Shown here: one piece after another, positions 1 to 64,000 of the stretch
Position numbering within the stretch: the first letter of the stretch is position 1
How the letters are laid out: the number at the start of each line of letters is the position of its first letter
Origin: Neoconidiobolus thromboides FSU 785
Taxonomy: Eukaryota; Fungi; Entomophthoromycota
Assembly: GCA_025603075.1 (NCBI GenBank)
Contig: MU626290.1
Coordinates: forward strand, 82,987-146,986
Direction: 5' to 3'
Length of the DNA stretch: 64,000 nt
Program-made: the position numbers and the translations under genes
The notes under the pieces: model-generated
The model's database searches: none
Seen by the model: the letters and a program-made list of their open reading frames with translations, nothing else
What the model was told of the DNA's origin: nothing

Positions 1-1060
1 ATTTGTTTTTTTTTAATAATATAATAAATTAATTTATTATAGAGATAAACTGTTTCGATTTTATCCCTAATTTTTTATGCTTGCGTAGATGGTTTTTTTA
101 ATGAATTTTATTGGCTAGGTTCAATTCTGTTCAATTACCTTTACCTAAAGAGTCATCCTGAGATGTAAAATAGCCTATTCTACATTTAACTAATTAATAT
201 TAGGATCAAATTTTTAATCTATGAAATAGTAGTATGTGTTTTGCCATATTGTCCTTTAATAAGAAATGGGTACTCATTGTCTGTAGACTGTAGATGTGGA
301 TACACATGCTTTTTATAAACGTACAATCAAAAATTGTTAAAAAGTTATTTATTTCTAGCTATTATTAAATAAGGACTTGTACGATAAATACTTTTTTATA
401 TCACATTCTCTGATTTATAAAATAGCCTAAAGCCTACTTTCGGACATTTGATAAATTAATATATGGCATGTTTTTACATAAAATTTATGCTTGAAAAGTG
501 AACAAATGTAGATAAAAATAAAAGATAATTTAAAATAATATGACTTTTTTGACTTATACAAAAAATAGGTTATAGACTGTAACAATAGTTTTACTTTTTA
601 AAATTTCTAATAAAGAATCGTTTCTGGGTATGAAAATTTTCAATTTTATTTTCTAATCATGAATAATAAAGAACTGATTATTTTATAAACCTTATACTAG
701 AAAGCTATAATATAAAACAATATTTTTAAAGCTTAGTACAAGTTTAAAGATACTGTAATTTATTTTGAATTAATATGTTATAACTTGGTTATATTGCTCA
801 TATTAAAATAATAAAAATTATATCATATAATTTATAAATCTTATACTTTAATATCTCAATATGAAAACTTAAATAATACAGATTTTCTATAAACAATTTT
901 TAAAATAAATATTATTATAGCAGCTAAATACTATTTATTTAATATATAAAATAAAGAAATAATAATTTAAGATTATTTAATTAAAAGTTAAATACGATTA
1001 TAGAATATAATTTGAACTTATTAAAAAAACTATGTTTTTAATATTAGTTTTATATTGTAA

Positions 1061-1505
1061 AATATCGCTTTGTCAGCTCCATGGTTGATTATAACATAAT
1101 AATCACTTGTCATGTTCTCGAGTTCAGGCACAATTGATTTAAAGTTCTTTATTTTGATTTGCTGCGAGAATTTCTAACCTCATATCACAAAAAATATTAT
1201 CTTCTTATTTTGATATCCATACTTGTTGGAGTGTAAAAGGGATTTTAGAACACAACAATTCGAGGCTTTTTTATTGAATTGTCTCCTGATGTTGTACCTT
1301 TAATAAATCCACTAGACCTTTATGATAATATTTTATATAGATTTTACAGTAGTATTGTCTACTTTATTTATCTTACATAGTCCGTAGGATACTATGTGCT
1401 ATTCTCCATAATTCAAGTTTATCTTAGTTATATAAACTAAGACCTTTCAACTTACAATTAGTTAATCAAGTAAAAGTTGCTTTTAACCCGAACCACTGAA
1501 TGCCA
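1061..1505 (-). pseudogene. Decayed dispersed repeat copy A (coding-like relic, probably TE-derived)
   Basis: Aligns by eye with 3541-3975 (both start aatatcgctttgtcagctc) and 2605-2856; minus-strand frame reads as protein-like but is broken by TAA/TAG/TGA stops. Confidence 0.7.
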
Positions 1506-1709
1506 AATTTTATACTAATAGAACAAAAAATATAATTATATAGTTTATATAAAAAACTTATAGAAAATTTAAATAGCCTTATTAAAAAACAATTTTAAAA
1601 TTACTATATTAAAAACTTTTTTTATATTCTGTATTAAGGGACCATGTACAAAAAACATAATAAGTTATAGTTATTTTTACAAATACTTTAAATAATCAAT
1701 GTAACATAA

Positions 1710-1808
1710 GGGGATGTATTTTTGTGTCTAACAATTTTACTAACAATTTTTCTACTTAAATAATGCTTGGAAGATGGAAAAAGTAATGAAGCCAAAAAAA
1801 ACATCTCC
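1710..1808 (+). mobile_element. MITE copy 1 (~98-bp GGGGATGT-TIR family)
   Basis: GGGGATGT...ACATCTCC termini; family core TACTAACAATTTTT...TGGAAAAAGTAATGAAGCC. Confidence 0.9.
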
Positions 1809-2014
1809 ATAATTTATTATAAAATTGATATAATATTTTATAGTTTAATATAATAAACTTATTATTCACTGAAAATTGTATAAAAAAATCATAATAAATA
1901 ACTTTGTTTAAAATAAAAATTATCTATTAATATAAATAATGTTATTATATAACTTATTAATAAAAAAAGTTTTTGATTTTAGTGTTTTTTAATTAAAAGA
2001 AAACTGTTTTATAT

Positions 2015-2110
2015 AGGAGGTTTTTTTTGACTTCGTTACTTTTTCCATTTTTTTAAGTACTATTTGAGCGAAAATTTGTTAGTAATTCTTAAACACAAAA
2101 ATAAATCTCC
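2015..2110 (-). mobile_element. MITE copy 2
   Basis: Reverse-oriented family core; AT on both flanks. Confidence 0.85.
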
Positions 2111-2390
2111 ATTTAATAAACATAAATTGACATAAATAAAGAAAAAACATAATTTACATCAACACAATCGTTTCAGTATATAGAAGCTATACAAATTTTT
2201 TTTCAACATCAAGTATGTTATGAAATATTTTTCTATCAGCCTTGTAATTAATTATAATATAACAATTAGCTAAATTATATCTAAAACTAATTGCAGCTTT
2301 GTATTAATTTAACCGCAATTCGTATAATGAATTTAATTAGCTTTAAATAATTTTGCTATCAAAAATTACTGTATTTCTAAATCCAGGTAT

Positions 2391-2488
2391 GAGGATGTAT
2401 TTTTGTGTCTGACAATTTTACTAACAATTTTTCCACTCAAATAATGCTTGGAAGATGGAAAAAGTAATGAAGCCAAAAAAACATCCAC
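2391..2488 (+). mobile_element. MITE copy 3
   Basis: Near-identical to copy 1, with different flanks. Confidence 0.9.
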
Positions 2489-2604
2489 TATAATTAGTTT
2501 AAAGTTTTTTATTTTAGTAATTATATTTAATAACTATAATAAAAGATAATTATTATAATATTTTTTATATACAGCCACTTAATTAAACTATAATTGTTTT
2601 AATA

Positions 2605-2856
2605 TAATAACTTAAAGCTCTTTTATTGAATTGCTTTCTAATATTATACTTTTAATAAAGCTATTAAGTTTTTTTAACAGTACTTCATATAAATTTTATA
2701 ATAATATCTTCTATTCTATTTGTTTTACATAGTCTGTAGCTTATTATGTACTATTTTTATTAATTTAAATCTACTTTAATTATATAAACTAAGACTCTTT
2801 AATTTACAGCTAACTAATTAAGCAAAAGCTGTTTCTAATTCCAACTACTAAATCCC
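2605..2856 (-). pseudogene. Decayed dispersed repeat copy B (most AT-eroded)
   Basis: Aligns with about 1260-1505 and 3720-3970 (e.g. ttacatagtct.tagc...tatataaactaagac); differences are mostly C>T/G>A. Confidence 0.6.
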
Positions 2857-3346
2857 AACTTTTATAGTTTTAATAACTTTTTTAACTAAGTTTTTATATG
2901 TTTTGTAGCTAATGTTATTATTGATTTTTTAATTAAACCAAAGTTATTTATATCAAGCAAAAGTGTGTTGATAGTATTATAAAAAAAAACTTGAAATAAG
3001 GCAGTTAAATTATTAATATTATTAAAAACATGATTATTTTTTTTAATAGTTAATAAATTAGTTATAAAAAAATCATTAAACACTGTTAAACATGAAATAT
3101 AATAAATATTATCTGGTAATTTATAAAATTAGTTAAATTACTATTATTATTATTTTAACATTATTTAAAAATAATTATTTAAAAATGTATTTATTTATCT
3201 AAAAGTTTTATTAATAGCTTTTTTGCTTAAATAATACAAAATAAAAAAACCCAATTATTGATAGTATTTAAATAATAAATAAAACTGATGTTTTTTACAA
3301 AAAATAATCAACTAAATTAAACAACAGCTTAAAAATTTAATTATAT

Positions 3347-3444
3347 GGGGATGTGTTTTTGTATTTAAGAGCTTTATTAACAACTTTTCCACCCAAATAG
3401 CGCTTAAAGATGAAAAAAGTAATGAATTCAAAAAAAACATCCCC
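3347..3444 (+). mobile_element. MITE copy 4
   Basis: AT|GGGGATGT...ACATCCCC|AT, perfect terminal TIR with AT duplication. Confidence 0.92.
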
Positions 3445-3540
3445 ATATAATAAGAGTTATAAAAAAACAATATAAAGTTATTGTTACAATTGTAAAAACT
3501 TCTTTAGATATAAATATTAAATCTTATATTTAAGATGTGA

Positions 3541-3975
3541 AATATCGCTTTGTCAGCTCGATGATTGAGTATAGCGTAATGATCACTTAAGTTGTTGTGC
3601 TCTCAAGTTCAAAGACAATTAATCCCATGTTTTTATTTTAGCTTACTATGAGAATTTCTAGCTCCATCCCAAAGAATATTATCATCTCATTTTGATATTT
3701 ATATTTTTCAAAGTATAGTAGCTCAAGGCTTTCTAATTGAATTATTCCTTGATATCTCGAACGTTTAATAAAGTCACTAAGTTTTCTTAATAGTATTTTA
3801 TGTAGATTTTGCATTAGTATTGTCTATTCTATTTATCTTACATAGTCTATAGCCTATTACATACTATTCTCCATAATTCAAGTTTATCTTAGTTACATAA
3901 ACTAGGACCTTTCGACTTACAGTATAGTCAACCAAGTGATAGTTGTTATTGACTCCAATCACTGAGTACTGGATT
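3541..3975 (-). pseudogene. Decayed dispersed repeat copy C
   Basis: Aligns with 1061-1505; minus frame reads CKSKGPSLCN*DKLELWRIVCNRL*TM*DK*NRQY*CKIY, with stops where Gln codons would fit. Confidence 0.7.
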
Positions 3976-5104
3976 TCATAAAGATTTAAAAAAATAAATA
4001 TAAATTAAATCCATTATATAATAATGACTGCTTTTAAAGTAAATAGTAAATTATAAATTAATATTTAATTTAATTTTGAACTTTAAACTAAATTTTAAAT
4101 CTTCACATTTTTAACTAATTTTTGCTTTTTGGTTAATGAATGGCTGCAAGCTAAACAAATAGCCTTAACAAAATATATATTTGACATCAAAAAATATTGC
4201 AAATTTAATCAAATTTAAATTGATTAAAAAAGCCAATATCCTTAATATTACATTTTTATTGCAACTTAATTAGGTTTTTTAAAGCCTGGTATTAGCATTA
4301 GCAATTTGTTAACTTTATTAAATTCTACTCCTAAATGAACAGCTAATAAACGATAGTTAGCTCTGAAAATTAACGCAAACTAGGTCACAATAAAGCTATA
4401 AGAGCTATATTGATGTTTAGATACTAAAATATGTTTTCAGAATTTTTTTTAAAATTTCTTTATATTAGTGAAAAATGGAATGGATTATAGCAATATAGCA
4501 TTTTATTATTTGCTTAAAATCGCTTATAGGTTGGCTTATAAAAACAAAAAAACTAAGTTGGCAATCTTGATACAATAGCTATATTTCTAAAACTTTAGTA
4601 AAACAGAAGCTTAGAACTGATGCATTTAATACTCTTGATTTTTCATTTCGCGGTTAAATTTTTTATTTAAGTGTAGCAAACATGTTAACAAAAAGTTCAG
4701 ATTAAACAAACATATATTTGTCCTCTAATGACCTAATGCCCTGATTTCATATTTAAGATGTTATCTTTTTATCAAATCATAGCGTTGTTCACTTTGCAAA
4801 AATCCAAATCCACGAATTTATGAAATAATAGTTAGCCAAATGTAAAAAGTAGCAGGAGGCAAGCTTACAGACTGGATATAAGCCAATAAAATAAATTTTA
4901 GCCACTCAATTTTAATTCGTTTCTTCAACTAAAACTGACCAATAAAAGAATCCAATCAATATATTAGCCAATAAACATGCAAATTGTAGTTCCCCAACTT
5001 ACGTTTTCTAAGGATTTAACATAAAGGTAATGGAATTAATCCTTGTTAATTAGCTATCAAACTAAAACTTTTATTATTTCAATTTAGAATTAATTTTTAA
5101 AAAA

Positions 5105-5748
5105 ATGTCTGAATATTGTCCAGTATATGCTCCATTCTTTGCTACCATGGGGGTAGCTTCAGCTATTATATTTACTAGTGAGTTATTATTTTATTTTTTT
5201 AAAACTGATTTTAAATTCTTGTTTTACATAGGTTTTGGTGCCGCTTATGGTACTGCTAAATCAGGTGTTGGTTTATCCGCTATGGGTGTTTTACGTCCTG
5301 ATATGGTAATCAGAGCCATTGTTCCAGTTGTTATGGCTGGTATTATTGCTATTTATGGTTTAGTCGTAGCTGTTATGTCCTCTGGTTCTTGTGAGTCATA
5401 ATTTGATTTTTATAATTTATAATATTTAATCAATTTTTAGTGAACGCACAAATGCCACTTTATAAGTAGGTTAAAATTTAAATTATTTTTGTATTTTTAT
5501 TAACAATATTTAGTGGTTTTATTATTCTTGCTGCTGGTTTATCTGTTGGTTTTTCTGGATTAGCCGCTGGGTTTGCTATTGGTATTGTTGGTGATGCAGG
5601 TGTGCGTGCTATTGCACAACAACCAAGGCTCTTTGTAGGTATGATCTTGATTCTTATTTTTGCTGAAGTCTTAGGTTTATATGGTCTCATTGTTGCTCTT
5701 ATCCTTAATTCTAAAGTTACAGATAATGGTATCTGTACCAAATCTTAA
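5105..5748 (+). CDS. VMA3: V-type ATPase 16-kDa proteolipid subunit c; exons 5105-5177, 5232-5390, 5441-5465, 5514-5748
   Basis: Spliced product has [57 protein letters not shown]; all introns GT-AG. Confidence 0.97.
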
Positions 5749-6109
5749 CAAAATATTTACCTATCAAATCAGATATAAAATTTATCTAAATTTCGATCAA
5801 ATTAAATAGTGTTATTTGGAATTTATTAACTTATATTGTTGAGCTTAATTAAGGTTACTTTCGATCTATTTTAATTAGTTAATATAGATGTTTTATTAGA
5901 TATGGACTGAGTTATAGGATTTAAAAAACAAATGTAAATAAATGAGTCCAATAAAAAGATCGATGAAGTGGTATATAATTAAAACACTTGAAAAAGATAT
6001 AGTAAATGCAAGTGAATGAAATATGATAAACAGTTAAAAGTAGTCATATATTATTAAATTTAGTGCTGATATTCAAATAGCTTCGAGTAATAAACAAATT
6101 TATTGTAGC

Positions 6110-7550
6110 TTAATAAGAATAACAATGTAAAATGGTAGAAGATTTAAATTGTTTCCTAAGTAAATTAACAAACTCTGAAGAAATTAAGGAACAATTACGT
6201 AAATCCAAATAGTCTAATGGATATGATGAGTTAGAAAGTAAAGTACTTAGCCCATGATTTGAAACCTTTGGACAATAGCTTAAATCAAGATAATTTAATT
6301 CTAAATTGGTTAAAAGAGTATGTAAAGTTTGTTCACCAAAAGTTAACCTAGAAATATTCAAATGTTTTAGACTTGATTTGCATTTTGATTTTGGATTAAC
6401 TAAAGCTAATAGAGCCTCATCATTAATAGAAGGACAGGCGGCAATCGATAATATTTTCAACTTAGAGCATGAACTGGAAATAAACTTCACCCCAGTTATG
6501 TCAACAAAAGTTTGAGTTAAATTAATATCTACCAAATTACCAAGTACTTCTTTTAAGCAATAAATCACTTTACTATCAATAAAAAAATTTTTACTTAAAT
6601 TTAAACAAGTTAAATCTTGAAATGTTAATGCTAATAATCGAAAATAAAAATAAGGCTGTTCATTTCGAGTTAGTCCATTTTTCATACTTGATAAATTGAT
6701 CTTAGTTATTAATTTATATTTTTTACAAAGTTCATTGATAATTTTTATTTCGAGTCCAGTTGTATTACTTATATCCATTTCTTTAAGGTTTGGGAATAAA
6801 CAACTAATAGTATGTATAAATAACCCTTTTAATTTCAATCCAGCAACATTGAGATGCTTTAAGGTTGTTACTGATTTAATTAATTTACCATCTGTTGTAT
6901 AAAATATATTATTAGTTAACTCATTTTTGGATATATCTAAATGAGTTAAATTTTGAACTCTTAATAATATCTCTTGAACAATATCTGCTGTTAATCCACA
7001 ATTAGAAAGTGTTATTTTTGTTAAATTGGTTTTATATTGTCTTATCAAAGGTGCAAAAAAAGTGAATGTAACTTTTGAATTAAGTATTTCAAAATTATTA
7101 AGATTTGGCCGATGAAAACTATTCAATTGTTTAAACCAGGTGTATTCTAATTTAGGACAATTATTTAAACATATAGATTTTAAGTTACTTCTAGCTCTCG
7201 TCAAAAATAATGATAATGTATATACGGCATAATGTTTTCCATTTGAATAAAACAACCTTTTTTTATGGCTAGGATTACTAAAATTTAAATTTATATAACT
7301 CCATATCATTGGTATGCTGATTATAGACCGTCGCCACGTTTTACATACGGTTCCTAAGGAATAGATCTCTTTTTGCGTTAAATAGGAAAATATTATCATT
7401 AATAATTCTAACGGTAGTAGATCTAACCATCTTAAACTAAACTTCTTAGGTTGTTAGATAGAACTTATTCACCATTTAATTGTTTTATTTTATTTTACTT
7501 ACATGCTTGGTTTTACTTTTAGCTACCTCGTTATTGGAACTAGACTCCAT
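6110..7550 (-). CDS. F-box/leucine-rich repeat protein; exon 1 7550-7503, exon 2 7444-6110
   Basis: N-terminal LDLLPLELLMIIFSYL...VCKTWRR F-box followed by many LxxLxLSxC LRRs. Confidence 0.9.
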
Positions 7551-7814
7551 TATTTAAAAGAGTAGCTGAAAAATTAAATACTTTAAGGGATATCAATTTA
7601 TAGAAGTGCAAACAAGTTTGCAAATTCTGACAAAACACTTGTTATAAGAATAGTAAATTGCAGCACTAAAGCAATCTTACTAGCAAATAATGGTCATTTT
7701 TGATCAAAGAAAGGATTTACTGTTGCAAGCGGCAACTTTTCACTTTTTGCAATAAAAAATAGGATTATTTTACTACATTCTTATATTTTCGATTAAATTA
7801 TAATAACAATATAT

Positions 7815-7905
7815 AGGGATATATTTTTAAGAGTTTTATTAGCAGTTTTTCCACTCAAATAGCGCTTAAAAAATGGAAAAAGTGATGAAACTAAAAAATA
7901 TCCCC
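7815..7905 (+). mobile_element. MITE copy 5 (small internal deletion)
   Basis: AT|AGGGATAT...ATATCCCC|AT plus family core. Confidence 0.85.
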
Positions 7906-8013
7906 ATATATTTGTTTAAATACTTTATAAATTTCAACCTTTTCATTTCAATAAAATGTAGAAAATAATTTGATTAAAAAAACAAAATTTTTATATCTGT
8001 TGAACTTTGACTT

Positions 8014-9004
8014 TTATTTCATTAATTCTAGTAGCTCATTAACCCATTCCAATGAACCATCTTCTGTTATCACTACATCATATTTCTCGATATATTCTGG
8101 TAATAAAACTTCGGTATTGTGATTAACAAAACCAATAGTTAAAAGAGTAGTGGGATTAAAATTATTACTCATATTTAAATCACTAAGAGAATCCCCTAAT
8201 AAAATACAATTATGTTTATTTTTAATTTGCTGATTGAATTCTAATTCATTTATTAATACATCTCCTTTGTTTAATATATGTATTAAGGGTTCTTTAAAAC
8301 CTATTAATCTATAAGGTTCCTCTTTAGAAAATATCATGGTGTTGGAAATGATGTGTATATTATTATTGAAATAGCCTTTATTTAGTAACAAATGTTGAAT
8401 TATATCTGTTTTATTTTTGTTAATAATGTAATAATAAAATTTATTAAATTTGAAATTTACCTGTCAGCCCCGCCGAAAATATTAGTAAAGGTATTTTGTT
8501 TTTATTTATTAAGTTAAAAAATCTATCAGAATCTTGTCTATAGTTCATTTCATATTTAGATAATCCTTGTTGAATTTTATTAAGTGTTAGCTCCTCTTCA
8601 ATATAATAGCTATGAATTGCATTCCACCAATTAACTATATGTTCCTCATTTTCCTCAAAATTTTTAGTATAATTTTTAACATATTGAATGTATTTTGCAT
8701 TCACTTCCAATTCCTTAATTTTAAAACCTTCCGACACGATATCGGTTTGTGTAATTACCTTATGAGTATTTAGCATTTTTTTACCGTTAAATGAATATTT
8801 GGTTAACGTGGCATCAAAATCTTATAAATATTTAATATATATACATATATAAAGAAAGGTTAAAATACCGGATATTATGTATAACTTATTGTATCCATCT
8901 TGCACTAATCTTTGAAGTTTAGTTTCTAAATGAGTTTTATTTTTATAGTGGATATTCGTTTGATTATTTATGTTTATCATTAAATTATTGATAATCGGAT
9001 TCAT
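8014..9004 (-). CDS. NT5C3: Pyrimidine 5'-nucleotidase (cN-III/UMPH-1, HAD family) paralog 1; 3 exons
   Basis: Spliced IISDFDATLTKY (HAD motif I), LIFSAGL, ILLGDSLSDLNM, LTIGF. Confidence 0.85.
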
Positions 9005-9252
9005 TTTAATAGATGAACTGTTTAGTAAAAAAAGTTAATAATTATCTTTTAATATTGATATTCTTTTGAAATAATTTGTTACGTCACTATTGATTTCTAT
9101 CCTTAACAAACATAAATTCAGTAAAATTCTATTTATTGTTCTTTAAATGGTTGAACAAGACAAGACTTGTAAAAGAAATTATTTCTGCTATTACAATTAA
9201 TGAAAACGTTTAACGAAACATACTTTTGAATACTATTAATAAAATAATATAT

Positions 9253-9347
9253 GGAGGTATTTTCTAGCTTCATCACTTTTTCTATTTTTTAAGCGCTATT
9301 TGAGCAGAAAAATTGTTAGTAAAATTCTTAAACAAAAATATATTCAC
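9253..9347 (-). mobile_element. MITE copy 6
   Basis: Reverse family core, AT flanks; lies between the two nucleotidase genes. Confidence 0.85.
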
Positions 9348-9795
9348 ATATTCATTTGTAAGTTTTAATTTGGGAATATACTTTACATATTTGAGTCTTC
9401 ATTTAAAGCTTTAAAGGGAAGATAACTAAACTAATGATGAATTTATATAGAATAATATGAATACATATGGATAAGTTTAAAAGCTCAATTAAAATCAAAA
9501 GCAAAGTTCTATAATTCACTTTTTTTGTCCATTTCCCATGTAATGTAAAACTTAAAGACTATTAAATAAAACTAGATAAAAAAAGTCTCAGTAAATTATT
9601 TTCAAATTAAACAAAAAAGTAAAAAATTTGTAGCACTAAGTGCTTAATTTGTATTTTTCGCTAAAAATTAAATTATTTAAAATTTGAACCAAGCTTTTAA
9701 ACTACCTTATATACTTATGAATAAAATATTGAGATTAACAAATAAAAAATAAATTTTGCTTTATAAATAAACCCAAAGAAAAGCTATACAAAAAC

Positions 9796-10801
9796 TTAAT
9801 TTAATTTCTCTAATAAATCATTAACCCATTCCATTGAATCATCAGCAGCAATAACAACATCAAATTTATCTAAATATTTTGGTAATAAATTTTCTACATC
9901 ATAATTTAAAAATCCAATAGTTAATAAGTTATTATGATTTAGCCCTCCTTTCATACAAACATCACCAAGAGAATCTCCAAGTAATAGACCATTACTTCGA
10001 TTTTCAATTTCATTATAAAATTTCATACCTTCAAATTTTATAACCCCTTTACTTAATACATGAATTAAAGGCTCTTTAAAATCAATAATGTTCTTTGGTT
10101 CTTTTGTATCAAATATCATAGAATTAGAAACTACATGTACGTTATCATTTAAATAACCCTTGTTTTGTAACAATATTTCAATTATATCTAAATAAAAGAT
10201 ATTAATGTGTTAATAATTAAATATGAAAAATATAACTTACCTGCTAATCCAGCCGAAAATACAATTAAAGGTAAACCTTTTTGATTAGCCAATTTAAAAA
10301 AGTCATTACTACCATCTCTATAAACCATATTAAATGTATCTAATCCTTCTTTAATAGCTTGGTATGTCAACTTTTCATCAATAAAAGCTTGATGAACTAG
10401 AGTCCACCATTCAACCATCTTTTGATATTTTTCTTCATAGCTTAAAGTTTGAGATATTTCAAATGGGTAATATTTTTCAAATAACGCTTTTTCGTTCTCT
10501 TTAAACTTATCTGATACAATACCAGTTTTGGTCAAAACAGCATGTGAGCCTACATTTCGATCTCCATTGACCCAAAATTTACTTATGGTCATATCAAAAT
10601 CTACAAATGTTAAATTTATTATTTAATGTAACATAAGAATAAAAAATAGCTACCTGAAATAATATGTAATTTATTAGCTCCGTCTTGAAGGATATTAGCT
10701 ACCTTTTGCTTTACTTTAGCTTCGTCACTAAAGTATACATTCTTTAAACTTTTGGGATTTAATTGTATATCGTTATAGTCGTTAGTTTCAGAGAAGGTCA
10801 T
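9796..10801 (-). CDS. NT5C3: Pyrimidine 5'-nucleotidase (cN-III/UMPH-1) paralog 2; 3 exons
   Basis: Spliced IISDFDMTISKF, KMVEWW, IVFSAGL, LLLGDSLGD, LTIGFLN; same intron positions as paralog 1. Confidence 0.9.
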
Positions 10802-11047
10802 ATTGCGTCTTAATAATAATAAAGGAATCTAAAATGTATTTAATATTAATTTTACAGTTGTCTCTTGGTTGCTTTATATATCGTTGAAAGTTTCAAAATA
10901 GAACAGTCATGATGAATAATGATTTCTAATGTTCATTTAAGTAAACTCAATTCCTCCAATAAGAATGAAATCATTTGATAGCGTGCATAAAAAGCTTTTT
11001 AAATTTGGATTAATTCCAATTTAAGTTAATTACAATTTTATTTTTCA

Positions 11048-12540
11048 ATGGATTCAGATTCCCAATACTCAGATTCAACTAACAAAAACGGGGACATTGA
11101 TTTAGAAGATTATGGAGAAACATTATTGAAATATGAAACTTCATCATTATTAGTTATAGTAATAGATTTACATCCTTTTGGTTGGAATAAGACTAAGAGT
11201 AATTTTCGAGATTATTCCGAAGAGAAACAGAAATCAAAGACATTATATTTTAAAAGAGCTTTGGAACAGATTTTAGTTTTTATTAATGCATTTCTTGCTT
11301 CTTCTCATAATAATCAAATCGCTTTAATTGCTGCCCATCCAAAGGCTTGGTAAGGGTTTTTTGTTATTTTTTATTATATGATAATATAATATAATAATTT
11401 CAATCATCATTTAATTAATAGTACTAAAATTAAATCAATTAAACTTAGCGAATTCATCTATCCTAGCCAAAAAGAAATCCAACCAGAAGTAATATCAAGA
11501 TATGAAAATTGCGGGCGAAAAGCACCTATTTTAGAAGATGGAACGAAATTGGAATTATCAAAATGTGGAAATTATTTTGAATTTAAAAAAGTGAATATTC
11601 AAATTCAAGAAAATCTTGATGATTTTATTGGTAATATGGACATTGAATTAAATGACTCAAGATATAGTAAGTTTTAGTTTATTTATTTATTAAATTTATA
11701 ATTAATTTTATGTTTAGAGTACTCCTCAATTACAGCAGCTATTTCAAAGGCTCTTTGTTGTAAGAAATTTAGATAAATTTATGTAAAAAAATTAAAATCA
11801 ATTTAGATACACATCAAAAAATAAAAGAAGAAGCTTTGAATAACTTAAAATCGCGTATATTAATACTATCAGTATCACCTGATCCACCTCATCATTATAT
11901 ACCTATGATGAATTCCATATTTTCAGCTCAAAGGATGGTAATTAAATATTTCAAGTAGAATAAAGTTCTATAATTAATTATTCCAGAACATTCCCTTAGA
12001 CATTGTCAAACTGGCAGGCGAAGATTCAGTATTTTTACAGCAAGGAGCACATATCTCTGGTGGTCAATATTTAGATTTAAGACCAGATATAGAAAAGTCA
12101 AAAGATGAACAATATCAATCTTCACCAATTTCACTATTACAGCATTTATTATTTGCTTTTTTACCTGAACATCAAATAAGAGATTTAATGGTTTCCCCAT
12201 GTCAACCTGGTGTGGATTTTAGAGCTTCTTGTTTTTGTCATAAAAATGTGATCAATATCGGTTTTGTTTGTTCTATTTGTTTATCAAGTAAATCAAACCA
12301 AATTTTATTAAAATTTAAAACTAATTTTTGTTCTATTTAGTTTATTGCCAATATTATGAAACATGTAACACATGCAGGTAATAATTTTAAATTAATTGAT
12401 CTTAGATTTTTATTGATTTCAATCTTATTTTTAGTTCAAGACTTTCAATGAATAGAATACCAGTGAATATTAATAATGTTACTAATGAAGCGAATTTAAA
12501 TACTAATGGGGAGGATTCACATGCTAATGGAGTTCATTAA
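11048..12540 (+). CDS. TFB4: TFIIH subunit Tfb4/p34, multi-exon
   Basis: LLVIVID...ILVFINAFLASSHNNQIALIA vWA-like start; C-terminal CFCHKNVINIGFVCSICLS zinc motif. Confidence 0.92.
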
Positions 12541-13047
12541 TTGATATAGTAAATATAAAAGTTTACTTTTTTATTATAAAAAAGTAAGATTGATGTCTTA
12601 ATGTTTAAGGAATATTACACAAAAGGATACAAAACTTTAAAGTATTTTTATTAATATTGTGGTAAATACTCTTAAAAGTTATTTTAAATTATTAAATTGT
12701 TACAATTAAAATAGCTCTTATTACTATATATTTGCATTGTATCTCAAACCTTATTGTTATTAAATTAAATTTTAGTTTTGGCACTTAATTTTGATATTTA
12801 ATCTTAGAAAGTTATTAACAATAGAATCTAATAGTCGAGTTTAACATAACGTCTTTGTTTTAAGGTGTTTAATATCAAATGAATAAAACAAACTTTAACA
12901 GAAAATAAGATTGTAATTAATATTAAGATTTTTCTAAAGTAATTTGACCTTTTTAATCTACCCAAAAAGAAGTAATTATACTTTACAATCACCAATCATA
13001 AAACATTAACTACTTTATTATTCATTTATAATAAATGTTCATGATAT

Positions 13048-13142
13048 GTGGATGTTTTTTGGTTTCATTACTTTTACATTTTTTAAGCACTATTTGAACA
13101 GAAAGATTTTTAGTAAAATTCTTAAATACATAATACATCTCC
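13048..13142 (-). mobile_element. MITE copy 7
   Basis: Reverse family core, AT flanks. Confidence 0.85.
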
Positions 13143-13493
13143 ATATTAAAAATTAATAGTATAATAGAAAACTATTTAGCCTATCTTAATTATACCACTA
13201 ATATTTTTTCGATTGAAATTTATTTTTGATAATTGCTTAATTTTACAAAAGCTAGTTATAGTTGCAGTTAATTACTTTTGCCGCCTGCACCATATAAAAA
13301 GGTCAGATTTAAAAAATCACTATAAAAACAGTGGAAAAACATTGTTTATTTCTAAAGCCTAAAAAATAGAACTTAGTCTAAAATTTACTGTTAACTTACA
13401 CAACCAATCAATCTAATCCATCCAATTTCCAAATAATTCAACAATTCAATTTTAATTTTCTATTTCTTCAACACTCATAAAACATAAATTTAC

Positions 13494-14505
13494 ATGGATT
13501 CAATCAAGCCCGGTAACATTGACAATAAACTACCGCTTACACAATCAGCAACCACCTCAGTAATAAAGCATGCCTACAATGAGTTGAAGAATGTCAGTCA
13601 AACAGAAGAAATATCTTCCGAAGAAGAAATTCAAGAGAAAGAATTCCCACATTTATCAGGTAAAAAAATTATTGATCAAATTCGAGATATAGCAAAAAGT
13701 AAACTCAAAAGAGCATTGGAGACAGAAGATGAGGTAAGTCTCAATCAAATAATCTAATGAACTTATATTTTAACTGTAATTAATGTATAACAGAATAATG
13801 AAGAGATAACTGAAATTAATGGAATAGATCAAGAAAATATCATGGTGAATAGTTTGTTTTCCCATTTAAGAGGATTACAACGTGTTATTCAACAAAAATC
13901 AAATGAACAAAAAGAAAAAAATAAAAAAATAAAAGAAGATATTAATATTAAATATAAAAAATATAAAGCTAAAGAATTAGAAAACAAGGTATTGTTAGCT
14001 CAGAATAAAGCCATTATAAATGAAAGGTAGGCCAATTTGAATTAGAATATATGAACCAAGATTTATGGAACTTTTTTTAATAGAGAAAATGAAGCTACAA
14101 TTGAGTTAATGCCAGAAGATATATTTAATCAAAAAGTTGGGGAAGAGTACAACAAGCTTACGGATGAACATGAGAAATATGCTATAAAATTAAAAGAAGA
14201 ACTTATTGAACGCAAAAGGTAAACTATTAGATTAATAAAAGAAACTTACTAATAATGAAATTAATTCATAATATTTATTTAGACTAAATGCGATTATCAA
14301 TGGTTATGAATCACATAAATTTAAATTTAAAGTTCAACAATCTGTATTTGAAAAAGATCTTAGTAAAGTGAAAGCTCATGCTAAAACTTATAGTAATGTA
14401 AAGGTTTTCTAGGATTCATTTGTTTATCATATTTATAATTTATTGATTTAGTCCATTGCTTCATTAAGAGATGCCGTTGCTAAAGTCAAAACGACAGGGA
14501 AATAA
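13494..14505 (+). CDS. THOC5: THO complex subunit 5 (FmiP/Thoc5)-like coiled-coil protein, multi-exon
   Basis: SLFSHLRGLQR...IELMPEDIF...DEHEKYAIKLKEELIERKRL resembles the Thoc5 N-terminal pattern (from memory); introns inferred from GT/AG and frame. Confidence 0.6.
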
Positions 14506-14644
14506 TCAACTTGATTTACTTTTTTAATTACTTATAAATAAATTTAATTGTTGCTTCTATTTATTTATATATTGAGTTTGAATTAATGTTTTATTTAATA
14601 AATAAAATAATAGAATGGAAATAATAGAATATAATGGTTATTTT

Positions 14645-15161
14645 TTAACCCCAAGCTGGATTCGAACAATAATTTACAATTAACTGATTATCTACTTGAA
14701 AACACTAAATAATAGTTAATATCATATTTTACATATAAATAATCCATTGTATTACTTTAAATAAATTTAATACAGACTCATCAGGTGCTGGAGAAAACTG
14801 AGAGTTAATGTAACAAAACTAGAAAAATAATACTATCAGTTATCAATTCAACTTCATTTTACAGCTATAGATAAAAAAGAACATGCAAAAAACTATTTAC
14901 CAAAGCATCAGATTCTTTTAATTTAATTTGTTTCTTTAAAAAATTAACCAAAGTTTGAAATGGATAACTTGAATTAATTTTATAATGATTTTGAACCATA
15001 ATAGGTGCGTTTCCAACTGCTCGAAAACGAACTACAACTAAAGACATTTTAATAATCAATAATTAATAGTTGATAATTAAATATTCCTCTTTATTACCTT
15101 TATTTTTATCATCTTTTTTAGTTTTATTTGTTGAGGTTGAAATGCTACTTGTTTCTGACAT
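14645..15161 (-). CDS. ATG12: Ubiquitin-like autophagy protein Atg12; 4 exons
   Basis: VVVRFRAVGNAPIM...FCYINSQFSPAPDE...LIVNYCSNPAWG*. Confidence 0.95.
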
Positions 15162-15387
15162 GATAAAAAATGAATACAAAATTAGAATTCAAGTTTTAAG
15201 CAGTAGCCATTTTTATTCGCACATTATTGGAATTGAATTACAAAAATAACTACATTGAAATGAAATTGATTATGTCATTATTAAAAAAGAATAAAATCAA
15301 AATTTGAATATATAATCAAAATGAGTATATAAATTATGTTTCTTTATTTCATTTAATAAAAAGTAGAATCATTGTATTCCAAATAGT

Positions 15388-16917
15388 ATGCCCGCCTTAG
15401 GAATTATTGATATTGGCTCCAATGCTATACGTTTTAGTATTTTAAATGAATTACGCCCTTGTTTACCTATGATTTATAGTGAAAGAATCAAGATTGCTTT
15501 ATTACCTGAAATTGAAGAGTTAGGAGAAATAAAGCAAGAGACGTTAAAAAATATAATCAATGATTTTAAAAGATGTAAGTTGATATTGGAGAGCTACGAT
15601 AAAGAGTATGAAATGAAATTAGTAGCTACGGAATCAATAAGGAATTTAAAAGATCAACTAAGTTTTATTGAGTTAATTAAGAAAGAATTAAATTGGGATT
15701 TAACAATATTAACCAAAGAAGAAGAATCCAAGATTACTAGTTTTGGGGTAGTATCTTGTATTTATAATGTCAATGGATTAATCTTTGATTTAGGTGGTGG
15801 TAGTTTAGAAATTAATTATTTAAATACCAAAGATAAGACTATTAAAACTCAACCACAATCTTTAACTTTAGGTTCCCAAAGACTATTAGCGTATAAAAAC
15901 GGAGAGAATGGAAATATAGAAGAGATTATTGAAAAACAATTAAAACAAGGTTTATTGGATTTAAATGAAAAAAAATTTCAATATGAGAATGTTTATTTTT
16001 CGGGTGGCGGTTTAAGAAGTATTGGTTATTTATATATTCATGAGAACAATATTAAAAATTTTATCATGAATGGGTTGGTTATTAAAAGAGATGAGCTTAT
16101 GGCTGTTTTAAATAGGTACATTTCAATGAAACAAGAAGATATTAATAAATTAGATATTCATCATATATCTAACCAAAGAAAAAGTCAATTGAAAGGTAAT
16201 TGTTCAATAGCAAATAAAGTATTACAATTATTACCTAATATCAATAATATTATATTTTCAATTGGTGGAGTACGACATGGATTAGCATATCAATTAATTG
16301 AAAATCAAACAATATCACCCTTTTTAGATTCAATTAACTATTTTTTAAAAAACAAATCAAAGTTATTTAAAGAAGTTGAAGAATATATATATATATTATT
16401 TAAAGATATATATCAACAATATAATGTTAATAATGAATCATTAAAAGCAATCATTAAATTATGCCAATTTTGTAATTTTTTAAATAAAGATCATTTAGGA
16501 CATTATTTATTAAATCTTCTACTTGGAACCGGTGAATTGGCTATGTGTCCGGGTATTTTAATTGAACAAAGATGTGAGTTAGCTATTTTATTAACTTATG
16601 TTTATGGTGAAAATATGGATATTAGTTTAATTAAATCCTATTTACCAATCAAGATTAAAAAACAGCGAGTTAAACAATTAAAATTATTAGGTAGGTTAAC
16701 GGAATTAATATTAGCTTTACAACCGTTAGCTTATAGTAATAAAGAATTTATGAAGTTGGAATCAAAACTGAAATTTAAGATTATTGATGAGGTAAACGAA
16801 GTAGAGATTACTTTTAAAGACTTGTTTTTAATAGCCAAATCAGAATCATGGAGAAAAAAGATGGATAAAATTAATAATATGGAGAATGTAAAGCTTAATG
16901 TATCTATTTTAGAATAG
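15388..16917 (+). CDS. RTG2: Ppx/GppA-family protein, Rtg2-like, intronless
   Basis: GIIDIGSNAIRFSI, FDLGGGSLEI, YFSGGGLRSIGY, GGVRHG match Ppx/GppA and fungal Rtg2 motifs. Confidence 0.8.
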   Translation: MPALGIIDIGSNAIRFSILNELRPCLPMIYSERIKIALLPEIEELGEIKQETLKNIINDFKRCKLILESYDKEYEMKLVATESIRNLKDQLSFIELIKKELNWDLTILTKEEESKITSFGVVSCIYNVNGLIFDLGGGSLEINYLNTKDKTIKTQPQSLTLGSQRLLAYKNGENGNIEEIIEKQLKQGLLDLNEKKFQYENVYFSGGGLRSIGYLYIHENNIKNFIMNGLVIKRDELMAVLNRYISMKQEDINKLDIHHISNQRKSQLKGNCSIANKVLQLLPNINNIIFSIGGVRHGLAYQLIENQTISPFLDSINYFLKNKSKLFKEVEEYIYILFKDIYQQYNVNNESLKAIIKLCQFCNFLNKDHLGHYLLNLLLGTGELAMCPGILIEQRCELAILLTYVYGENMDISLIKSYLPIKIKKQRVKQLKLLGRLTELILALQPLAYSNKEFMKLESKLKFKIIDEVNEVEITFKDLFLIAKSESWRKKMDKINNMENVKLNVSILE

Positions 16918-17478
16918 AATAATTATGAGTGTAATAAAATCAAGCTATTCTATTTATACCTTCTATTTTACTATTTGTTTACTTATGTCTACTTACATTT
17001 ATACACAGATTTCTATGTTTTAAAAAGTTTATAATAAAATTATTTCATGTACAAAATAGTTGTATTCATAGACGTTAGTATAATTTAAATAGTAAACTAC
17101 ATCCTATTATAATATCTAATATGTCTTGAAGCAATTCTTTATAACAGTAATCTGTGATTAATAACAAATTATACCATCTATTCATTAACATTTTACTCAT
17201 AAGTTAATCTAATTTGGTAGACTATTACCTTTATAATTAGACAATATCAATACGCGTATGTAGGAATTTTCAGTATATATTATTTTGTATAATCCTAGTA
17301 TTTGATATATTATATATATTTAGTTTTATATTTAATACTAATATTAATATAATATACTAAATGAAGAAATATTGTCATTTAAATCAATTAATAATTTAAC
17401 CCATAATAACTACCAATCCAATTTAACTCAAAATAAAATACTAAAAAATAAAAAATTTCAAAGATTATTTATTAAATA

Positions 17479-18481
17479 ATGTTTTATAGGGGACTTATTA
17501 ATCGAAATTTATTTAAAACGGATATCAATAGTTTAAGTAAAATAATATTCATTTAATAGTACTATTAACTTACTTTAATTTTAATTAGCTAAAAGTTTAA
17601 CTAAATTAAACTTAAATACTCAACTATCTGCTCCAAAGTAAATATAAATATATTGTCCAATTTAATAACAAAGATTAATAATTAATTAAATAGATTAATT
17701 GCCTCAAAAATAGAATTTAAAAAATTTCATACCAATGTTAAATTATTAGAAGAAAAACCAGAACAACCAGTTAAACCAGATCAATCCGCTTCATCTTTAT
17801 TTTCTCAAACATTTAAAGAAATTGAAACCAAAGTAGAATTAGATAAATATGGTATACCAATAGAAAGAGAGGTAATTATCAATACATAATATGACATAAT
17901 ATATAATAGACGTTTATTTTAATAATTTTAATAATATCTCTATAGTATCGTTATTCTACCACTAATTTTAAAATCGGGTTACGTAAATTAATGTTATTAG
18001 CAAACCAAATATCTGGATTATCAATTAATCAAGCTATCTTACAAATGCAGTTTTCCCAGAAAAGAGCTAGTAAAAAAATTATGAATGCTTTAGTATTTTC
18101 TAGAAAAAATGCCCAATTACAAAAAAATTTTGATCCAGAGCGTATGTATATTGGTAATTAATTTTATACTTACTTTTTAGATACGATAAAATTAATCATT
18201 TTCTTTATTCATCTCTTCATCTAGCTCAAGCATGGGTAGGAAAAGGCAATTATATAACTAATTTAATAGATATTAAAGGAAGAGGAAGATTTGGTTTAAA
18301 AGAGCATCCATTTTGTCATATGAAATTTATATTTAAAGAAAAAGTAGAAAATCCAAAGCCAACTGTTGAAGGAATGAACGAACGTCGTAAAATTAAAGGT
18401 TTTTATCTTCGCCGTAATGTTTGGCATCCTCATAGAGATACTCGACCAATTTATAACCCAAAACCATTTTACAATTGGTGA
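17479..18481 (+). CDS. MRPL22: Mitochondrial ribosomal protein uL22m, multi-exon
   Basis: QISGLSINQAILQMQFSQKRAS, AQAWVGKG, IDIKGRGRFG, C-terminal YNPKPFYNW*; 5' exons less certain. Confidence 0.88.
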
Positions 18482-18808
18482 TAAGTTGAAATTTCAATCG
18501 ATTTAGTAGAAATATTAAAAATAAAAATATATAATAAATGATAAGATAATGTCGTTTATGAAATTGTATTTATCATGAGTTTATTGTTTTCAAAAACTTG
18601 AATGCTATTATTTATAAACGAAAGCACAAGTCAAATGACATTATAGAATAACTATAATTATAATTATACTCTAGAAAAAAACACTTTTTGTATTGTGCTA
18701 TACAATAAAACCATACTATTTATTTATGTTTAATATACTAATAAAATATGTCATTAATAAAAATCAGCTTTCATGAAAACTCTTGCCCTTGTATTTTATA
18801 AAAGATAT

Positions 18809-18906
18809 GGGTGCGTTTTTAACTTCATTACTTTTTCCATTTTTTTTAAGTGCTACTTAAGTGGAAAATTTGTTAGTAAAATTCTTGAACACAAAAATAC
18901 GTCCAC
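18809..18906 (-). mobile_element. MITE copy 8
   Basis: Reverse family core, AT flanks. Confidence 0.87.
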
Positions 18907-19249
18907 ATATAGTCAAAAATTAAAACTGAAAGTAATATTTAAAAATAAAATAAAATCCATCATTTTCAAAAATTTCAAATCAATAAATTTATAGTTTAAA
19001 GTTAGCTGTTTTAACTTTAATATTATTCTTAATTTACTATCATGTTATTAAGTTAGCGTTTAGTTAAAAAGATTGTTATAAAAAATCATGTCTTCTTCAC
19101 AATGCAATATCTAGAAAAAATGTCTAAAAAAATACTAAATAAGGTAAATATCATTAATGTAAAATACCAATAAATAAAGTTGTTAACTTTGAGATTAAAA
19201 ATCAAACATAAACTATCAGAAAAATTATGGTACAATCAAACTACTATAT

Positions 19250-19348
19250 GAGGATGTATTTTTTTGTGTAAGAATTTTACTAACAAATTTCCCACTTAAG
19301 TAGCGCTTAAAAAATGGAAAAAGTGATGAAACTATAAAAAACATTGCT
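19250..19348 (+). mobile_element. MITE copy 9
   Basis: Forward family core, AT flanks; shares private variants with copy 8. Confidence 0.87.
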
Positions 19349-19550
19349 ATATACTAATATAGAACATTGTTCTTTATTATGTTACCCATTGCATTTGTTA
19401 ACACCGCAATCTAAGCTACTATAGGAACCAATAGTCTTTTAAAACAAGGTGATGTTGATCTCTGTAGAGACACTTAAGGAGTCTTTGAGATTTCACTTTT
19501 AAATATCAATATGAAAATCCCTTAATATATAAAGATGAAGAAGAGAATAT

Positions 19551-19648
19551 AGGGATGTATTTTTAGATTTAAGAATCTTATTAACAATTTTCCCACTTAA
19601 ATAACACTTAAAAGATAGAAAAAGTAATAAAGCCAAAAAAACACCTCC
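19551..19648 (+). mobile_element. MITE copy 10
   Basis: AT|AGGGATGT...ACACCTCC|AT. Confidence 0.87.
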
Positions 19649-20832
19649 ATATTATACTTGGATAGGGCGAATACTACGATCCGTTTAAACCGTGGGAAGG
19701 GAGCAAAAATGGCTACGCACTTAAAATAACATGAATGTAAATGTTGGTGTTATAAGATGGTATGGATAAAATATTGATGTTAAGTTAATGAAGCATGAGT
19801 TTGATGAAGCATATAGTATTAAGTGTGATTATCGAACATACATCGAATTAACCAGAAATAGCAACCTTAGAGAGGAATTAAATAGGTGTAATAAGAATTA
19901 CACTAAACTTGAAGGCTTAAATGTACTTCTTTTGTTTATCATCCAATTTCATTAATGGATAACATTGCTAATGTTATTAGTAATACACATTTAATATTGG
20001 GCCTTCGTGTTTGAATTTTTTGATTTTAGGTTATCTATATCTAATAACATGTTTTGAAAAGCTAATTCTAATAATAGTCAACATTTTTTATAAGTATATA
20101 GGTATTTCAACTACTTTTAATTTCCAATTGTTTAATATACTAAACAATTTTATTTTGTTGATAATGCTTTTATTTTTTATTCAATAATGATGGGTGTTTT
20201 CAGAAACATAAATAGAATTTTAAAGAGTAAATTATTCATTAGGAAACTTAAATGAAATAAAAATGTAGTCTAAAAATAACTTGTTTTAATACAATCTTAA
20301 ATAATCGTACGTATGTTTTCAATAGAATAAAACAGCAGTTAAAGGCCATAAAGTTTATATTTATCTACATGTTATATAATAGTCTTATTATTTTGATATT
20401 TAATCTAATTTGATACTTATTTTATTTATCTTACTTTTTATTTTGATTAATTGTTTTAATAAATCAATTAATATAAAAAATATATCAATTTTAAGTTTTT
20501 GAAAAAAAATTCGTTACTTTGATATTCTTATTAGTAGACGTTAACATTTTGTTACTTAGTTGATCTTACCCATTTTGTTATCTTAGTTTAAATGTGGGTG
20601 TTAAAACGGTATTTGATTGGTGGAAAAGCATAAAAAACCAATCAAGTTTTTAAAAATTAGTAAAGAGGGAGGCTAAAGGTCACAATTAATCAAATGTATC
20701 ATATCAAGCTGGTAGGCTTTAAAAATAAATAGATAAACAGAAAAATTATAAATTTAGTCTTTTTTTTTAATTTTGAAAATTTTACTTTGCTATTTATTTA
20801 AAAGTTTTTATATTCAATTTCTTTCTTTAATC

Positions 20833-21630
20833 ATGAGCGTTTTAAGTTTACCATGGAACCTTATCCCTTTTACAACTAAACAAAATGGTGGTATCTTTAA
20901 TCACCAGAAAATTGATGAATCTATTCAATGTACTTTAAGGGCTATTGACGAAGATTGCAGAGGTGATAATGACGTTGCTATTGATTTATATTTTGAGGCT
21001 TTATCTTCAATGATAGATGCATTACCAGGTAGTTTTATTCATTTTTATATTATTGTAAACTAATCTTTTTAGAAAGTAAAGATCCAAAACGTAATAAGTT
21101 AATTAAACATAAATTTGCCACAATCATATCTCGTAAAGTTCATGCCATTGAGCTTCCACATATGCCAAGGTAATTTATTACTTTTTAAAGCTTTACATGA
21201 TACTAATAATATAAGGCGAGTTGCAAGTGAAAGTAGTTTATCAAGTATTAATTTAAACGATAGTATAGATCAAAAGAGAGGTCAAGATGGTAAAAATAAT
21301 AAACCATCTACATTATCTGATAGAGTAGTTCAAGCCGCAGTAGCAGGAGCAGTGGCTTTAAAACAATCTCCTTTACCTGATGCTGTACGCTCAACTGTAA
21401 GTTATACGATTCAAAAAGCTCAAGCTATTGATAAATATATTGGGGTTCAAAGTATGTGTTGGGAAGTTGGCAAAGTAGGTATCAATAAAGCATTAGAATT
21501 GGATGAACAATATAATTTACATGAAAAAGTATCAGCCGCATTAATGACTTCAGCTACAGCAGTAATTAGAGCAGGGATAGCTTATCAAGAAGCTGCTTCT
21601 TACAAAGATTTACGTAAAGAGAGAGAATAG
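20833..21630 (+). CDS. MIT-domain-like protein of unknown function; 3 exons
   Basis: TLRAIDEDCRGDNDVAIDLYFEALSSMIDALP resembles an MIT helix pair; conserved-looking helical C-terminus (AVAGAVALKQSPLPDAV...ELDEQYNLHEKV); GT-AG introns restore the frame. Confidence 0.6.
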
Positions 21631-22959
21631 ATAGAATTGACATATCAAGCAATTTTTAGACATGTTGGTATTTATTTGGTATTCTTATTTTTTGTTATTA
21701 TCATCCTTTACTTTTCTAGTTTATACCCTTGAAATATAATAATATTAGAATTATATGTTTTTAATTAAATGTTAAGTTGAACGTTGAATATTTATTTTTA
21801 CTTCTTTGTTAATGAATTCGGCATTTTTAATTTAAATTTAGTTAGGGACTTAATGATGTAAGGTTTTTTAATTTAAAAAAATGACAAAATAATGAGAATA
21901 ATATTAATATTTTAATTATATTCTCTTAATTCCGCCTTGAGTTTATTCTAAATAACAAATGGGACTAAAGTTTTGAATTTATTAACATCATCTTTTAGAT
22001 ATGATTATTAATTCAATATGTTTGATTTTAAAGAGAGTATTTACTACAATGGTAAAAATATAAAGAATAACTTTGAGTTTAATTTAAAACTTTCTAAAGC
22101 TTATTTATTATAAATATACTCAATTTATTTCAACCTATTGTTCTAATTGTAAAGTAAGATAGTATTGTTTATTAACATAACAAAAGGATTTGCTTATAAA
22201 AGTGTAGAGCTATTGGTGAGGTGAAAAGTATGGGTTTATTACTAAAAGACGAATTTAAAATCCGCAAATTGAAATATCATTAATTACAAGTTTAGATTAC
22301 TAATAAACTTTTTATTAGTAATTATAGTCATTATACAATTCAAATATTGAAATTTATTAACTTTATCCCCTAGTGTAAAGTATAAAAGTTTATTATTAGA
22401 AGGTTATGAATTTATATATATTAATGTAATCACCTAAAATATAATATTAAAAATGCCTTGAACTTGCAAAATAGAATTTACAATCATTTCAGTATTTATC
22501 AAACTTTAAAGCAATAGTTGAAATACATTTAAAATACTTGAAATTCTATTTATTGCATTTCCTATATTAAGTAAAGGCTAGATTAAGGCTTAGGGCGAAA
22601 CCAGAACAGAATAGTTTCTAAAAATAAATAAGCATTGCTTTTTAAAATTAAAGCAGGATTAAATTTCATTATTGACTTGTGTATTTTATCATATTTATGA
22701 ACTAGCTAAACTAAAATTCTATTTAAAAATTCTATTTTCAATACTAAAAATTGGTGCAACAAATTCACTTAATTTCACCTATCAAATTTATTTGAACTCC
22801 AAATTAAATTTAATAATTATTATTTTTAATTAAATTTAAATGTCATACTTAACTATCCTTTAATTTTATTTATTTTATTTGAAGTGACTCAATTTCAACC
22901 TTACTTTCTTATCAATTTATATGAACTCAATTATTTAATATTTTATATAACTAATAAGC

Positions 22960-23964
22960 ATGAACGATATTCAATCTGATAAAGCAATAACTGAGATCTT
23001 ACAGTATTCTTCGCTTATTAAATACAATATTCTTTACGCAGTTATAGCACTATCAGTAATAGGCTTTATAATGAATTTTCTGGTGTTATTCTTTGTATTT
23101 CAACTTAAGGAAAAGAAGACGGTGGATACAAGGTTAGTAACCTCAATTGCTTTAGTCGACATAATAGCTTCGATTTCCACTATATTATTAGATGTACCAT
23201 TACTAATCACCAATTTCAATTTATTCTATCAACCATGGTTTCGAGTTTTGAATGGAGTGGTATTAAATGCTTTACATGCATCTTCACTATTACTAATTGG
23301 AATGTTAAGTTTAGAAAGATTTCTTTTAATTACTAAAAGTATAAGGCTTAAAGCATCTACTTGGTTTTCAATATCCTCTACATTAATCTTAATACTATGG
23401 TTATTGTATATATTAGCAGCCATTTTTAAAAAGATACGGTTGATGCCATCTGGAGCTTATTGTGAATTATTGATGTGGGAGGACAATATTAGTATGGCTT
23501 TTTACCTAATCACTTCACTTTTATTAACAATCTGTGGTATTGCTATGACTTATTTTTATTTAAAAATTATTTGTTATTCTAAAAAAATCAGTGTAGAACT
23601 TAATCATTTAACAAATGAAATCAACCGTGGTATACCTAATATCGGAGAAGGAATATGCAATTATTTAAATGAAAATTTAAATACAAATCCGGTCAAAAAG
23701 AATGATAAAGTGAATCGACGTTGTATTGTTTTTATAGTAATATACAATATTTGCTTTTTGCCGTTTATTGTAGCTTTGTTATATGAATTATTTAATGGAG
23801 ACCCCAATCTTCCAATGGATTGTTTAAATCCTATATCATTTGCTGCTACTTCCTGTTGTAATCCAATATTAACTTTATTACTGCATAAACCTACAAGAAC
23901 AAGAGCAATTCAATTTTTTGTAAAGAATAAACCAATTGTTGAGAATCAAACGAACAAAGTGTAA
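22960..23964 (+). CDS. Class-A (rhodopsin-like) 7TM GPCR-like protein, intronless
   Basis: Seven hydrophobic segments; TM3 end LSLERF (E/DRY-like), ECL2 GAYC, TM6 ICFLPF, TM7 CCNPIL. Confidence 0.82.
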   Translation: MNDIQSDKAITEILQYSSLIKYNILYAVIALSVIGFIMNFLVLFFVFQLKEKKTVDTRLVTSIALVDIIASISTILLDVPLLITNFNLFYQPWFRVLNGVVLNALHASSLLLIGMLSLERFLLITKSIRLKASTWFSISSTLILILWLLYILAAIFKKIRLMPSGAYCELLMWEDNISMAFYLITSLLLTICGIAMTYFYLKIICYSKKISVELNHLTNEINRGIPNIGEGICNYLNENLNTNPVKKNDKVNRRCIVFIVIYNICFLPFIVALLYELFNGDPNLPMDCLNPISFAATSCCNPILTLLLHKPTRTRAIQFFVKNKPIVENQTNKV

Positions 23965-24751
23965 AAGATGAAATACTCAAAGATTTTACTTTAATACAAA
24001 CTCAAGAGTTAAGGGTTAAAGGTAACTTTATAGAGCTGAGCTCATTCCATTTTCAATAAAACACCCTAATTTTTATTTTTTATTATTTTATCATATTTTA
24101 TAAAAGAATTATAATGTAATATATTATATATAAGTATCCTTATTTTCAAAGTTAATAAACAATTAGTATCATTTGTTGAAAGAGAACCAAAATACCTTTA
24201 AATTATAATTTAAGTAAATAAGAATGAATTAGCGAAAATCAATGAATTGTTACTCAGGATAAGAACTTAATCTATTATTTATTATTTGCTTGGATATTAA
24301 ATTTAAAAGGTTGTATAGAAGTTAAATACATGGTTACTATAACCAAGGATAATTTTATAAACAACTTCTTCTAATGTCCAAATTTAATAATTCTATATTC
24401 GGTGCCATTAATTTTTATAAAGGTATTCCTAAAGTAATCTCCTCTTTTGGACGATTCGAACATGGTAATATATAAAACTGTCACAATTAATTTTTTTACA
24501 TAAAAAGTACTTTGTATTTGGAGATAAAAAATATTTACTGCTATAACTAATAGCTTTTTTATTTTTTTGGCCAAAAGTGATTACTTTAGGAATTACCTTT
24601 ATATCACATTTTGTTGGATAGAACTCTATTTAATATTATATTAATTTATTATATTCATTGAAAAGAATAATTAGTAGCTATAACTTTTATCCCAATATTA
24701 GTTGTTAATAATAATATACTTTTAATATATTGTTACTTTAAAGCAACTAAG

Positions 24752-24759
24752 TATAAATA
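24752..24759 (+). promoter_or_regulatory. Candidate TATA box of secreted peptide gene 1
   Basis: TATAAATA about 75 bp upstream of the ATG; the background is AT-rich, so weak. Confidence 0.35.
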
Positions 24760-24834
24760 CTCTACTTTAGCTTTCTTTTTATATCATACAATTTTAGTAT
24801 TTTAATATTTTAATATCTTACTACTCTATCTAAT

Positions 24835-25074
24835 ATGAAGTTTTCTGGTATATTACTCATAGTTACTGCTTTATCTGCTACCTCTGCTTTATCTATCCCT
24901 TCTAATATTGCAAGATCTTTTAGACAGGAAGCTAAGGATGTCGTTGTTCGTGGAATCGGTAAAAGTATTGTAGGTGCCCTTACCGATGTTGCTACTTCGG
25001 TTGTAGGCGATAAAGGTCTCATTGGTGGAGGTATTAAAGCTGCTGGTGGTCTCCTCCAAAAAATCATCCCTTAA
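24835..25074 (+). CDS. Small secreted prepropeptide, paralog 1 (79 aa)
   Basis: Signal peptide MKFSGILLIVTALSATSALS, pro-segment ending VVVR, amphipathic C-terminal 40 aa; ungapped paralog at 61834-62073. Confidence 0.85.
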   Translation: MKFSGILLIVTALSATSALSIPSNIARSFRQEAKDVVVRGIGKSIVGALTDVATSVVGDKGLIGGGIKAAGGLLQKIIP

Positions 25075-25397
25075 TTTATTCCTAGTTTAGTAAAATAAAT
25101 TAATATTAAGTAGTTTTAAATTAAATTATTATAAGATCTATTATTAAAAAGTCATAATTTAAAGTCTTCGATATATTATATCATGTAAAAAGATTATAAA
25201 ATTTTAAACGAAAAAAGAATATAAGAGACTATCATTATATACAAATACCATGTATTTAGTACAAAATAATGTATCAACTTAAATATTTTATTTGAATTCA
25301 CTTGATTATCAACTTAGGATTGCATTATTAAATTGCTTGTAATTTATTTTTAGCAATTTTTATTTTTTATTTTTTACTTATTTAAACTCCATAAAAT

Positions 25398-27332
25398 ATG
25401 TCATTAGCTCAAGAATTATTAGACGATTTAGACGACTCTATGTCTGAAGGAGAAAACTATGAAAATGAAAATGAAGATAAACAAGAAGACTCAGAAGGTG
25501 AAATGGAAGAAGATCAAGATGAAAAAGAAGATTCAATCGAAAGGAAAGATGTTGATTCAATCAATTCGGGATCCATTGAATCTCAAGCTAAGTTATTGAA
25601 ATCCAAAGAAATGATCGAAACTTTAAGAGTAAGTAGTTCTAGATAAAATCTGGATACTAATAGCAATTTATATTTTAGAAAATTGAAGAAATAAAGAAGG
25701 ATAAGGATAAACAAGAAACCAAGCTTATTGGTATTATGGAGCAAGATCCTCAATATAAATTAATTGTCAGCTCAAATACATTAGTTGCAGAAATTGATAA
25801 TGAATTGGTCACAGTTATAAAAGTAAATAATTTCAGCAACAACTATCATTAATTTATTAGTTTAGTTTATTAGAGATAATTATATCACTAGATTTAAAGG
25901 GCTTGATACTTTGATAACATCGCCATTAGACTATGTTAGAACAGTAAAAATGATCGGAAAAGAAAAAGTAAATTTATCTGTTTAAAATATAAAATAACTT
26001 ATTAATTTATAGGATTTGACGAAACTTAATCTCAAATCGATTTTAACACCAGTAAATGTGATGATTTTAACTGTAGCCAATACGGATTTAGTATCAAGAG
26101 AGATTGATGATAAATCTTTGCAAGAAGTTTTGAAAGCATGCGATATGGCTCTTGAATTAGATGAAGCTCAAAAAATAGTAAGTAGTATTTCTATTAACGC
26201 TAAACAACTATGATTTATAAATTTTAGCTTATTAATTTTGTTGAATCTCGTATGAACTATATTGCTCCAAATCTATCAGCAGTCGTTGGAACTACCACTG
26301 CAGCTAAATTGTTAGGTGTTGCTGGTGGTTTAAATGCTTTAGGTAGAATCCCAGCTTGCAATTTACAGGTAATCAAGCTAAACAAAACCATTTATAAATG
26401 GTATTAATATCACTATTAGACCTTAGGTTCATCAAAATCTATTAGTGCTGGGTTTTCAAAAGCAGCAACTAAAAATCACTTTGGATTTATATATTACTCT
26501 GAAATAGTCAAAGAGGCTCCGGTTGACGAAAGAAGAAGAATGGCTAGATTTGTAGCCAATAAGTATGATGATTTATTTATTTTCTCATAAATCTAATATT
26601 CTATAGAGCAGCATTAGCAGTTAGAATTGATTTAGCACAGGCTTCACGTGATGGTAAGTAACATCCATTTTCTTGATCATTAATAGTTAATTTGACTTAT
26701 AGGAAGCCAAGGCAAAGCTTTAAAAGAAGAAGTTAGAAAAAAATTAGACGTTGTGATGCAGCCACCACCAAGCAAAAATATTAAAGCGCTTCCAGTACCA
26801 GATGACGGCCCCAAAAAGAGACGCGGTGGGAGGAGGTAATGAAAAAGCACTATCTTAAAAATGATCTAAATTAATATCATAATGTGTTTATAGAGCAAGA
26901 AAGAATAAGGAATCTTTGGCTCAAACAGAACTTCGTAAAGCTCAAAATCGAGTTAACTTTGGTGAAGCTGAAGATGAAGCACATGGGCTTGACAGCTCTG
27001 TAGGGCTTGGTACTATGACATCAAATAGAGGCAAAATTCGTGCTGCAGCCATTGATACTCGTACAAAAAGTAAGTTTGGTTTTTACTTTAATGTCACTAT
27101 TATCTAACTCTATTCAGCATCGGTAAGTAAAAAATATAAAGCAATGTTATCTAAAACAAATTCCAACGTTGGGGGCACCATTACATCTGGGTTTACTACT
27201 TCATTAGCTTTTACACCGGTACAAGGTATTGAACTCGAGAATCCAGATTATAGAAAACAAAAAGTTAAGGAAGCCAATGACAAATACTTTGGTGTTGGAC
27301 AATCATTTATTAATGTTAAAAAGAAAGAATAA
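25398..27332 (+). CDS. PRP31: U4/U6 snRNP protein Prp31, multi-exon
   Basis: [86 protein letters not shown]. Confidence 0.96.
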
Positions 27333-27578
27333 ATGAACTGATATAAATTAATGAATAAATTGCCGTTTATTTAAATATTTGCTTTTTTATCTCTGTAGTT
27401 ATTTGTTGATAAGTTTAATTTTTTTTAAAACAATCATTTACTATTTTTGGTAAATATTTTAAAACTTCCTCCACTAATTAAAATATAACAGATTTAAAAG
27501 GTCAATTTTATTTATTAAATGTCATTAATATTAAACAGAAAACAAAAATAAGAGAGAAGATTAAAAGCGTTTTCAATT

Positions 27579-28927
27579 TCAATATCTTTCCTTAGATAGG
27601 GGATTATAATAATTAAAATTAGTTGAATCTAAAGGAAGATTAGTTGGTGGTGGTCGATAATAATTAGTACTATTATCTAGGCTAGATTGAGCTCGTATCG
27701 ATCTTCTAGAATAAGAGGCAAAGGTTGAATTAATAGAACTTCTACTAGAAATTTGAATACTTTGATGTCGATTTGGCGTTGTTCTACCTTTTTTTAAGAG
27801 TGAATGGTTAAATTGATTGTTACCATTGAATTGGGAGTAATTGCTTGAAGAAGAACTCATATAACTTTCGGTTATTGAATTTTTACGCTGTCTGTTGTAC
27901 TGATGCTTATTCTCATATTTGATTGATAGTATTGTATTTAAGTTAGGTAATGTCGGACTAGGTAACTTTAAATAACCCTCTTGATGATTCTTCATATCTT
28001 TTTGTCTCATTTCCTTTTGCCTTTGTAATCTTTGGTATGATAATAGCTTTGAGATTCTATTTTTAAGATAAGTAAAATATTAATTTAATATGAATTAAAA
28101 CTACCTTTTATCAATTTCATGGCAACAATATTCTTTTAAATTTCCTTGAATTTTAAATATTAAAACAATATATAGTAATGCAGCTAATACTACGAGTAGA
28201 GCAGTTATAATAAATAGAATATTGGAAATTGCCAAAGTTGCTAGAGTAAAGTAGGACAGTAATTTTGAACTTGAAAAATTATGAATACGTTCAAGTATTG
28301 CTGCTTCATTACCCCTTAACGAAATTAAAAACCTTATTAAAATATAGCTTTTTAACATTTCTCTACCGATATCTACTAATAAAAATCTTTTCCACCCTTA
28401 AAATAAAATTAGCATGTAAAATTAAAATTGTGATGAAAGCTACCTTTTAATGTAAAATAGATAAAAAAAGTGATACTTTCGGTCAATGTCCTCGGTTCAG
28501 CTAATTTTTTAAAAAAACAATAGTTTTTATAGTTGGTAAGTATATACAATCGATGAGCTATAACGTTTGTGTAAACAACCGATATATCTTTGGATTTTAT
28601 AATTTTATAAGACTTATATAATTCATAGGGGACTAATATAATTGAGCAAGATAAGGAAGCATAAAACACGTATGCAAACCATTTCTCATGATATGGTCCA
28701 AAATATAGATCTAAAGCTTTATCTCCATTGGTGATCAAATTAATAGTTGTCCATATATCTGAGCAGTACATCAATATAGTTTTAAATAAGATTAAAAATG
28801 GGGCTATATAGCTTAATTTTGTTATAATTCTTTCATCGTAAAATTGATCAATATCGATATAATCAAATTTAAAGTCAGTTATTGATTCTCTTTTCCAATG
28901 AGTATCCTTCCATTTTATCAAATTCAT
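27579..28927 (-). CDS. KCH1: Kch1/Prm6-family (low-affinity K+ uptake) membrane protein, multi-exon
   Basis: WKRESITDFKFDYIDIDQF, MYCSDIWT, FTLKGWKRFLL, GNLKEYCCHEIDKR; Ser/Asn-rich tail. Confidence 0.8.
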
Positions 28928-29359
28928 AAAAAATTTCAATTATAAAATTATAAAAAACTAAATAAATATATTGATGATAATATATATTGTAATTTTTATT
29001 TTTATTTTTATTTTTCTATATTTGTTAATTTGAAATTCTTTAGATCAATTAAGAGTACAGCCAATCACTTTCTTAGTTAAAATCGGATCACCTTGCTACT
29101 CGTTAATCAAGTATCATCTGTGGATATTCATTTAATTACTGCTAAAAATTTCATCTCCATCAAATTAAATTGATATCATTATTAAATATTCAGGTGCTAT
29201 CATTATAAATGCTGCTTTATTTAAAACATCATTAAAATGATACAGGATCGTAATTTAACCTTTAATTTAACATTCTAATAAACTTATTTTCCTAATTGAT
29301 TAATTTAGTATTATTACGTTATTAAGTTAACTTAAAATAGATAAACAATAGCACATTTA

Positions 29360-30847
29360 TTATAAATTTTCAGAAATGTAATCCAAATAATAATTAGAGA
29401 AGAGATAAGCGCCATGAGTTAAGTCCAACATATAATAATTGATATTCGAATTGTTGAGTTTTACTCTCAATTCTGTTAAATGACTTATAATATAATTAGA
29501 GTTGAGTAAAAAATCGTATTTAGATAAATAAACATAGGTGGGTACATTTAAATCTTGGTTAAAAGCAATTCCTTGATTTAAGATAGCATATCTGCCTATA
29601 GTGTTACCAACAAACAAATCCTCTGCCATCAAGTGTTGAGTAACCCTATTCATAAAAAAATCTAATTGATTAAACATAAAATTGACCGCAAAAGTAGGTT
29701 CCCAATTAGTGAAGCAAGCTGGATCAACTAGACACATTTTTTGAATATAGTATGGACGATGTTTTAATATAAAACTAGTTGCAATTGTACCATAAGAATG
29801 AGCCATTATTGAGCATTTTTCAATTTCGTGAAGTTGAAATGCACTATCTAGCGCATACATTATATCTTCAACAGTTGGTATTTGTAAAGTAGGGATTAAA
29901 GTCACTGCTTGAAGTTCTAATAAAACAATTTTACGAGTATGAAAGTCAGTTCTTAATTTTAAAATTTGGCGCATGTATAATGATACACCTGTACCTACTC
30001 CATGTATAAATAATATTGGTGGTTCGTCATTACTACTGTTATTATCAGAAAGATTTTCATGTGGCTCATATATCCAATAAGTTATCGGGGAATTTTTTAT
30101 TGAATTTCTTTGGAAACCAGAGAGCATTAATATTATACACATTGAAGTGTGAAATAACATAATTGTCTAAGTTAAAAATTAATAAATAGTTGATAATACT
30201 TTGTACAAGTAACTTACCAAATAAAATAAAATGGGCTTATACTTTGAGCTAAATTCAGTCAAAGCCAAAAACACAGGAGCACGCTGTAATTTGTCTTCCT
30301 CTTTACTTAATTTTATATCAAGTTTCGTTTGTATTAACTCAACATATTCGTTCAATTCCATATCCATTTCATTTGATAAACTATTCAAATCGCGTACATG
30401 TAAATACCATGCTAGCCATTGCTTTACCTGATTAAACGTAAGTTCTTCATTTGAGTATGGATAAAAATATTTATTTATCAAGCTTAAATCAAAATAATTT
30501 CCATCAAATAGTAATGAAACTATCTTCTGTTTGTCCGTTTCGTTTAGATCAAACTTAAATTCTTTTCTTTTCAGTACCATTTTTTTATTTAAATATTTAA
30601 AGTAAATAAAAAAAGCCACTTCATTAACACTTAAAATGAGTAGAATTAGTGATAAGTTAGTGTTGATTCCATAATAGATATTGTAAAGTATTGTTATTAT
30701 TGAAATTGGTACTATCAACTTTATAAACCTTATTATTACATATAATATGATATTTAATGGTGAATGAAAATTATGGGGATTTTTAATATCTACTCTCACT
30801 CCACTTAATTCGCTTAACAACTCAATAATCAGTTTGGATTCAAACAT
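29360..30847 (-). CDS. Membrane-anchored alpha/beta hydrolase; 2 exons
   Basis: N-terminal TM segments; PILFIHGVG and nucleophile elbow AHSYGT; LVDPACF. Confidence 0.78.
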
Positions 30848-31478
30848 TTTTTAAATTCAATTTCTCTTTTTTCTTTTTCTTTATATACTTTTTTGTTCTG
30901 ATTGCAATTTCTATTTTAAACTTGATTTTGGTTCCTTTTCATCCCTTAATTTTAATCAATGTTACAAAGCATGCTACTTTACACTTGAATTTTTATTTTA
31001 ATATTACACCCCGTAAAAGCTTAAGGAAATAAATTAAAAATAGGCATTATACTTCTTTAATAAAAGGCAAAGTATTATTATACATCTGTTACTAGTATTA
31101 GTATCTCATAACCAAATAGACCTATTATATTTTGTTTATTGAAAGGGGGTTTAAGGGTTAAGAAAATTCTGCTTACGCTATCATGATTTGAACTTTATTC
31201 TTTTTATCAAACTTTACAGGTTCATTATTCAAATGTTAATAACAAACAATCTCCGCCCCCATAGTGATGATTTATATAAACTGATTAATAAATCAGTAAT
31301 TCATCTTATTAATGTTAAGTTGTTTTTATTAAAATTGTTATTAAGCTTGATCCTGAAATATTATATTTTAAATAGTAAACTTTAATCTCAATGTTATACG
31401 GCTTTATGATGTATTAATATAAACCATAAATTTTTGTGCAAAATTATTTATGAAATAAAATATTTGATTGTAACACAT

Positions 31479-31571
31479 GGGTATGTATTTGTTTGAGAAT
31501 TTTACCAACGATCTTTCCACTCAAATAATATTTGAAAAATGGAAAAAGGGAGGAAATCAAAAAATATCCTC
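31479..31571 (+). mobile_element. MITE copy 11 (diverged)
   Basis: AT|GGGTATGT...ATATCCTC|AT with family core. Confidence 0.8.
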
Positions 31572-32088
31572 ATATTTTTTCCAAGTGTTAAACTTTCTGA
31601 AATTAGCTTAAGAAATAAAATTATAAAGCTTAAAAGTAGAAAGTGTGCAATTTTACCTAAAAAACTACATTTAGCTATTCTGATAGATTATTTATGATAT
31701 TCATAAACTTCTCTAGTTAGCTATACTACATCTTATTTATTACTACTATGTACATTAATGTCACTTTCATCACTTTGTTAAAATCTACAGCTAATTTTTT
31801 TTATATTTAAGTTATTTAAAGCTAGACTTTAGATATGTTTTTAGTACTTTTAAAATAATAAGCTTAAATTATAGCTATTATATAAAAAAATCACTACATA
31901 TACAACAGATAAAAATTAAGTAATTTGTTAATAGAACATTAATAACTCTACAATTAGTTTAAATACAATTTAAAAAATTTACTTCATATTATGTTAAAGC
32001 TTACTTTTATCAATAAATTAATATATTGTCATACATTAATGGGTTTTTTATGTCTAATAATTAGAGCTATTTACTATATTAAAGTTAT

Positions 32089-32186
32089 GGGGATGTTTCT
32101 TTGGCTTCATCACTTTTTCCATCTTTTAAGCACTATTTCAGTGGGAAAATTGTTAGTAAAATTCTTAAATACAAAAATACATCCCC
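32089..32186 (-). mobile_element. MITE copy 12
   Basis: GGGGATGT...ACATCCCC, reverse core. Confidence 0.9.
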
Positions 32187-32243
32187 TTATCATCAAGATA
32201 TTTTCATAAATTTTTATTAAATTATGAAACTATAATTTTATAT

Positions 32244-32340
32244 GGGGATGTCTTTTTTAGTTTTATCATCTTTTTCATTTTTAAGTACTATTTGAGCAGA
32301 AAGATTGCTAGCAAAATCCTTAAACAAAAAATACATCTCC
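32244..32340 (-). mobile_element. MITE copy 13
   Basis: Reverse core, AT flanks, 57 bp from copy 12. Confidence 0.88.
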
Positions 32341-33059
32341 ATATTAATCCAAAAATATTGATATTTCTTGAAAGTAAGTATCTGATATTACTAATACAAT
32401 ACTCTCCTTATTCAAAACGTTTGTATTCAAGGAATAATTTGTAAAACTAAGAAATATGTTTTCTAAATTTATAATTGGCTTAAATCGTTGGTTTTCTATT
32501 TGTCTTCTGGTTAAATACCTCTGACAGTCAAATCCTTTCTCTATATTCAAAGGATTCCTTCAATTTTTCTATAAAATCAATTACTTTGATTGTTATCTCA
32601 ACTTGTTTTATATCGTGTTTGTTTTCAGTTTTAATTTACCAATATCCTAGACCATCTACAAAGTCAATATTGATTCCCCTCCATTTGGAGCTGCCTTACA
32701 CAATTCTCCTCTTCATATATGTACCAGATAATTAAGTGGAAAAATGATTTCCTCATTAACAAAGTGAATTTATCGCAGAACTGGAGCGAACGAGAAGCTT
32801 TAGCTTTTGACACTCTTTTCTCTTCAAATTTTCTTTAATTGTATTAATAAATTATTTAAGAACACAAGGTCAAGAATTTTAAAGAATAAATCGTTATTAA
32901 AAATTGATAAAAAGAGCTTCAATTATAAATAGCATAAATCATAGTAGCTGATATACTATTGTGATCTTAATCGATCATGCTTTCACTTAATAAGTGTGTC
33001 TTAATAAGTGCGTCTTAAAAAGTATATTAATTTTATTTTATAATACGCTAGAACTATAT

Positions 33060-33330
33060 TAAAGAAAAATTTCACTGTACCAAACTCCACTTTTCAAAGA
33101 TTTCAGGAATTTAAAACCAAAAATTCGCCATAAATTAGTACTATTTATACTGTAGGACACTTTCCGAAGAGTTAATCTAGAAAATTTGATATGGTCTTAG
33201 ATCCTCTACTGCAAATCCCACTTTACACTCTTTTAAAGGTCATTTAATCCCTGATTTATCTCCACCTTGAATTCAGCAATGTTGGTTTAACCACTGAACA
33301 TGATAAAAAAATTTGTAGCCTTGAATTTTA
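33060..33330 (-). pseudogene. Relic ORF with in-frame TAA/TAG stops
   Basis: Reads MFSG*TNIAEFKVEINQGLNDL*KSVKWDLQ*RI*DHIKFSRLTLRKVSYS...; internal stops are all TAA/TAG. Confidence 0.4.
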
Positions 33331-33951
33331 AAAAGAATAAAAGCTAAATAAAATTTCGATGTTGGAAAGGTTAGCTTGAAGATATAACTTAAGGCTATTA
33401 GAAATATAAATCGCTTATTTAATCAATTGTTAAAAAACAAAGCATATTAATAAGAACAGGTATTATAGCTATGAAAGAACTGGATAACTCAAAATTACTT
33501 AAAATAGATCAATAAACAACAATTACATTGTTTGAAGTAATATAACTTTATTTAGAAAAAGCTATAGAGTATTAAAACAAAGAGCAGAAGATCTTTTTTC
33601 TCCATATCTTTTTTATAAGATTGTGTTTTAGTTGTTAATTTATAATATTAAAAACTTTTTTGTTTTCTATCTCAGTCAAGCATCATATCACCAGAAAAGC
33701 TACCAAAAAACCAAACTACAACTGAGTAATGCTTCAATGAAAAATAGGTTAAATCATACTTGCATACAAAATTTGATAATAATTGATTTGGAAACAAAAA
33801 AGGAAAAATAAGGGATAGATTACATGAGAATTCCAATTAATATCACATCTGAAATACCAAAGTCGATGATGCAAAAGTTACCACTAATTTTTCGTAAAAT
33901 ATAAAAGGTTGGTATTCAAACGTTACCACGGCTTTTTAACTTTATTAAACT

Positions 33952-36474
33952 ATGGTGAACTTAACTATGGACAACATTCGTGCTATGATGGGCAAGCCAT
34001 CTAATATCCGTAATGTGGCTGTTATAGGGCACGTTGACCACGGAAAATCTACATTGGTTGATTCTTTAATATCAAAGGCTAGAATCGTTCCAACAAATAA
34101 TACTAGAAACACCAGTGGCACTGTCATCAGTCAAGATAAGCAAGATCAGTATAATACTAAATCTACTTCTACTCCTTTACACTTTGGATTGCCAGAGGAG
34201 AGTACGAAAATTATTAACCAAGAAACAAATGGTGGTGAATTTTTGGTCAATCTAATTGAGCTGCCAGCATATACTAGCTTCTCAACAGGAATAGCTAATG
34301 CACTTCGAGTTACTGATGGCACCTTGGTTATTTTGGATTGTATCGATGGTTTATGTGTACAAACAGAAAGTACTTTACGTCTAGCTCTTACTGAAGCAAT
34401 CAAGCCTATATTGGTCCTAAACAAATTAGATCGTGCTATATTTGAGCTTCAACTTGAAAAAGAAGAACTTTATCAATCTTTACGCCGTAGAATCGATAAT
34501 TTCAATATAACTATCTCTACCTATACTGATAATGAATCAGGAACTACTCGAGTTGATGCAAAAGATGGAACAGTTGCTTTTAGTTCTGGTCTTGGTGGAT
34601 GGGCCTTTACTCTTCGTCAGTTTGCTGAAATCTATTATAAGAAATTTGGTGTCGATAAAGAAAAACTTATGAAAGTCCTTTGGGGCGACTATTATTATAT
34701 CCCAGAGTCCAAAAGATGGATTAACAAAGCTAATGCTTCTGATAATAACTCCTTGGAGCGTAGTTTTAATATGTTAATTTTGGATCCTATTTATCGTATT
34801 TTTGACACAGTAATGAATTCTAAACGCGGTGAGCTTGAAAATCTACTAGAAAGATTAAATATACAACTCAACAATGAAGAGAAAGAGTTAAATGGAAAGC
34901 CTTTACTTAATATAGTTATGCGTAAATTTCTACCTGCTTCTGATGCGCTGCTTGAGATGGCTGTCATTCATCTTCCATCACCTGTTACTGCTCAAAAGTA
35001 TCGTGCTGCTACCCTTTATGAAGGACCAATTGATGACGAAGCCTGTACTGCTATTAGAAAATGTGATCCAAATGGCCCTTTAATGGCTTATATATCTAAA
35101 ATGGTACCGATTTCTGATAGCGGCCGTTTCTATGCTTTTGGTCGTATTTTTTCAGGTACTGCTCGCTCAGGTCTTAAAGTGCGTATTCAAGGCCCTAACT
35201 ATATCCCAGGTAAAGATGATGACCTTTTTATTAAACCTATTGAGAGTACTATCCTTGTGACAGGACATTATTTTGAGTCTATCGAGGATTGTCCAGCTGG
35301 TAACATTATTGGTTTTACTGGTGTTGATCAATTTCTTCTCAAATCTGGTACAATTACTACTTTAGAAACAGCTTTTAACATCAAAACTATGAAATTTTCT
35401 ACTGCATCTGTAGTACAAGTTGCTGTTGATGTTAAGAATCCTGATGATTTACCAAAGCTAATTGAAGGCCTTAAACGTTTATCCAAGTCTGACCCACTTG
35501 TACAATGCTTCACTTCTGAATCTGGTCAACATATTATTAGTGGTACCGGAGAGTTACACCTTGAAATGTCTATCGATGACCTTCAGAAAGAATATACTGG
35601 TGTACCTATTAAAGCTAGTGACTTATCTGTACAATATTGCGAAACAGTTCAAACTGAATCTCTAAAATCAAATTCATCTGAATCCCCAAACAACTATAAC
35701 CGAATTTATATGAAAGTAGGGCCATTAGATATGTCTATTGTATCAGAGATTGAGAAAGGAAAAATTAGCTCAAAAGACGACGATGAAGCTATCTCTCGTT
35801 ACCTTTTTGAGAACCATGGTTGGGATATCAATGCTGGTCGTCGTATATGGTGTTTTGGTCCAGAAGATGCTGGAACTAACCTTTTAGTTGATGAAACTAA
35901 AGACATAACATACCTTTCTGAAATTAAGAATTCATGTAATAGTGCTTTTCAATGGGCGACCAAGGAAGGTGCTTTATGTGGGGAGAAGATGAGAGCCACA
36001 TGTTTTAATATCACTGACGCTGTACTACATGCTAATGCTATTCATCGTGGTGACGATCAAATTATTCCTATGTGCCGCCGTGTTATCCATGGATCACAGC
36101 TTAAAGCTGAGCCGACATTACTTGAGCCTGTTTATTCGGTTGAGATTGAAGTTCCAAACGAGGTTTTAAGTAGTGCACAGTCACTAATATTAAAACGTCG
36201 TGGGTACATAGAAAATATAGCTGAGGGCCCAGGTAATCTTGTCTCTATCCTTGAAGGTTACCTACCTGTCAGTGAGTCATTTGGTTTCCATGAAGCCTTA
36301 ATTTCGAGTACCCGTGGTAGAGCTTTGCTAAAACTTACTTTTAGTCATTGGAATGTAGTTCCTGGTTCCATTTATGAACCTGGATTAGTATCCTCAATTA
36401 TCTTTAAGATACGTGAACGCAAAGGGCTCAAACCAGAGATTCCATCGCCTAATGACTATTTGAATAAGCTATAA
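33952..36474 (+). CDS. EFT2: Divergent, intronless elongation factor 2 paralog (840 aa) with degenerate GTPase motifs
   Basis: Colinear with eEF2 over the full length (GHVDHGKST, ALRVTDG, NKLD, GWAFTLRQFA, EGLKRLSKSDP, GTGELHLE, AFQWATKEG, AIHRG, YLPVSESFGF) but DSPGH reads ELPAY. Confidence 0.93.
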   Translation: MVNLTMDNIRAMMGKPSNIRNVAVIGHVDHGKSTLVDSLISKARIVPTNNTRNTSGTVISQDKQDQYNTKSTSTPLHFGLPEESTKIINQETNGGEFLVNLIELPAYTSFSTGIANALRVTDGTLVILDCIDGLCVQTESTLRLALTEAIKPILVLNKLDRAIFELQLEKEELYQSLRRRIDNFNITISTYTDNESGTTRVDAKDGTVAFSSGLGGWAFTLRQFAEIYYKKFGVDKEKLMKVLWGDYYYIPESKRWINKANASDNNSLERSFNMLILDPIYRIFDTVMNSKRGELENLLERLNIQLNNEEKELNGKPLLNIVMRKFLPASDALLEMAVIHLPSPVTAQKYRAATLYEGPIDDEACTAIRKCDPNGPLMAYISKMVPISDSGRFYAFGRIFSGTARSGLKVRIQGPNYIPGKDDDLFIKPIESTILVTGHYFESIEDCPAGNIIGFTGVDQFLLKSGTITTLETAFNIKTMKFSTASVVQVAVDVKNPDDLPKLIEGLKRLSKSDPLVQCFTSESGQHIISGTGELHLEMSIDDLQKEYTGVPIKASDLSVQYCETVQTESLKSNSSESPNNYNRIYMKVGPLDMSIVSEIEKGKISSKDDDEAISRYLFENHGWDINAGRRIWCFGPEDAGTNLLVDETKDITYLSEIKNSCNSAFQWATKEGALCGEKMRATCFNITDAVLHANAIHRGDDQIIPMCRRVIHGSQLKAEPTLLEPVYSVEIEVPNEVLSSAQSLILKRRGYIENIAEGPGNLVSILEGYLPVSESFGFHEALISSTRGRALLKLTFSHWNVVPGSIYEPGLVSSIIFKIRERKGLKPEIPSPNDYLNKL

Positions 36475-36533
36475 GCAAGTTTCAAAAATTTATTAATAGT
36501 TATAGCATTATAAATAACTAGTAATTATAATAT

Positions 36534-36633
36534 GTGATGATGTTTTTTTTTGGCTTCATCACTTTTTTCATTTTTTAAGCATTATTGATCGGAAAGATTG
36601 TTAGTAAAGTCCTTAAACAAAAAATAAATCCCT
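36534..36633 (-). mobile_element. MITE copy 14
   Basis: Reverse core, about 60 bp after the eEF2-like stop codon. Confidence 0.83.
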
Positions 36634-37126
36634 ATGTGCTACTAATAAAGCTTTAAAATATTTGCTCGACTTTAGACTTTTAAGTTAAACACATGATATA
36701 TGGTATCTATAGACATCTGGCTATATTATTTGAATAAATATAAAATTGAGATGGACCTGAAGTAGAGCTATTAGTTCTATTTTTTTAATATTAAACCTTA
36801 AAATCTAGAATATATCAAGGAAATTAAACTTGTTTATAAATAGTTGAAACTAAAAGGTATGGTAACAATAGCCTTAAGATATTTTTTATACAGGTAAAAG
36901 AACAGAATAGTAGACTTGTGAAAGTATTTTAATTTATTTCATCTTTAGATTTAACAATGTGATATTACAATATCATTAATAACCATTGATTTATTCCCTA
37001 TCAATAATTTTTATCGATTGAATGAATTTTAACTAAATATCAGTTTTATAAAAAATAAAATTATTATCTCATAATTGACAAATAACTCAAATTCTATGAG
37101 AGTTCAGACGATTGTTTAAGCTATAT

Positions 37127-37221
37127 AGAGGTGTTTTTTTATTTTATTACTTTTTGCATCTTTTAAACACTATTTGAGCATAAAAATTGTTAGTAATTCT
37201 TAAACACAAAAATATATCCCT
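37127..37221 (-). mobile_element. MITE copy 15
   Basis: Reverse core, AT flanks; shares a 2-nt deletion with copy 2. Confidence 0.83.
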
Positions 37222-37360
37222 ATATACTAACTTAATACAGAATAAAATTTAAAATTAAGTACTGACTACATAATAAATACTAAATAAGTAACAAATGAGT
37301 TGTTCTTAAACTTTTATTTTAATTAATTTATGAAAAATTAATACTAAGTCTATTACAAAT

Positions 37361-39616
37361 TCACGAGTTTCTTAAACCTCTATGATTACCATTTGCATTA
37401 ACTTGAGAATTTGGACCTCTAATTTGAGACAAGTTGGTGTTCGAAGAGGTATTCTGTCTATTAGGATTGAACAGAGCTTCATTAGCCAAAAATTTATAAT
37501 TAAGTATCTCTAACAATCTTATAGTTTCATCAAGTCCATCCCATGATGAATAGGCATCCTTATTGGAATTTTTAGACTTTAATTTCTTTAATTCATAAGT
37601 TGTTTCCATTAAACATATCCCAAGCTCATAATATAACTCTGTATTAATAGCATTAACGCATTTTATGAAATCACTCCAATTGGTTTCATCTGATAATCTT
37701 TTAACTAATAGTTTAAAGAACACTACCCCTTCTTTATTGTTTTCAGTAAATAGCTGTACTAAAGTTTGATGGTCAAACTTATTATGTTGGAAATACCTTA
37801 ATATCAAATAGTCTGGTTTACATAATTCATTTAATTTAGTAACCAATTCTCTAAAATACATATTAAATACCATAAATAGAGAATATCAGCTACCAATTAC
37901 CTTTCATTTTCTATTTGGTATTCGGGACTATTGAATATCTTTTTGATATTTTCATCGATATGAATCAGAATAACTAATAGCGTATACAAAGAAGGTTCGG
38001 ATACTAAAAATAAAAAGAATAACGAATTGAATTCTTTTTCGATCGAAAATACAGTTGGATCATTTTTAATATTAATTACTTTGGTTATATATTCTCCTAA
38101 TTTATGTATTTGATCTCTCAGTTCTGGTGAAGATTTAGTTCGTTCATCCAGTTGATGATGTAAATACACTCGTATTCCAGTTGCTCCCGTTAATATTGCC
38201 ATTCTTGTATTTTCATAGTCAAATAATTCATCTTTATCTAATTCCTGACTTTTGATTGTGATAAATCCACATGTTGCTTCTTCATTGTATTTAAGCCATT
38301 TCTCAGTATCCATCACTTCTGTCACTCTACTTACATATCTAGTTAAACATGTCAAGACCAATTCCCACTAAAAAATAGATTAAACTAAATTTGTAGTACT
38401 ATCTTGCAGGTACTTACCACCGAGAATTTTACTAAGGTACTATGGACTAGTATATCACATAATTCCAATCTTTTGCGGTTGATATATCTAATATCCCATA
38501 CATCTCGATCAACCTTATATTTATTATAAATAATACTATTCATATAAGATAAATTACCATCTTCTTTGAAAAATTCTTTATATGACTCCCACTTTCATCT
38601 GAAAGGAAAGGTGTTTTCTTGTTTAAATCGATGGAAAACATCAAAAAATAATACTCTAAATCTGGGAATTTGACCTAATAAAAAGTATTAAATTACATTA
38701 CTCAATAGAAATGCAAGTTTACCAATAGGTCCTCAAAAACTTGTATTAAAGAATTGCAATTCAGTTTTAAATGTAAATTTCTCAACAATTGCCCATATCC
38801 ATATTTGGGATCGCTATATACTAATTGTTGATGTCGATTTTTACGAAAATATTTTAGAATCAAATGATATAAGCTTAATCCGTTTTTTATAGTACTATTA
38901 ATATTAGTTTTATTAACATCAATTTTGGCTCTTTCTTTATCTATAATAACATCTGGCCTTATTTCACCTCGCATAGCATAAAATACATTATACAATATTG
39001 GTTGACAGTGGTACTTAAATTTTTGTTAGTATGAATTTATTGCTTGCTTTATACTACTGAATTTTACTTCATTTCCAGACAAGCCAACATTTACCACAAT
39101 AAATTGATAAATCAACCGAACTGAAGCATAATTCAAAAACTTATCTGAAGTTAATAACCAAATATAAGGCTGATATGAAAATAAACAATGAGTAAATAAT
39201 AATAGAATTATATTACTAGCCGCATCATTAACTCCTTTAATTGCTTTTCTTTTTGTTTAATACAAAACTCCCAAAACTCTTTTCCTTTATTTTTTTGCTT
39301 CAAAAATAGCTCAATGTTACCCAAGTAGACTATCAACTTAGTTTCAGCTAACTCCTTTCCTTCTACTTCTTGGAAATAGCTTTTTGATTCTTCTATGTAT
39401 TCATTGATATACTTAGTAATGATCTAAACCTTGTTAATTTATTACTACTTCTTAGACTAAGCCATTTACCTCATACGAATAATCAACTAAACATTCTAAA
39501 TAGCTTTTTTCATCAAAATCGTTTAAGTTTTTATATTCAAAATACGATTTTAATACATCTTCTTTAGAATACTTTTTCCCATTTTTAATTTCCTGATTTC
39601 TACCTTCATCACTCAT
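37361..39616 (-). CDS. Multi-exon hypothetical helical protein; C-terminus weakly resembles the Lines C-terminal domain
   Basis: Consecutive ORF segments joined by GT-AG introns from ATG 39616; FDHQTLVQLF...NWSDF...IRLLE pattern is only suggestive. Confidence 0.6.
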
Positions 39617-39725
39617 TTGTTGCTAATTTTTATAAAAATGATCTTTTTAAAAAGCAAACTTTTTAAGTTGATGTTTATTAGTTTTTTTTTAAAATTTATA
39701 TTTTATAGCTCCATACAACCAACAA

Positions 39726-39807
39726 GTCAATTTGGCCGAGCGGTCTAAGGCGTTGCACTTAAGATGCAATCTCGAGAGAGGCGTGGGTTCGAACCCCACA
39801 GTTGACA
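39726..39807 (+). tRNA. tRNA-Leu: tRNA-Leu (anticodon UAA)
   Basis: Acceptor stem GTCAATT/AGTTGAC, A-box TGGCCGAGCGGTCTAAGG, anticodon arm TTGCA-CTTAAGA-TGCAA, long variable arm, GGTTCGAACCC B-box, T-run terminator. Confidence 0.95.
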
Positions 39808-39837
39808 TTTTATACCAGTCCCTTTTTCCTCCAATAT

Positions 39838-39927
39838 GGGGATGTATTCAAGAATTTACTAACAATTTTTCCACGTAAAATAGAGCTTAAAAGATGAAAA
39901 AGCAATGAGGCAAAAAAAAACATCCCT
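39838..39927 (+). mobile_element. MITE copy 16 (small internal deletion)
   Basis: AT|GGGGATGT...CATCCCT|AT, 30 bp downstream of the tRNA. Confidence 0.87.
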
Positions 39928-40272
39928 ATGTTGTAAATCTATAAATTATCCTTTTACTTAATTTAAAAGCATTGACAAAATCAAATGAATTATATATTCT
40001 GGTAATAAACTTTAATCTCAAGATGTAAATCATTTATTAGATTATATTACAATAAAGTAGTATTATGTTTCCTAATTCATCAATTTCATAAAAAGTAAAT
40101 CCAAAGAATATAAAAAATAAAGTGAAAAAGTTAAATAATTATAACTAATCTTAATAGCAATTTATTAACTTTACATCAAACCTATTCTACTTTTACTTTA
40201 GATTACTATAAACGTTAGTAAAAATAACACCAAGTTATTAACCATGTGCTGCTTCCATTTAGTACCCTTGCA

Positions 40273-41637
40273 TTAAATTTCTAAATTATAATGTTCTTCT
40301 TGAATATTAGGCAAAATTAAGAACACATCCGTACCATATCCTTCCAATGATTGCAGCTCTAAACCTCCTCCAAAATACTCAGCATAAACTTTTGTCATAG
40401 GTAATCCTAATAAATAATATTAAAAGGAATTTTGGATCATAATTTTATTAATCTCACCATATCCTAAACCAGCTATATATATTAAAAAATAACAATAAAT
40501 AAAATAATCAAAATAAAATAAAATAAAAGTTACCCATTGGACCACCAATACCCGCTTGCATTGAAAGTTTACTTTGTACACTAAATATTGAGTCATCTTC
40601 ATTATCTAGACTAGGTACCGTTGTGTATGAATACTTAAATATATTCTTAAGATCTGATGATGGAATACCACCTCCCTGATCTCTAATTCTAATACAGATA
40701 TGTGATTTTTCTTGTGAAAATGTTATAGCTACCGGCGGCATTTCCCTATCGTCATTCTTCTTCTTTTGATAGCATTCTACTGTTGCCCTAAAAGCATTCT
40801 TTAACAATTCAATAGCAATATATTCCAAATGAATAGGTGCGTATTTAAATTTAGCATCTGTATGTCCATCATATATTACTTCAGGTGATTCACCATAATT
40901 TACTTCGCATATTTGTGACACCTGATTAACCACTGACTTGAATAACTGATATGGCGACAATTTTGTATTCATAATACCAACATAATCTGGATGAGATTCT
41001 TGATGTAAAGCCAAATGTTGTTCAGCAATCAAACGAATACTGATACGTGCTCTTATCATTTCATTTAGAAAATTATCGATCTCTTCTTGTTTTAAATAAG
41101 GTTGACACTCTCTAAACCCTTGTGCTAATTTTGGGATTACATCCGCATGGCTTTCTACTAAATTTAATAACTGCTCTGTAAATTTTTTATCTTGTTCTGC
41201 AGAATAAATCGAGGGCTGTCTTCTCAAAGTTTCAAATGAATCATAATATAGCTTATAAACTGTAGACAAATGTGGATTCAATCCTACTATATATGGTAAA
41301 CTTTGAAATGCTAATACTCGTTTTGCTAACCTTGGGGTTAGCTCATTTAATGTATATTGTCCTGATTGGATCAATTTTTCTTGTTCTAATGGTGGCCTTC
41401 CAAACTGCAATAAATCTTGTAGTCTTACTGTACCTATATTTTTACTTCCATACTAGCAAAGGAATAAATATTAGTAAAATTTAAATCTTTAAATGCATTT
41501 ACTTTTGGCACTTCTTGATCATAAAATGAGACGACTTTTTGAGGTGATTTATAACTTCTCGTTTGTTGTATTATATTTGTTGCTAATAATCCTTTTGTTA
41601 TTTTATTAACTTTAGTTGGTATTACCCGCAATCTCAT
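40273..41637 (-). CDS. Mitochondrial alpha-ketoacid (branched-chain/pyruvate) dehydrogenase kinase; 3 exons
   Basis: [32 protein letters not shown] (N-box), RIRDQGGGI (G1), [18 protein letters not shown] (G2). Confidence 0.92.
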
Positions 41638-42117
41638 ATTAAAAAGATAAAAGTTATAAAAGTTTTATTTCTATCTTATGTGACGTTGGATTAAGTCACT
41701 CTTTTTTGCAAGAAACTTGCAAGTTTTTTGCACATTTGTTTGTTAATTAATCCGAAATTTTTAGTGAATTTTATCTTGACTCATTCTAATTAAATATTAC
41801 TCCTTAAACTTTAATTTTATAAATAGCAATAACTTAAAATAAATTTTGAACTTGCTACCTTTTTGAATGCTAATTGAATATTCATAATTATAAATTGTAT
41901 TCAAGTGCCAGCACAGCATATCTATTAACAACATAAATTTATTAGCATATATCACTATAGATAATAAATACATACTCTGAAAATTTCAAGATAATATTCT
42001 TTAAATATTTATTAAAATTTAAATTTTAAAAATTAACAAATTTTTATTAATTAAAATATTAATTTTTTGATTACAAGTATAATAAGTTAGTAGTATAGAT
42101 AAATGAAATTTCATGAT

Positions 42118-43470
42118 TTAAGGATGATCCTTTCTATAGTCAGCTATTAATCCAATAACAGCATCAATTGACCCAAAGATAACACAAACAACGGCAACAA
42201 CTAAAATGAGAGCAATCCAAAGGTATTCATACCAAGGACGTCCACGGATACCGAAAAGCTTAAGATGACAAAGGGTAGGCACTAAAAAGATCAACATACA
42301 TTCAGAGATAGCACCAACTAAAGACATAAGATTTCCAAAGTATGGAATAACATTACCAATAACCACTAATACAACAACAATAAAAGTACGTAAAACTAAA
42401 CGGCAAATAAATTCTTTAAATTTTCCAAGTTTTTCAACATTAATGTTTAACCATCTCTCAATTTCTAAAGCAAAGGAGCATAAAAACACAGGTGATGCAC
42501 ATAATACGTGGCAAGAAATCAAAATAACAGCAGCAGTTTTAGCATTGACATCAGGGAGATTTTTGAAAATTGGAGATAAAGTTTGATCTCCATAAACATA
42601 ATAACATACACCAGCAATAAGAGCGTATAAAACAAGGGCAGTGGCAGTGGCAGCAACTAAAATATAGTTCCAATGTTCTGGTTTTTTCATAGAACGATAA
42701 ACATGTGGGTAAACAACAGTACCACCATAAGAGAAACAAATAGTTGAGAGAGCAATTGGGATACCAGTCCAATTTACATCTTCATAAACTGGAGCTTTGG
42801 TGATATTTGGGAGATCCATGATACCTAAGGTAACTGAAACAATAACTACAACTACGGTTGATAATGTACCAAACACTGAAATTAAAGCAACTTCTTGAAT
42901 TGTTTTAAGTAATACGAATGGAACCCAAACAATAAGACCCGCTATTATAATCCACCAAACTTGACTAATTTCATTTCCATTGGCATCAGCAATACTTTTA
43001 AAGTTGGTACCAGCTAATACCAAATAAAGAGTAACACCACCACAAATAATAGAATATTGACAAAATTGAACAACAGTACGACCAAGGATACCAAAAGAAG
43101 CATAACCAACATCAGGATAAGTTTCCATTTTATGTTTGGGATTTTTAACATTCATACATTTTACTAGTAAATTACCAGTATAAATACAAAATAAAGCAGA
43201 GATAATAATTAATCCCATTCCAAGCCAACCACCTTGTTTTAATGCAGCTGGTAAACCTAAGGTACCTGAACCGGCAAGAGCATTAATTAAATTGAAGTAA
43301 GCACCAAAAGTAGATCCGTTTCCTCTTTTTATTTCTTCCTCTCCATTGTATTCACCCTTTTCATTATTTGGGTCATAAGCAACACCCACATCAAACTCTT
43401 TATTTAAATTTTTAGACATTGATAATTCAAATTCGTGATCACTACTAAAAGTCGAATAATTAGATACCAT
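42118..43470 (-). CDS. AAAP/Aa_trans-family amino acid transporter (AVT-like)
   Basis: ALAGSGTLGLPAALKQGGW, YPDVGYASFG, ICFSYGG.VVYP, IPYFGNLMSLVGA; about 11 TM segments; an upstream GT-AG intron appears to be in the 5' UTR. Confidence 0.92.
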   Translation of the reverse strand: MVSNYSTFSSDHEFELSMSKNLNKEFDVGVAYDPNNEKGEYNGEEEIKRGNGSTFGAYFNLINALAGSGTLGLPAALKQGGWLGMGLIIISALFCIYTGNLLVKCMNVKNPKHKMETYPDVGYASFGILGRTVVQFCQYSIICGGVTLYLVLAGTNFKSIADANGNEISQVWWIIIAGLIVWVPFVLLKTIQEVALISVFGTLSTVVVVIVSVTLGIMDLPNITKAPVYEDVNWTGIPIALSTICFSYGGTVVYPHVYRSMKKPEHWNYILVAATATALVLYALIAGVCYYVYGDQTLSPIFKNLPDVNAKTAAVILISCHVLCASPVFLCSFALEIERWLNINVEKLGKFKEFICRLVLRTFIVVVLVVIGNVIPYFGNLMSLVGAISECMLIFLVPTLCHLKLFGIRGRPWYEYLWIALILVVAVVCVIFGSIDAVIGLIADYRKDHP

Positions 43471-45585
43471 ACTTATAAACAATATATACAAAAACAAAAA
43501 AATAACAAAGAAAAATAGAAGTGAAATTATTTTTTATAAAATACTTACGTTATAACTGCTTATATATTAAATTCAGATGATGAACTTAATTAAAAATTTA
43601 ATATTTGAATTAATGTTTTGGTTACCATGTGAGTTAATTTATACTGTTTTATCTTCAATTTTAGCTAAATTCTTATTGTAATTTTACTTTTTAGTGGTTT
43701 TTTTTAAGATTAGTTAATTTAATATTGAAATTGCACCATCGCTTATAGAATTGGCATCATTTTCAACTTGTATTTTTAATATTTCTTCTTTAAAGGAATA
43801 GAAAGATTATTAAATTATAAATAAATAACTTCACTTACTAAATCACGTATTTTTACCCTTAAATCCCTTATCATTCTACCAAATTTCTAATTTTTAAGAA
43901 GTTTCAAATAATAACTTGTTCATTTTGCAACATTAACATATCAAATTTTATTTAAGTTTTGCATCATCTTATATCAATGTTATTCTATAAATAAAAATTC
44001 AATATATAAATCATATAAATTATATAGTCATTATTGTAATAATTATATAAAAAAGATGGATTAAATATAACAATAATTTGAGTTTGCATTGTTAATAATA
44101 ATATGTCAAAATCGGAATATGAGATTAGTAAATTTAATTGACAGATTATCTAATTAAAATAAATTCAATATAGAGATTAGTAATCTTATACTCAAATTTT
44201 GACATTTTTATTTCTCTTATTTTATTTCTATTTTTTACACAGAAGACAAACCTTATTTTCAATAATTTTTTATTATAAAGTTAGTATTTAATGTCTATTT
44301 TATTCAATTTTAATAACCACTTTTTATAAAATAATATAGCTTACTATTAAATCTTATACTTACTTTAATAATCCTTTTATTTATCACATATCTTTCTTAA
44401 TATTTTATTATTATAAGATCCCTTAACTATAAATTATAATAGAACCATAAAATTAGACCATCAAATCATTTAATCAACTAAATAATATATAAAATTTACT
44501 TTGTAAATTAAACATTAGAATTCAAGTTATAATTTGTTACCTTATACATATAGTTTACAATATTAGAAGACTGTTGTTAGCGCGCTATAATGTTATTCAA
44601 ATTTAAAGAATATTCACCATCAAAAAATACTCTCGCTGTTATTTTTGCTGCTTTTTTTTTCTAGATTTTTTATGCAATTAATAAATTCAAAATAACTGTG
44701 AATCTTAATTAGCAGTTTCCTGCTATTAAAAAGCTTAGCTAACTAAACATTAAAGTGGAAGAAAAACCAATTTCCTTCTGTCTGGTATCTATCTCTCCAC
44801 TCACGATTTTATTTAAATATGTAAATTAGCCACTATTGAGTTACTTGTATCTTAAGAATATAAAAATAATTATGCAAATAGTAATTAAAATTATTTCTAC
44901 CGAGCTATAAATTCTAGACGGAACTTTAATTTTACAACTTTATGCTATGATTTTATTGGTTGATTTCAAAAAAGTAAAGTTGAATGGAAATAAATAATTA
45001 TTTATTTTTATTGCATCTAGTCCAGAGTCCTTTAATTTATAAGTCCAAATACCAACTACTAAATTTATAATGTTGAGGTTGATTGTTACAGTCATCAAAA
45101 TTTTATATAGCTTTTTAGTATTTATTTTTAAGATAGAATAAAATAAGTGTAAATTTTGTGAATTTTTATTATATTTAGTCCAGGTTTCTTAGATCGAAAC
45201 ATTAAATATTTAGTAATTGACATTTGCACTTATAAATCATTGATATGGTCATAAGAAAGGCCGTGAAGTTATTTTGTAATGATTTTTTTAATAACTCAAT
45301 GTGTAAGAGACTGTACCTTTGTTGAAGATTAAATGAAGTTAAGAGAAATCGGAGAGAAATCAAAACGGAATAAGTCTTCAGTGAGGAGAAATACTAAAGG
45401 TAAACAGGTTAGTTATATGGAGAACTTTGACGATTTATCTTGAATTTTGCAATATTTTAAATTGGAATAAAATAATAATATGGGCAACAATGAATAGTTA
45501 TCTATTGTTGAAATTGAAAAAATAATGTTAAGTCTATTTAACTAAAAACAAATGATAATTTATATTATACATAATATTAATATAT

Positions 45586-45681
45586 GAGGATGTTTTTTTT
45601 GTTTAAGAATTTTACTAACAACCTTTCCACTCAAACAGCGCTTAAAAATGGAAAAGTAATGAAATCAAAAAAAACATCCCC
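45586..45681 (+). mobile_element. MITE copy 17
   Basis: AT|GAGGATGT...ACATCCCC|AT. Confidence 0.9.
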
Positions 45682-45872
45682 ATATATATATATAATTTAA
45701 TTAATATACAAATGATGAAATGTATTGAGTTCAGTCATAAACTAAAACAATTATTGTTTTGTCAATTAGATGAAAATAACTTTTTACTACTTTTTCATAT
45801 CTTAACGCACACTTGTAAACTAAAATCTCCTTACTAATCAAAATAACTAACAATAATGATTATATTTCATAT

Positions 45873-45964
45873 GGTAATCCTTTTGATCTCATCACTTTTT
45901 CATTTTTAAGCGCTGTTTGAGTAGAAAGGTTGTTAGTAAAAACCTTAAACAAAAAAACATCCTC
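45873..45964 (-). mobile_element. MITE copy 18 (inverted partner of copy 17)
   Basis: Reverse core; inner TIR eroded. Confidence 0.85.
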
Positions 45965-46613
45965 AAATGTTAAGACTGAAAAACATTATTGAATGCATTT
46001 TTAGTTATTTTGCTCATGTTCTAAAAAGCATAAAAATTAAAACGAGTACCAGTAAAATTCTTAAAAAAACAATAAGGATTAGCTGAGTTATAAAATACAT
46101 TATAAAATAATAAGAGTACTACGCTATTATTATTAACTCGAAAACTATAAATATCTCGAATGTTAACCAAAAAATAAATTTTGAAAATAAAAATTAATGG
46201 GAATATAGTACACATTAGTTATTATACTTCATAGTTTATAGTCTATTCAAAAGTGTAAAATTAGTAAGTACATCGGAATAAAGGTTTATCCATAAAACTC
46301 AAATATCATACTCATATTATTTTTTATTTACATTAATAGATTATTACCTAATTTCTTGTAGTTATAGAATGAAATTAAATGTATATTTACAATAATTAAA
46401 TAGGCATTAAGTATCATAATTCAATATTGATTTTGAATCCGAAATTTAGCTCTAGTTTGTATAAATTTTAGTGTCTAAGAAAACAACAAAATGGAGTAAA
46501 AAATAAAAGCCAATCAAATGCAAGAAAGCTATATGACAAAGTAAGCTATTATTTTAGTTAAAGATATCTCTATCCTTAATTTTTTGTAAAAAGTTTGAGA
46601 GGTTGATTTTATA

Positions 46614-49033
46614 ATGGCAGAAAAAAGAGTATATGTTGTTAATTATTATGATCGTAACAGTCATAAAAATGATTGTGAAGAAACCAATGCTAATGGAAAA
46701 CTTAAATATGCTAAGGCTATTTTTAATCCGGATTTAGATGAAGGTAATAAATCTATTCTTACTATATAAGTCATGATAGAAATAAAAAATAGTTTTGACA
46801 TAATTACTGTTATTTAATTCATTATATATATATATATATATGCGTGTTTTAATTTTACTAATATATTAATATTATAATTAAGGAATGTGGCTAATGCTTA
46901 AATTCAAATAGGTACTGCAATAAAACTAGCAGAAGAGAGGTTGGAGAAACTTAATGAAAGTTTTAGATTACATATTAGAAAGGAGATGATAAAGAATCCA
47001 TTTACTGATTTAAGAAGTTTGTTTGAAAAGTATCAATATTTTATGAAAAAAATTTATCAAGATTTAAATTTATTACCACCAATTGAAGTATTAACTTTTA
47101 TTCAAAGAAACAAAAATGTATTAGGTAAATTACCAGAGAGGTTTAATCCAAAAAAGCATCCAAAGCCAATAGTTATAAATTCAGGTAATTATGTTATTAC
47201 AACTGTATAATTTTGTATAATATTTTATAATATTTTATAATAGATTTAATTAAAACAAATCAAATGGAAAGATCAAGTATGTTTTTAAGTAATTTTTTAC
47301 CAAATAAAATCAAAAATAGTAATGAAGTAATAAAGAAGAATGGATTATTTGGACCACAAACATTTACAATTGATAAATTACAAAATAAATTTCAAGAAAA
47401 TTTAAATAAAAATAAAATAGATGATTTAACAGAACCTATTGAAAGTAAAGAATATACATTTGGTGGATCAAAAATCCAGGTTATTAAATATCCGAATGGT
47501 ATAACTAAAAGTCAAGTTATTGAAACAAAAAATAATACTGATTCAAATAAGATGAATAAAGAGAATCAGAATAATATGTTCGGAAGTAATAATAATTCAA
47601 ACCATTTCTCAATGGAGAATGGAAAGTTAAAGTATAATGGTTTATTTAATAACTTTACACTGGAAAATAATAATAATAATGAAACTTCCAATTTCAAATC
47701 AATATTTGATACTACATTTAATGATGATAAAACAAAAATAAAATTAAACAATAAAGATGAATGGGAAAATAAAACAGAAGAAGAAAAATATGAAGAATTT
47801 ATAAGAGTGCAATCCATTTATAGTAAATATAAAAACAACCCATTAGAAGGTATGGATTTTAAAACATTAATGAATATAAAAAATAAAGAAGATAATAAAG
47901 AGAAATTGGAATTTAAATCCATATTTCATAATAATAATAAAAATAGTATTCATGAAAATATTAAAGAAAATTTAAATTTAAATTTAAATTCAACATTTTC
48001 AAGTAATAAAAGGATGTATAATGACAAATCTAATTTTAATTCAATATTTAGTGATATTAATAAAGAAAATAACAATGAAAGTAAAGAACAAATTAGACTT
48101 AATCCAATATTTAATAAACAATCAAAAGATAATACTAATTTTAATCAAATATTTGAAGATAATATAAAATCAAAGGATTATAATAATACAAATATTATAA
48201 ATAAAGATAAATTAAAATTTAATGGAATATTTAATAATAATAATAATATAAAGATAAATAAATTAGAGGATATTAATAATAATAATGAAGAGATTGATCA
48301 AACGATTGATCGAATGGCAGTTTCCTTTAATAATTTAAATTTATTAGAAAATAAAGAATCAAACAGAACAACAACGACATTAAATAATAATATTAGTAAT
48401 ATTTCAATTAATAAAGATACAACAACAACAAATTCAATTCATGATATTAAGAAATTGAATTTTAATTTTAATTCATTACAATTACCTTCTATTTCAGATA
48501 AAAAAAGAGAAAATGAATTAACTTTTAATGGAGATTATGAAATTCCATCAGAAATAGACATTAAATTTAATTCATTTAATAATCAAGAAACAGAAGAAAT
48601 AAGATTAAAAAATGAATCTAAAAAATATATTAATCAATTAAATTTGATTAATAATTCATTAAATAATATTACTAAAAATAATAAAAATAATACATTTAAT
48701 GGATTTACTAATATGTTCAATAATAATGATAATAATAATTTGAATGGAGTTTCTAATTCATTAAAATCAACTTTTGTTTCTTATTTTACACCTTTTAATA
48801 ATAATAAAAATGGAAAAATGAATGATAATATTGAAATTGAACCGGAAACAAAAGAAAATTTAATTCCAGTAACTTATCAACTTAATAAATCCTTTATTGA
48901 AAATGAAACAACATTAAATAAACAAATAAATCATTTAAATGGAAGAGAAAGAGAGAATAATGAAGAGGAAATTAATGTTAATAATAATAATAATGATAAT
49001 AATAATAATAATTTAGAAGATATTGATGAATAA
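46614..49033 (+). CDS. Nup50/Nup2-like N-terminus followed by a long Asn-rich disordered region; 3 exons
   Basis: MAEKR...DRN start and LEKLNESFRLHIRKEMIKNPFTDLRSLFEKY recall Nup50/Nup61 motifs; 589-codon low-complexity last exon. Confidence 0.5.
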
Positions 49034-49129
49034 ATATTATTATCTAAATTATAATAATAAAAATTAATTATTAACTTTATATGATTTTAATTATTCATTG
49101 ATTAATTATTAATTTTATTTATTTAAACT

Positions 49130-49309
49130 TTAATCTTCCCATAAAATTTCAATTAATTGTAAATAAATTGAATCATTAAAATAAATTGGTGAATATAATA
49201 AAATATCAGGCCATAATAAATATTTAAAATAAAATTGAGATTCTATTGATGGTTCATAATGTAATAATTTCATTTCTTTAGACTAAAAATAAAAAATAAA
49301 AAATAATGA

Positions 49310-49343
<34 letters not shown>

Positions 49344-50342
49344 TAAGAGTATAATAATTAATAACTTACCAATTCATTATCAAATATCATAGTTCTTAAT
49401 AAATTCGAAATTTTTAAGGTAACTTCTTCCACAGTAATAGAATTATTATTATCCTGATTATTATCCAAAATCAATTGAAATGGTTTACAAAACTAAAAAA
49501 AGGAGATAATTTAATATTTGATATTTAACAAAAAAGAAAAAACTTAATATTATATTTACCTGTTTCAATCTTATTGTAACTTGCTTTATGAAGGGGTGTT
49601 TTTCAAAAGATTCAATTAAATTTAAATTTTGTAATAATCCGTAAATTAAATTAGTAGCTTGAATTTTTTGTAATTGAATATTTAACAATATAGAATGAAA
49701 TAATAAACAAATTAATTCTTCATAATTATTAATACCAATTAGTTTATCTTCTCTTCTTTTTTCAATATTTTGTCCCAATTTAATTCGTTTCTTATTAATT
49801 AATTCAATAAATCTAATAAAAAATTAATATAAGAATTGTAAGAATTAATTAGAACTTAATTATTGAAATGAGATAAAATTAGAAATAAAAACTTCCATTA
49901 TTACCTAAATAATTTTTGAACTACTAAGGAAGTTAAATTATTACAATAAGGTAATATATTTAGTAAGGTAGCCATCCCTATAGAATAAGCAAATTGATCC
50001 TAATATTAATTAAAATTAGTAAATATAGATTCAATTATAAAACTATACTGTATATTATGTTATATATATTATATATTATATATTATATATTACTAACTTA
50101 TTAAAATACTTACCCTTGGTTCATTTAAATAATGAGTACTATATTTAATTAAGATATGAATCGTTAAATCAGATAATGGTAATTCCATAAACAATCGTGA
50201 AGTTAACCAAATTGGGGGCAGAATAGACTAAAAAATTCGATTAAAAATATTGATATATTTAATTAGCCATAAAAAATTGAAATAATACTACTTTAGTAAT
50301 ATTAGAATAGTATTGTCTATTTATTTATTTAAATAGTTGTAT

Positions 50343-50392
<50 letters not shown>

Positions 50393-51807
50393 CTTACTTT
50401 ATTACAACAATTCTTTAAAAAGCCAATGGATTGAGTACATTTTAATAATATAATAGTATATAAATAGGCTTTTAAATTATTTTCTTTTTTTATTGTACTT
50501 TCATACATTCCTTTTAAACATGATAATACCTAAAATAATGATTATTATTATTATTATTGTTATTATTAATTAATGTTTGATTGTAATTAATATAATAACT
50601 TACTAATTCACTTGGATCTGTTAATGAAAAACAATAATTTTTAAATTCATTATTATAATTTAAAAATAAATAAAATAAAATCAAAGATTCGCAGTCATCT
50701 AATTGACTAGAATAAGATTCAATAGTTAAGATTATTATTAATAATAATTAATTTGTATAATATAATTTATATTACCTTATTAATTTATCAAATAAATTAA
50801 TACAATTTAAATGAAAAAAGGGTGGATTGGGAAATAATTTAATTAATTCTATATAAATTAATAGATAGTTTAAATTATTAATAATAATTCAATATAATTA
50901 ATATTACCAAAATAATTTTCTACTACTAATAAAAAGGGATTAATTTCTATATTCTCATAATGTGTAATTAAAAATAAATAAATTTGTAAACTTTGAATTG
51001 ATAGTGTTGTTGGTTTATAATTTTCATTAGAAAATAAATAGGAATAGGCTGATTTTAATAAACCTAAATAACATTATTAATATAGAAATAAAAAAAATAG
51101 GAGTTATAAGTTATAAGATATTATTTATGAGAATTATTACAGTTAACTTACTTTGATTATCCTTTCCAATTAATGGAAAAAAATAATTCTGTATTAATAT
51201 AATTGATAATTTTTCTAACCAAATTCTAATAATATTAAATATTAAATAAATGTTAATAAAATAGAATAATAGAATAATCAAATAAATTTACTTATCCGTT
51301 TTAATTAATAATTGAAATAACATATTCGTAGGTAATTGAATTTGATCATTTTGATTATTACTATTATTATCCTCATTGTTATCTTCCTTATTACTTTGAT
51401 AATTATTATTTTGATTTAATAAATAATTACATTCAAATGCAAATAAACAAATTAAACATTGTAAACAATTTTGATAAATTTCAATATTTAATTGATAACT
51501 AAAAATCAAAATTAAATAAAATTAATGTATATATTCTATAGTAATATATTATTATTTACCTTAAATCCATTTGTATTATTAATTTAATCAACCATTTAAA
51601 AAATAATTCAAACTCATTACTTTCTTTTATGTATATTATTAATTAATTATTATATTATATATTAATTAAATTTAAATTTACCTTCTTTTTCCACTTTGTT
51701 ATTTTCATTTATACTCAATTGATTTATACAATTCATTAAATTCAATGGTAAACTTTTACTTTGTTGATCATTATCGTCTAAAATAAAATAAAAATAGATA
51801 TTAAAGA

Positions 51808-51860
<53 letters not shown>

Positions 51861-51975
51861 CTTACCATAAAATAATAGTAAAAAATCAATAAAATGACCA
51901 TTAATTAAATAATAGTTTAATATTAATATTAATATAAAACTAATATTAAATGTAATTAATTTTAATTCACTAATA

Positions 51976-52006
<31 letters not shown>

Positions 52007-52503
52007 TAATGAAATTATATTCTAATTACTTCGATTTATTAATTTCCGTTATATTATTTAATTTCACTAAAATATATTGAACTAATTTATTTAATGGTAA
52101 ATGAATGTTTAATTCCATTTCTATTATATCAAAATGAATTAGTAATGTAAAATAATTAAATAGAATATTTACCTAATTCTTTAATAATTTGTTTAACTTG
52201 AATAAATAAATTAGCATAATAATACTTTTTATTATTTTCTAATCCATTTTCAGTATTAATACCAAATACATTAAATATTAAATTTTTAAAATTAACATTA
52301 TGAAATTTAAATTCTTTAAGATAAATACTTTTAATGATTGATTTAAGTTCCAATTTTAATTGTTCATGATGTGGTATTAAGATTGTTTTATTAGTTTGTA
52401 ATCGTTTAATATACTTATTATAATTGGGATTAGTTATTGAAATTGTAATGGGATATTGATCGTTTTCTTTTGATGGGGATTTGAGTGAGTGAGTATCAGA
52501 CAT
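49130..52503 (-). CDS. DYM: Dymeclin (Dymeclin/HID1 family)-like protein, many exons
   Basis: RDGYL, ATNLIYGLLQNLNLIESFEKHPF, SITVEEVTLKI, KLHYE...FKYLLW mirror dymeclin RDKYL, NPNLVYALL...FEQFRTHP, SVERVLEII, LKFKY...FFIPYVW (from memory). Confidence 0.65.
50345..50389 (+). repeat. (AAT)15 microsatellite, intronic
   Basis: Directly visible, next to the intron donor (cttac). Confidence 0.9.
51809..51856 (+). repeat. (AAT)16 microsatellite, intronic
   Basis: Directly visible. Confidence 0.9.
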
Positions 52504-52658
52504 GATGATTTTAACTTCAAATTAAAAGGGATAAAAGTGAAGTAATGAAATTTATGACACTGAATTTTTAATTTGACTACGAAATTCCAAATTTTTAAAA
52601 ATATCAGTTTATTTCTTACTTTTGAAGATTTTTTCTTTCTTTTTTCTTCAAAAATAAA

Positions 52659-54564
52659 ATGAGTGATAAACAGCCATCTTCCATTCCTCAAGAACTTCAA
52701 TTGCAATTTAATAATTTATTTGATATACCCTTGGTAGTTTAATATAGAATTTAGTTGACAATACAATTAAATCAATTTTTCTAAGAATGATCCATTACTA
52801 AGTTTATTACAAACATTTATAGCAAATTCTTTACATTTAAGTTCCAAAGTAGAATTAGAAGATATTGAATTAAATCAAGAAAGTTGGGAGCAAAAAGTAG
52901 GTGAATATGCGGTAAGTGAAATTAATTTAATAAATAAAAAATAAGATAAATAAAATAAAATAAAATAAAAATTAAAGGAAAAGATATTCAATCAACTTCT
53001 CTTTCTTTTAGAAACAAGGTTTATGGCGAGGTTTAGCTACTTTTATGAAACAACAAATTGCAACTACAGATAATAGTCAAATTTTATTATTATTAAAAGT
53101 AAATATTCAATTGTTTTATTAATTAATTATTAATAATGGATATATATATATATTTTCTTTCTTGTTATTAGTTATGGTGTTACCGTCTCATCTCCTTAAT
53201 AAAACTTAATTTATGTCAATTAGCTTCAGCAGAATTAGATAAATTAGATAATTTATTTGATAAGAAATATCGATTTGAAAATCAACCTGAATTATTTCCA
53301 AATAGAAAAGGTAACAAGTTTTTAAAATTAAATAAAAAATTAAATAATAATATAAACAAGGACCTATGATACCGTTTGTATTATTAGTAATTTGGGCTAA
53401 ATTACCAGGTTATTTAGGAGATAATTTAATCTCTATTGATCGTATTTATTATTTAATTAATTATTGTAGAAAGGTAAATAAATTTAATATTATTATTAAC
53501 AGTATTGATAATATATTAAATGATTATTATTTATTTTTAAATTCTTTAGGAAATTCAATTTAATCCAGAACAAAGTAAATATAATTTAAAATTAATTTAA
53601 AATTGAGTTTTTAATAATATTTATTAAACTATTAACTAAGTTCAATTATGGAAAAATCGAATTATTCAATTAAGTTTAATATTAACAAATTATTTATTAA
53701 AATTGAAAGTAAATAATTTTATATTAAAATATATAGAATAGAAGTTTATAAATGATTAATAATTTTTCTATTAGGAATTAATATTAGCTACAACAATAAT
53801 TGAACAATTAACATTACAATCTGATTGTGATTTTATAATTTGGAATTGTTGTATTCGCTTATATTTGTATGTAAGTTATTTTATTAACAGTAATTTATAA
53901 ATCAATATTAATTAATAATTAAATATTAAAAGGGAGGAAATATTAAAGAAGCTGAAATTAAAATAAAACAATATAATCGATATGAATTAATTGATAATAA
54001 TTATAAATTAAATTTATTATTAAATAAGTAAGTTTTAATTATACTAATTAATATCTTACAAACTAATCTTTATTTTATTTTTATTTTTATTTTTATTTTA
54101 GTACTTTATTATTAATGTCCAAAGCACAATGGAATGATTCAATTCAATTAATTGAAACTTATTTAGATAAAAATGAAAATAACTTTAAAGTAAAATAACT
54201 TATTATAAGTAATAACAATAAGAATAATTTATTTATATAACTTTAGTTAAATAACCTATTAGCAATCAATTATTTATATATTGGTAATTTAAACAAAGTA
54301 AGTTAAATATTATATTTATTATTTTCATTTTTCATTCTATTAACTTTCATTAATTTTTATTAGTCGATTACAATTTTAAAACAAACAATTGAACAATTTA
54401 CAAAAGAAAATAGTCCATTATTACCAGCTATTATATTAAAAAATTTATCTACTAGTTATGAATTAATTACAATTCATCATCTTAAAAAGAAAAAACAAAT
54501 TTTAGATTTAATTCATCCTTATTTAGGAGATGGTTATGATATTGATGCATTTAAATTTAATTAA
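52659..54564 (+). CDS. TRAPPC12: TRAPP complex subunit 12 (TPR protein), many exons
   Basis: LWCYRLISLIKL...AELDKL, FPNRKG..MIPFVLLVIWAKLPGYLGD..SIDRIY, C-terminal GDGYDIDAFKF*. Confidence 0.78.
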
Positions 54565-54702
54565 AATATTATTATTATATATCATTATTATATTATTATA
54601 TTATTATTATTATCTTTATTATTATTATTATTATTATTATTATTTACACTTAACAAAATTCATTTAAAAAATCTTAAAAGAAAAAACTTAACTTATTCCC
54701 TA

Positions 54703-55884
54703 TTAAGTTTCCTTATTAATTACCCCATCCTCATTTTTAGCCAATAACATTAAATTATTATTTACATTAATAAATTCTTCATTTTCCAATGAATAATATT
54801 TTAAACCATTATTTGCATTACCATTATCAAAAAAGGATAAATTCCTAATCGATGGGGATCTAGTTCTCATATTATTAAATTGTTGTTGACTATTATTATT
54901 ATTTTCTCTATTAAAATTCATAAATGAATTCATTTCTGATAATAGAGAATGTGCTGAATAAACATTTCCATAATCATCTATGGAATTTCGTGATAAATTC
55001 GATATTGGTCGATTAATAAATGGTGAATGAGAAGGCTCCCAATGACTCGTTGTTAATTGAGAAAAGGGTCGATGTTTTTCAGCCATAATAGTATCGAGTG
55101 TAAGTGTAGTTACTGATTCTCGTCGTCGTCGACTCATCATCGAAGAATAATTACTTTTATTAAAATTAGGTGCACTACCTTTTAACATGGCTTTACGATA
55201 ACTTGTATGTAAATTACTATATGTTTTTTGAGATTGATATTTTAAGTAACCTAATCGTTCTTCTTGAGGTAAATATGAATTAATTTTTTCAATTCGTTTA
55301 AATACATTGTAAATTAATTGTCGACTATGCTCTAATTCTTGTTGAATTTCATTCACTAAATTATCAATTTTTATTAGTTTAATATAATATTTTAAATACG
55401 AATGAAAATTATTACTTGCTAATTTTAAATTAGTATTACTATCATGAATATATCGTAGATGTGGTGTTGTATATTTTATATGACCTTCAACTGCAGCTTC
55501 TATACTTTCAATTTTTTCAACTACTGTTTCCTAAAATAAAAATTAATAAAAATTAATATAAATTAATATAAATTTACTTGATCTTTTAAAATTTGATTCA
55601 TTTCAATAAAGTATTCTCTTTGATGATACAACATCAAATTGTAAATAATTGATTCTAATTCAACTAAAAAATAATAAATAAATAAATTCTATTATATATT
55701 ATTATAAATTCAATTAAACAAATAATACTTACCAATAGATGGTGCTTTAACTTTAGGTAAACTAATAGTATTACGATGCCATAAATTATTTAAAGAAAAT
55801 GAATTAGTATTTGAATAATTAGTATCCATGTTAGTAACATTCATTTGAAAACTATATGGTATCTAAATAAGATAAAATAAAATA

Positions 55885-55915
<31 letters not shown>

Positions 55916-56600
55916 AATAATTTTGTTATTATTATTATTCTTTCAACTTACTTTCGGTAACCCTTTTAATTTTAATAAGATTGGATCTATTTTATGTGCT
56001 TTTCCTTTACTAACAGTAATAATTGGACTATCCTATTATATAAAAAATTTCACTATTAAAACCTTCAATTGTTTAAAAATTAAGAATATTTACTTGAAAT
56101 GAACTTTGCGAACTATTATTGGAATAATAATCATTCTGTCTCCCTATTCTGTCCATTGATTTAACATTACATAAGCCCTTAATAGCGTTTCCTAATGGCA
56201 TTGAACTTGACAATTGCTGATATTCATTACCATAAGATTGACTTATTTTAACATCCATTTCTTTATCACTTAAACTCAAACCTTCTACTTCATCAATTGT
56301 TTTAAATGGAAATGAACTAATAACTCCAGATATTTCTTCTAATCGAGGTAATCGAGGAGATATTAAATGACCATTATTTTTTAACCAGGAACTACTTGGT
56401 GTAGTAAGATTGTTATTGTGAGTTGAATCATTTAATTTTAATATCATATTGGGATGTTTGCTTGGGGCTACGACTGAGGTGGACACCGTTCGTCGATGGG
56501 GATTTTTACTTTCTGATTTACTGCTTTCTTGACCCTTTAGTTAAAGAAAAATAGACTATTAATTTATTAGAATTTTAAATCTTAAATTTTAAACTACCAT
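54703..56600 (-). CDS. BORCS5: BORC subunit 5 (myrlysin)-like protein; first exon is the ATG alone
   Basis: Spliced N-terminus MGQESSK (myristoylation consensus); coiled coil ending KINSYLPQEERL, like BORCS5 RLNSMLPEGERL (from memory). Confidence 0.6.
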
Positions 56601-56670
56601 CTTTTTAAAAAAAAACTAAAAATGAGTTTTTTTTAAAATAGAAATATTAAACTTATTGATTTATTGATAA

Positions 56671-56712
56671 TATTTTCTATTTTCTATTTTCTATTTTCTA
56701 TTTTCTATTTTC
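56671..56712 (+). repeat. (TATTTTC)6 tandem repeat
   Basis: Directly visible, about 70 bp upstream of the BORCS5-like ATG. Confidence 0.85.
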
Positions 56713-56982
56713 TATTTTTTTGTTATCAAAATTGCTGGAATTTATAGTTTTAGTTTTAATTACCCCTTCCCTTTTATTAATTTCTAGTTGAAACTTAAGT
56801 GGTTACAAAAAATCATTAATTTTGGGCAAATCTATCTTTTTTAATAAAATAATACTAACTTTTTTGATTGATACAAATATTCAATCTTATTTTTAACTGA
56901 AATCTAAATTTAAATTCAATTTCAATGACATAATAAGTAAATTAACAATACTTGACTACATAAATATAACTTTAATATATTC

Positions 56983-57027
56983 TATTATTTTATATTATTT
57001 TATATTATTTTATATTATTTTATTATT
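56983..57027 (+). repeat. TATATTATTT 10-mer tandem repeat (~4 units)
   Basis: Directly visible. Confidence 0.75.
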
Positions 57028-57625
57028 TATTTATCAAATTCTAGTTTAAGAATAATACTCAATGTTTTAGAAGAAATTAATTTTCAGTTCACCATCTTGT
57101 TTAAAACCATTTTATTCAATATTTTTGAAAAATAAATCAAAGATTATAATAGTTTAAAACCAGCGGATAAAATAATAAACTATATTTATTCTTTAAGACA
57201 AATCGAGTTTATATACCTTGATGCCATAATAATATATTATTTAGTTAAAAAAGGGTTTATATATATATATCTATATGTTATTGTTTAAAAGAAAGCAAAG
57301 ATAAAATTCATCTCAAATAATAAAACACTTAAAGTTTTCATAAACTCCTTCAACCTCTTTAAAAAAAAAGAAAAGAAAAATAAGAAAATAGATAATGAAC
57401 TAGATAATACTTAAAAAATGTTATTATTAACTAAGAAGAATATAAAGAGTTTAAAGAGGGGTGGGGAAATGAGGAAGTTTGATTTAATCTTGGTATGTGT
57501 CAATGATAATGATATGTGTGGTAGATTGAATCAGCAAAAAAAAGTTAAAAAAAAGGTTGTTTTTTAAATTTAAAATTATCATCTTAATTCAACTTTACAA
57601 AAACAGTTATTATTATTATTATTAT

Positions 57626-58922
57626 TTATAAAAGACCACACGCTCTTAAATTAATTTGTACTACTATATCATTTACAGCACTCATCACAAATTTAATTTG
57701 TTTTGTATCAGTAGCACAAGTAAAATGACAGTAAATTTGTTTTTCTACATTCTTATTTAAAGCTAAAAATTTGCCTTTAAAAAATTCACATGCCGATTGG
57801 AAATCAGTACCACCTAATAATAAATAAAATGAATTAGTTCTCTGATTTATAGAGGTAGGTGTAAGTGAGTATAAACACTTACCTTGATATTCCGGAAAAT
57901 AATTGGAAACTGGTGAAGTTAATACTTTATTTTTCAAGATATCAATTTTATTTAAAAATAAAATTATAGCAGTATCTTGAAACCATTTAGAATTACAAAC
58001 AGAATCAAATAAAGTGAAAGATTCATGCATACGATTCTAAAAAATAAAATAAAAATTATTATTAAAATAACAATTAAAATTATTACCATATTTTCATCTT
58101 CAATTAAAGTTTGATCATATTCATTAATAGCTACCATAAAAATAATAGAAGTTACTCCTTCAAAACAATGAATCCATTTTTTACGTTCAGAACGTTGACC
58201 TCCCACATCCACCATTCGATAAGTTAACTTACCCACTTGAAAATTAGTTTCTATAATACCACTTGTTTTAACTCTTGAACGAAGTACATCTTGATCTGTT
58301 GGTAAATAATTAGGCTGAGAAAATCGTTCTACAGAATCAAAATAACTATAAATAAGTTATCAGTATTATTATTATTATTATAAAATTCAAGTCAAAATCA
58401 CTTACTAAGCTGCAGAATCATTAAGTTGAAATTCTCTTGATCTATCTACACAAAGTTTAACCCCATTATCACTCCAAAGTGCAATTAAAGCCATTGAAAC
58501 ATTTGGAGGTAAATAAGAATAATTAAGTGGATTAGGAAGTTGAAAGATAAGTTCAACATAAGTTTGATTATTATCATCACCTAAAGAGATACCAAGTTCG
58601 CTCATAGCTTCTAATATAACTCTCATAGAAACAATAGTATTTGAAAAGATCACTTCTTTAAATTCATTTTTAACATTATCAGGATAACTTCCATTATGTA
58701 TCAATTCCATCTGTTTTACTATTGTACTTTTACCCGATTCTCCAGCACCTATAAGAAAAGAAGAATAAGTTAGTTAGTTGTTAAACAAAATGAAAATAAG
58801 ATAGTACCTAATAAAAGTAGTTTAACTTCATTTTTTAAAGAAGCACGATCAGCCCTTAGTTGATTTTCTATAGTATCGTTTTGTTCAAAACCTTGATTAT
58901 CTGTACTTTGAGAGCAACCCAT
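57626..58922 (-). CDS. GPA1: Heterotrimeric G protein alpha subunit, group I (Gi-like), multi-exon
   Basis: MGC start, [48 protein letters not shown]-terminal CGLL. Confidence 0.96.
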
Positions 58923-60223
58923 ATTAAATTTAAAAAAAATAAACTAAAAAAATAGAAAAAGGTTTTAAAAAAATGGAATTCAAAATTAATAAATTCAAGT
59001 TTTACGATTAAAATAAATTAAAGGATAAAAATATATAATAAAAAAATTATTATTATTTTTAATTTTATCAACTTTTTAAAAAAGATTTAAAAAAAAAGGT
59101 AATTGTTGAAATATTGACTTAATAATTATTTTAATAAATCAGTTTTAAGATGAAAATCTATCTAATAAATGGATTTAATTGGCTCATTTCATTGTTCTAT
59201 TTTTCGATTTCTTTTTAATAAACCTTTGTTATTCTATATTTTATAGAACTTTGAGAAAAAGAATCCTCTTTCATAATCCGTTATACGGTAACTTGATCCA
59301 AATTTGGTATTAGTTAACACTTGATTTAATCGCTTTTGGAAAATTCAATATCACCAACGCCTCTCATTCATTCCATTTCTTTAAAAGATAGTAAAGAGAA
59401 AGAATGAATTTCATTGGTACATTCAAATTAATTAATCATAGGTGTTATAATTCTTAATTTATTTAGTGATGTTATTGTTTATTATATATTATTATTATTA
59501 ATTTATAGAACTATATAATAAATATTTAATTAATCAATTTTATTTTTAATATGATTAATTAATAACTTGTATTATAAGATATTAAAATGTCAAACTAAGT
59601 AATTAAATAAGATCATATCCTTTTATTTATTGAGGCTTATTATGAAATTAAGTTTATAAATAAGAATAATAAAAAACAAAAATTTCATTTTTTTAAACTT
59701 AAGAATAATTATTTATTACACTAGCATAATTATAGTAGTTTCAAAAGACTTGAATACCATTTTAGGTAACTGACTAATTTTAAGCCCTCCAATTAACTAA
59801 AACTCCGGTTAAAATTTTAAAATTTAAGATTTAAACTTTAATATTTTTTTTTGAATATTTTTATATAAATTTAATATTATTTAGAATTTAATCTATAAGT
59901 TTTATAAAATTCAAATTGAAATTTTATTGAAATTTTATTGAAATTTTATTGAATATTCTTTTTAATTAATAGCTTATTAAGATTCTTAAGATTCGTAATA
60001 TTTAAGCTTAAAAAGTTTATTAAAAGTTAATTATTGAACCACTTCTTTATTATTTTTAGATATTATATTTACTAAAATTTATTAATCATAATAAACCCAT
60101 AATTGTATTGAACTATGTGTGTATTTGTTTGAAATACTAGCTTTATAATTCAAGTAATTTATATATCATTTGAATTATCTATTTAACTGCTTAATAAAAT
60201 AATTTATTTGTATTTAAAAAAAC

Positions 60224-60362
60224 TATATTTAATTATTATATTTAATTATATTTAATTATTATATTTAATTATATTTAATTATTATATTTAATTATATTTA
60301 ATTATATTTAATTATTATATTTAATTATATTTAATTATATTTAATTATTATATTTAATTATT
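60224..60362 (+). repeat. Minisatellite of TATATTTAAT units (~13) punctuated by TAT
   Basis: Directly visible mix of 10-bp and 13-bp units. Confidence 0.9.
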
Positions 60363-61047
60363 AAATTAATTTAAAATTGGAATATTATTTTTAAAGAATC
60401 TAGAAGAAATAAACTCACAAGTGTTTTATTATTGGAAGTAACGAATTTAATATGATGAATTGAATCATAAAACTATGAGGATATGATATAAGATATATTA
60501 AGATTGTAAAGGGAGACTTAGTATATTAATGAGGAATAAAATGTTCCAAGTAACCTAACTTTAGATGAGTAGGTTATACTTCAAGGTTTTTAATTGTATT
60601 TGTAGGGGATACTTGAATATAAAGTAAAGTATTAGGAATATTTGACAAAATTTTAATAATATTGAATGAGATAAATAAACAAATTAATGAAGTCTATCTT
60701 TTAATACCATAATATTAAATTTATAGTTACTTTTTTATTTAGGTTTTATGAGCTATTGCTTTTTTAAACTATTCATTCATATAAAAGACTTATTTTATTT
60801 AGGATGATTAAGATCTTAAAGTATATTGATATAAAAATAATTGAAAGATTTAAAAGGTAAGGAAGCTCTTTAGCGGATAAGATGTACTTTTGGTATTTTG
60901 GTAAGCAATTTAACCTCTTTAACCTAACCAAGGCTCATAAAATCATTAGAAAAGTTATATATATATATATATATATATTAATATAAACTATTTTAATTTG
61001 TTGTAAAATGGTTATAAGTTTTATAAATATTTGATAATACAACATAT

Positions 61048-61146
61048 GGGGCTGTTTTTTTCAGCTTCATTACTTTTTCTATCTTTTAAGCACTATTTGA
61101 ATAAAAAATTTGTTAGTAAAATTCTTAAACATGAAAATACATCCCC
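61048..61146 (-). mobile_element. MITE copy 19
   Basis: AT|GGGGCTGT...ACATCCCC|AT. Confidence 0.9.
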
Positions 61147-61775
61147 ATGTTTAAATCTTTATTTGTAATTAGAAAATAACTAATAAAGTTGATATAATAT
61201 TGACAAAAGTATTATGTAATCAAAAATGATAGCATGATATTTATAAAGATATATAATTAAGAAGGGTGCTATTAAAATCATTAAAAATATTAACTTTATT
61301 TTTTATTAAAAAATTACCATAAAAACTATAGCTATTTATAACAGATAAGTTCTAAATTAAAACTTTACTATTTAAAAATAGATAGAAATAGCTTAAAAGT
61401 AAATGTACAGTATTTTCGACTATAAACTAATAATACAATTAATATATAGCATTATTTTTTATGTAATACTATTTTTATAGTTATTTTAATTTAGTTGATA
61501 GTAAATTGATTGTTTTAATCTATCAATGTTCTCTTAATAAAGATTAATAATATAAAATGTCTCAAATTCAATATGAGTTTTACCAAATTTGGGAATTACA
61601 ATAAAAAATAGAAAAAATATTAATCACTATTTAAGCAATGACAAAAATAAGCAATAGACAATTTGAAACAGTTAATTAATATTATAAAGAATACAATAAC
61701 TTAATATCGATTAAAATATGTTGCTTTCCACATATATCCCTCTACGAATAACTCCCCAATCCTTAATAAAAAAGA

Positions 61776-61785
61776 TATATAAAAA
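61776..61785 (+). promoter_or_regulatory. Candidate TATA box of secreted peptide gene 2
   Basis: TATATAAAAA about 50 bp upstream of the ATG; weak in an AT-rich background. Confidence 0.35.
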
Positions 61786-61833
61786 GTCATTGTTCTTCAA
61801 CCTTTAAACATTAATCAACTTCAACTATTAACT

Positions 61834-62073
61834 ATGAAATTCTCTTCATTACTACTAACTTTTACTGTACTTACTGCTACTTCTGCATTTTCTCTACCTA
61901 CCAAAGTAACACGTTCTTTTAAACAGGAAGCTAAAGACTTGATGGCACGTAGTGCTGTTAAAGATGTCTTTGGTGCTCTCACCAATGTAGCTACTTCCAT
62001 TGTCGGAGACAAAGGCCTTATAGGTGGTGGTGTTAAAGCTGTCAGTGGCCTTCTTCAAAACGTTATCCCTTAA
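61834..62073 (+). CDS. Small secreted prepropeptide, paralog 2 (79 aa)
   Basis: Signal peptide, pro-segment ending DLMAR, amphipathic 40-aa C-terminus; 50/79 identical to paralog 1 with no gaps (my count). Confidence 0.85.
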   Translation: MKFSSLLLTFTVLTATSAFSLPTKVTRSFKQEAKDLMARSAVKDVFGALTNVATSIVGDKGLIGGGVKAVSGLLQNVIP

Positions 62074-63463
62074 ACTTAAGATACCTTGTTAATGTACTAA
62101 TATTTTAATCTTAATAAATAATTTTGATATAATATTGAAGGTCTTTTGTTAGTATATGGGTTAGGTAGTGTTTTTAAAGTTTAGCACTATGCTATTGTTT
62201 GGTTGTGTTCGTGATAAGAAATTTATAGTAATAAAATATATTTTAAAGATTTTGGGACATAAATGTATTATATATGATTATCTAAATGCAGCATTTTGAA
62301 CGATTAAAATTACATCATCATAATATTTTATTTTAAAATATTAATTCAAACAATATCCTTTATTATTATTATAACTTTTTATACTTTTACCTTTTAAATT
62401 TAGCTTCAGTTCTAGTTTATCCCAAAATGTGCTTTTAAATTAATAAAGAGTAACATAGCTATGTAATGAAAAGGATTAGAATTCATCAACATTGTCTGTG
62501 TAAACAACATACGTAAAACCACTATATAATCAATCAGACATAAATGTAAAAAGTCAATTCATCCTGTTATCTTTATTTGATTAGCTCTATATTTATTTTA
62601 TATATGTTGTTCCTATAGAAACCCTTACAAATAAAGATCACTTATAAAAGAAGCTAACAATTAAATTTTTTAAATAATGTGATTAAATCAAACTTTGTAA
62701 TCTGTCTTCAATTACCTCAATGATGAAAAAAATACAAAAATAAGATCATTTGAATTCCATACATTTCTTTTTCATAATATTATAATATCATAAAAAGATG
62801 TATTCTACTTCAATATTTTACATTTTTTTGAAAATTATAAAATTTAGTTTTACCTAATTGTATAGACTTGGTTTATTTACCTTATTCACTACTTGTGGAT
62901 AAAGACCTTTTTTTGGACAAAATGCTAGTATGGAAGTGAGAGTGCTTTATCGAATTTCTTCGAATATCAAAAAGGAAAACAATTATATATGAAAAAGTCT
63001 GACTCATAGACATAGAGTTATTAAATTTAAATTATGCTTCAACATTTTTGAAATTATAATTCAAGAGCTTTTTTTGGTTATAGAATAACTTATAGCTAAA
63101 GGGTATTGATTAATTTGAATATTACAAGGTTTGAATTAAGTAAATAATCAAATCCCTTTGAAATCAAAATTTAAGTTTGATACAATAGTCCAATTATAAT
63201 ATCTTAGTTATACTTAACTTTATCTTAAAAATTATAATATAACATCAATTCTTTAATAGAAGTAACGCCAAAATATATTATAAAGGCCCCTTGTCTTGAA
63301 CTTCCTGCTTTATTGCTAATTAGTTGACCAAATAAATATTCTCATACTATTGAAAATAGATTTACCCATTACTTAAGTATTAGTGCCCATTTTTTATGAT
63401 AGTCCATTTAAATATTTAGATTGAAATAAAACTTATCGTATGATAATATTAATTGAATCATAA

Positions 63464-63564
63464 GGGGATGTTTTTTTATTTCATTACTTTTTCCATTTTT
63501 TAGGCGCTATTTGAGTGGAAAGATTGTTAATAAAATTCTTAAACAAAAGAATACATCCATCCAC
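63464..63564 (-). mobile_element. MITE copy 20
   Basis: GGGGATGT start, reverse core, slightly duplicated right TIR. Confidence 0.87.
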
Positions 63565-63731
63565 ATATATTTAATTTTTAAACACTAGCATAAAACTAAA
63601 AAAGATAACTCCAACATGAAAGTTTATTAATTATCAAATAAATACAAAGGTCCTTTAATTAATTTCAAACAACTATGATATTTAATTATGATTAAAACGT
63701 AATTTTATTTACAACGTATTAAATTAGATAA

Positions 63732-64000
63732 TTAAGAGTTCATTTCCTTTTTAGCATCACCTTGTAATTTAGAAGCTTTACCTTCAGCTTGCATTTGCTC
63801 ATTACCAATAGCTGATCCAACAGTATCTTTAACACTTCCTTTTACACTATCTTTAGAACCTTCAGCATAGCCTTTAGCTTGAGCAGCTTTATATTCAGCA
63901 TCACCTTCAGCTCTTTGAGCAGCACCTTTAGATTCAAGAGAATGATTACCAAGAGCAGAACCTACATTTTCTTTAATGGATCCAATGGTAGAGTTATAGT
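63732..64000 (-). CDS. CsbD/LEA-like small hydrophilic stress protein (5' end outside the window)
   Basis: Two repeats: GSIKENVGSALGNHSLESKGAAQRAEGDAE and GSVKDTVGSAIGNEQMQAEGKASKLQGDAKK; stop at 63732. Confidence 0.75.
   Translation of the reverse strand, partial: YNSTIGSIKENVGSALGNHSLESKGAAQRAEGDAEYKAAQAKGYAEGSKDSVKGSVKDTVGSAIGNEQMQAEGKASKLQGDAKKEMNS

Follow-up and report, generated by a model that had tools for sequence, protein, structure and literature searches.

What is encoded by two short, similar open reading frames that lie about 37 kb apart in AT-rich DNA, and are they genes at all? We addressed this question in the window, i.e. the whole 64,000-nucleotide stretch of DNA that was analysed. 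The two reading frames, called copy 1 and copy 2 here, are located as follows:

24835..25074, + strand: copy 1 coding sequence, complete and intronless, 79 codons plus stop (from its translation; the ATG is the first start after the upstream stop)
61834..62073, + strand: copy 2 coding sequence, complete and intronless, 79 codons plus stop (from its translation and from BLASTP against copy 1)

Both reading frames lie on the + strand and begin with ATG, and 36,999 bp separate the two starts. BLASTP aligns the two proteins over their full length without a gap, with 50 of the 79 residues identical and 63 positive (E 1e-37). Residues R27, S28, F29, Q31-D35 and R39 are the same in both copies, giving the conserved pattern RSF.QEAKD...R, and over residues 40-79 the identity is 27/40, including an invariant VGDKGLIGGG block. 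There is no Cys and no N-glycosylation sequon in either protein. The net charge of residues 40-79 is +2 in copy 1 and +1 in copy 2, while that of the 59-residue chain following the putative signal peptide is +4 in both. A tblastn search found no third copy or fragment within the 64-kb window. The first-pass annotation of this DNA had reported two intronless paralogues of 79 residues some 37 kb apart, aligned ungapped with 50/79 identities, together with the conserved pattern, the identity over the last 40 residues, the invariant block, the absence of Cys and the charges of +2 and +1. Both reading frames translate as it quoted them, and every one of these counts and charges came out the same when we repeated it. 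Reading the genes as intronless is consistent with the data, since both open with MKFS and share the position of the stop, where the similarity between the two DNA sequences also ends.

The pattern of divergence between the copies is that of coding DNA. Of the 240 aligned nucleotides 167 are identical, and the identities at the first, second and third codon positions number 57, 71 and 39 out of 80 each, so the third position is the most diverged. The Nei-Gojobori method gave dN 0.24 and dS 1.19 for copy 1 against copy 2, i.e. a dN/dS of 0.20, with segment values of 0.19 (residues 1-20), 0.26 (residues 21-39) and 0.18 (residues 40-79). A ratio this low at such a dS indicates that the duplication is old and that purifying selection has acted on the copies. 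The base composition also contrasts with the surroundings: the GC content is 41% in the coding sequence of copy 1 vs 21-22% in its 500-bp flanks, and 40% vs 20-22% for copy 2. Comparison of the two loci by blastn and tblastx found similarity between 24826-25074 and 61825-62073 and nowhere else; it begins 9 bp 5' of the ATG and stops at the stop codon. Homology confined in this way to the coding sequence makes additional exons unlikely, as it does a recent segmental duplication. The latter is ruled out, as the coding sequence is all that the two loci have in common.

Could the two reading frames nonetheless have arisen by chance, or be decayed relics without a product? In favour of this one may cite the absence of a homologue from every database searched. 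However, both frames have stayed intact and equal in length despite a dS of ~1.2, the divergence is biased to the third position with a dN/dS of 0.20, the GC content of the coding sequences is twice that of the flanks, and the limits of homology coincide with the start region and the stop. We give this explanation next to no chance, and the chance-ORF reading is effectively refuted by the BLASTP match, the codon-position pattern and the dN/dS. We conclude with high confidence that copy 1 and copy 2 are genuine coding, paralogous genes under purifying selection. The suggestion that annotation would easily miss them is well placed; by the codon-position divergence, the dN/dS and the GC contrast they are real small paralogous genes. 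The conservation between paralogues alone suffices to recognise small genes of this sort.

The window has a GC content of 15-36%, ~24% overall. It is eukaryotic, and its host is probably an early-diverging fungus, possibly near Entomophthoromycotina. Other genes in it include an EF2-like gene, a rhodopsin-family 7TM gene, an F-box/LRR gene, an amino-acid transporter and a mitochondrial ketoacid-dehydrogenase kinase, as well as a Ppx/GppA-domain gene, a multi-exon G-alpha gene, a 'fungal potassium channel' KCH-domain gene and one tRNA-Leu. The EF2-like ORF matches almost exclusively fungal EF2s, with 60% identity to that of Neoconidiobolus thromboides and 57-58% to those of Massospora cicadina and Entomophthora muscae. 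Among canonical fungal EF2s the pairwise identity is 73-91%, against 55-60% between this ORF and any of them, which suggests a divergent paralogue or a fast-evolving lineage. An exact look-up of the EF2-like protein returned no identical record.

Codon usage gives a hint about expression. At four-fold sites, pyrimidine-ending codons make up 87% in copy 1 and 78% in copy 2, as counted over ~50 such codons per gene; the same measure is 68-74% in the EF2-like ORF and the amino-acid transporter, and 33-64% in six other ORFs. This bias, from about 50 four-fold codons in each gene, hints at translational selection and possibly at high expression of both genes. The flanks contain the following candidate signals:

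24752..24759, + strand: TATA-like motif 83 bp 5' of the copy 1 ATG; weak, with a motif frequency of 3.6 per kb in the window
61776..61785, + strand: TATA-like motifs 56-58 bp 5' of the copy 2 ATG; weak
25094..25099, + strand: AATAAA 20 bp 3' of the copy 1 stop; weak, with a frequency of 4.7 per kb in the window
62113..62118, + strand: AATAAA 40 bp 3' of the copy 2 stop; weak

The distances of these motifs from the genes are plausible, but the motifs carry no weight because they are too frequent in AT-rich DNA. The TATA-like motif of copy 1 is compatible with a promoter and is no proof of one. A scan for bacterial promoters and terminators gave background level and is irrelevant to a eukaryote. 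Short repeats near copy 2 belong to a MITE-like family found throughout the window and are not specific to the peptide genes.

We then asked whether the two proteins have relatives elsewhere. An exact look-up among 15 billion sequences found no identical sequence for either protein. A word-indexed search of a 5.8-billion-cluster set returned no homologue of the full protein or of the alignment of the two 40-residue regions, and a HMMER profile search against 1.84 billion representative proteins of any length gave 0 matches at E <= 0.001. Pfam, searched with the 79-, 59- and 40-residue forms at E <= 10, returned noise (ABC-3 and GCP6_N, both under their cut-offs), as did NCBIfam. The PDB searched by sequence, with the full protein and with a 40-residue profile, gave nothing or noise at E > 0.5 (the copper chaperone for superoxide dismutase). 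Foldseek against the PDB with the predicted model of the 59-residue chain, described below, gave 0 matches, which is expected since this model is a lone helix. In metagenome, bacterial/archaeal genome and viral contigs there were matches to back-translated patterns, none of them confirmed by tblastn. We also searched the two EF2 loci of Neoconidiobolus thromboides together with 10-kb flanks in both directions, where tblastn with both peptides gave noise only, and the full text of the literature, where five peptide substrings had no match. The claim of an undescribed family stands up to these searches, the proteins matching no known structural or sequence family by HMMER, Pfam, NCBIfam, PDB or Foldseek.

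The proteins can be divided into three segments, as listed below. Residues 21-39 had previously been taken as a pro-segment.

24835..24894, + strand: copy 1 residues 1-20, signal-peptide-like N-terminus with Lys2, a hydrophobic core and small residues at -3/-1
61834..61893, + strand: copy 2 residues 1-20, signal-peptide-like N-terminus that fits the (-3,-1) rule after residue 18 or 20
24895..24951, + strand: copy 1 residues 21-39, the former 'pro-segment', basic (net +2) and strongly amphipathic, dN/dS 0.26, without a dibasic site
61894..61950, + strand: copy 2 residues 21-39, the former 'pro-segment', basic (net +3) and amphipathic, with a high moment
24952..25071, + strand: copy 1 residues 40-79, amphipathic and rich in Gly/Val/Ile/Ala, with VGDKGLIGGG invariant at its centre and Pro as the last residue, moment 0.38-0.42
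61951..62070, + strand: copy 2 residues 40-79, amphipathic Gly/Val-rich region with an 11-residue motif common to its two halves, moments 0.40-0.45, shuffle fraction 0.002

In both copies the N-terminus has Lys2, followed by a hydrophobic core at about residues 5-13 and then by an Ala/Ser/Thr-rich c-region. Signal-like n-, h- and c-regions, as expected for the ~20-residue signal proposed earlier, are present. We judged the signal peptide by a rule of thumb, the (-3,-1) check, and in both copies this heuristic permits a cut after residue 18 or after residue 20. Directly behind the predicted cut, residues 21-22 form an X-Pro dipeptide with a conserved Pro22. We infer that both proteins are probably secreted.

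The rest of the chain has a strong helical periodicity. Eisenberg moments at 100 degrees over approximately residues 40-58 and 61-79 range from 0.38 to 0.45 in the two copies, and values as high as these are attained by 0.2-0.9% of composition-preserving shuffles for each half in each copy. At the beta-strand angle the moments of the same halves are 0.04-0.16. That the hydrophobic residues fall in helical register in both halves, as had been noted before, is therefore confirmed, the moments beating more than 99% of the shuffles. The periodicity power spectrum peaks at 90-100 degrees in residues 22-39, 40-58 and 61-79, and over the whole of residues 22-79 it has one continuous peak at 90 degrees, from which it follows that the three segments are in phase. 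Over residues 21-79 the copies differ at 22 positions, and at 20 of these the hydrophobic/polar class is retained, so that the pattern is maintained at 57 of the 59 positions; selection thus keeps the pattern and not merely the residues. The internal 11-residue motif is found in copy 2 (shuffle p 0.002) and is absent from copy 1 (p 0.92). The mean Eisenberg hydrophobicity is 0.34-0.38 for the 40-mers and up to 0.48 for the halves. Both proteins show the helical periodicity that characterises linear amphipathic alpha-helical peptides, which are a functional class and not a homology family.

We predicted the structure of the proteins using AlphaFold2 with the two-sequence alignment. The 79-residue form gave an unusable model (pLDDT 55), and the 59-residue post-signal chain gave a single unbroken helix over residues 3-57 (pLDDT 68.5). 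This helix is weakly informative and compatible with the periodicity. The Gly content of 18-25% and the beta-branched content of both proteins would disfavour a helix in water.

Where does the mature peptide begin? According to the first-pass annotation, the signal is removed, residues 21-39 are cut off as a pro-segment after Arg39, and a 40-residue helix-hinge-helix cytolysin, antimicrobial or surfactant is released. Arg39 is indeed invariant, the 40-residue region is the best conserved one (27/40; dN/dS 0.18) with both halves amphipathic, its invariant Gly-rich centre could act as a hinge, and monobasic processing is known from eukaryotic secretory pathways. However, neither protein has a KR, RR, KK or RK site; the basic residues all stand alone, and Arg27 shares the invariance of Arg39. 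What was taken for a pro-segment is basic, not acidic; it has the highest sliding hydrophobic moment of the protein (0.6-0.76 in 11-residue windows), and with its dN/dS of 0.26 it is nearly as constrained as the remainder. Neither the periodicity nor the AlphaFold2 helix is interrupted at Arg39 or at the proposed GDKG hinge. The charge of the 40-mers is low and unconserved (+2/+1), whereas the 59-mers have +4 in common, a charge compensation by which selection would seem to act on the chain as a whole. Neither the cut at Arg39 nor the hinged 40-mer is supported by this evidence, and we consider this processing scheme unlikely. Residues 21-39 more likely belong to the mature chain than to a pro-segment. 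Nothing in either sequence singles out Arg39, and trimming after the lone Arg27 or Arg39 is possible. In our view the mature product is more probably a chain of ~59 residues, perhaps with some trimming at the N-terminus.

A different reading of the N-terminus would take it as an uncleaved signal anchor, which would make the products small membrane-anchored, non-secreted proteins with the amphipathic remainder lying on the membrane surface. The hydrophobic core and the Ala/Ser/Thr-rich stretch together span ~15-17 residues, as an anchor might, but the core itself is short, and both copies have a classic small-residue c-region with several (-3,-1) sites followed by the conserved Pro22. The remaining chain is also charged every few positions and contains no second transmembrane segment. 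We regard an anchored protein as very improbable. The neighbourhood of the genes suggests yet another role, namely secreted hormone- or pheromone-like signalling peptides that are sensed via a class-A-like GPCR. The rhodopsin-family 7TM gene (22960-23964, intronless, 334 residues, Pfam 7tm_1 E 2.4e-14) is on the same strand as copy 1, which lies 870 bp downstream of it, and its closest solved relatives in the PDB are peptide receptors, i.e. somatostatin receptors 4 and 1 and neurotensin receptor 1 (weak matches, E 1e-8 to 1e-3). The G-alpha gene (57626-58922) is the divergent neighbour of copy 2 across a 2.9-kb AT-rich spacer with no ORF of at least 60 residues. Many GPCR peptide ligands of animals are amphipathic helices of 27-44 residues. 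But this association was noticed post hoc at two loci only, GPCR and G-alpha genes can be numerous in early-diverging fungi, the PDB matches of the receptor are weak and generic for class A, and the Gly/Val-rich, low-charge composition resembles that of an interface binder more than that of a specific ligand. In metagenome contigs we found no relatives of the 7TM gene and no syntenic loci. Since neither the peptide nor the GPCR has relatives in the contig collections, no co-conserved peptide-GPCR pair could be found elsewhere. We give the ligand role a slim chance. If true, it would mean that an early-diverging fungus has secreted helical peptides sensed by class-A-like GPCRs; we know of no description of such sensing in fungi outside the Ste2/Ste3 pheromone systems.

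The explanation that we prefer is a lineage-restricted, secreted amphipathic polypeptide that acts physically on a membrane or a hydrophobic surface, and we hold it at about an even chance. Lineage-restricted here means absent from the predicted-protein and metagenome collections searched. An old duplication would have given rise to the two paralogous genes, confined to this lineage. Once the N-terminal signal of ~18-20 residues is removed, the product would be a Cys-free, unglycosylated chain of ~59 residues with a net charge of +4, which may form one long, or segmented, amphipathic alpha-helix. Its non-polar face would be made of Val, Ile, Leu and Ala, and its polar face mostly of the small residues Gly, Ser and Thr with few charges. 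We speculate that the chain is mostly unstructured in water and folds onto an interface with its hydrophobic face buried. This interface could belong to another organism, in the form of a lipid membrane, or to the fungus itself, in the form of its wall, its spores or its air-water surface.

The moderate hydrophobicity, the low charge density and the many small residues fit a low-selectivity membrane-perturbing peptide or a surface coat. A highly cationic, selectively antibacterial peptide fits less well, the low charge density being atypical of that kind. Between a toxin, an antimicrobial and a surfactant the sequence does not discriminate. Fungi very commonly have orphan small secreted proteins, for most of which no role is known. 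The value of the present pair lies in its being a well-defined candidate, be it for a toxin, a surface coat or a signal. To our knowledge, few linear, Cys-free, ribosomally made amphipathic peptides are known in fungi. The two proteins may tentatively be proposed as the first family of linear cytolytic or host-defence-like peptides from early-diverging fungi that is made as single units and without Kex2 processing, a claim which we think has a modest chance of being right. If the host is of the entomophthoralean type, for which the closest matches of the EF2-like gene are the sole hint, the peptides could bear on dealing with host membranes, with competing microbes or with spore surfaces.

How do these precursors compare with known systems? 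They had been said to share their architecture with candidalysin, PSMβ, bombinin/maximin and Rep1. The defining precursor features of each of these are absent here, and the likeness is a physicochemical analogy only. PSMβ peptides are bacterial, have no signal peptide and leave the cell via a dedicated ABC transporter. They are amphipathic, helical and surfactant-like, with ~40-44 residues and a low charge, and in this resemble what is predicted for the present proteins, whereas here the host is eukaryotic, the N-terminus is signal-like, and there is no match in Pfam or NCBIfam. Frog bombinin/maximin precursors have a conserved signal followed by a propiece that is acidic and terminates in a dibasic site, and in many cases they contain two peptides. 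Their peptides are Gly-rich amphipathic helices from signal-bearing precursors, as is predicted for the present pair, but the intervening segment here is basic (+2/+3) and without a dibasic site, and Pfam has no match at E <= 10.

The nearest analogues in layout and size, compared by description, are the single-unit insect prepropeptides of the melittin/cecropin type, whose precursors consist of a signal, a short intervening segment and a single linear, helical peptide that is flexible at its centre. The X-Pro dipeptide at residues 21-22 recalls the dipeptidyl-peptidase-trimmed pro-regions of this type. Those peptides differ in being of animal origin, far more cationic and usually amidated at the C-terminus via a terminal Gly, where the present proteins end in Pro. 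Neither protein has a match in Pfam, the PDB or the protein databases that would indicate a melittin/cecropin-type relationship.

Among fungal systems, the Kex2-processed repeat proteins are described in a survey of that class as having a signal peptide and highly repeated cores between Kex2 sites, and as common in Zoopagomycota (PMC7329392). The likeness to these and to Rep1 lies in a signal peptide, putative here, followed by short amphipathic peptides with a supposed activity at hydrophobic surfaces. The difference is that there is one unit here, with no Kex2 site and with a weak internal motif in copy 2 only. Candidalysin is likewise fungal, ribosomally made and secreted, a Cys-free hydrophobic/amphipathic helix of low net charge with a Gly-containing interior, features which for the present proteins are in part predicted. 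In its account of processing, PMC5784256 describes Ece1p as a 271-residue polyprotein with a signal peptide and seven KR motifs, which Kex2p cuts before Kex1p trims the products. The present precursors are single units of 79 residues with no dibasic site, in contrast to the polyprotein with seven KR motifs of that account (PMC5784256). Queried with the window's own proteins, HMMER gave 0 matches indicating an Ece1p-family relationship among the 1.84 billion representatives at E <= 0.001, and the word searches were blank as well. Candidalysin and the Rep1-type repellents derive from Kex2-cut polyproteins; a single 79-residue precursor without dibasic sites would be a different genetic design for making peptides of this kind. 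As far as can be judged from their sequences, the two proteins belong to a kind of molecule that is already known, while their sequence family and the design of their precursor are both new.

Each of the two peptide genes, which encode predicted secreted and cysteine-free amphipathic polypeptides, is adjoined by a G-protein-signalling gene (2 of 2 loci). For copy 1 (24835-25074, forward strand) the neighbour, 870 bp upstream, is a rhodopsin-family 7TM gene, with somatostatin and neurotensin receptors as its top, weak PDB matches. Copy 2 (61834-62073, forward strand) and a multi-exon G-alpha gene form a divergent pair, separated by an AT-rich spacer of 2.9 kb. The pairing could be a coincidence or a functional link. 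The very acidic ORF and the Asn-rich ORF listed below have no Pfam match.

Genes and ORFs in the window
15388-16917, forward: Ppx/GppA-domain ORF, 509 aa
22960-23964, forward: rhodopsin-family 7TM gene
24810-25067, reverse: ORF antisense to copy 1, 85 aa
25398 onward, forward: very acidic ORF, starting 324 bp downstream of copy 1
28409-28939, reverse: ORF with a fungal KCH potassium-channel domain (PF16944, E 1e-29)
33952-36474, forward: EF2-like ORF, intronless, 840 aa, full set of EF2 domains
47264-49033, forward: Asn-rich low-complexity ORF, 589 aa, at the edge of the AT-rich stretch
57626-58922, reverse: G-alpha gene
61821-62012, reverse: ORF antisense to copy 2, 63 aa

The C-terminal region of copy 2 (residues 40-79; 61951-62070, forward strand) carries an 11-residue motif common to both of its halves, with 6 identities. 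This similarity (shuffle p 0.002) hints that the region arose by an internal duplication; comparing the two halves of copy 1 in this way gave no significant result (p 0.92). The antisense ORFs are both Pro/Thr/Ala-rich and are most simply read not as genes but as a side effect of sense-strand codon composition.

Copy 2 shares the AT-rich half of the window with an extremely AT-rich (15-19% GC) and gene-poor stretch at 48000-54000, and is flanked on both sides by same-orientation copies (n=2) of a dispersed repeat of ~105 bp. At least 20 copies of this repeat, 75-87% identical to one another, were found in the window, e.g. at:
1694-1804, 2388-2484, 3342-3453, 7810-7898, 9249-9353
18805-18913, 19234-19357, 19545-19656, 32055-32190, 36523-36635
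37122-37229, 39834-39929, 45578-45694, 61044-61151, 63457-63558
With an AT-rich core between G/C-containing terminal inverted repeats, the element looks like a MITE. It has no specificity for the peptide genes, and one copy abuts the tRNA-Leu gene.

The EF2-like ORF, whose closest matches are entomophthoralean, may represent either a divergent EF2 paralogue or the mark of a fast-evolving lineage: it is only 55-60% identical to the canonical fungal EF2s, whereas these are 73-91% identical among themselves.

Follow-up and report, generated by a model that had tools for sequence, protein, structure and literature searches.

A third, divergent eEF2 copy in Neoconidiobolus thromboides that is transcribed, kept under purifying selection and predicted to be deficient in GTP hydrolysis

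Neoconidiobolus thromboides, an insect-pathogenic fungus, possesses in strain FSU 785 a third full-length copy of the elongation factor eEF2 (referred to here as Q) beside two normal ones, copies A and B, which are both canonical and intronless. Q is transcribed, and it is kept under purifying selection over the long term as well as between present-day strains. We consider it likely, with a probability of roughly 0.6, that Q is a nucleotide-binding, hydrolysis-deficient eEF2 paralogue which has left the job of translocase, a reading based on the motifs and residue changes described below. The assignment to this strain agrees with two of its named proteins, which the genome matches exactly. The gene lies within a stretch of 64,000 nucleotides that was analysed as a whole (the window), where the following coding features were assigned.

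33952..36474, plus strand: intact coding sequence of Q, a divergent eEF2 paralogue, 840 codons (ORF, Pfam, structure alignment)
34027..34053, plus strand: G1/P-loop GHVDHGKST, residues 26-34, kept including the P-loop Asp (local omega of Q 0.30)
34111..34167, plus strand: switch I, residues 54-72, rewritten, with a one-residue deletion and loss of the RFTDTR phospho-site segment (local omega of Q 0.50)
34258..34293, plus strand: G3 and switch II, ELPAYTSFSTGI versus the canonical DSPGHVDFSSEV (alignment to eEF2s)
34420..34431, plus strand: G4 NKLD, residues 157-160, kept (local omega of Q 0.25)
34927..35376, plus strand: most constrained block, residues 326-475 (end of the G' insert and domain II), 60-84% identity to copy A per 25-residue window (sliding-window omega of Q 0.08-0.25)
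35677..35703, plus strand: domain IV loop SESPNNYNR, residues 576-584 (canonical SKSPNKHNR), with yeast K582 replaced by N and H583 by Y (alignment)
36028..36060, plus strand: diphthamide loop HANAIHRGDDQ, residues 693-703 (canonical HADAIHRGGGQ), with D696 replaced by N and GG by DD (alignment)
36178..36180, plus strand: Gln743 in place of yeast Tyr744, domain V (alignment)

The ORF starts with ATG, has no internal stops and encodes a protein of 840 amino acids in which Pfam recognizes GTP_EFTU, D2, EFG_III, EFG_IV and EFG_C, which are all of the EF2 domains. The five-domain architecture of eEF2 (G with its G' insert, II, III, IV and V) is colinear over the 840 residues, and Q aligns end-to-end with the solved eEF2 structures (7old_C, 1039 bits; yeast 1n0u_A, 1002 bits) at about 57% identity over the full length, a level at which its fold is not in doubt. 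Identity is 60% to copy A (P0003) and 58% to copy B (P0007). The scores of Q are about 1000 bits against eEF2, 534 against Snu114 and 335 against EFL1. A role as substitute for Snu114 or EFL1 is excluded, as canonical versions of both are found elsewhere in the genome, Snu114 on contig C50 and EFL1 as a separate gene. A first-pass annotation of the window had described an eEF2 paralogue of full length whose GTPase centre is impaired, and the ORF, Pfam, structure alignments and motifs confirm this description. The canonical eEF2 locus which that annotation would have had located proved to be two loci of the same genome, copies A and B. Assembly error at the motif codons, which it had foreseen as a possible source of the substitutions, is ruled out, since over the ORF the run X1 contigs match the window without a difference (depth 116-157) and those of runs X4 and X6 confirm E103 and Y107.

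Within the G domain, the motifs that hold the nucleotide are kept. The G5 region (SSGL) is retained along with G1 and G4, and windows around the three have local omega (dN/dS) values of 0.25-0.30. Switch I of Q (residues 54-72) reads TSGTVISQDKQDQYNT-KST, and the rewriting, with its deleted residue, extends over residues 46-72; for G1, G4 and switch I the initial description had been accurate. The G3 motif is ELPAY in the reference strain versus DSPGH in all 117 of the 117 eEF2s compared, such that the Asp of DxxG is replaced by Glu (E103) and Tyr (Y107) stands at the site of the catalytic His (yeast H108). The original claim that the DxxG Asp, the Gly and the following His are all replaced stands for Asp and His, both of which are altered in all three haplotypes, and for Gly in the reference strain only. 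Codon 106 is polymorphic, with Ala in the reference strain and GGA (Gly) in two other strains (runs X4 and X6), which gives ELPGY; loss of the DxxG Gly is limited to the reference strain.

The His of switch II (H108) has a catalytic role (PMC4896748, PMC5084732). It is held to be universal among translational GTPases and essential for ribosome-stimulated hydrolysis, which is abolished upon mutation of this residue in EF-Tu, EF-G and IF2 (PMC5084732). Q displays the sequence pattern of a pseudo-GTPase, in that the catalytic His is replaced by Tyr while G1, G4 and G5 are kept. Judged by these motifs, Q would still bind guanine nucleotide, and ribosome-stimulated hydrolysis would be unable to switch it off. 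Its activity may then be that of a 'pseudo-GTPase' which binds or scaffolds other molecules, in the way that Snu114 functions in the spliceosome.

Like canonical eEF2 (yeast Eft1/Eft2; 1n0u, 7old), Q consists of five domains with a G' insert and retains G1, G4 and the diphthamide His; it differs in having ELP(A/G)Y for DSPGH, a rewritten switch I, K582N/H583Y, D696N, GG to DD and Y744Q. Several of these changes fall at surfaces with which eEF2 contacts the ribosome. H583 is a member of the decoding-centre triad, and Tyr744 of yeast domain V stacks on helix 44 of 25S rRNA at the P-stalk base (PMC4896748). The tip of domain IV (the SPNKHNR loop and the H583/H694/Diph699 triad) is not intact in Q, as one of its three histidines is altered; the diphthamide loop keeps H693 and H698, which correspond to yeast H694 and H699, the latter being the diphthamide His. 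In addition, the replacement of K613 by Glu reverses a charge in the cluster facing h33/h34 of 18S rRNA. Overall, 74 of the 296 invariant columns of eEF2 are replaced in Q and none in copies A and B. That Q is still a working translocase which relies on unusual catalysis, for example as a specialised or a toxin- or drug-resistant isoform, would be compatible with its full length and with retention of G1, G4 and the diphthamide His. We regard this as highly improbable given the universal and essential nature ascribed to the switch II His (PMC5084732), the 74 replaced invariant positions, the changes at K582/H583 of the tip loop and at D696, and the presence of two canonical copies that are apparently far more abundant.

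Transcription of Q was assessed from RNA-type contigs, and two further features were assigned outside the coding sequence.

33901..33908, plus strand: TATA-like box TATAAAAG, 44 nt upstream of the ATG, a probable core promoter whose role is deduced from sequence and contig starts
36475..36863, plus strand: probable 3' UTR with one copy (36546-36635) of a dispersed repeat of about 95 nt (X1 contig 35284-36863; repeat family)

RNA-type contigs from three studies cover the Q ORF and show the gene to be transcribed; X6 and X7 are RNA-Seq according to their records, and the RNA label of X1 and X4 is a guess. These contigs start at 33955-33972, with no cover at 33554-33934, and those of X1 cover 33971-36863, are absent from the 380 nt upstream and have depths very different from the flank. 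All of the runs consist of assembled contigs, which give transcript ends and levels indirectly; read in this way, the contig starts fit a very short 5' UTR, and the apparent depth of Q in run X1 is about 2% of that of copy A.

The surroundings of Q were initially thought to be special in being gene-poor and rich in MITEs, a view that did not hold up, because the repeat is found genome-wide (at least 2876 first-look candidates) and the neighbours that match a family are ordinary genes. The nearest downstream ORF of at least 70 amino acids begins 0.9 kb past the stop codon of Q. Upstream, the nearest ORF (72 amino acids) ends 1.7 kb before the ATG and overlaps a repeat copy, and the nearest sizeable one lies 3.1 kb before it. 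Among the neighbouring genes, families could be assigned to a KCH potassium channel, a BCKDH kinase, an amino-acid transporter and, by a weak match, a hydrolase. A gene-cluster context, biosynthetic or toxin-related, in which Q might serve in self-resistance or as a decoy was considered and rejected, as the neighbours suggest nothing of the kind.

Long-term selection was estimated with our own implementation of a four-taxon codon model, in which dN/dS on the Q branch is 0.26-0.33 versus a background of 0.04, values that are approximate since dS is near saturation (0.9-1.5 between Q and copy A). The likelihood-ratio statistic is 115 against a single ratio and 16.7 against an omega of 1 for Q (p = 4e-5). 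Omega is about 8-fold above that of the canonical sisters, and the nonsynonymous evolution of Q is about 8 times faster. Codon bias is weaker in Q (ENC 41.7) than in copy A (38.3) or copy B (30.3). Despite approximately 330 amino-acid changes, there is not one stop or frameshift in Q, in an AT-rich genome. Constraint remains graded by column conservation and by domain, with omega values of 0.15 for domain II, 0.28 for III, 0.28 for G', 0.34 for IV, 0.38 for G, 0.61 for V and 0.77 for the tail, so that the comparison by domain which had been suggested ranges from 0.15 to 0.77. Windows at switch I and switch II have an omega of 0.5, and helix D and the G' crevice one of 0.5-0.65. The weakest constraint is thus found in the switch regions, domain V and the C-terminal tail, and the strongest in domains II and III, residues 501-525 being strongly constrained as are residues 326-475.

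Variation among strains points in the same direction. Two other strains differ from the reference Q by about 1%, with no indels and no stops. The three haplotypes have 32 variable sites, 16 synonymous and 16 nonsynonymous, versus a spectrum-matched neutral expectation of 21.9 nonsynonymous, 9.5 synonymous and 0.6 stops; the nonsynonymous deficit has a P of about 0.01, and the ratio of about 0.3-0.4 from these 32 sites indicates moderate constraint only. Several nonsynonymous variants (L377F, D543N, C662F) fall at positions that are invariant in canonical eEF2. In a rough McDonald-Kreitman comparison, Pn/Ps is 16/16 and Dn/Ds along the Q branch is roughly 440/340, so that fixed nonsynonymous changes are not in excess, and adaptive evolution of Q is therefore not claimed. 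The first-pass annotation had proposed that the gene is kept by selection, and both the rejection of an omega of 1 and the nonsynonymous deficit among strains uphold this proposal; a dN/dS near 1 coupled with lack of expression, which it had anticipated for a young pseudogene, did not occur, with an omega of 0.26-0.33 and RNA-type contigs over the ORF.

These data bear most directly on the idea that Q is a redundant copy drifting towards a pseudogene and transcribed by inertia. Such drift would account for the 8-fold higher omega relative to the sister copies, the strain variants at canonically invariant residues, the weaker codon bias, and the failure to find an orthologue or to find Q in the public protein collection searched. 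It is an improbable explanation nonetheless. About 2% of random substitutions in the Q ORF create a stop (0.6/32), and neutral evolution over more than about 1-2% divergence is unlikely because it would be expected to break the ORF, which is intact in all three haplotypes after some 330 amino-acid changes in an AT-rich genome. Rejection of an omega of 1, the nonsynonymous deficit and the graded constraint by column and domain also argue against it.

If Q is a hydrolysis-deficient paralogue as we favour, the distribution of constraint suggests where it may act. Domains II and III are its best-conserved surface and may form its working interface, which in eEF2 faces the 40S body. On the 60S side, the contact residues have deteriorated, and binding to the ribosome there is doubtful. 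Q probably acts by binding and not by moving the ribosome, and its most likely role would be that of a low-abundance regulator which binds the ribosome or a partner of eEF2 rather than of a translocation catalyst.

A stronger version, which the first-pass annotation had offered alongside a decoy for eEF2-targeting toxins, holds that Q docks in the A-site and GTPase-associated centre as eEF2 does, is unable to hydrolyse GTP and stays bound, acting as a stage-specific brake or spore hibernation factor. The full eEF2 fold with its nucleotide-holding motifs and missing catalytic His, the loss of ribosome-stimulated hydrolysis in the corresponding His mutants of EF-Tu, EF-G and IF2 (PMC5084732), the two of three tip histidines that are kept, including the diphthamide His, and the location of the most constrained domains, II and III, facing the 40S body are all in keeping with this version. 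The elements of 60S docking, however, are changed or relaxed (H108 to Y, Y744 to Q, helix D and G' crevice omega 0.5-0.65, domain V 0.61), and K613 to E reverses a charge facing h33/h34 of 18S rRNA. A stoichiometric clamp or sponge is argued against in the sampled condition because the 60S docking residues are changed and the depth of Q in run X1, about 2% of that of A, is too low. We judge it unlikely that Q is a stably docked factor of this sort, and rate equally low a hydrolysis-dead eEF2 that would enter the factor site, hold on to the 40S body chiefly by domains II and III and, at particular stages or under stress, brake translation or act as a hibernation clamp.

In phylogenetic trees, Q falls inside the entomophthoralean eEF2 clade (support 100/99), with its best placement as sister of copy A; a grouping of Q with copy B is rejected (AU test, p = 0.002). 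Its end branch is 3.05 versus a median of 0.13, or about 25 times longer. The first-pass annotation had taken the absence of introns as a sign of a retrocopy. Intronlessness is no evidence of such an origin, because copies A and B and the eEF2 gene of Entomophthora muscae are each a single ORF without introns, and a retrocopy origin is rejected as unsupported. Neither a poly(A) remnant nor target-site duplications were noticed in the flanks of Q, and at a dS of about 1 they would in any case have been lost.

Q appears to be young and lineage-restricted. The exact protein has no match in a collection of 15 billion proteins, a whole-protein search yielded nothing closer than the in-genome paralogues (60% identity), and a search with region 36-135 gave no match. 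Degenerate DNA patterns for an eEF2 G3 with His to Tyr and for the GDDQ loop had zero matches in metagenome contigs. Orthologues with the same substitutions, which had been thought worth seeking in related species, were thus found neither in the protein collection nor in the metagenome scans; these searches revealed no Q orthologue outside this species complex, which does not imply absence in unsequenced relatives. Q appears to be unannotated, because the exact protein is absent from the collection and nothing is closer than 60%. Literature searches likewise brought up no full-length eEF2 without the catalytic His.

Other members of the family offer partial parallels. Snu114 is ancient and universal and has an N-terminal extension, unlike Q, which is young and of eEF2 length, and it keeps the switch II His. 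Snu114/EFTUD2 resembles the proposed Q in that it is derived from eEF2 and seems fixed in the GTP-bound form with hydrolysis dispensable, which is a precedent for an eEF2 paralogue functioning in a permanently GTP-bound state (PMC7192624). Neofunctionalisation away from the ribosome, with Q as a GTP-loaded scaffold like Snu114 or as a binder of chaperones, diphthamide enzymes or kinases, would agree with the degraded switch and 60S-contact regions, with the strong constraint on residues 326-475 and 501-525, and with Snu114 and EFL1 as eEF2 paralogues that acquired new functions (PMC4342817, PMC7192624). The absence of an added domain or extension such as Snu114 and EFL1 have, the presence of canonical Snu114 and EFL1, by which those roles are filled, and a gene neighbourhood that points to no partner make a purely non-ribosomal role of this kind doubtful.

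Among translational GTPase superfamily members, Ski7 has lost catalytic features yet is retained. Like Q, aSelBL belongs to this superfamily, is thought to lack hydrolysis and has been retained (cited in PMC6143161), but aSelBL and Ski7 belong to the EF1/SelB and eRF3/Hbs1 branches and not to EF2. The archaeal aEF-2p is, like Q, a second EF-2 beside a canonical copy, judged unable to translocate and with domain IV loops that are not conserved; it keeps G1-G5, is predicted to hydrolyse GTP and has lost the diphthamide His, which is the reverse of Q (Narrowe et al. 2018, PMC6143161). Lineage-specific, highly divergent extra copies of eEF2, similar to Q in this respect, occur in protists such as Naegleria, and in the parts of that work considered here no loss of the His or selection test is stated for these duplicates and nothing comparable is described for fungi (Atkinson 2015, PMC4342817).

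Q represents a natural experiment in which an elongation-factor fold predicted to lack ribosome-triggered hydrolysis is transcribed and kept by selection. For structural and kinetic studies it provides a ready-made eEF2, predicted to be hydrolysis-deficient, in two naturally occurring alleles that carry Ala or Gly at the DxxG glycine position. Q is also a new example of regulators arising from essential translation factors, a course that Snu114 and EFL1 took long ago. If the clamp reading were true, Q would mark the first case, here in an early-diverging fungus, of a eukaryotic elongation-factor paralogue turned by evolution into a non-catalytic regulator dedicated to the ribosome.

The Q reading frame begins with ATG and carries the complete EF2 domain set in Pfam. 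Its alignment with solved eEF2 structures runs from the first residue to the last (7old_C, 1039 bits; yeast 1n0u_A, 1002 bits), and Snu114 (534 bits) and EFL1 (335 bits) match it much less well. The first-pass annotation had described an uninterrupted 840-codon frame colinear with eEF2 in which G1 and G4 are kept and switch I is rewritten, and the exact frame and the alignments bear out each of these points:

33952-36474, + strand: Q coding sequence, 840 codons, no internal stops
34258-34293: G3 and switch II of Q, ELPAYTSFSTGI
G1 of Q: GHVDHGKST
G4 of Q: NKLD
Switch I of Q, T54-T72: rewritten, with a one-residue deletion

DSPGH is found in 117/117 members of a comparison panel of eEF2s of similar length. 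Of the 296 columns invariant across this panel, 74 are changed in Q and none in copies A and B (P0003 and P0007), the two canonical eEF2s of the same genome. Replacement of the DxxG Asp and Gly and of the following His had also been proposed. Asp is replaced by Glu103 and His by Tyr107 in 3/3 haplotypes, but loss of the Gly is confined to the sequenced strain's allele: the reference has C at position 34268, and X4 and X6, the haplotypes of two other strains, have G, which changes Ala106 to Gly. Since Gly is universal at this site, the earlier form of the Q motif is ELPGY, and ELPAY is a variant allele carried by the sequenced strain. Codon 106 is thus a natural Ala/Gly polymorphism at the DxxG glycine, with the derived Ala in the reference.

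That Q is a gene rather than a wreck is supported by three independent lines, which are codon evolution, the open frame and present-day variation. Pairwise dN/dS between Q and copy A is 0.17-0.30, with dS (0.9-1.5) near saturation. In a custom GY94-type branch model on the four-taxon tree ((Q,A),(B,E. muscae)), where dS is likewise close to saturation, dN/dS on the Q branch (omega_Q) is 0.26-0.33, versus 0.04 on the background branches; two ratios fit better than one (LRT 115), and the model with omega_Q fixed at 1 is rejected (LRT 16.7, p = 4e-5). About 2% of random substitutions in the Q frame give a stop (0.6 of 32), with indels extra, so the frame should not have survived neutral evolution beyond roughly 1-2% divergence; it is intact despite about 330 amino-acid differences from copy A. 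The 32 variable sites in Q comprise 16 synonymous and 16 nonsynonymous changes and no stops, versus 9.5, 21.9 and 0.6 expected when the same mutation spectrum is placed randomly on the frame (P about 0.01 for the synonymous excess, in a small sample of 32 sites and three haplotypes). Present-day constraint on Q is genuine, if moderate, and about as strong as the long-term omega implies, and a rough McDonald-Kreitman comparison gives no sign of adaptive excess. The proposal that Q is kept by selection therefore stands, and a functionless copy in slow decay, which would fit the raised omega_Q but not the intact frame or the synonymous excess, is improbable.

The variants come from contigs without gaps relative to the window: one X4 contig of 2516 nt that spans 33955-36469 (22 substitutions) and two contigs from X6, a fish-gut RNA-Seq run (25 substitutions). 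Some nonsynonymous variants are derived in the reference (H77, N258, S729), and the other strains carry alleles at canonically invariant residues (L377F, D543N, C662F). The fish-gut metatranscriptome (2024; X6, X7) matches 33972-36250 at about 99% identity, so a close relative of N. thromboides is transcriptionally present there, whether living in the gut or carried in by infected insects that the fish had eaten.

Constraint is unevenly distributed along Q. By domain, omega_Q is 0.15 in II, 0.28 in III, 0.28 in G', 0.34 in IV, 0.38 in G, 0.61 in V and 0.77 in the C-terminal tail. In 25-codon windows it is lowest at residues 326-475 (0.08-0.25) and 501-525 (0.09), is 0.25-0.30 near G1, G4 and G5, and rises to 0.5 at switches I and II, 0.65 at residues 176-200, 0.65-0.75 at 751-800 and 1.0 at 801-825. 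Residues that contact the ribosome (PMC4896748) were located in Q through the 1n0u alignment, in yeast numbering:

Y744, stacks on H44 of the P-stalk base: Gln in Q
V754, stacks on H43: Ile in Q
Helix D and G' sheet, P0 crevice: relaxed in Q
K613, positive cluster over 18S h33/h34: Glu in Q
R617 and R631, same cluster: kept in Q
H583, domain IV tip triad: Tyr in Q
H694 and H699 (the diphthamide site), tip triad: kept in Q

In addition, K582 and D696 are both Asn, and both glycines after HRG are Asp. Taken together, the windows and the contact map indicate that the nucleotide-holding parts and the side facing the 40S body are preserved, and that the hydrolysis switch, the contacts with the 60S GTPase-associated centre and part of the decoding-centre tip are not.

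Absence of expression and assembly error at the motif codons had both been considered in the first-pass annotation. Neither is found, as the Q frame is covered by contigs from three studies (X1, X4 and X6/X7) and the X1 contigs are identical to the window over it. All runs were seen as assembled contigs, so that transcript levels, ends and strand are indirect. X1 totals 15.5 Mb versus the 24.6-Mb genome and covers 33971-35216 (depth 157) and 35284-36863 (depth 116), leaving 33554-33934 uncovered, with a flanking piece of depth 5 at 33300-33464. This is the pattern of a transcriptome and unlike that of a DNA library, the RNA label of X1 itself being a guess. The records of X6 and X7 give them as RNA-Seq, and the X4 contig covers the frame but not its unique flanks. 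The contigs begin 3-20 nt downstream of the ATG, and the 3' end lies near 36863, taking in one copy of a dispersed repeat of about 95 nt:

44 nt upstream of the Q ATG: TATAAAAG box
36546-36635, 32098-32187, 32253-32342 and 37135-37224: copies of the dispersed repeat

Across the genome, a first look gives at least 2876 candidate copies of the repeat, at about 85-90% identity. The copy at 36546-36635 lies inside the probable Q 3' UTR, and the repeat occurs at high depth in many RNA-type contigs. In the roughly 3.1 kb 5' of Q (30848-33951), ORFs on both strands reach at most 72 aa, and nothing recognizable lies at 33060-33330.

X1 depth jumps to 7593, 6850 and about 2816 in the bins or at the site containing the short stretches in which Q matches copy A (33974-34013, 34969-35009) or copy B (35273-35333) at 90% identity or more. 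These spikes probably derive from copy A and B contigs, which suggests a Q level of about 2% that of A and 5% that of B in this sample, contig depth being a poor measure of expression. The effective number of codons points in the same direction (Q 41.7, A 38.3, B 30.3). Codon bias is stronger in B than in A (30 vs 38), and X1 abundance is apparently higher for A.

The canonical loci, which the first-pass annotation had proposed to find, were recovered by a six-frame search of the 24.6-Mb assembly as two further full-length, stop-free, intronless frames that encode exactly P0003 and P0007, eEF2-type proteins from Neoconidiobolus thromboides FSU 785:

G000:C131:28203-30725, + strand: copy A (L002), canonical
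G000:C30:93067-95592, - strand: copy B (L003), canonical

The eEF2 gene of Entomophthora muscae is also a single ORF. Intronless eEF2 genes are therefore the norm in this order, and the lack of introns lends no support to the retrocopy origin that had been read from it. The Massospora cicadina eEF2 (L012) spans 2624 nt for 839 aa and is not translatable straight through; in contrast to its E. muscae and N. thromboides counterparts, it seems to be interrupted near the start by a short intron or to reflect a quirk of the gene model there. Separate EFL1 (C62) and Snu114 (C50) genes rule out Q as a replacement for either and make it an extra family member.

In a maximum-likelihood tree of 32 fungal eEF2s (LG+C20), Q falls within the entomophthoralean clade (100/99) on an end branch of 3.05 substitutions per site (median 0.13), and is best placed as sister to copy A (94/73). 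The AU test rejects Q with B (p = 0.002) and retains a Q branch immediately outside the group of four canonical entomophthoralean sequences (p = 0.17). At the nucleotide level, Q and A are 71% identical, Q and B 64%, and A and B 76%. Copies A and B are well diverged (dN 0.14, dS >1.2); B clusters with Entomophthora and Massospora, and A, with Q, branches outside those, which suggests that the A/B duplication predates these lineages. The exact Q protein has no entry in a collection of 15 billion proteins, and its nearest homology matches are the in-genome paralogues (60%), so Q appears to be unannotated. Homology searches with the whole protein and with residues 36-135, and DNA pattern scans of metagenome contigs, found no Q orthologue beyond this species complex, which does not prove absence.

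Q is thus retained and transcribed, has the eEF2 fold and has lost the catalytic His. Translational GTPases all conserve the switch II His, and EF-Tu, EF-G and IF2 lose ribosome-stimulated hydrolysis when it is replaced (PMC5084732); translocation requires the domain IV tip (PMC4896748). We consider a selected, hydrolysis-deficient non-translocase the best reading of Q, with a probability of about 0.6. Translocation would be lost, and Q would probably still bind guanine nucleotide that the ribosome could not turn over. That Q is still a working translocase, as its kept G1, G4 and diphthamide site might allow, is very improbable. A hydrolysis-deficient Q would then act through binding, by analogy with Snu114, which acts in a fixed GTP state (PMC7192624). 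It is possible, though unlikely, that it serves as a brake or clamp at the ribosomal factor site, for which the 40S-facing side is preserved and the 60S contacts are not; a non-ribosomal or partner-binding role is equally tentative.

Snu114 and EFL1/Ria1 are products of ancient eEF2 duplications, and the same paper also notes divergent species-specific eEF2 copies in protists (PMC4342817). A literature search found nothing on the Q gene, nor any full-length eukaryotic eEF2 described as lacking the catalytic His. The aEF-2p of some archaea, which has lost the domain IV loops and kept G1-G5, is the mirror image of Q (PMC6143161). Judged from its sequence, Q would be a translation-GTPase paralogue that has turned non-catalytic.
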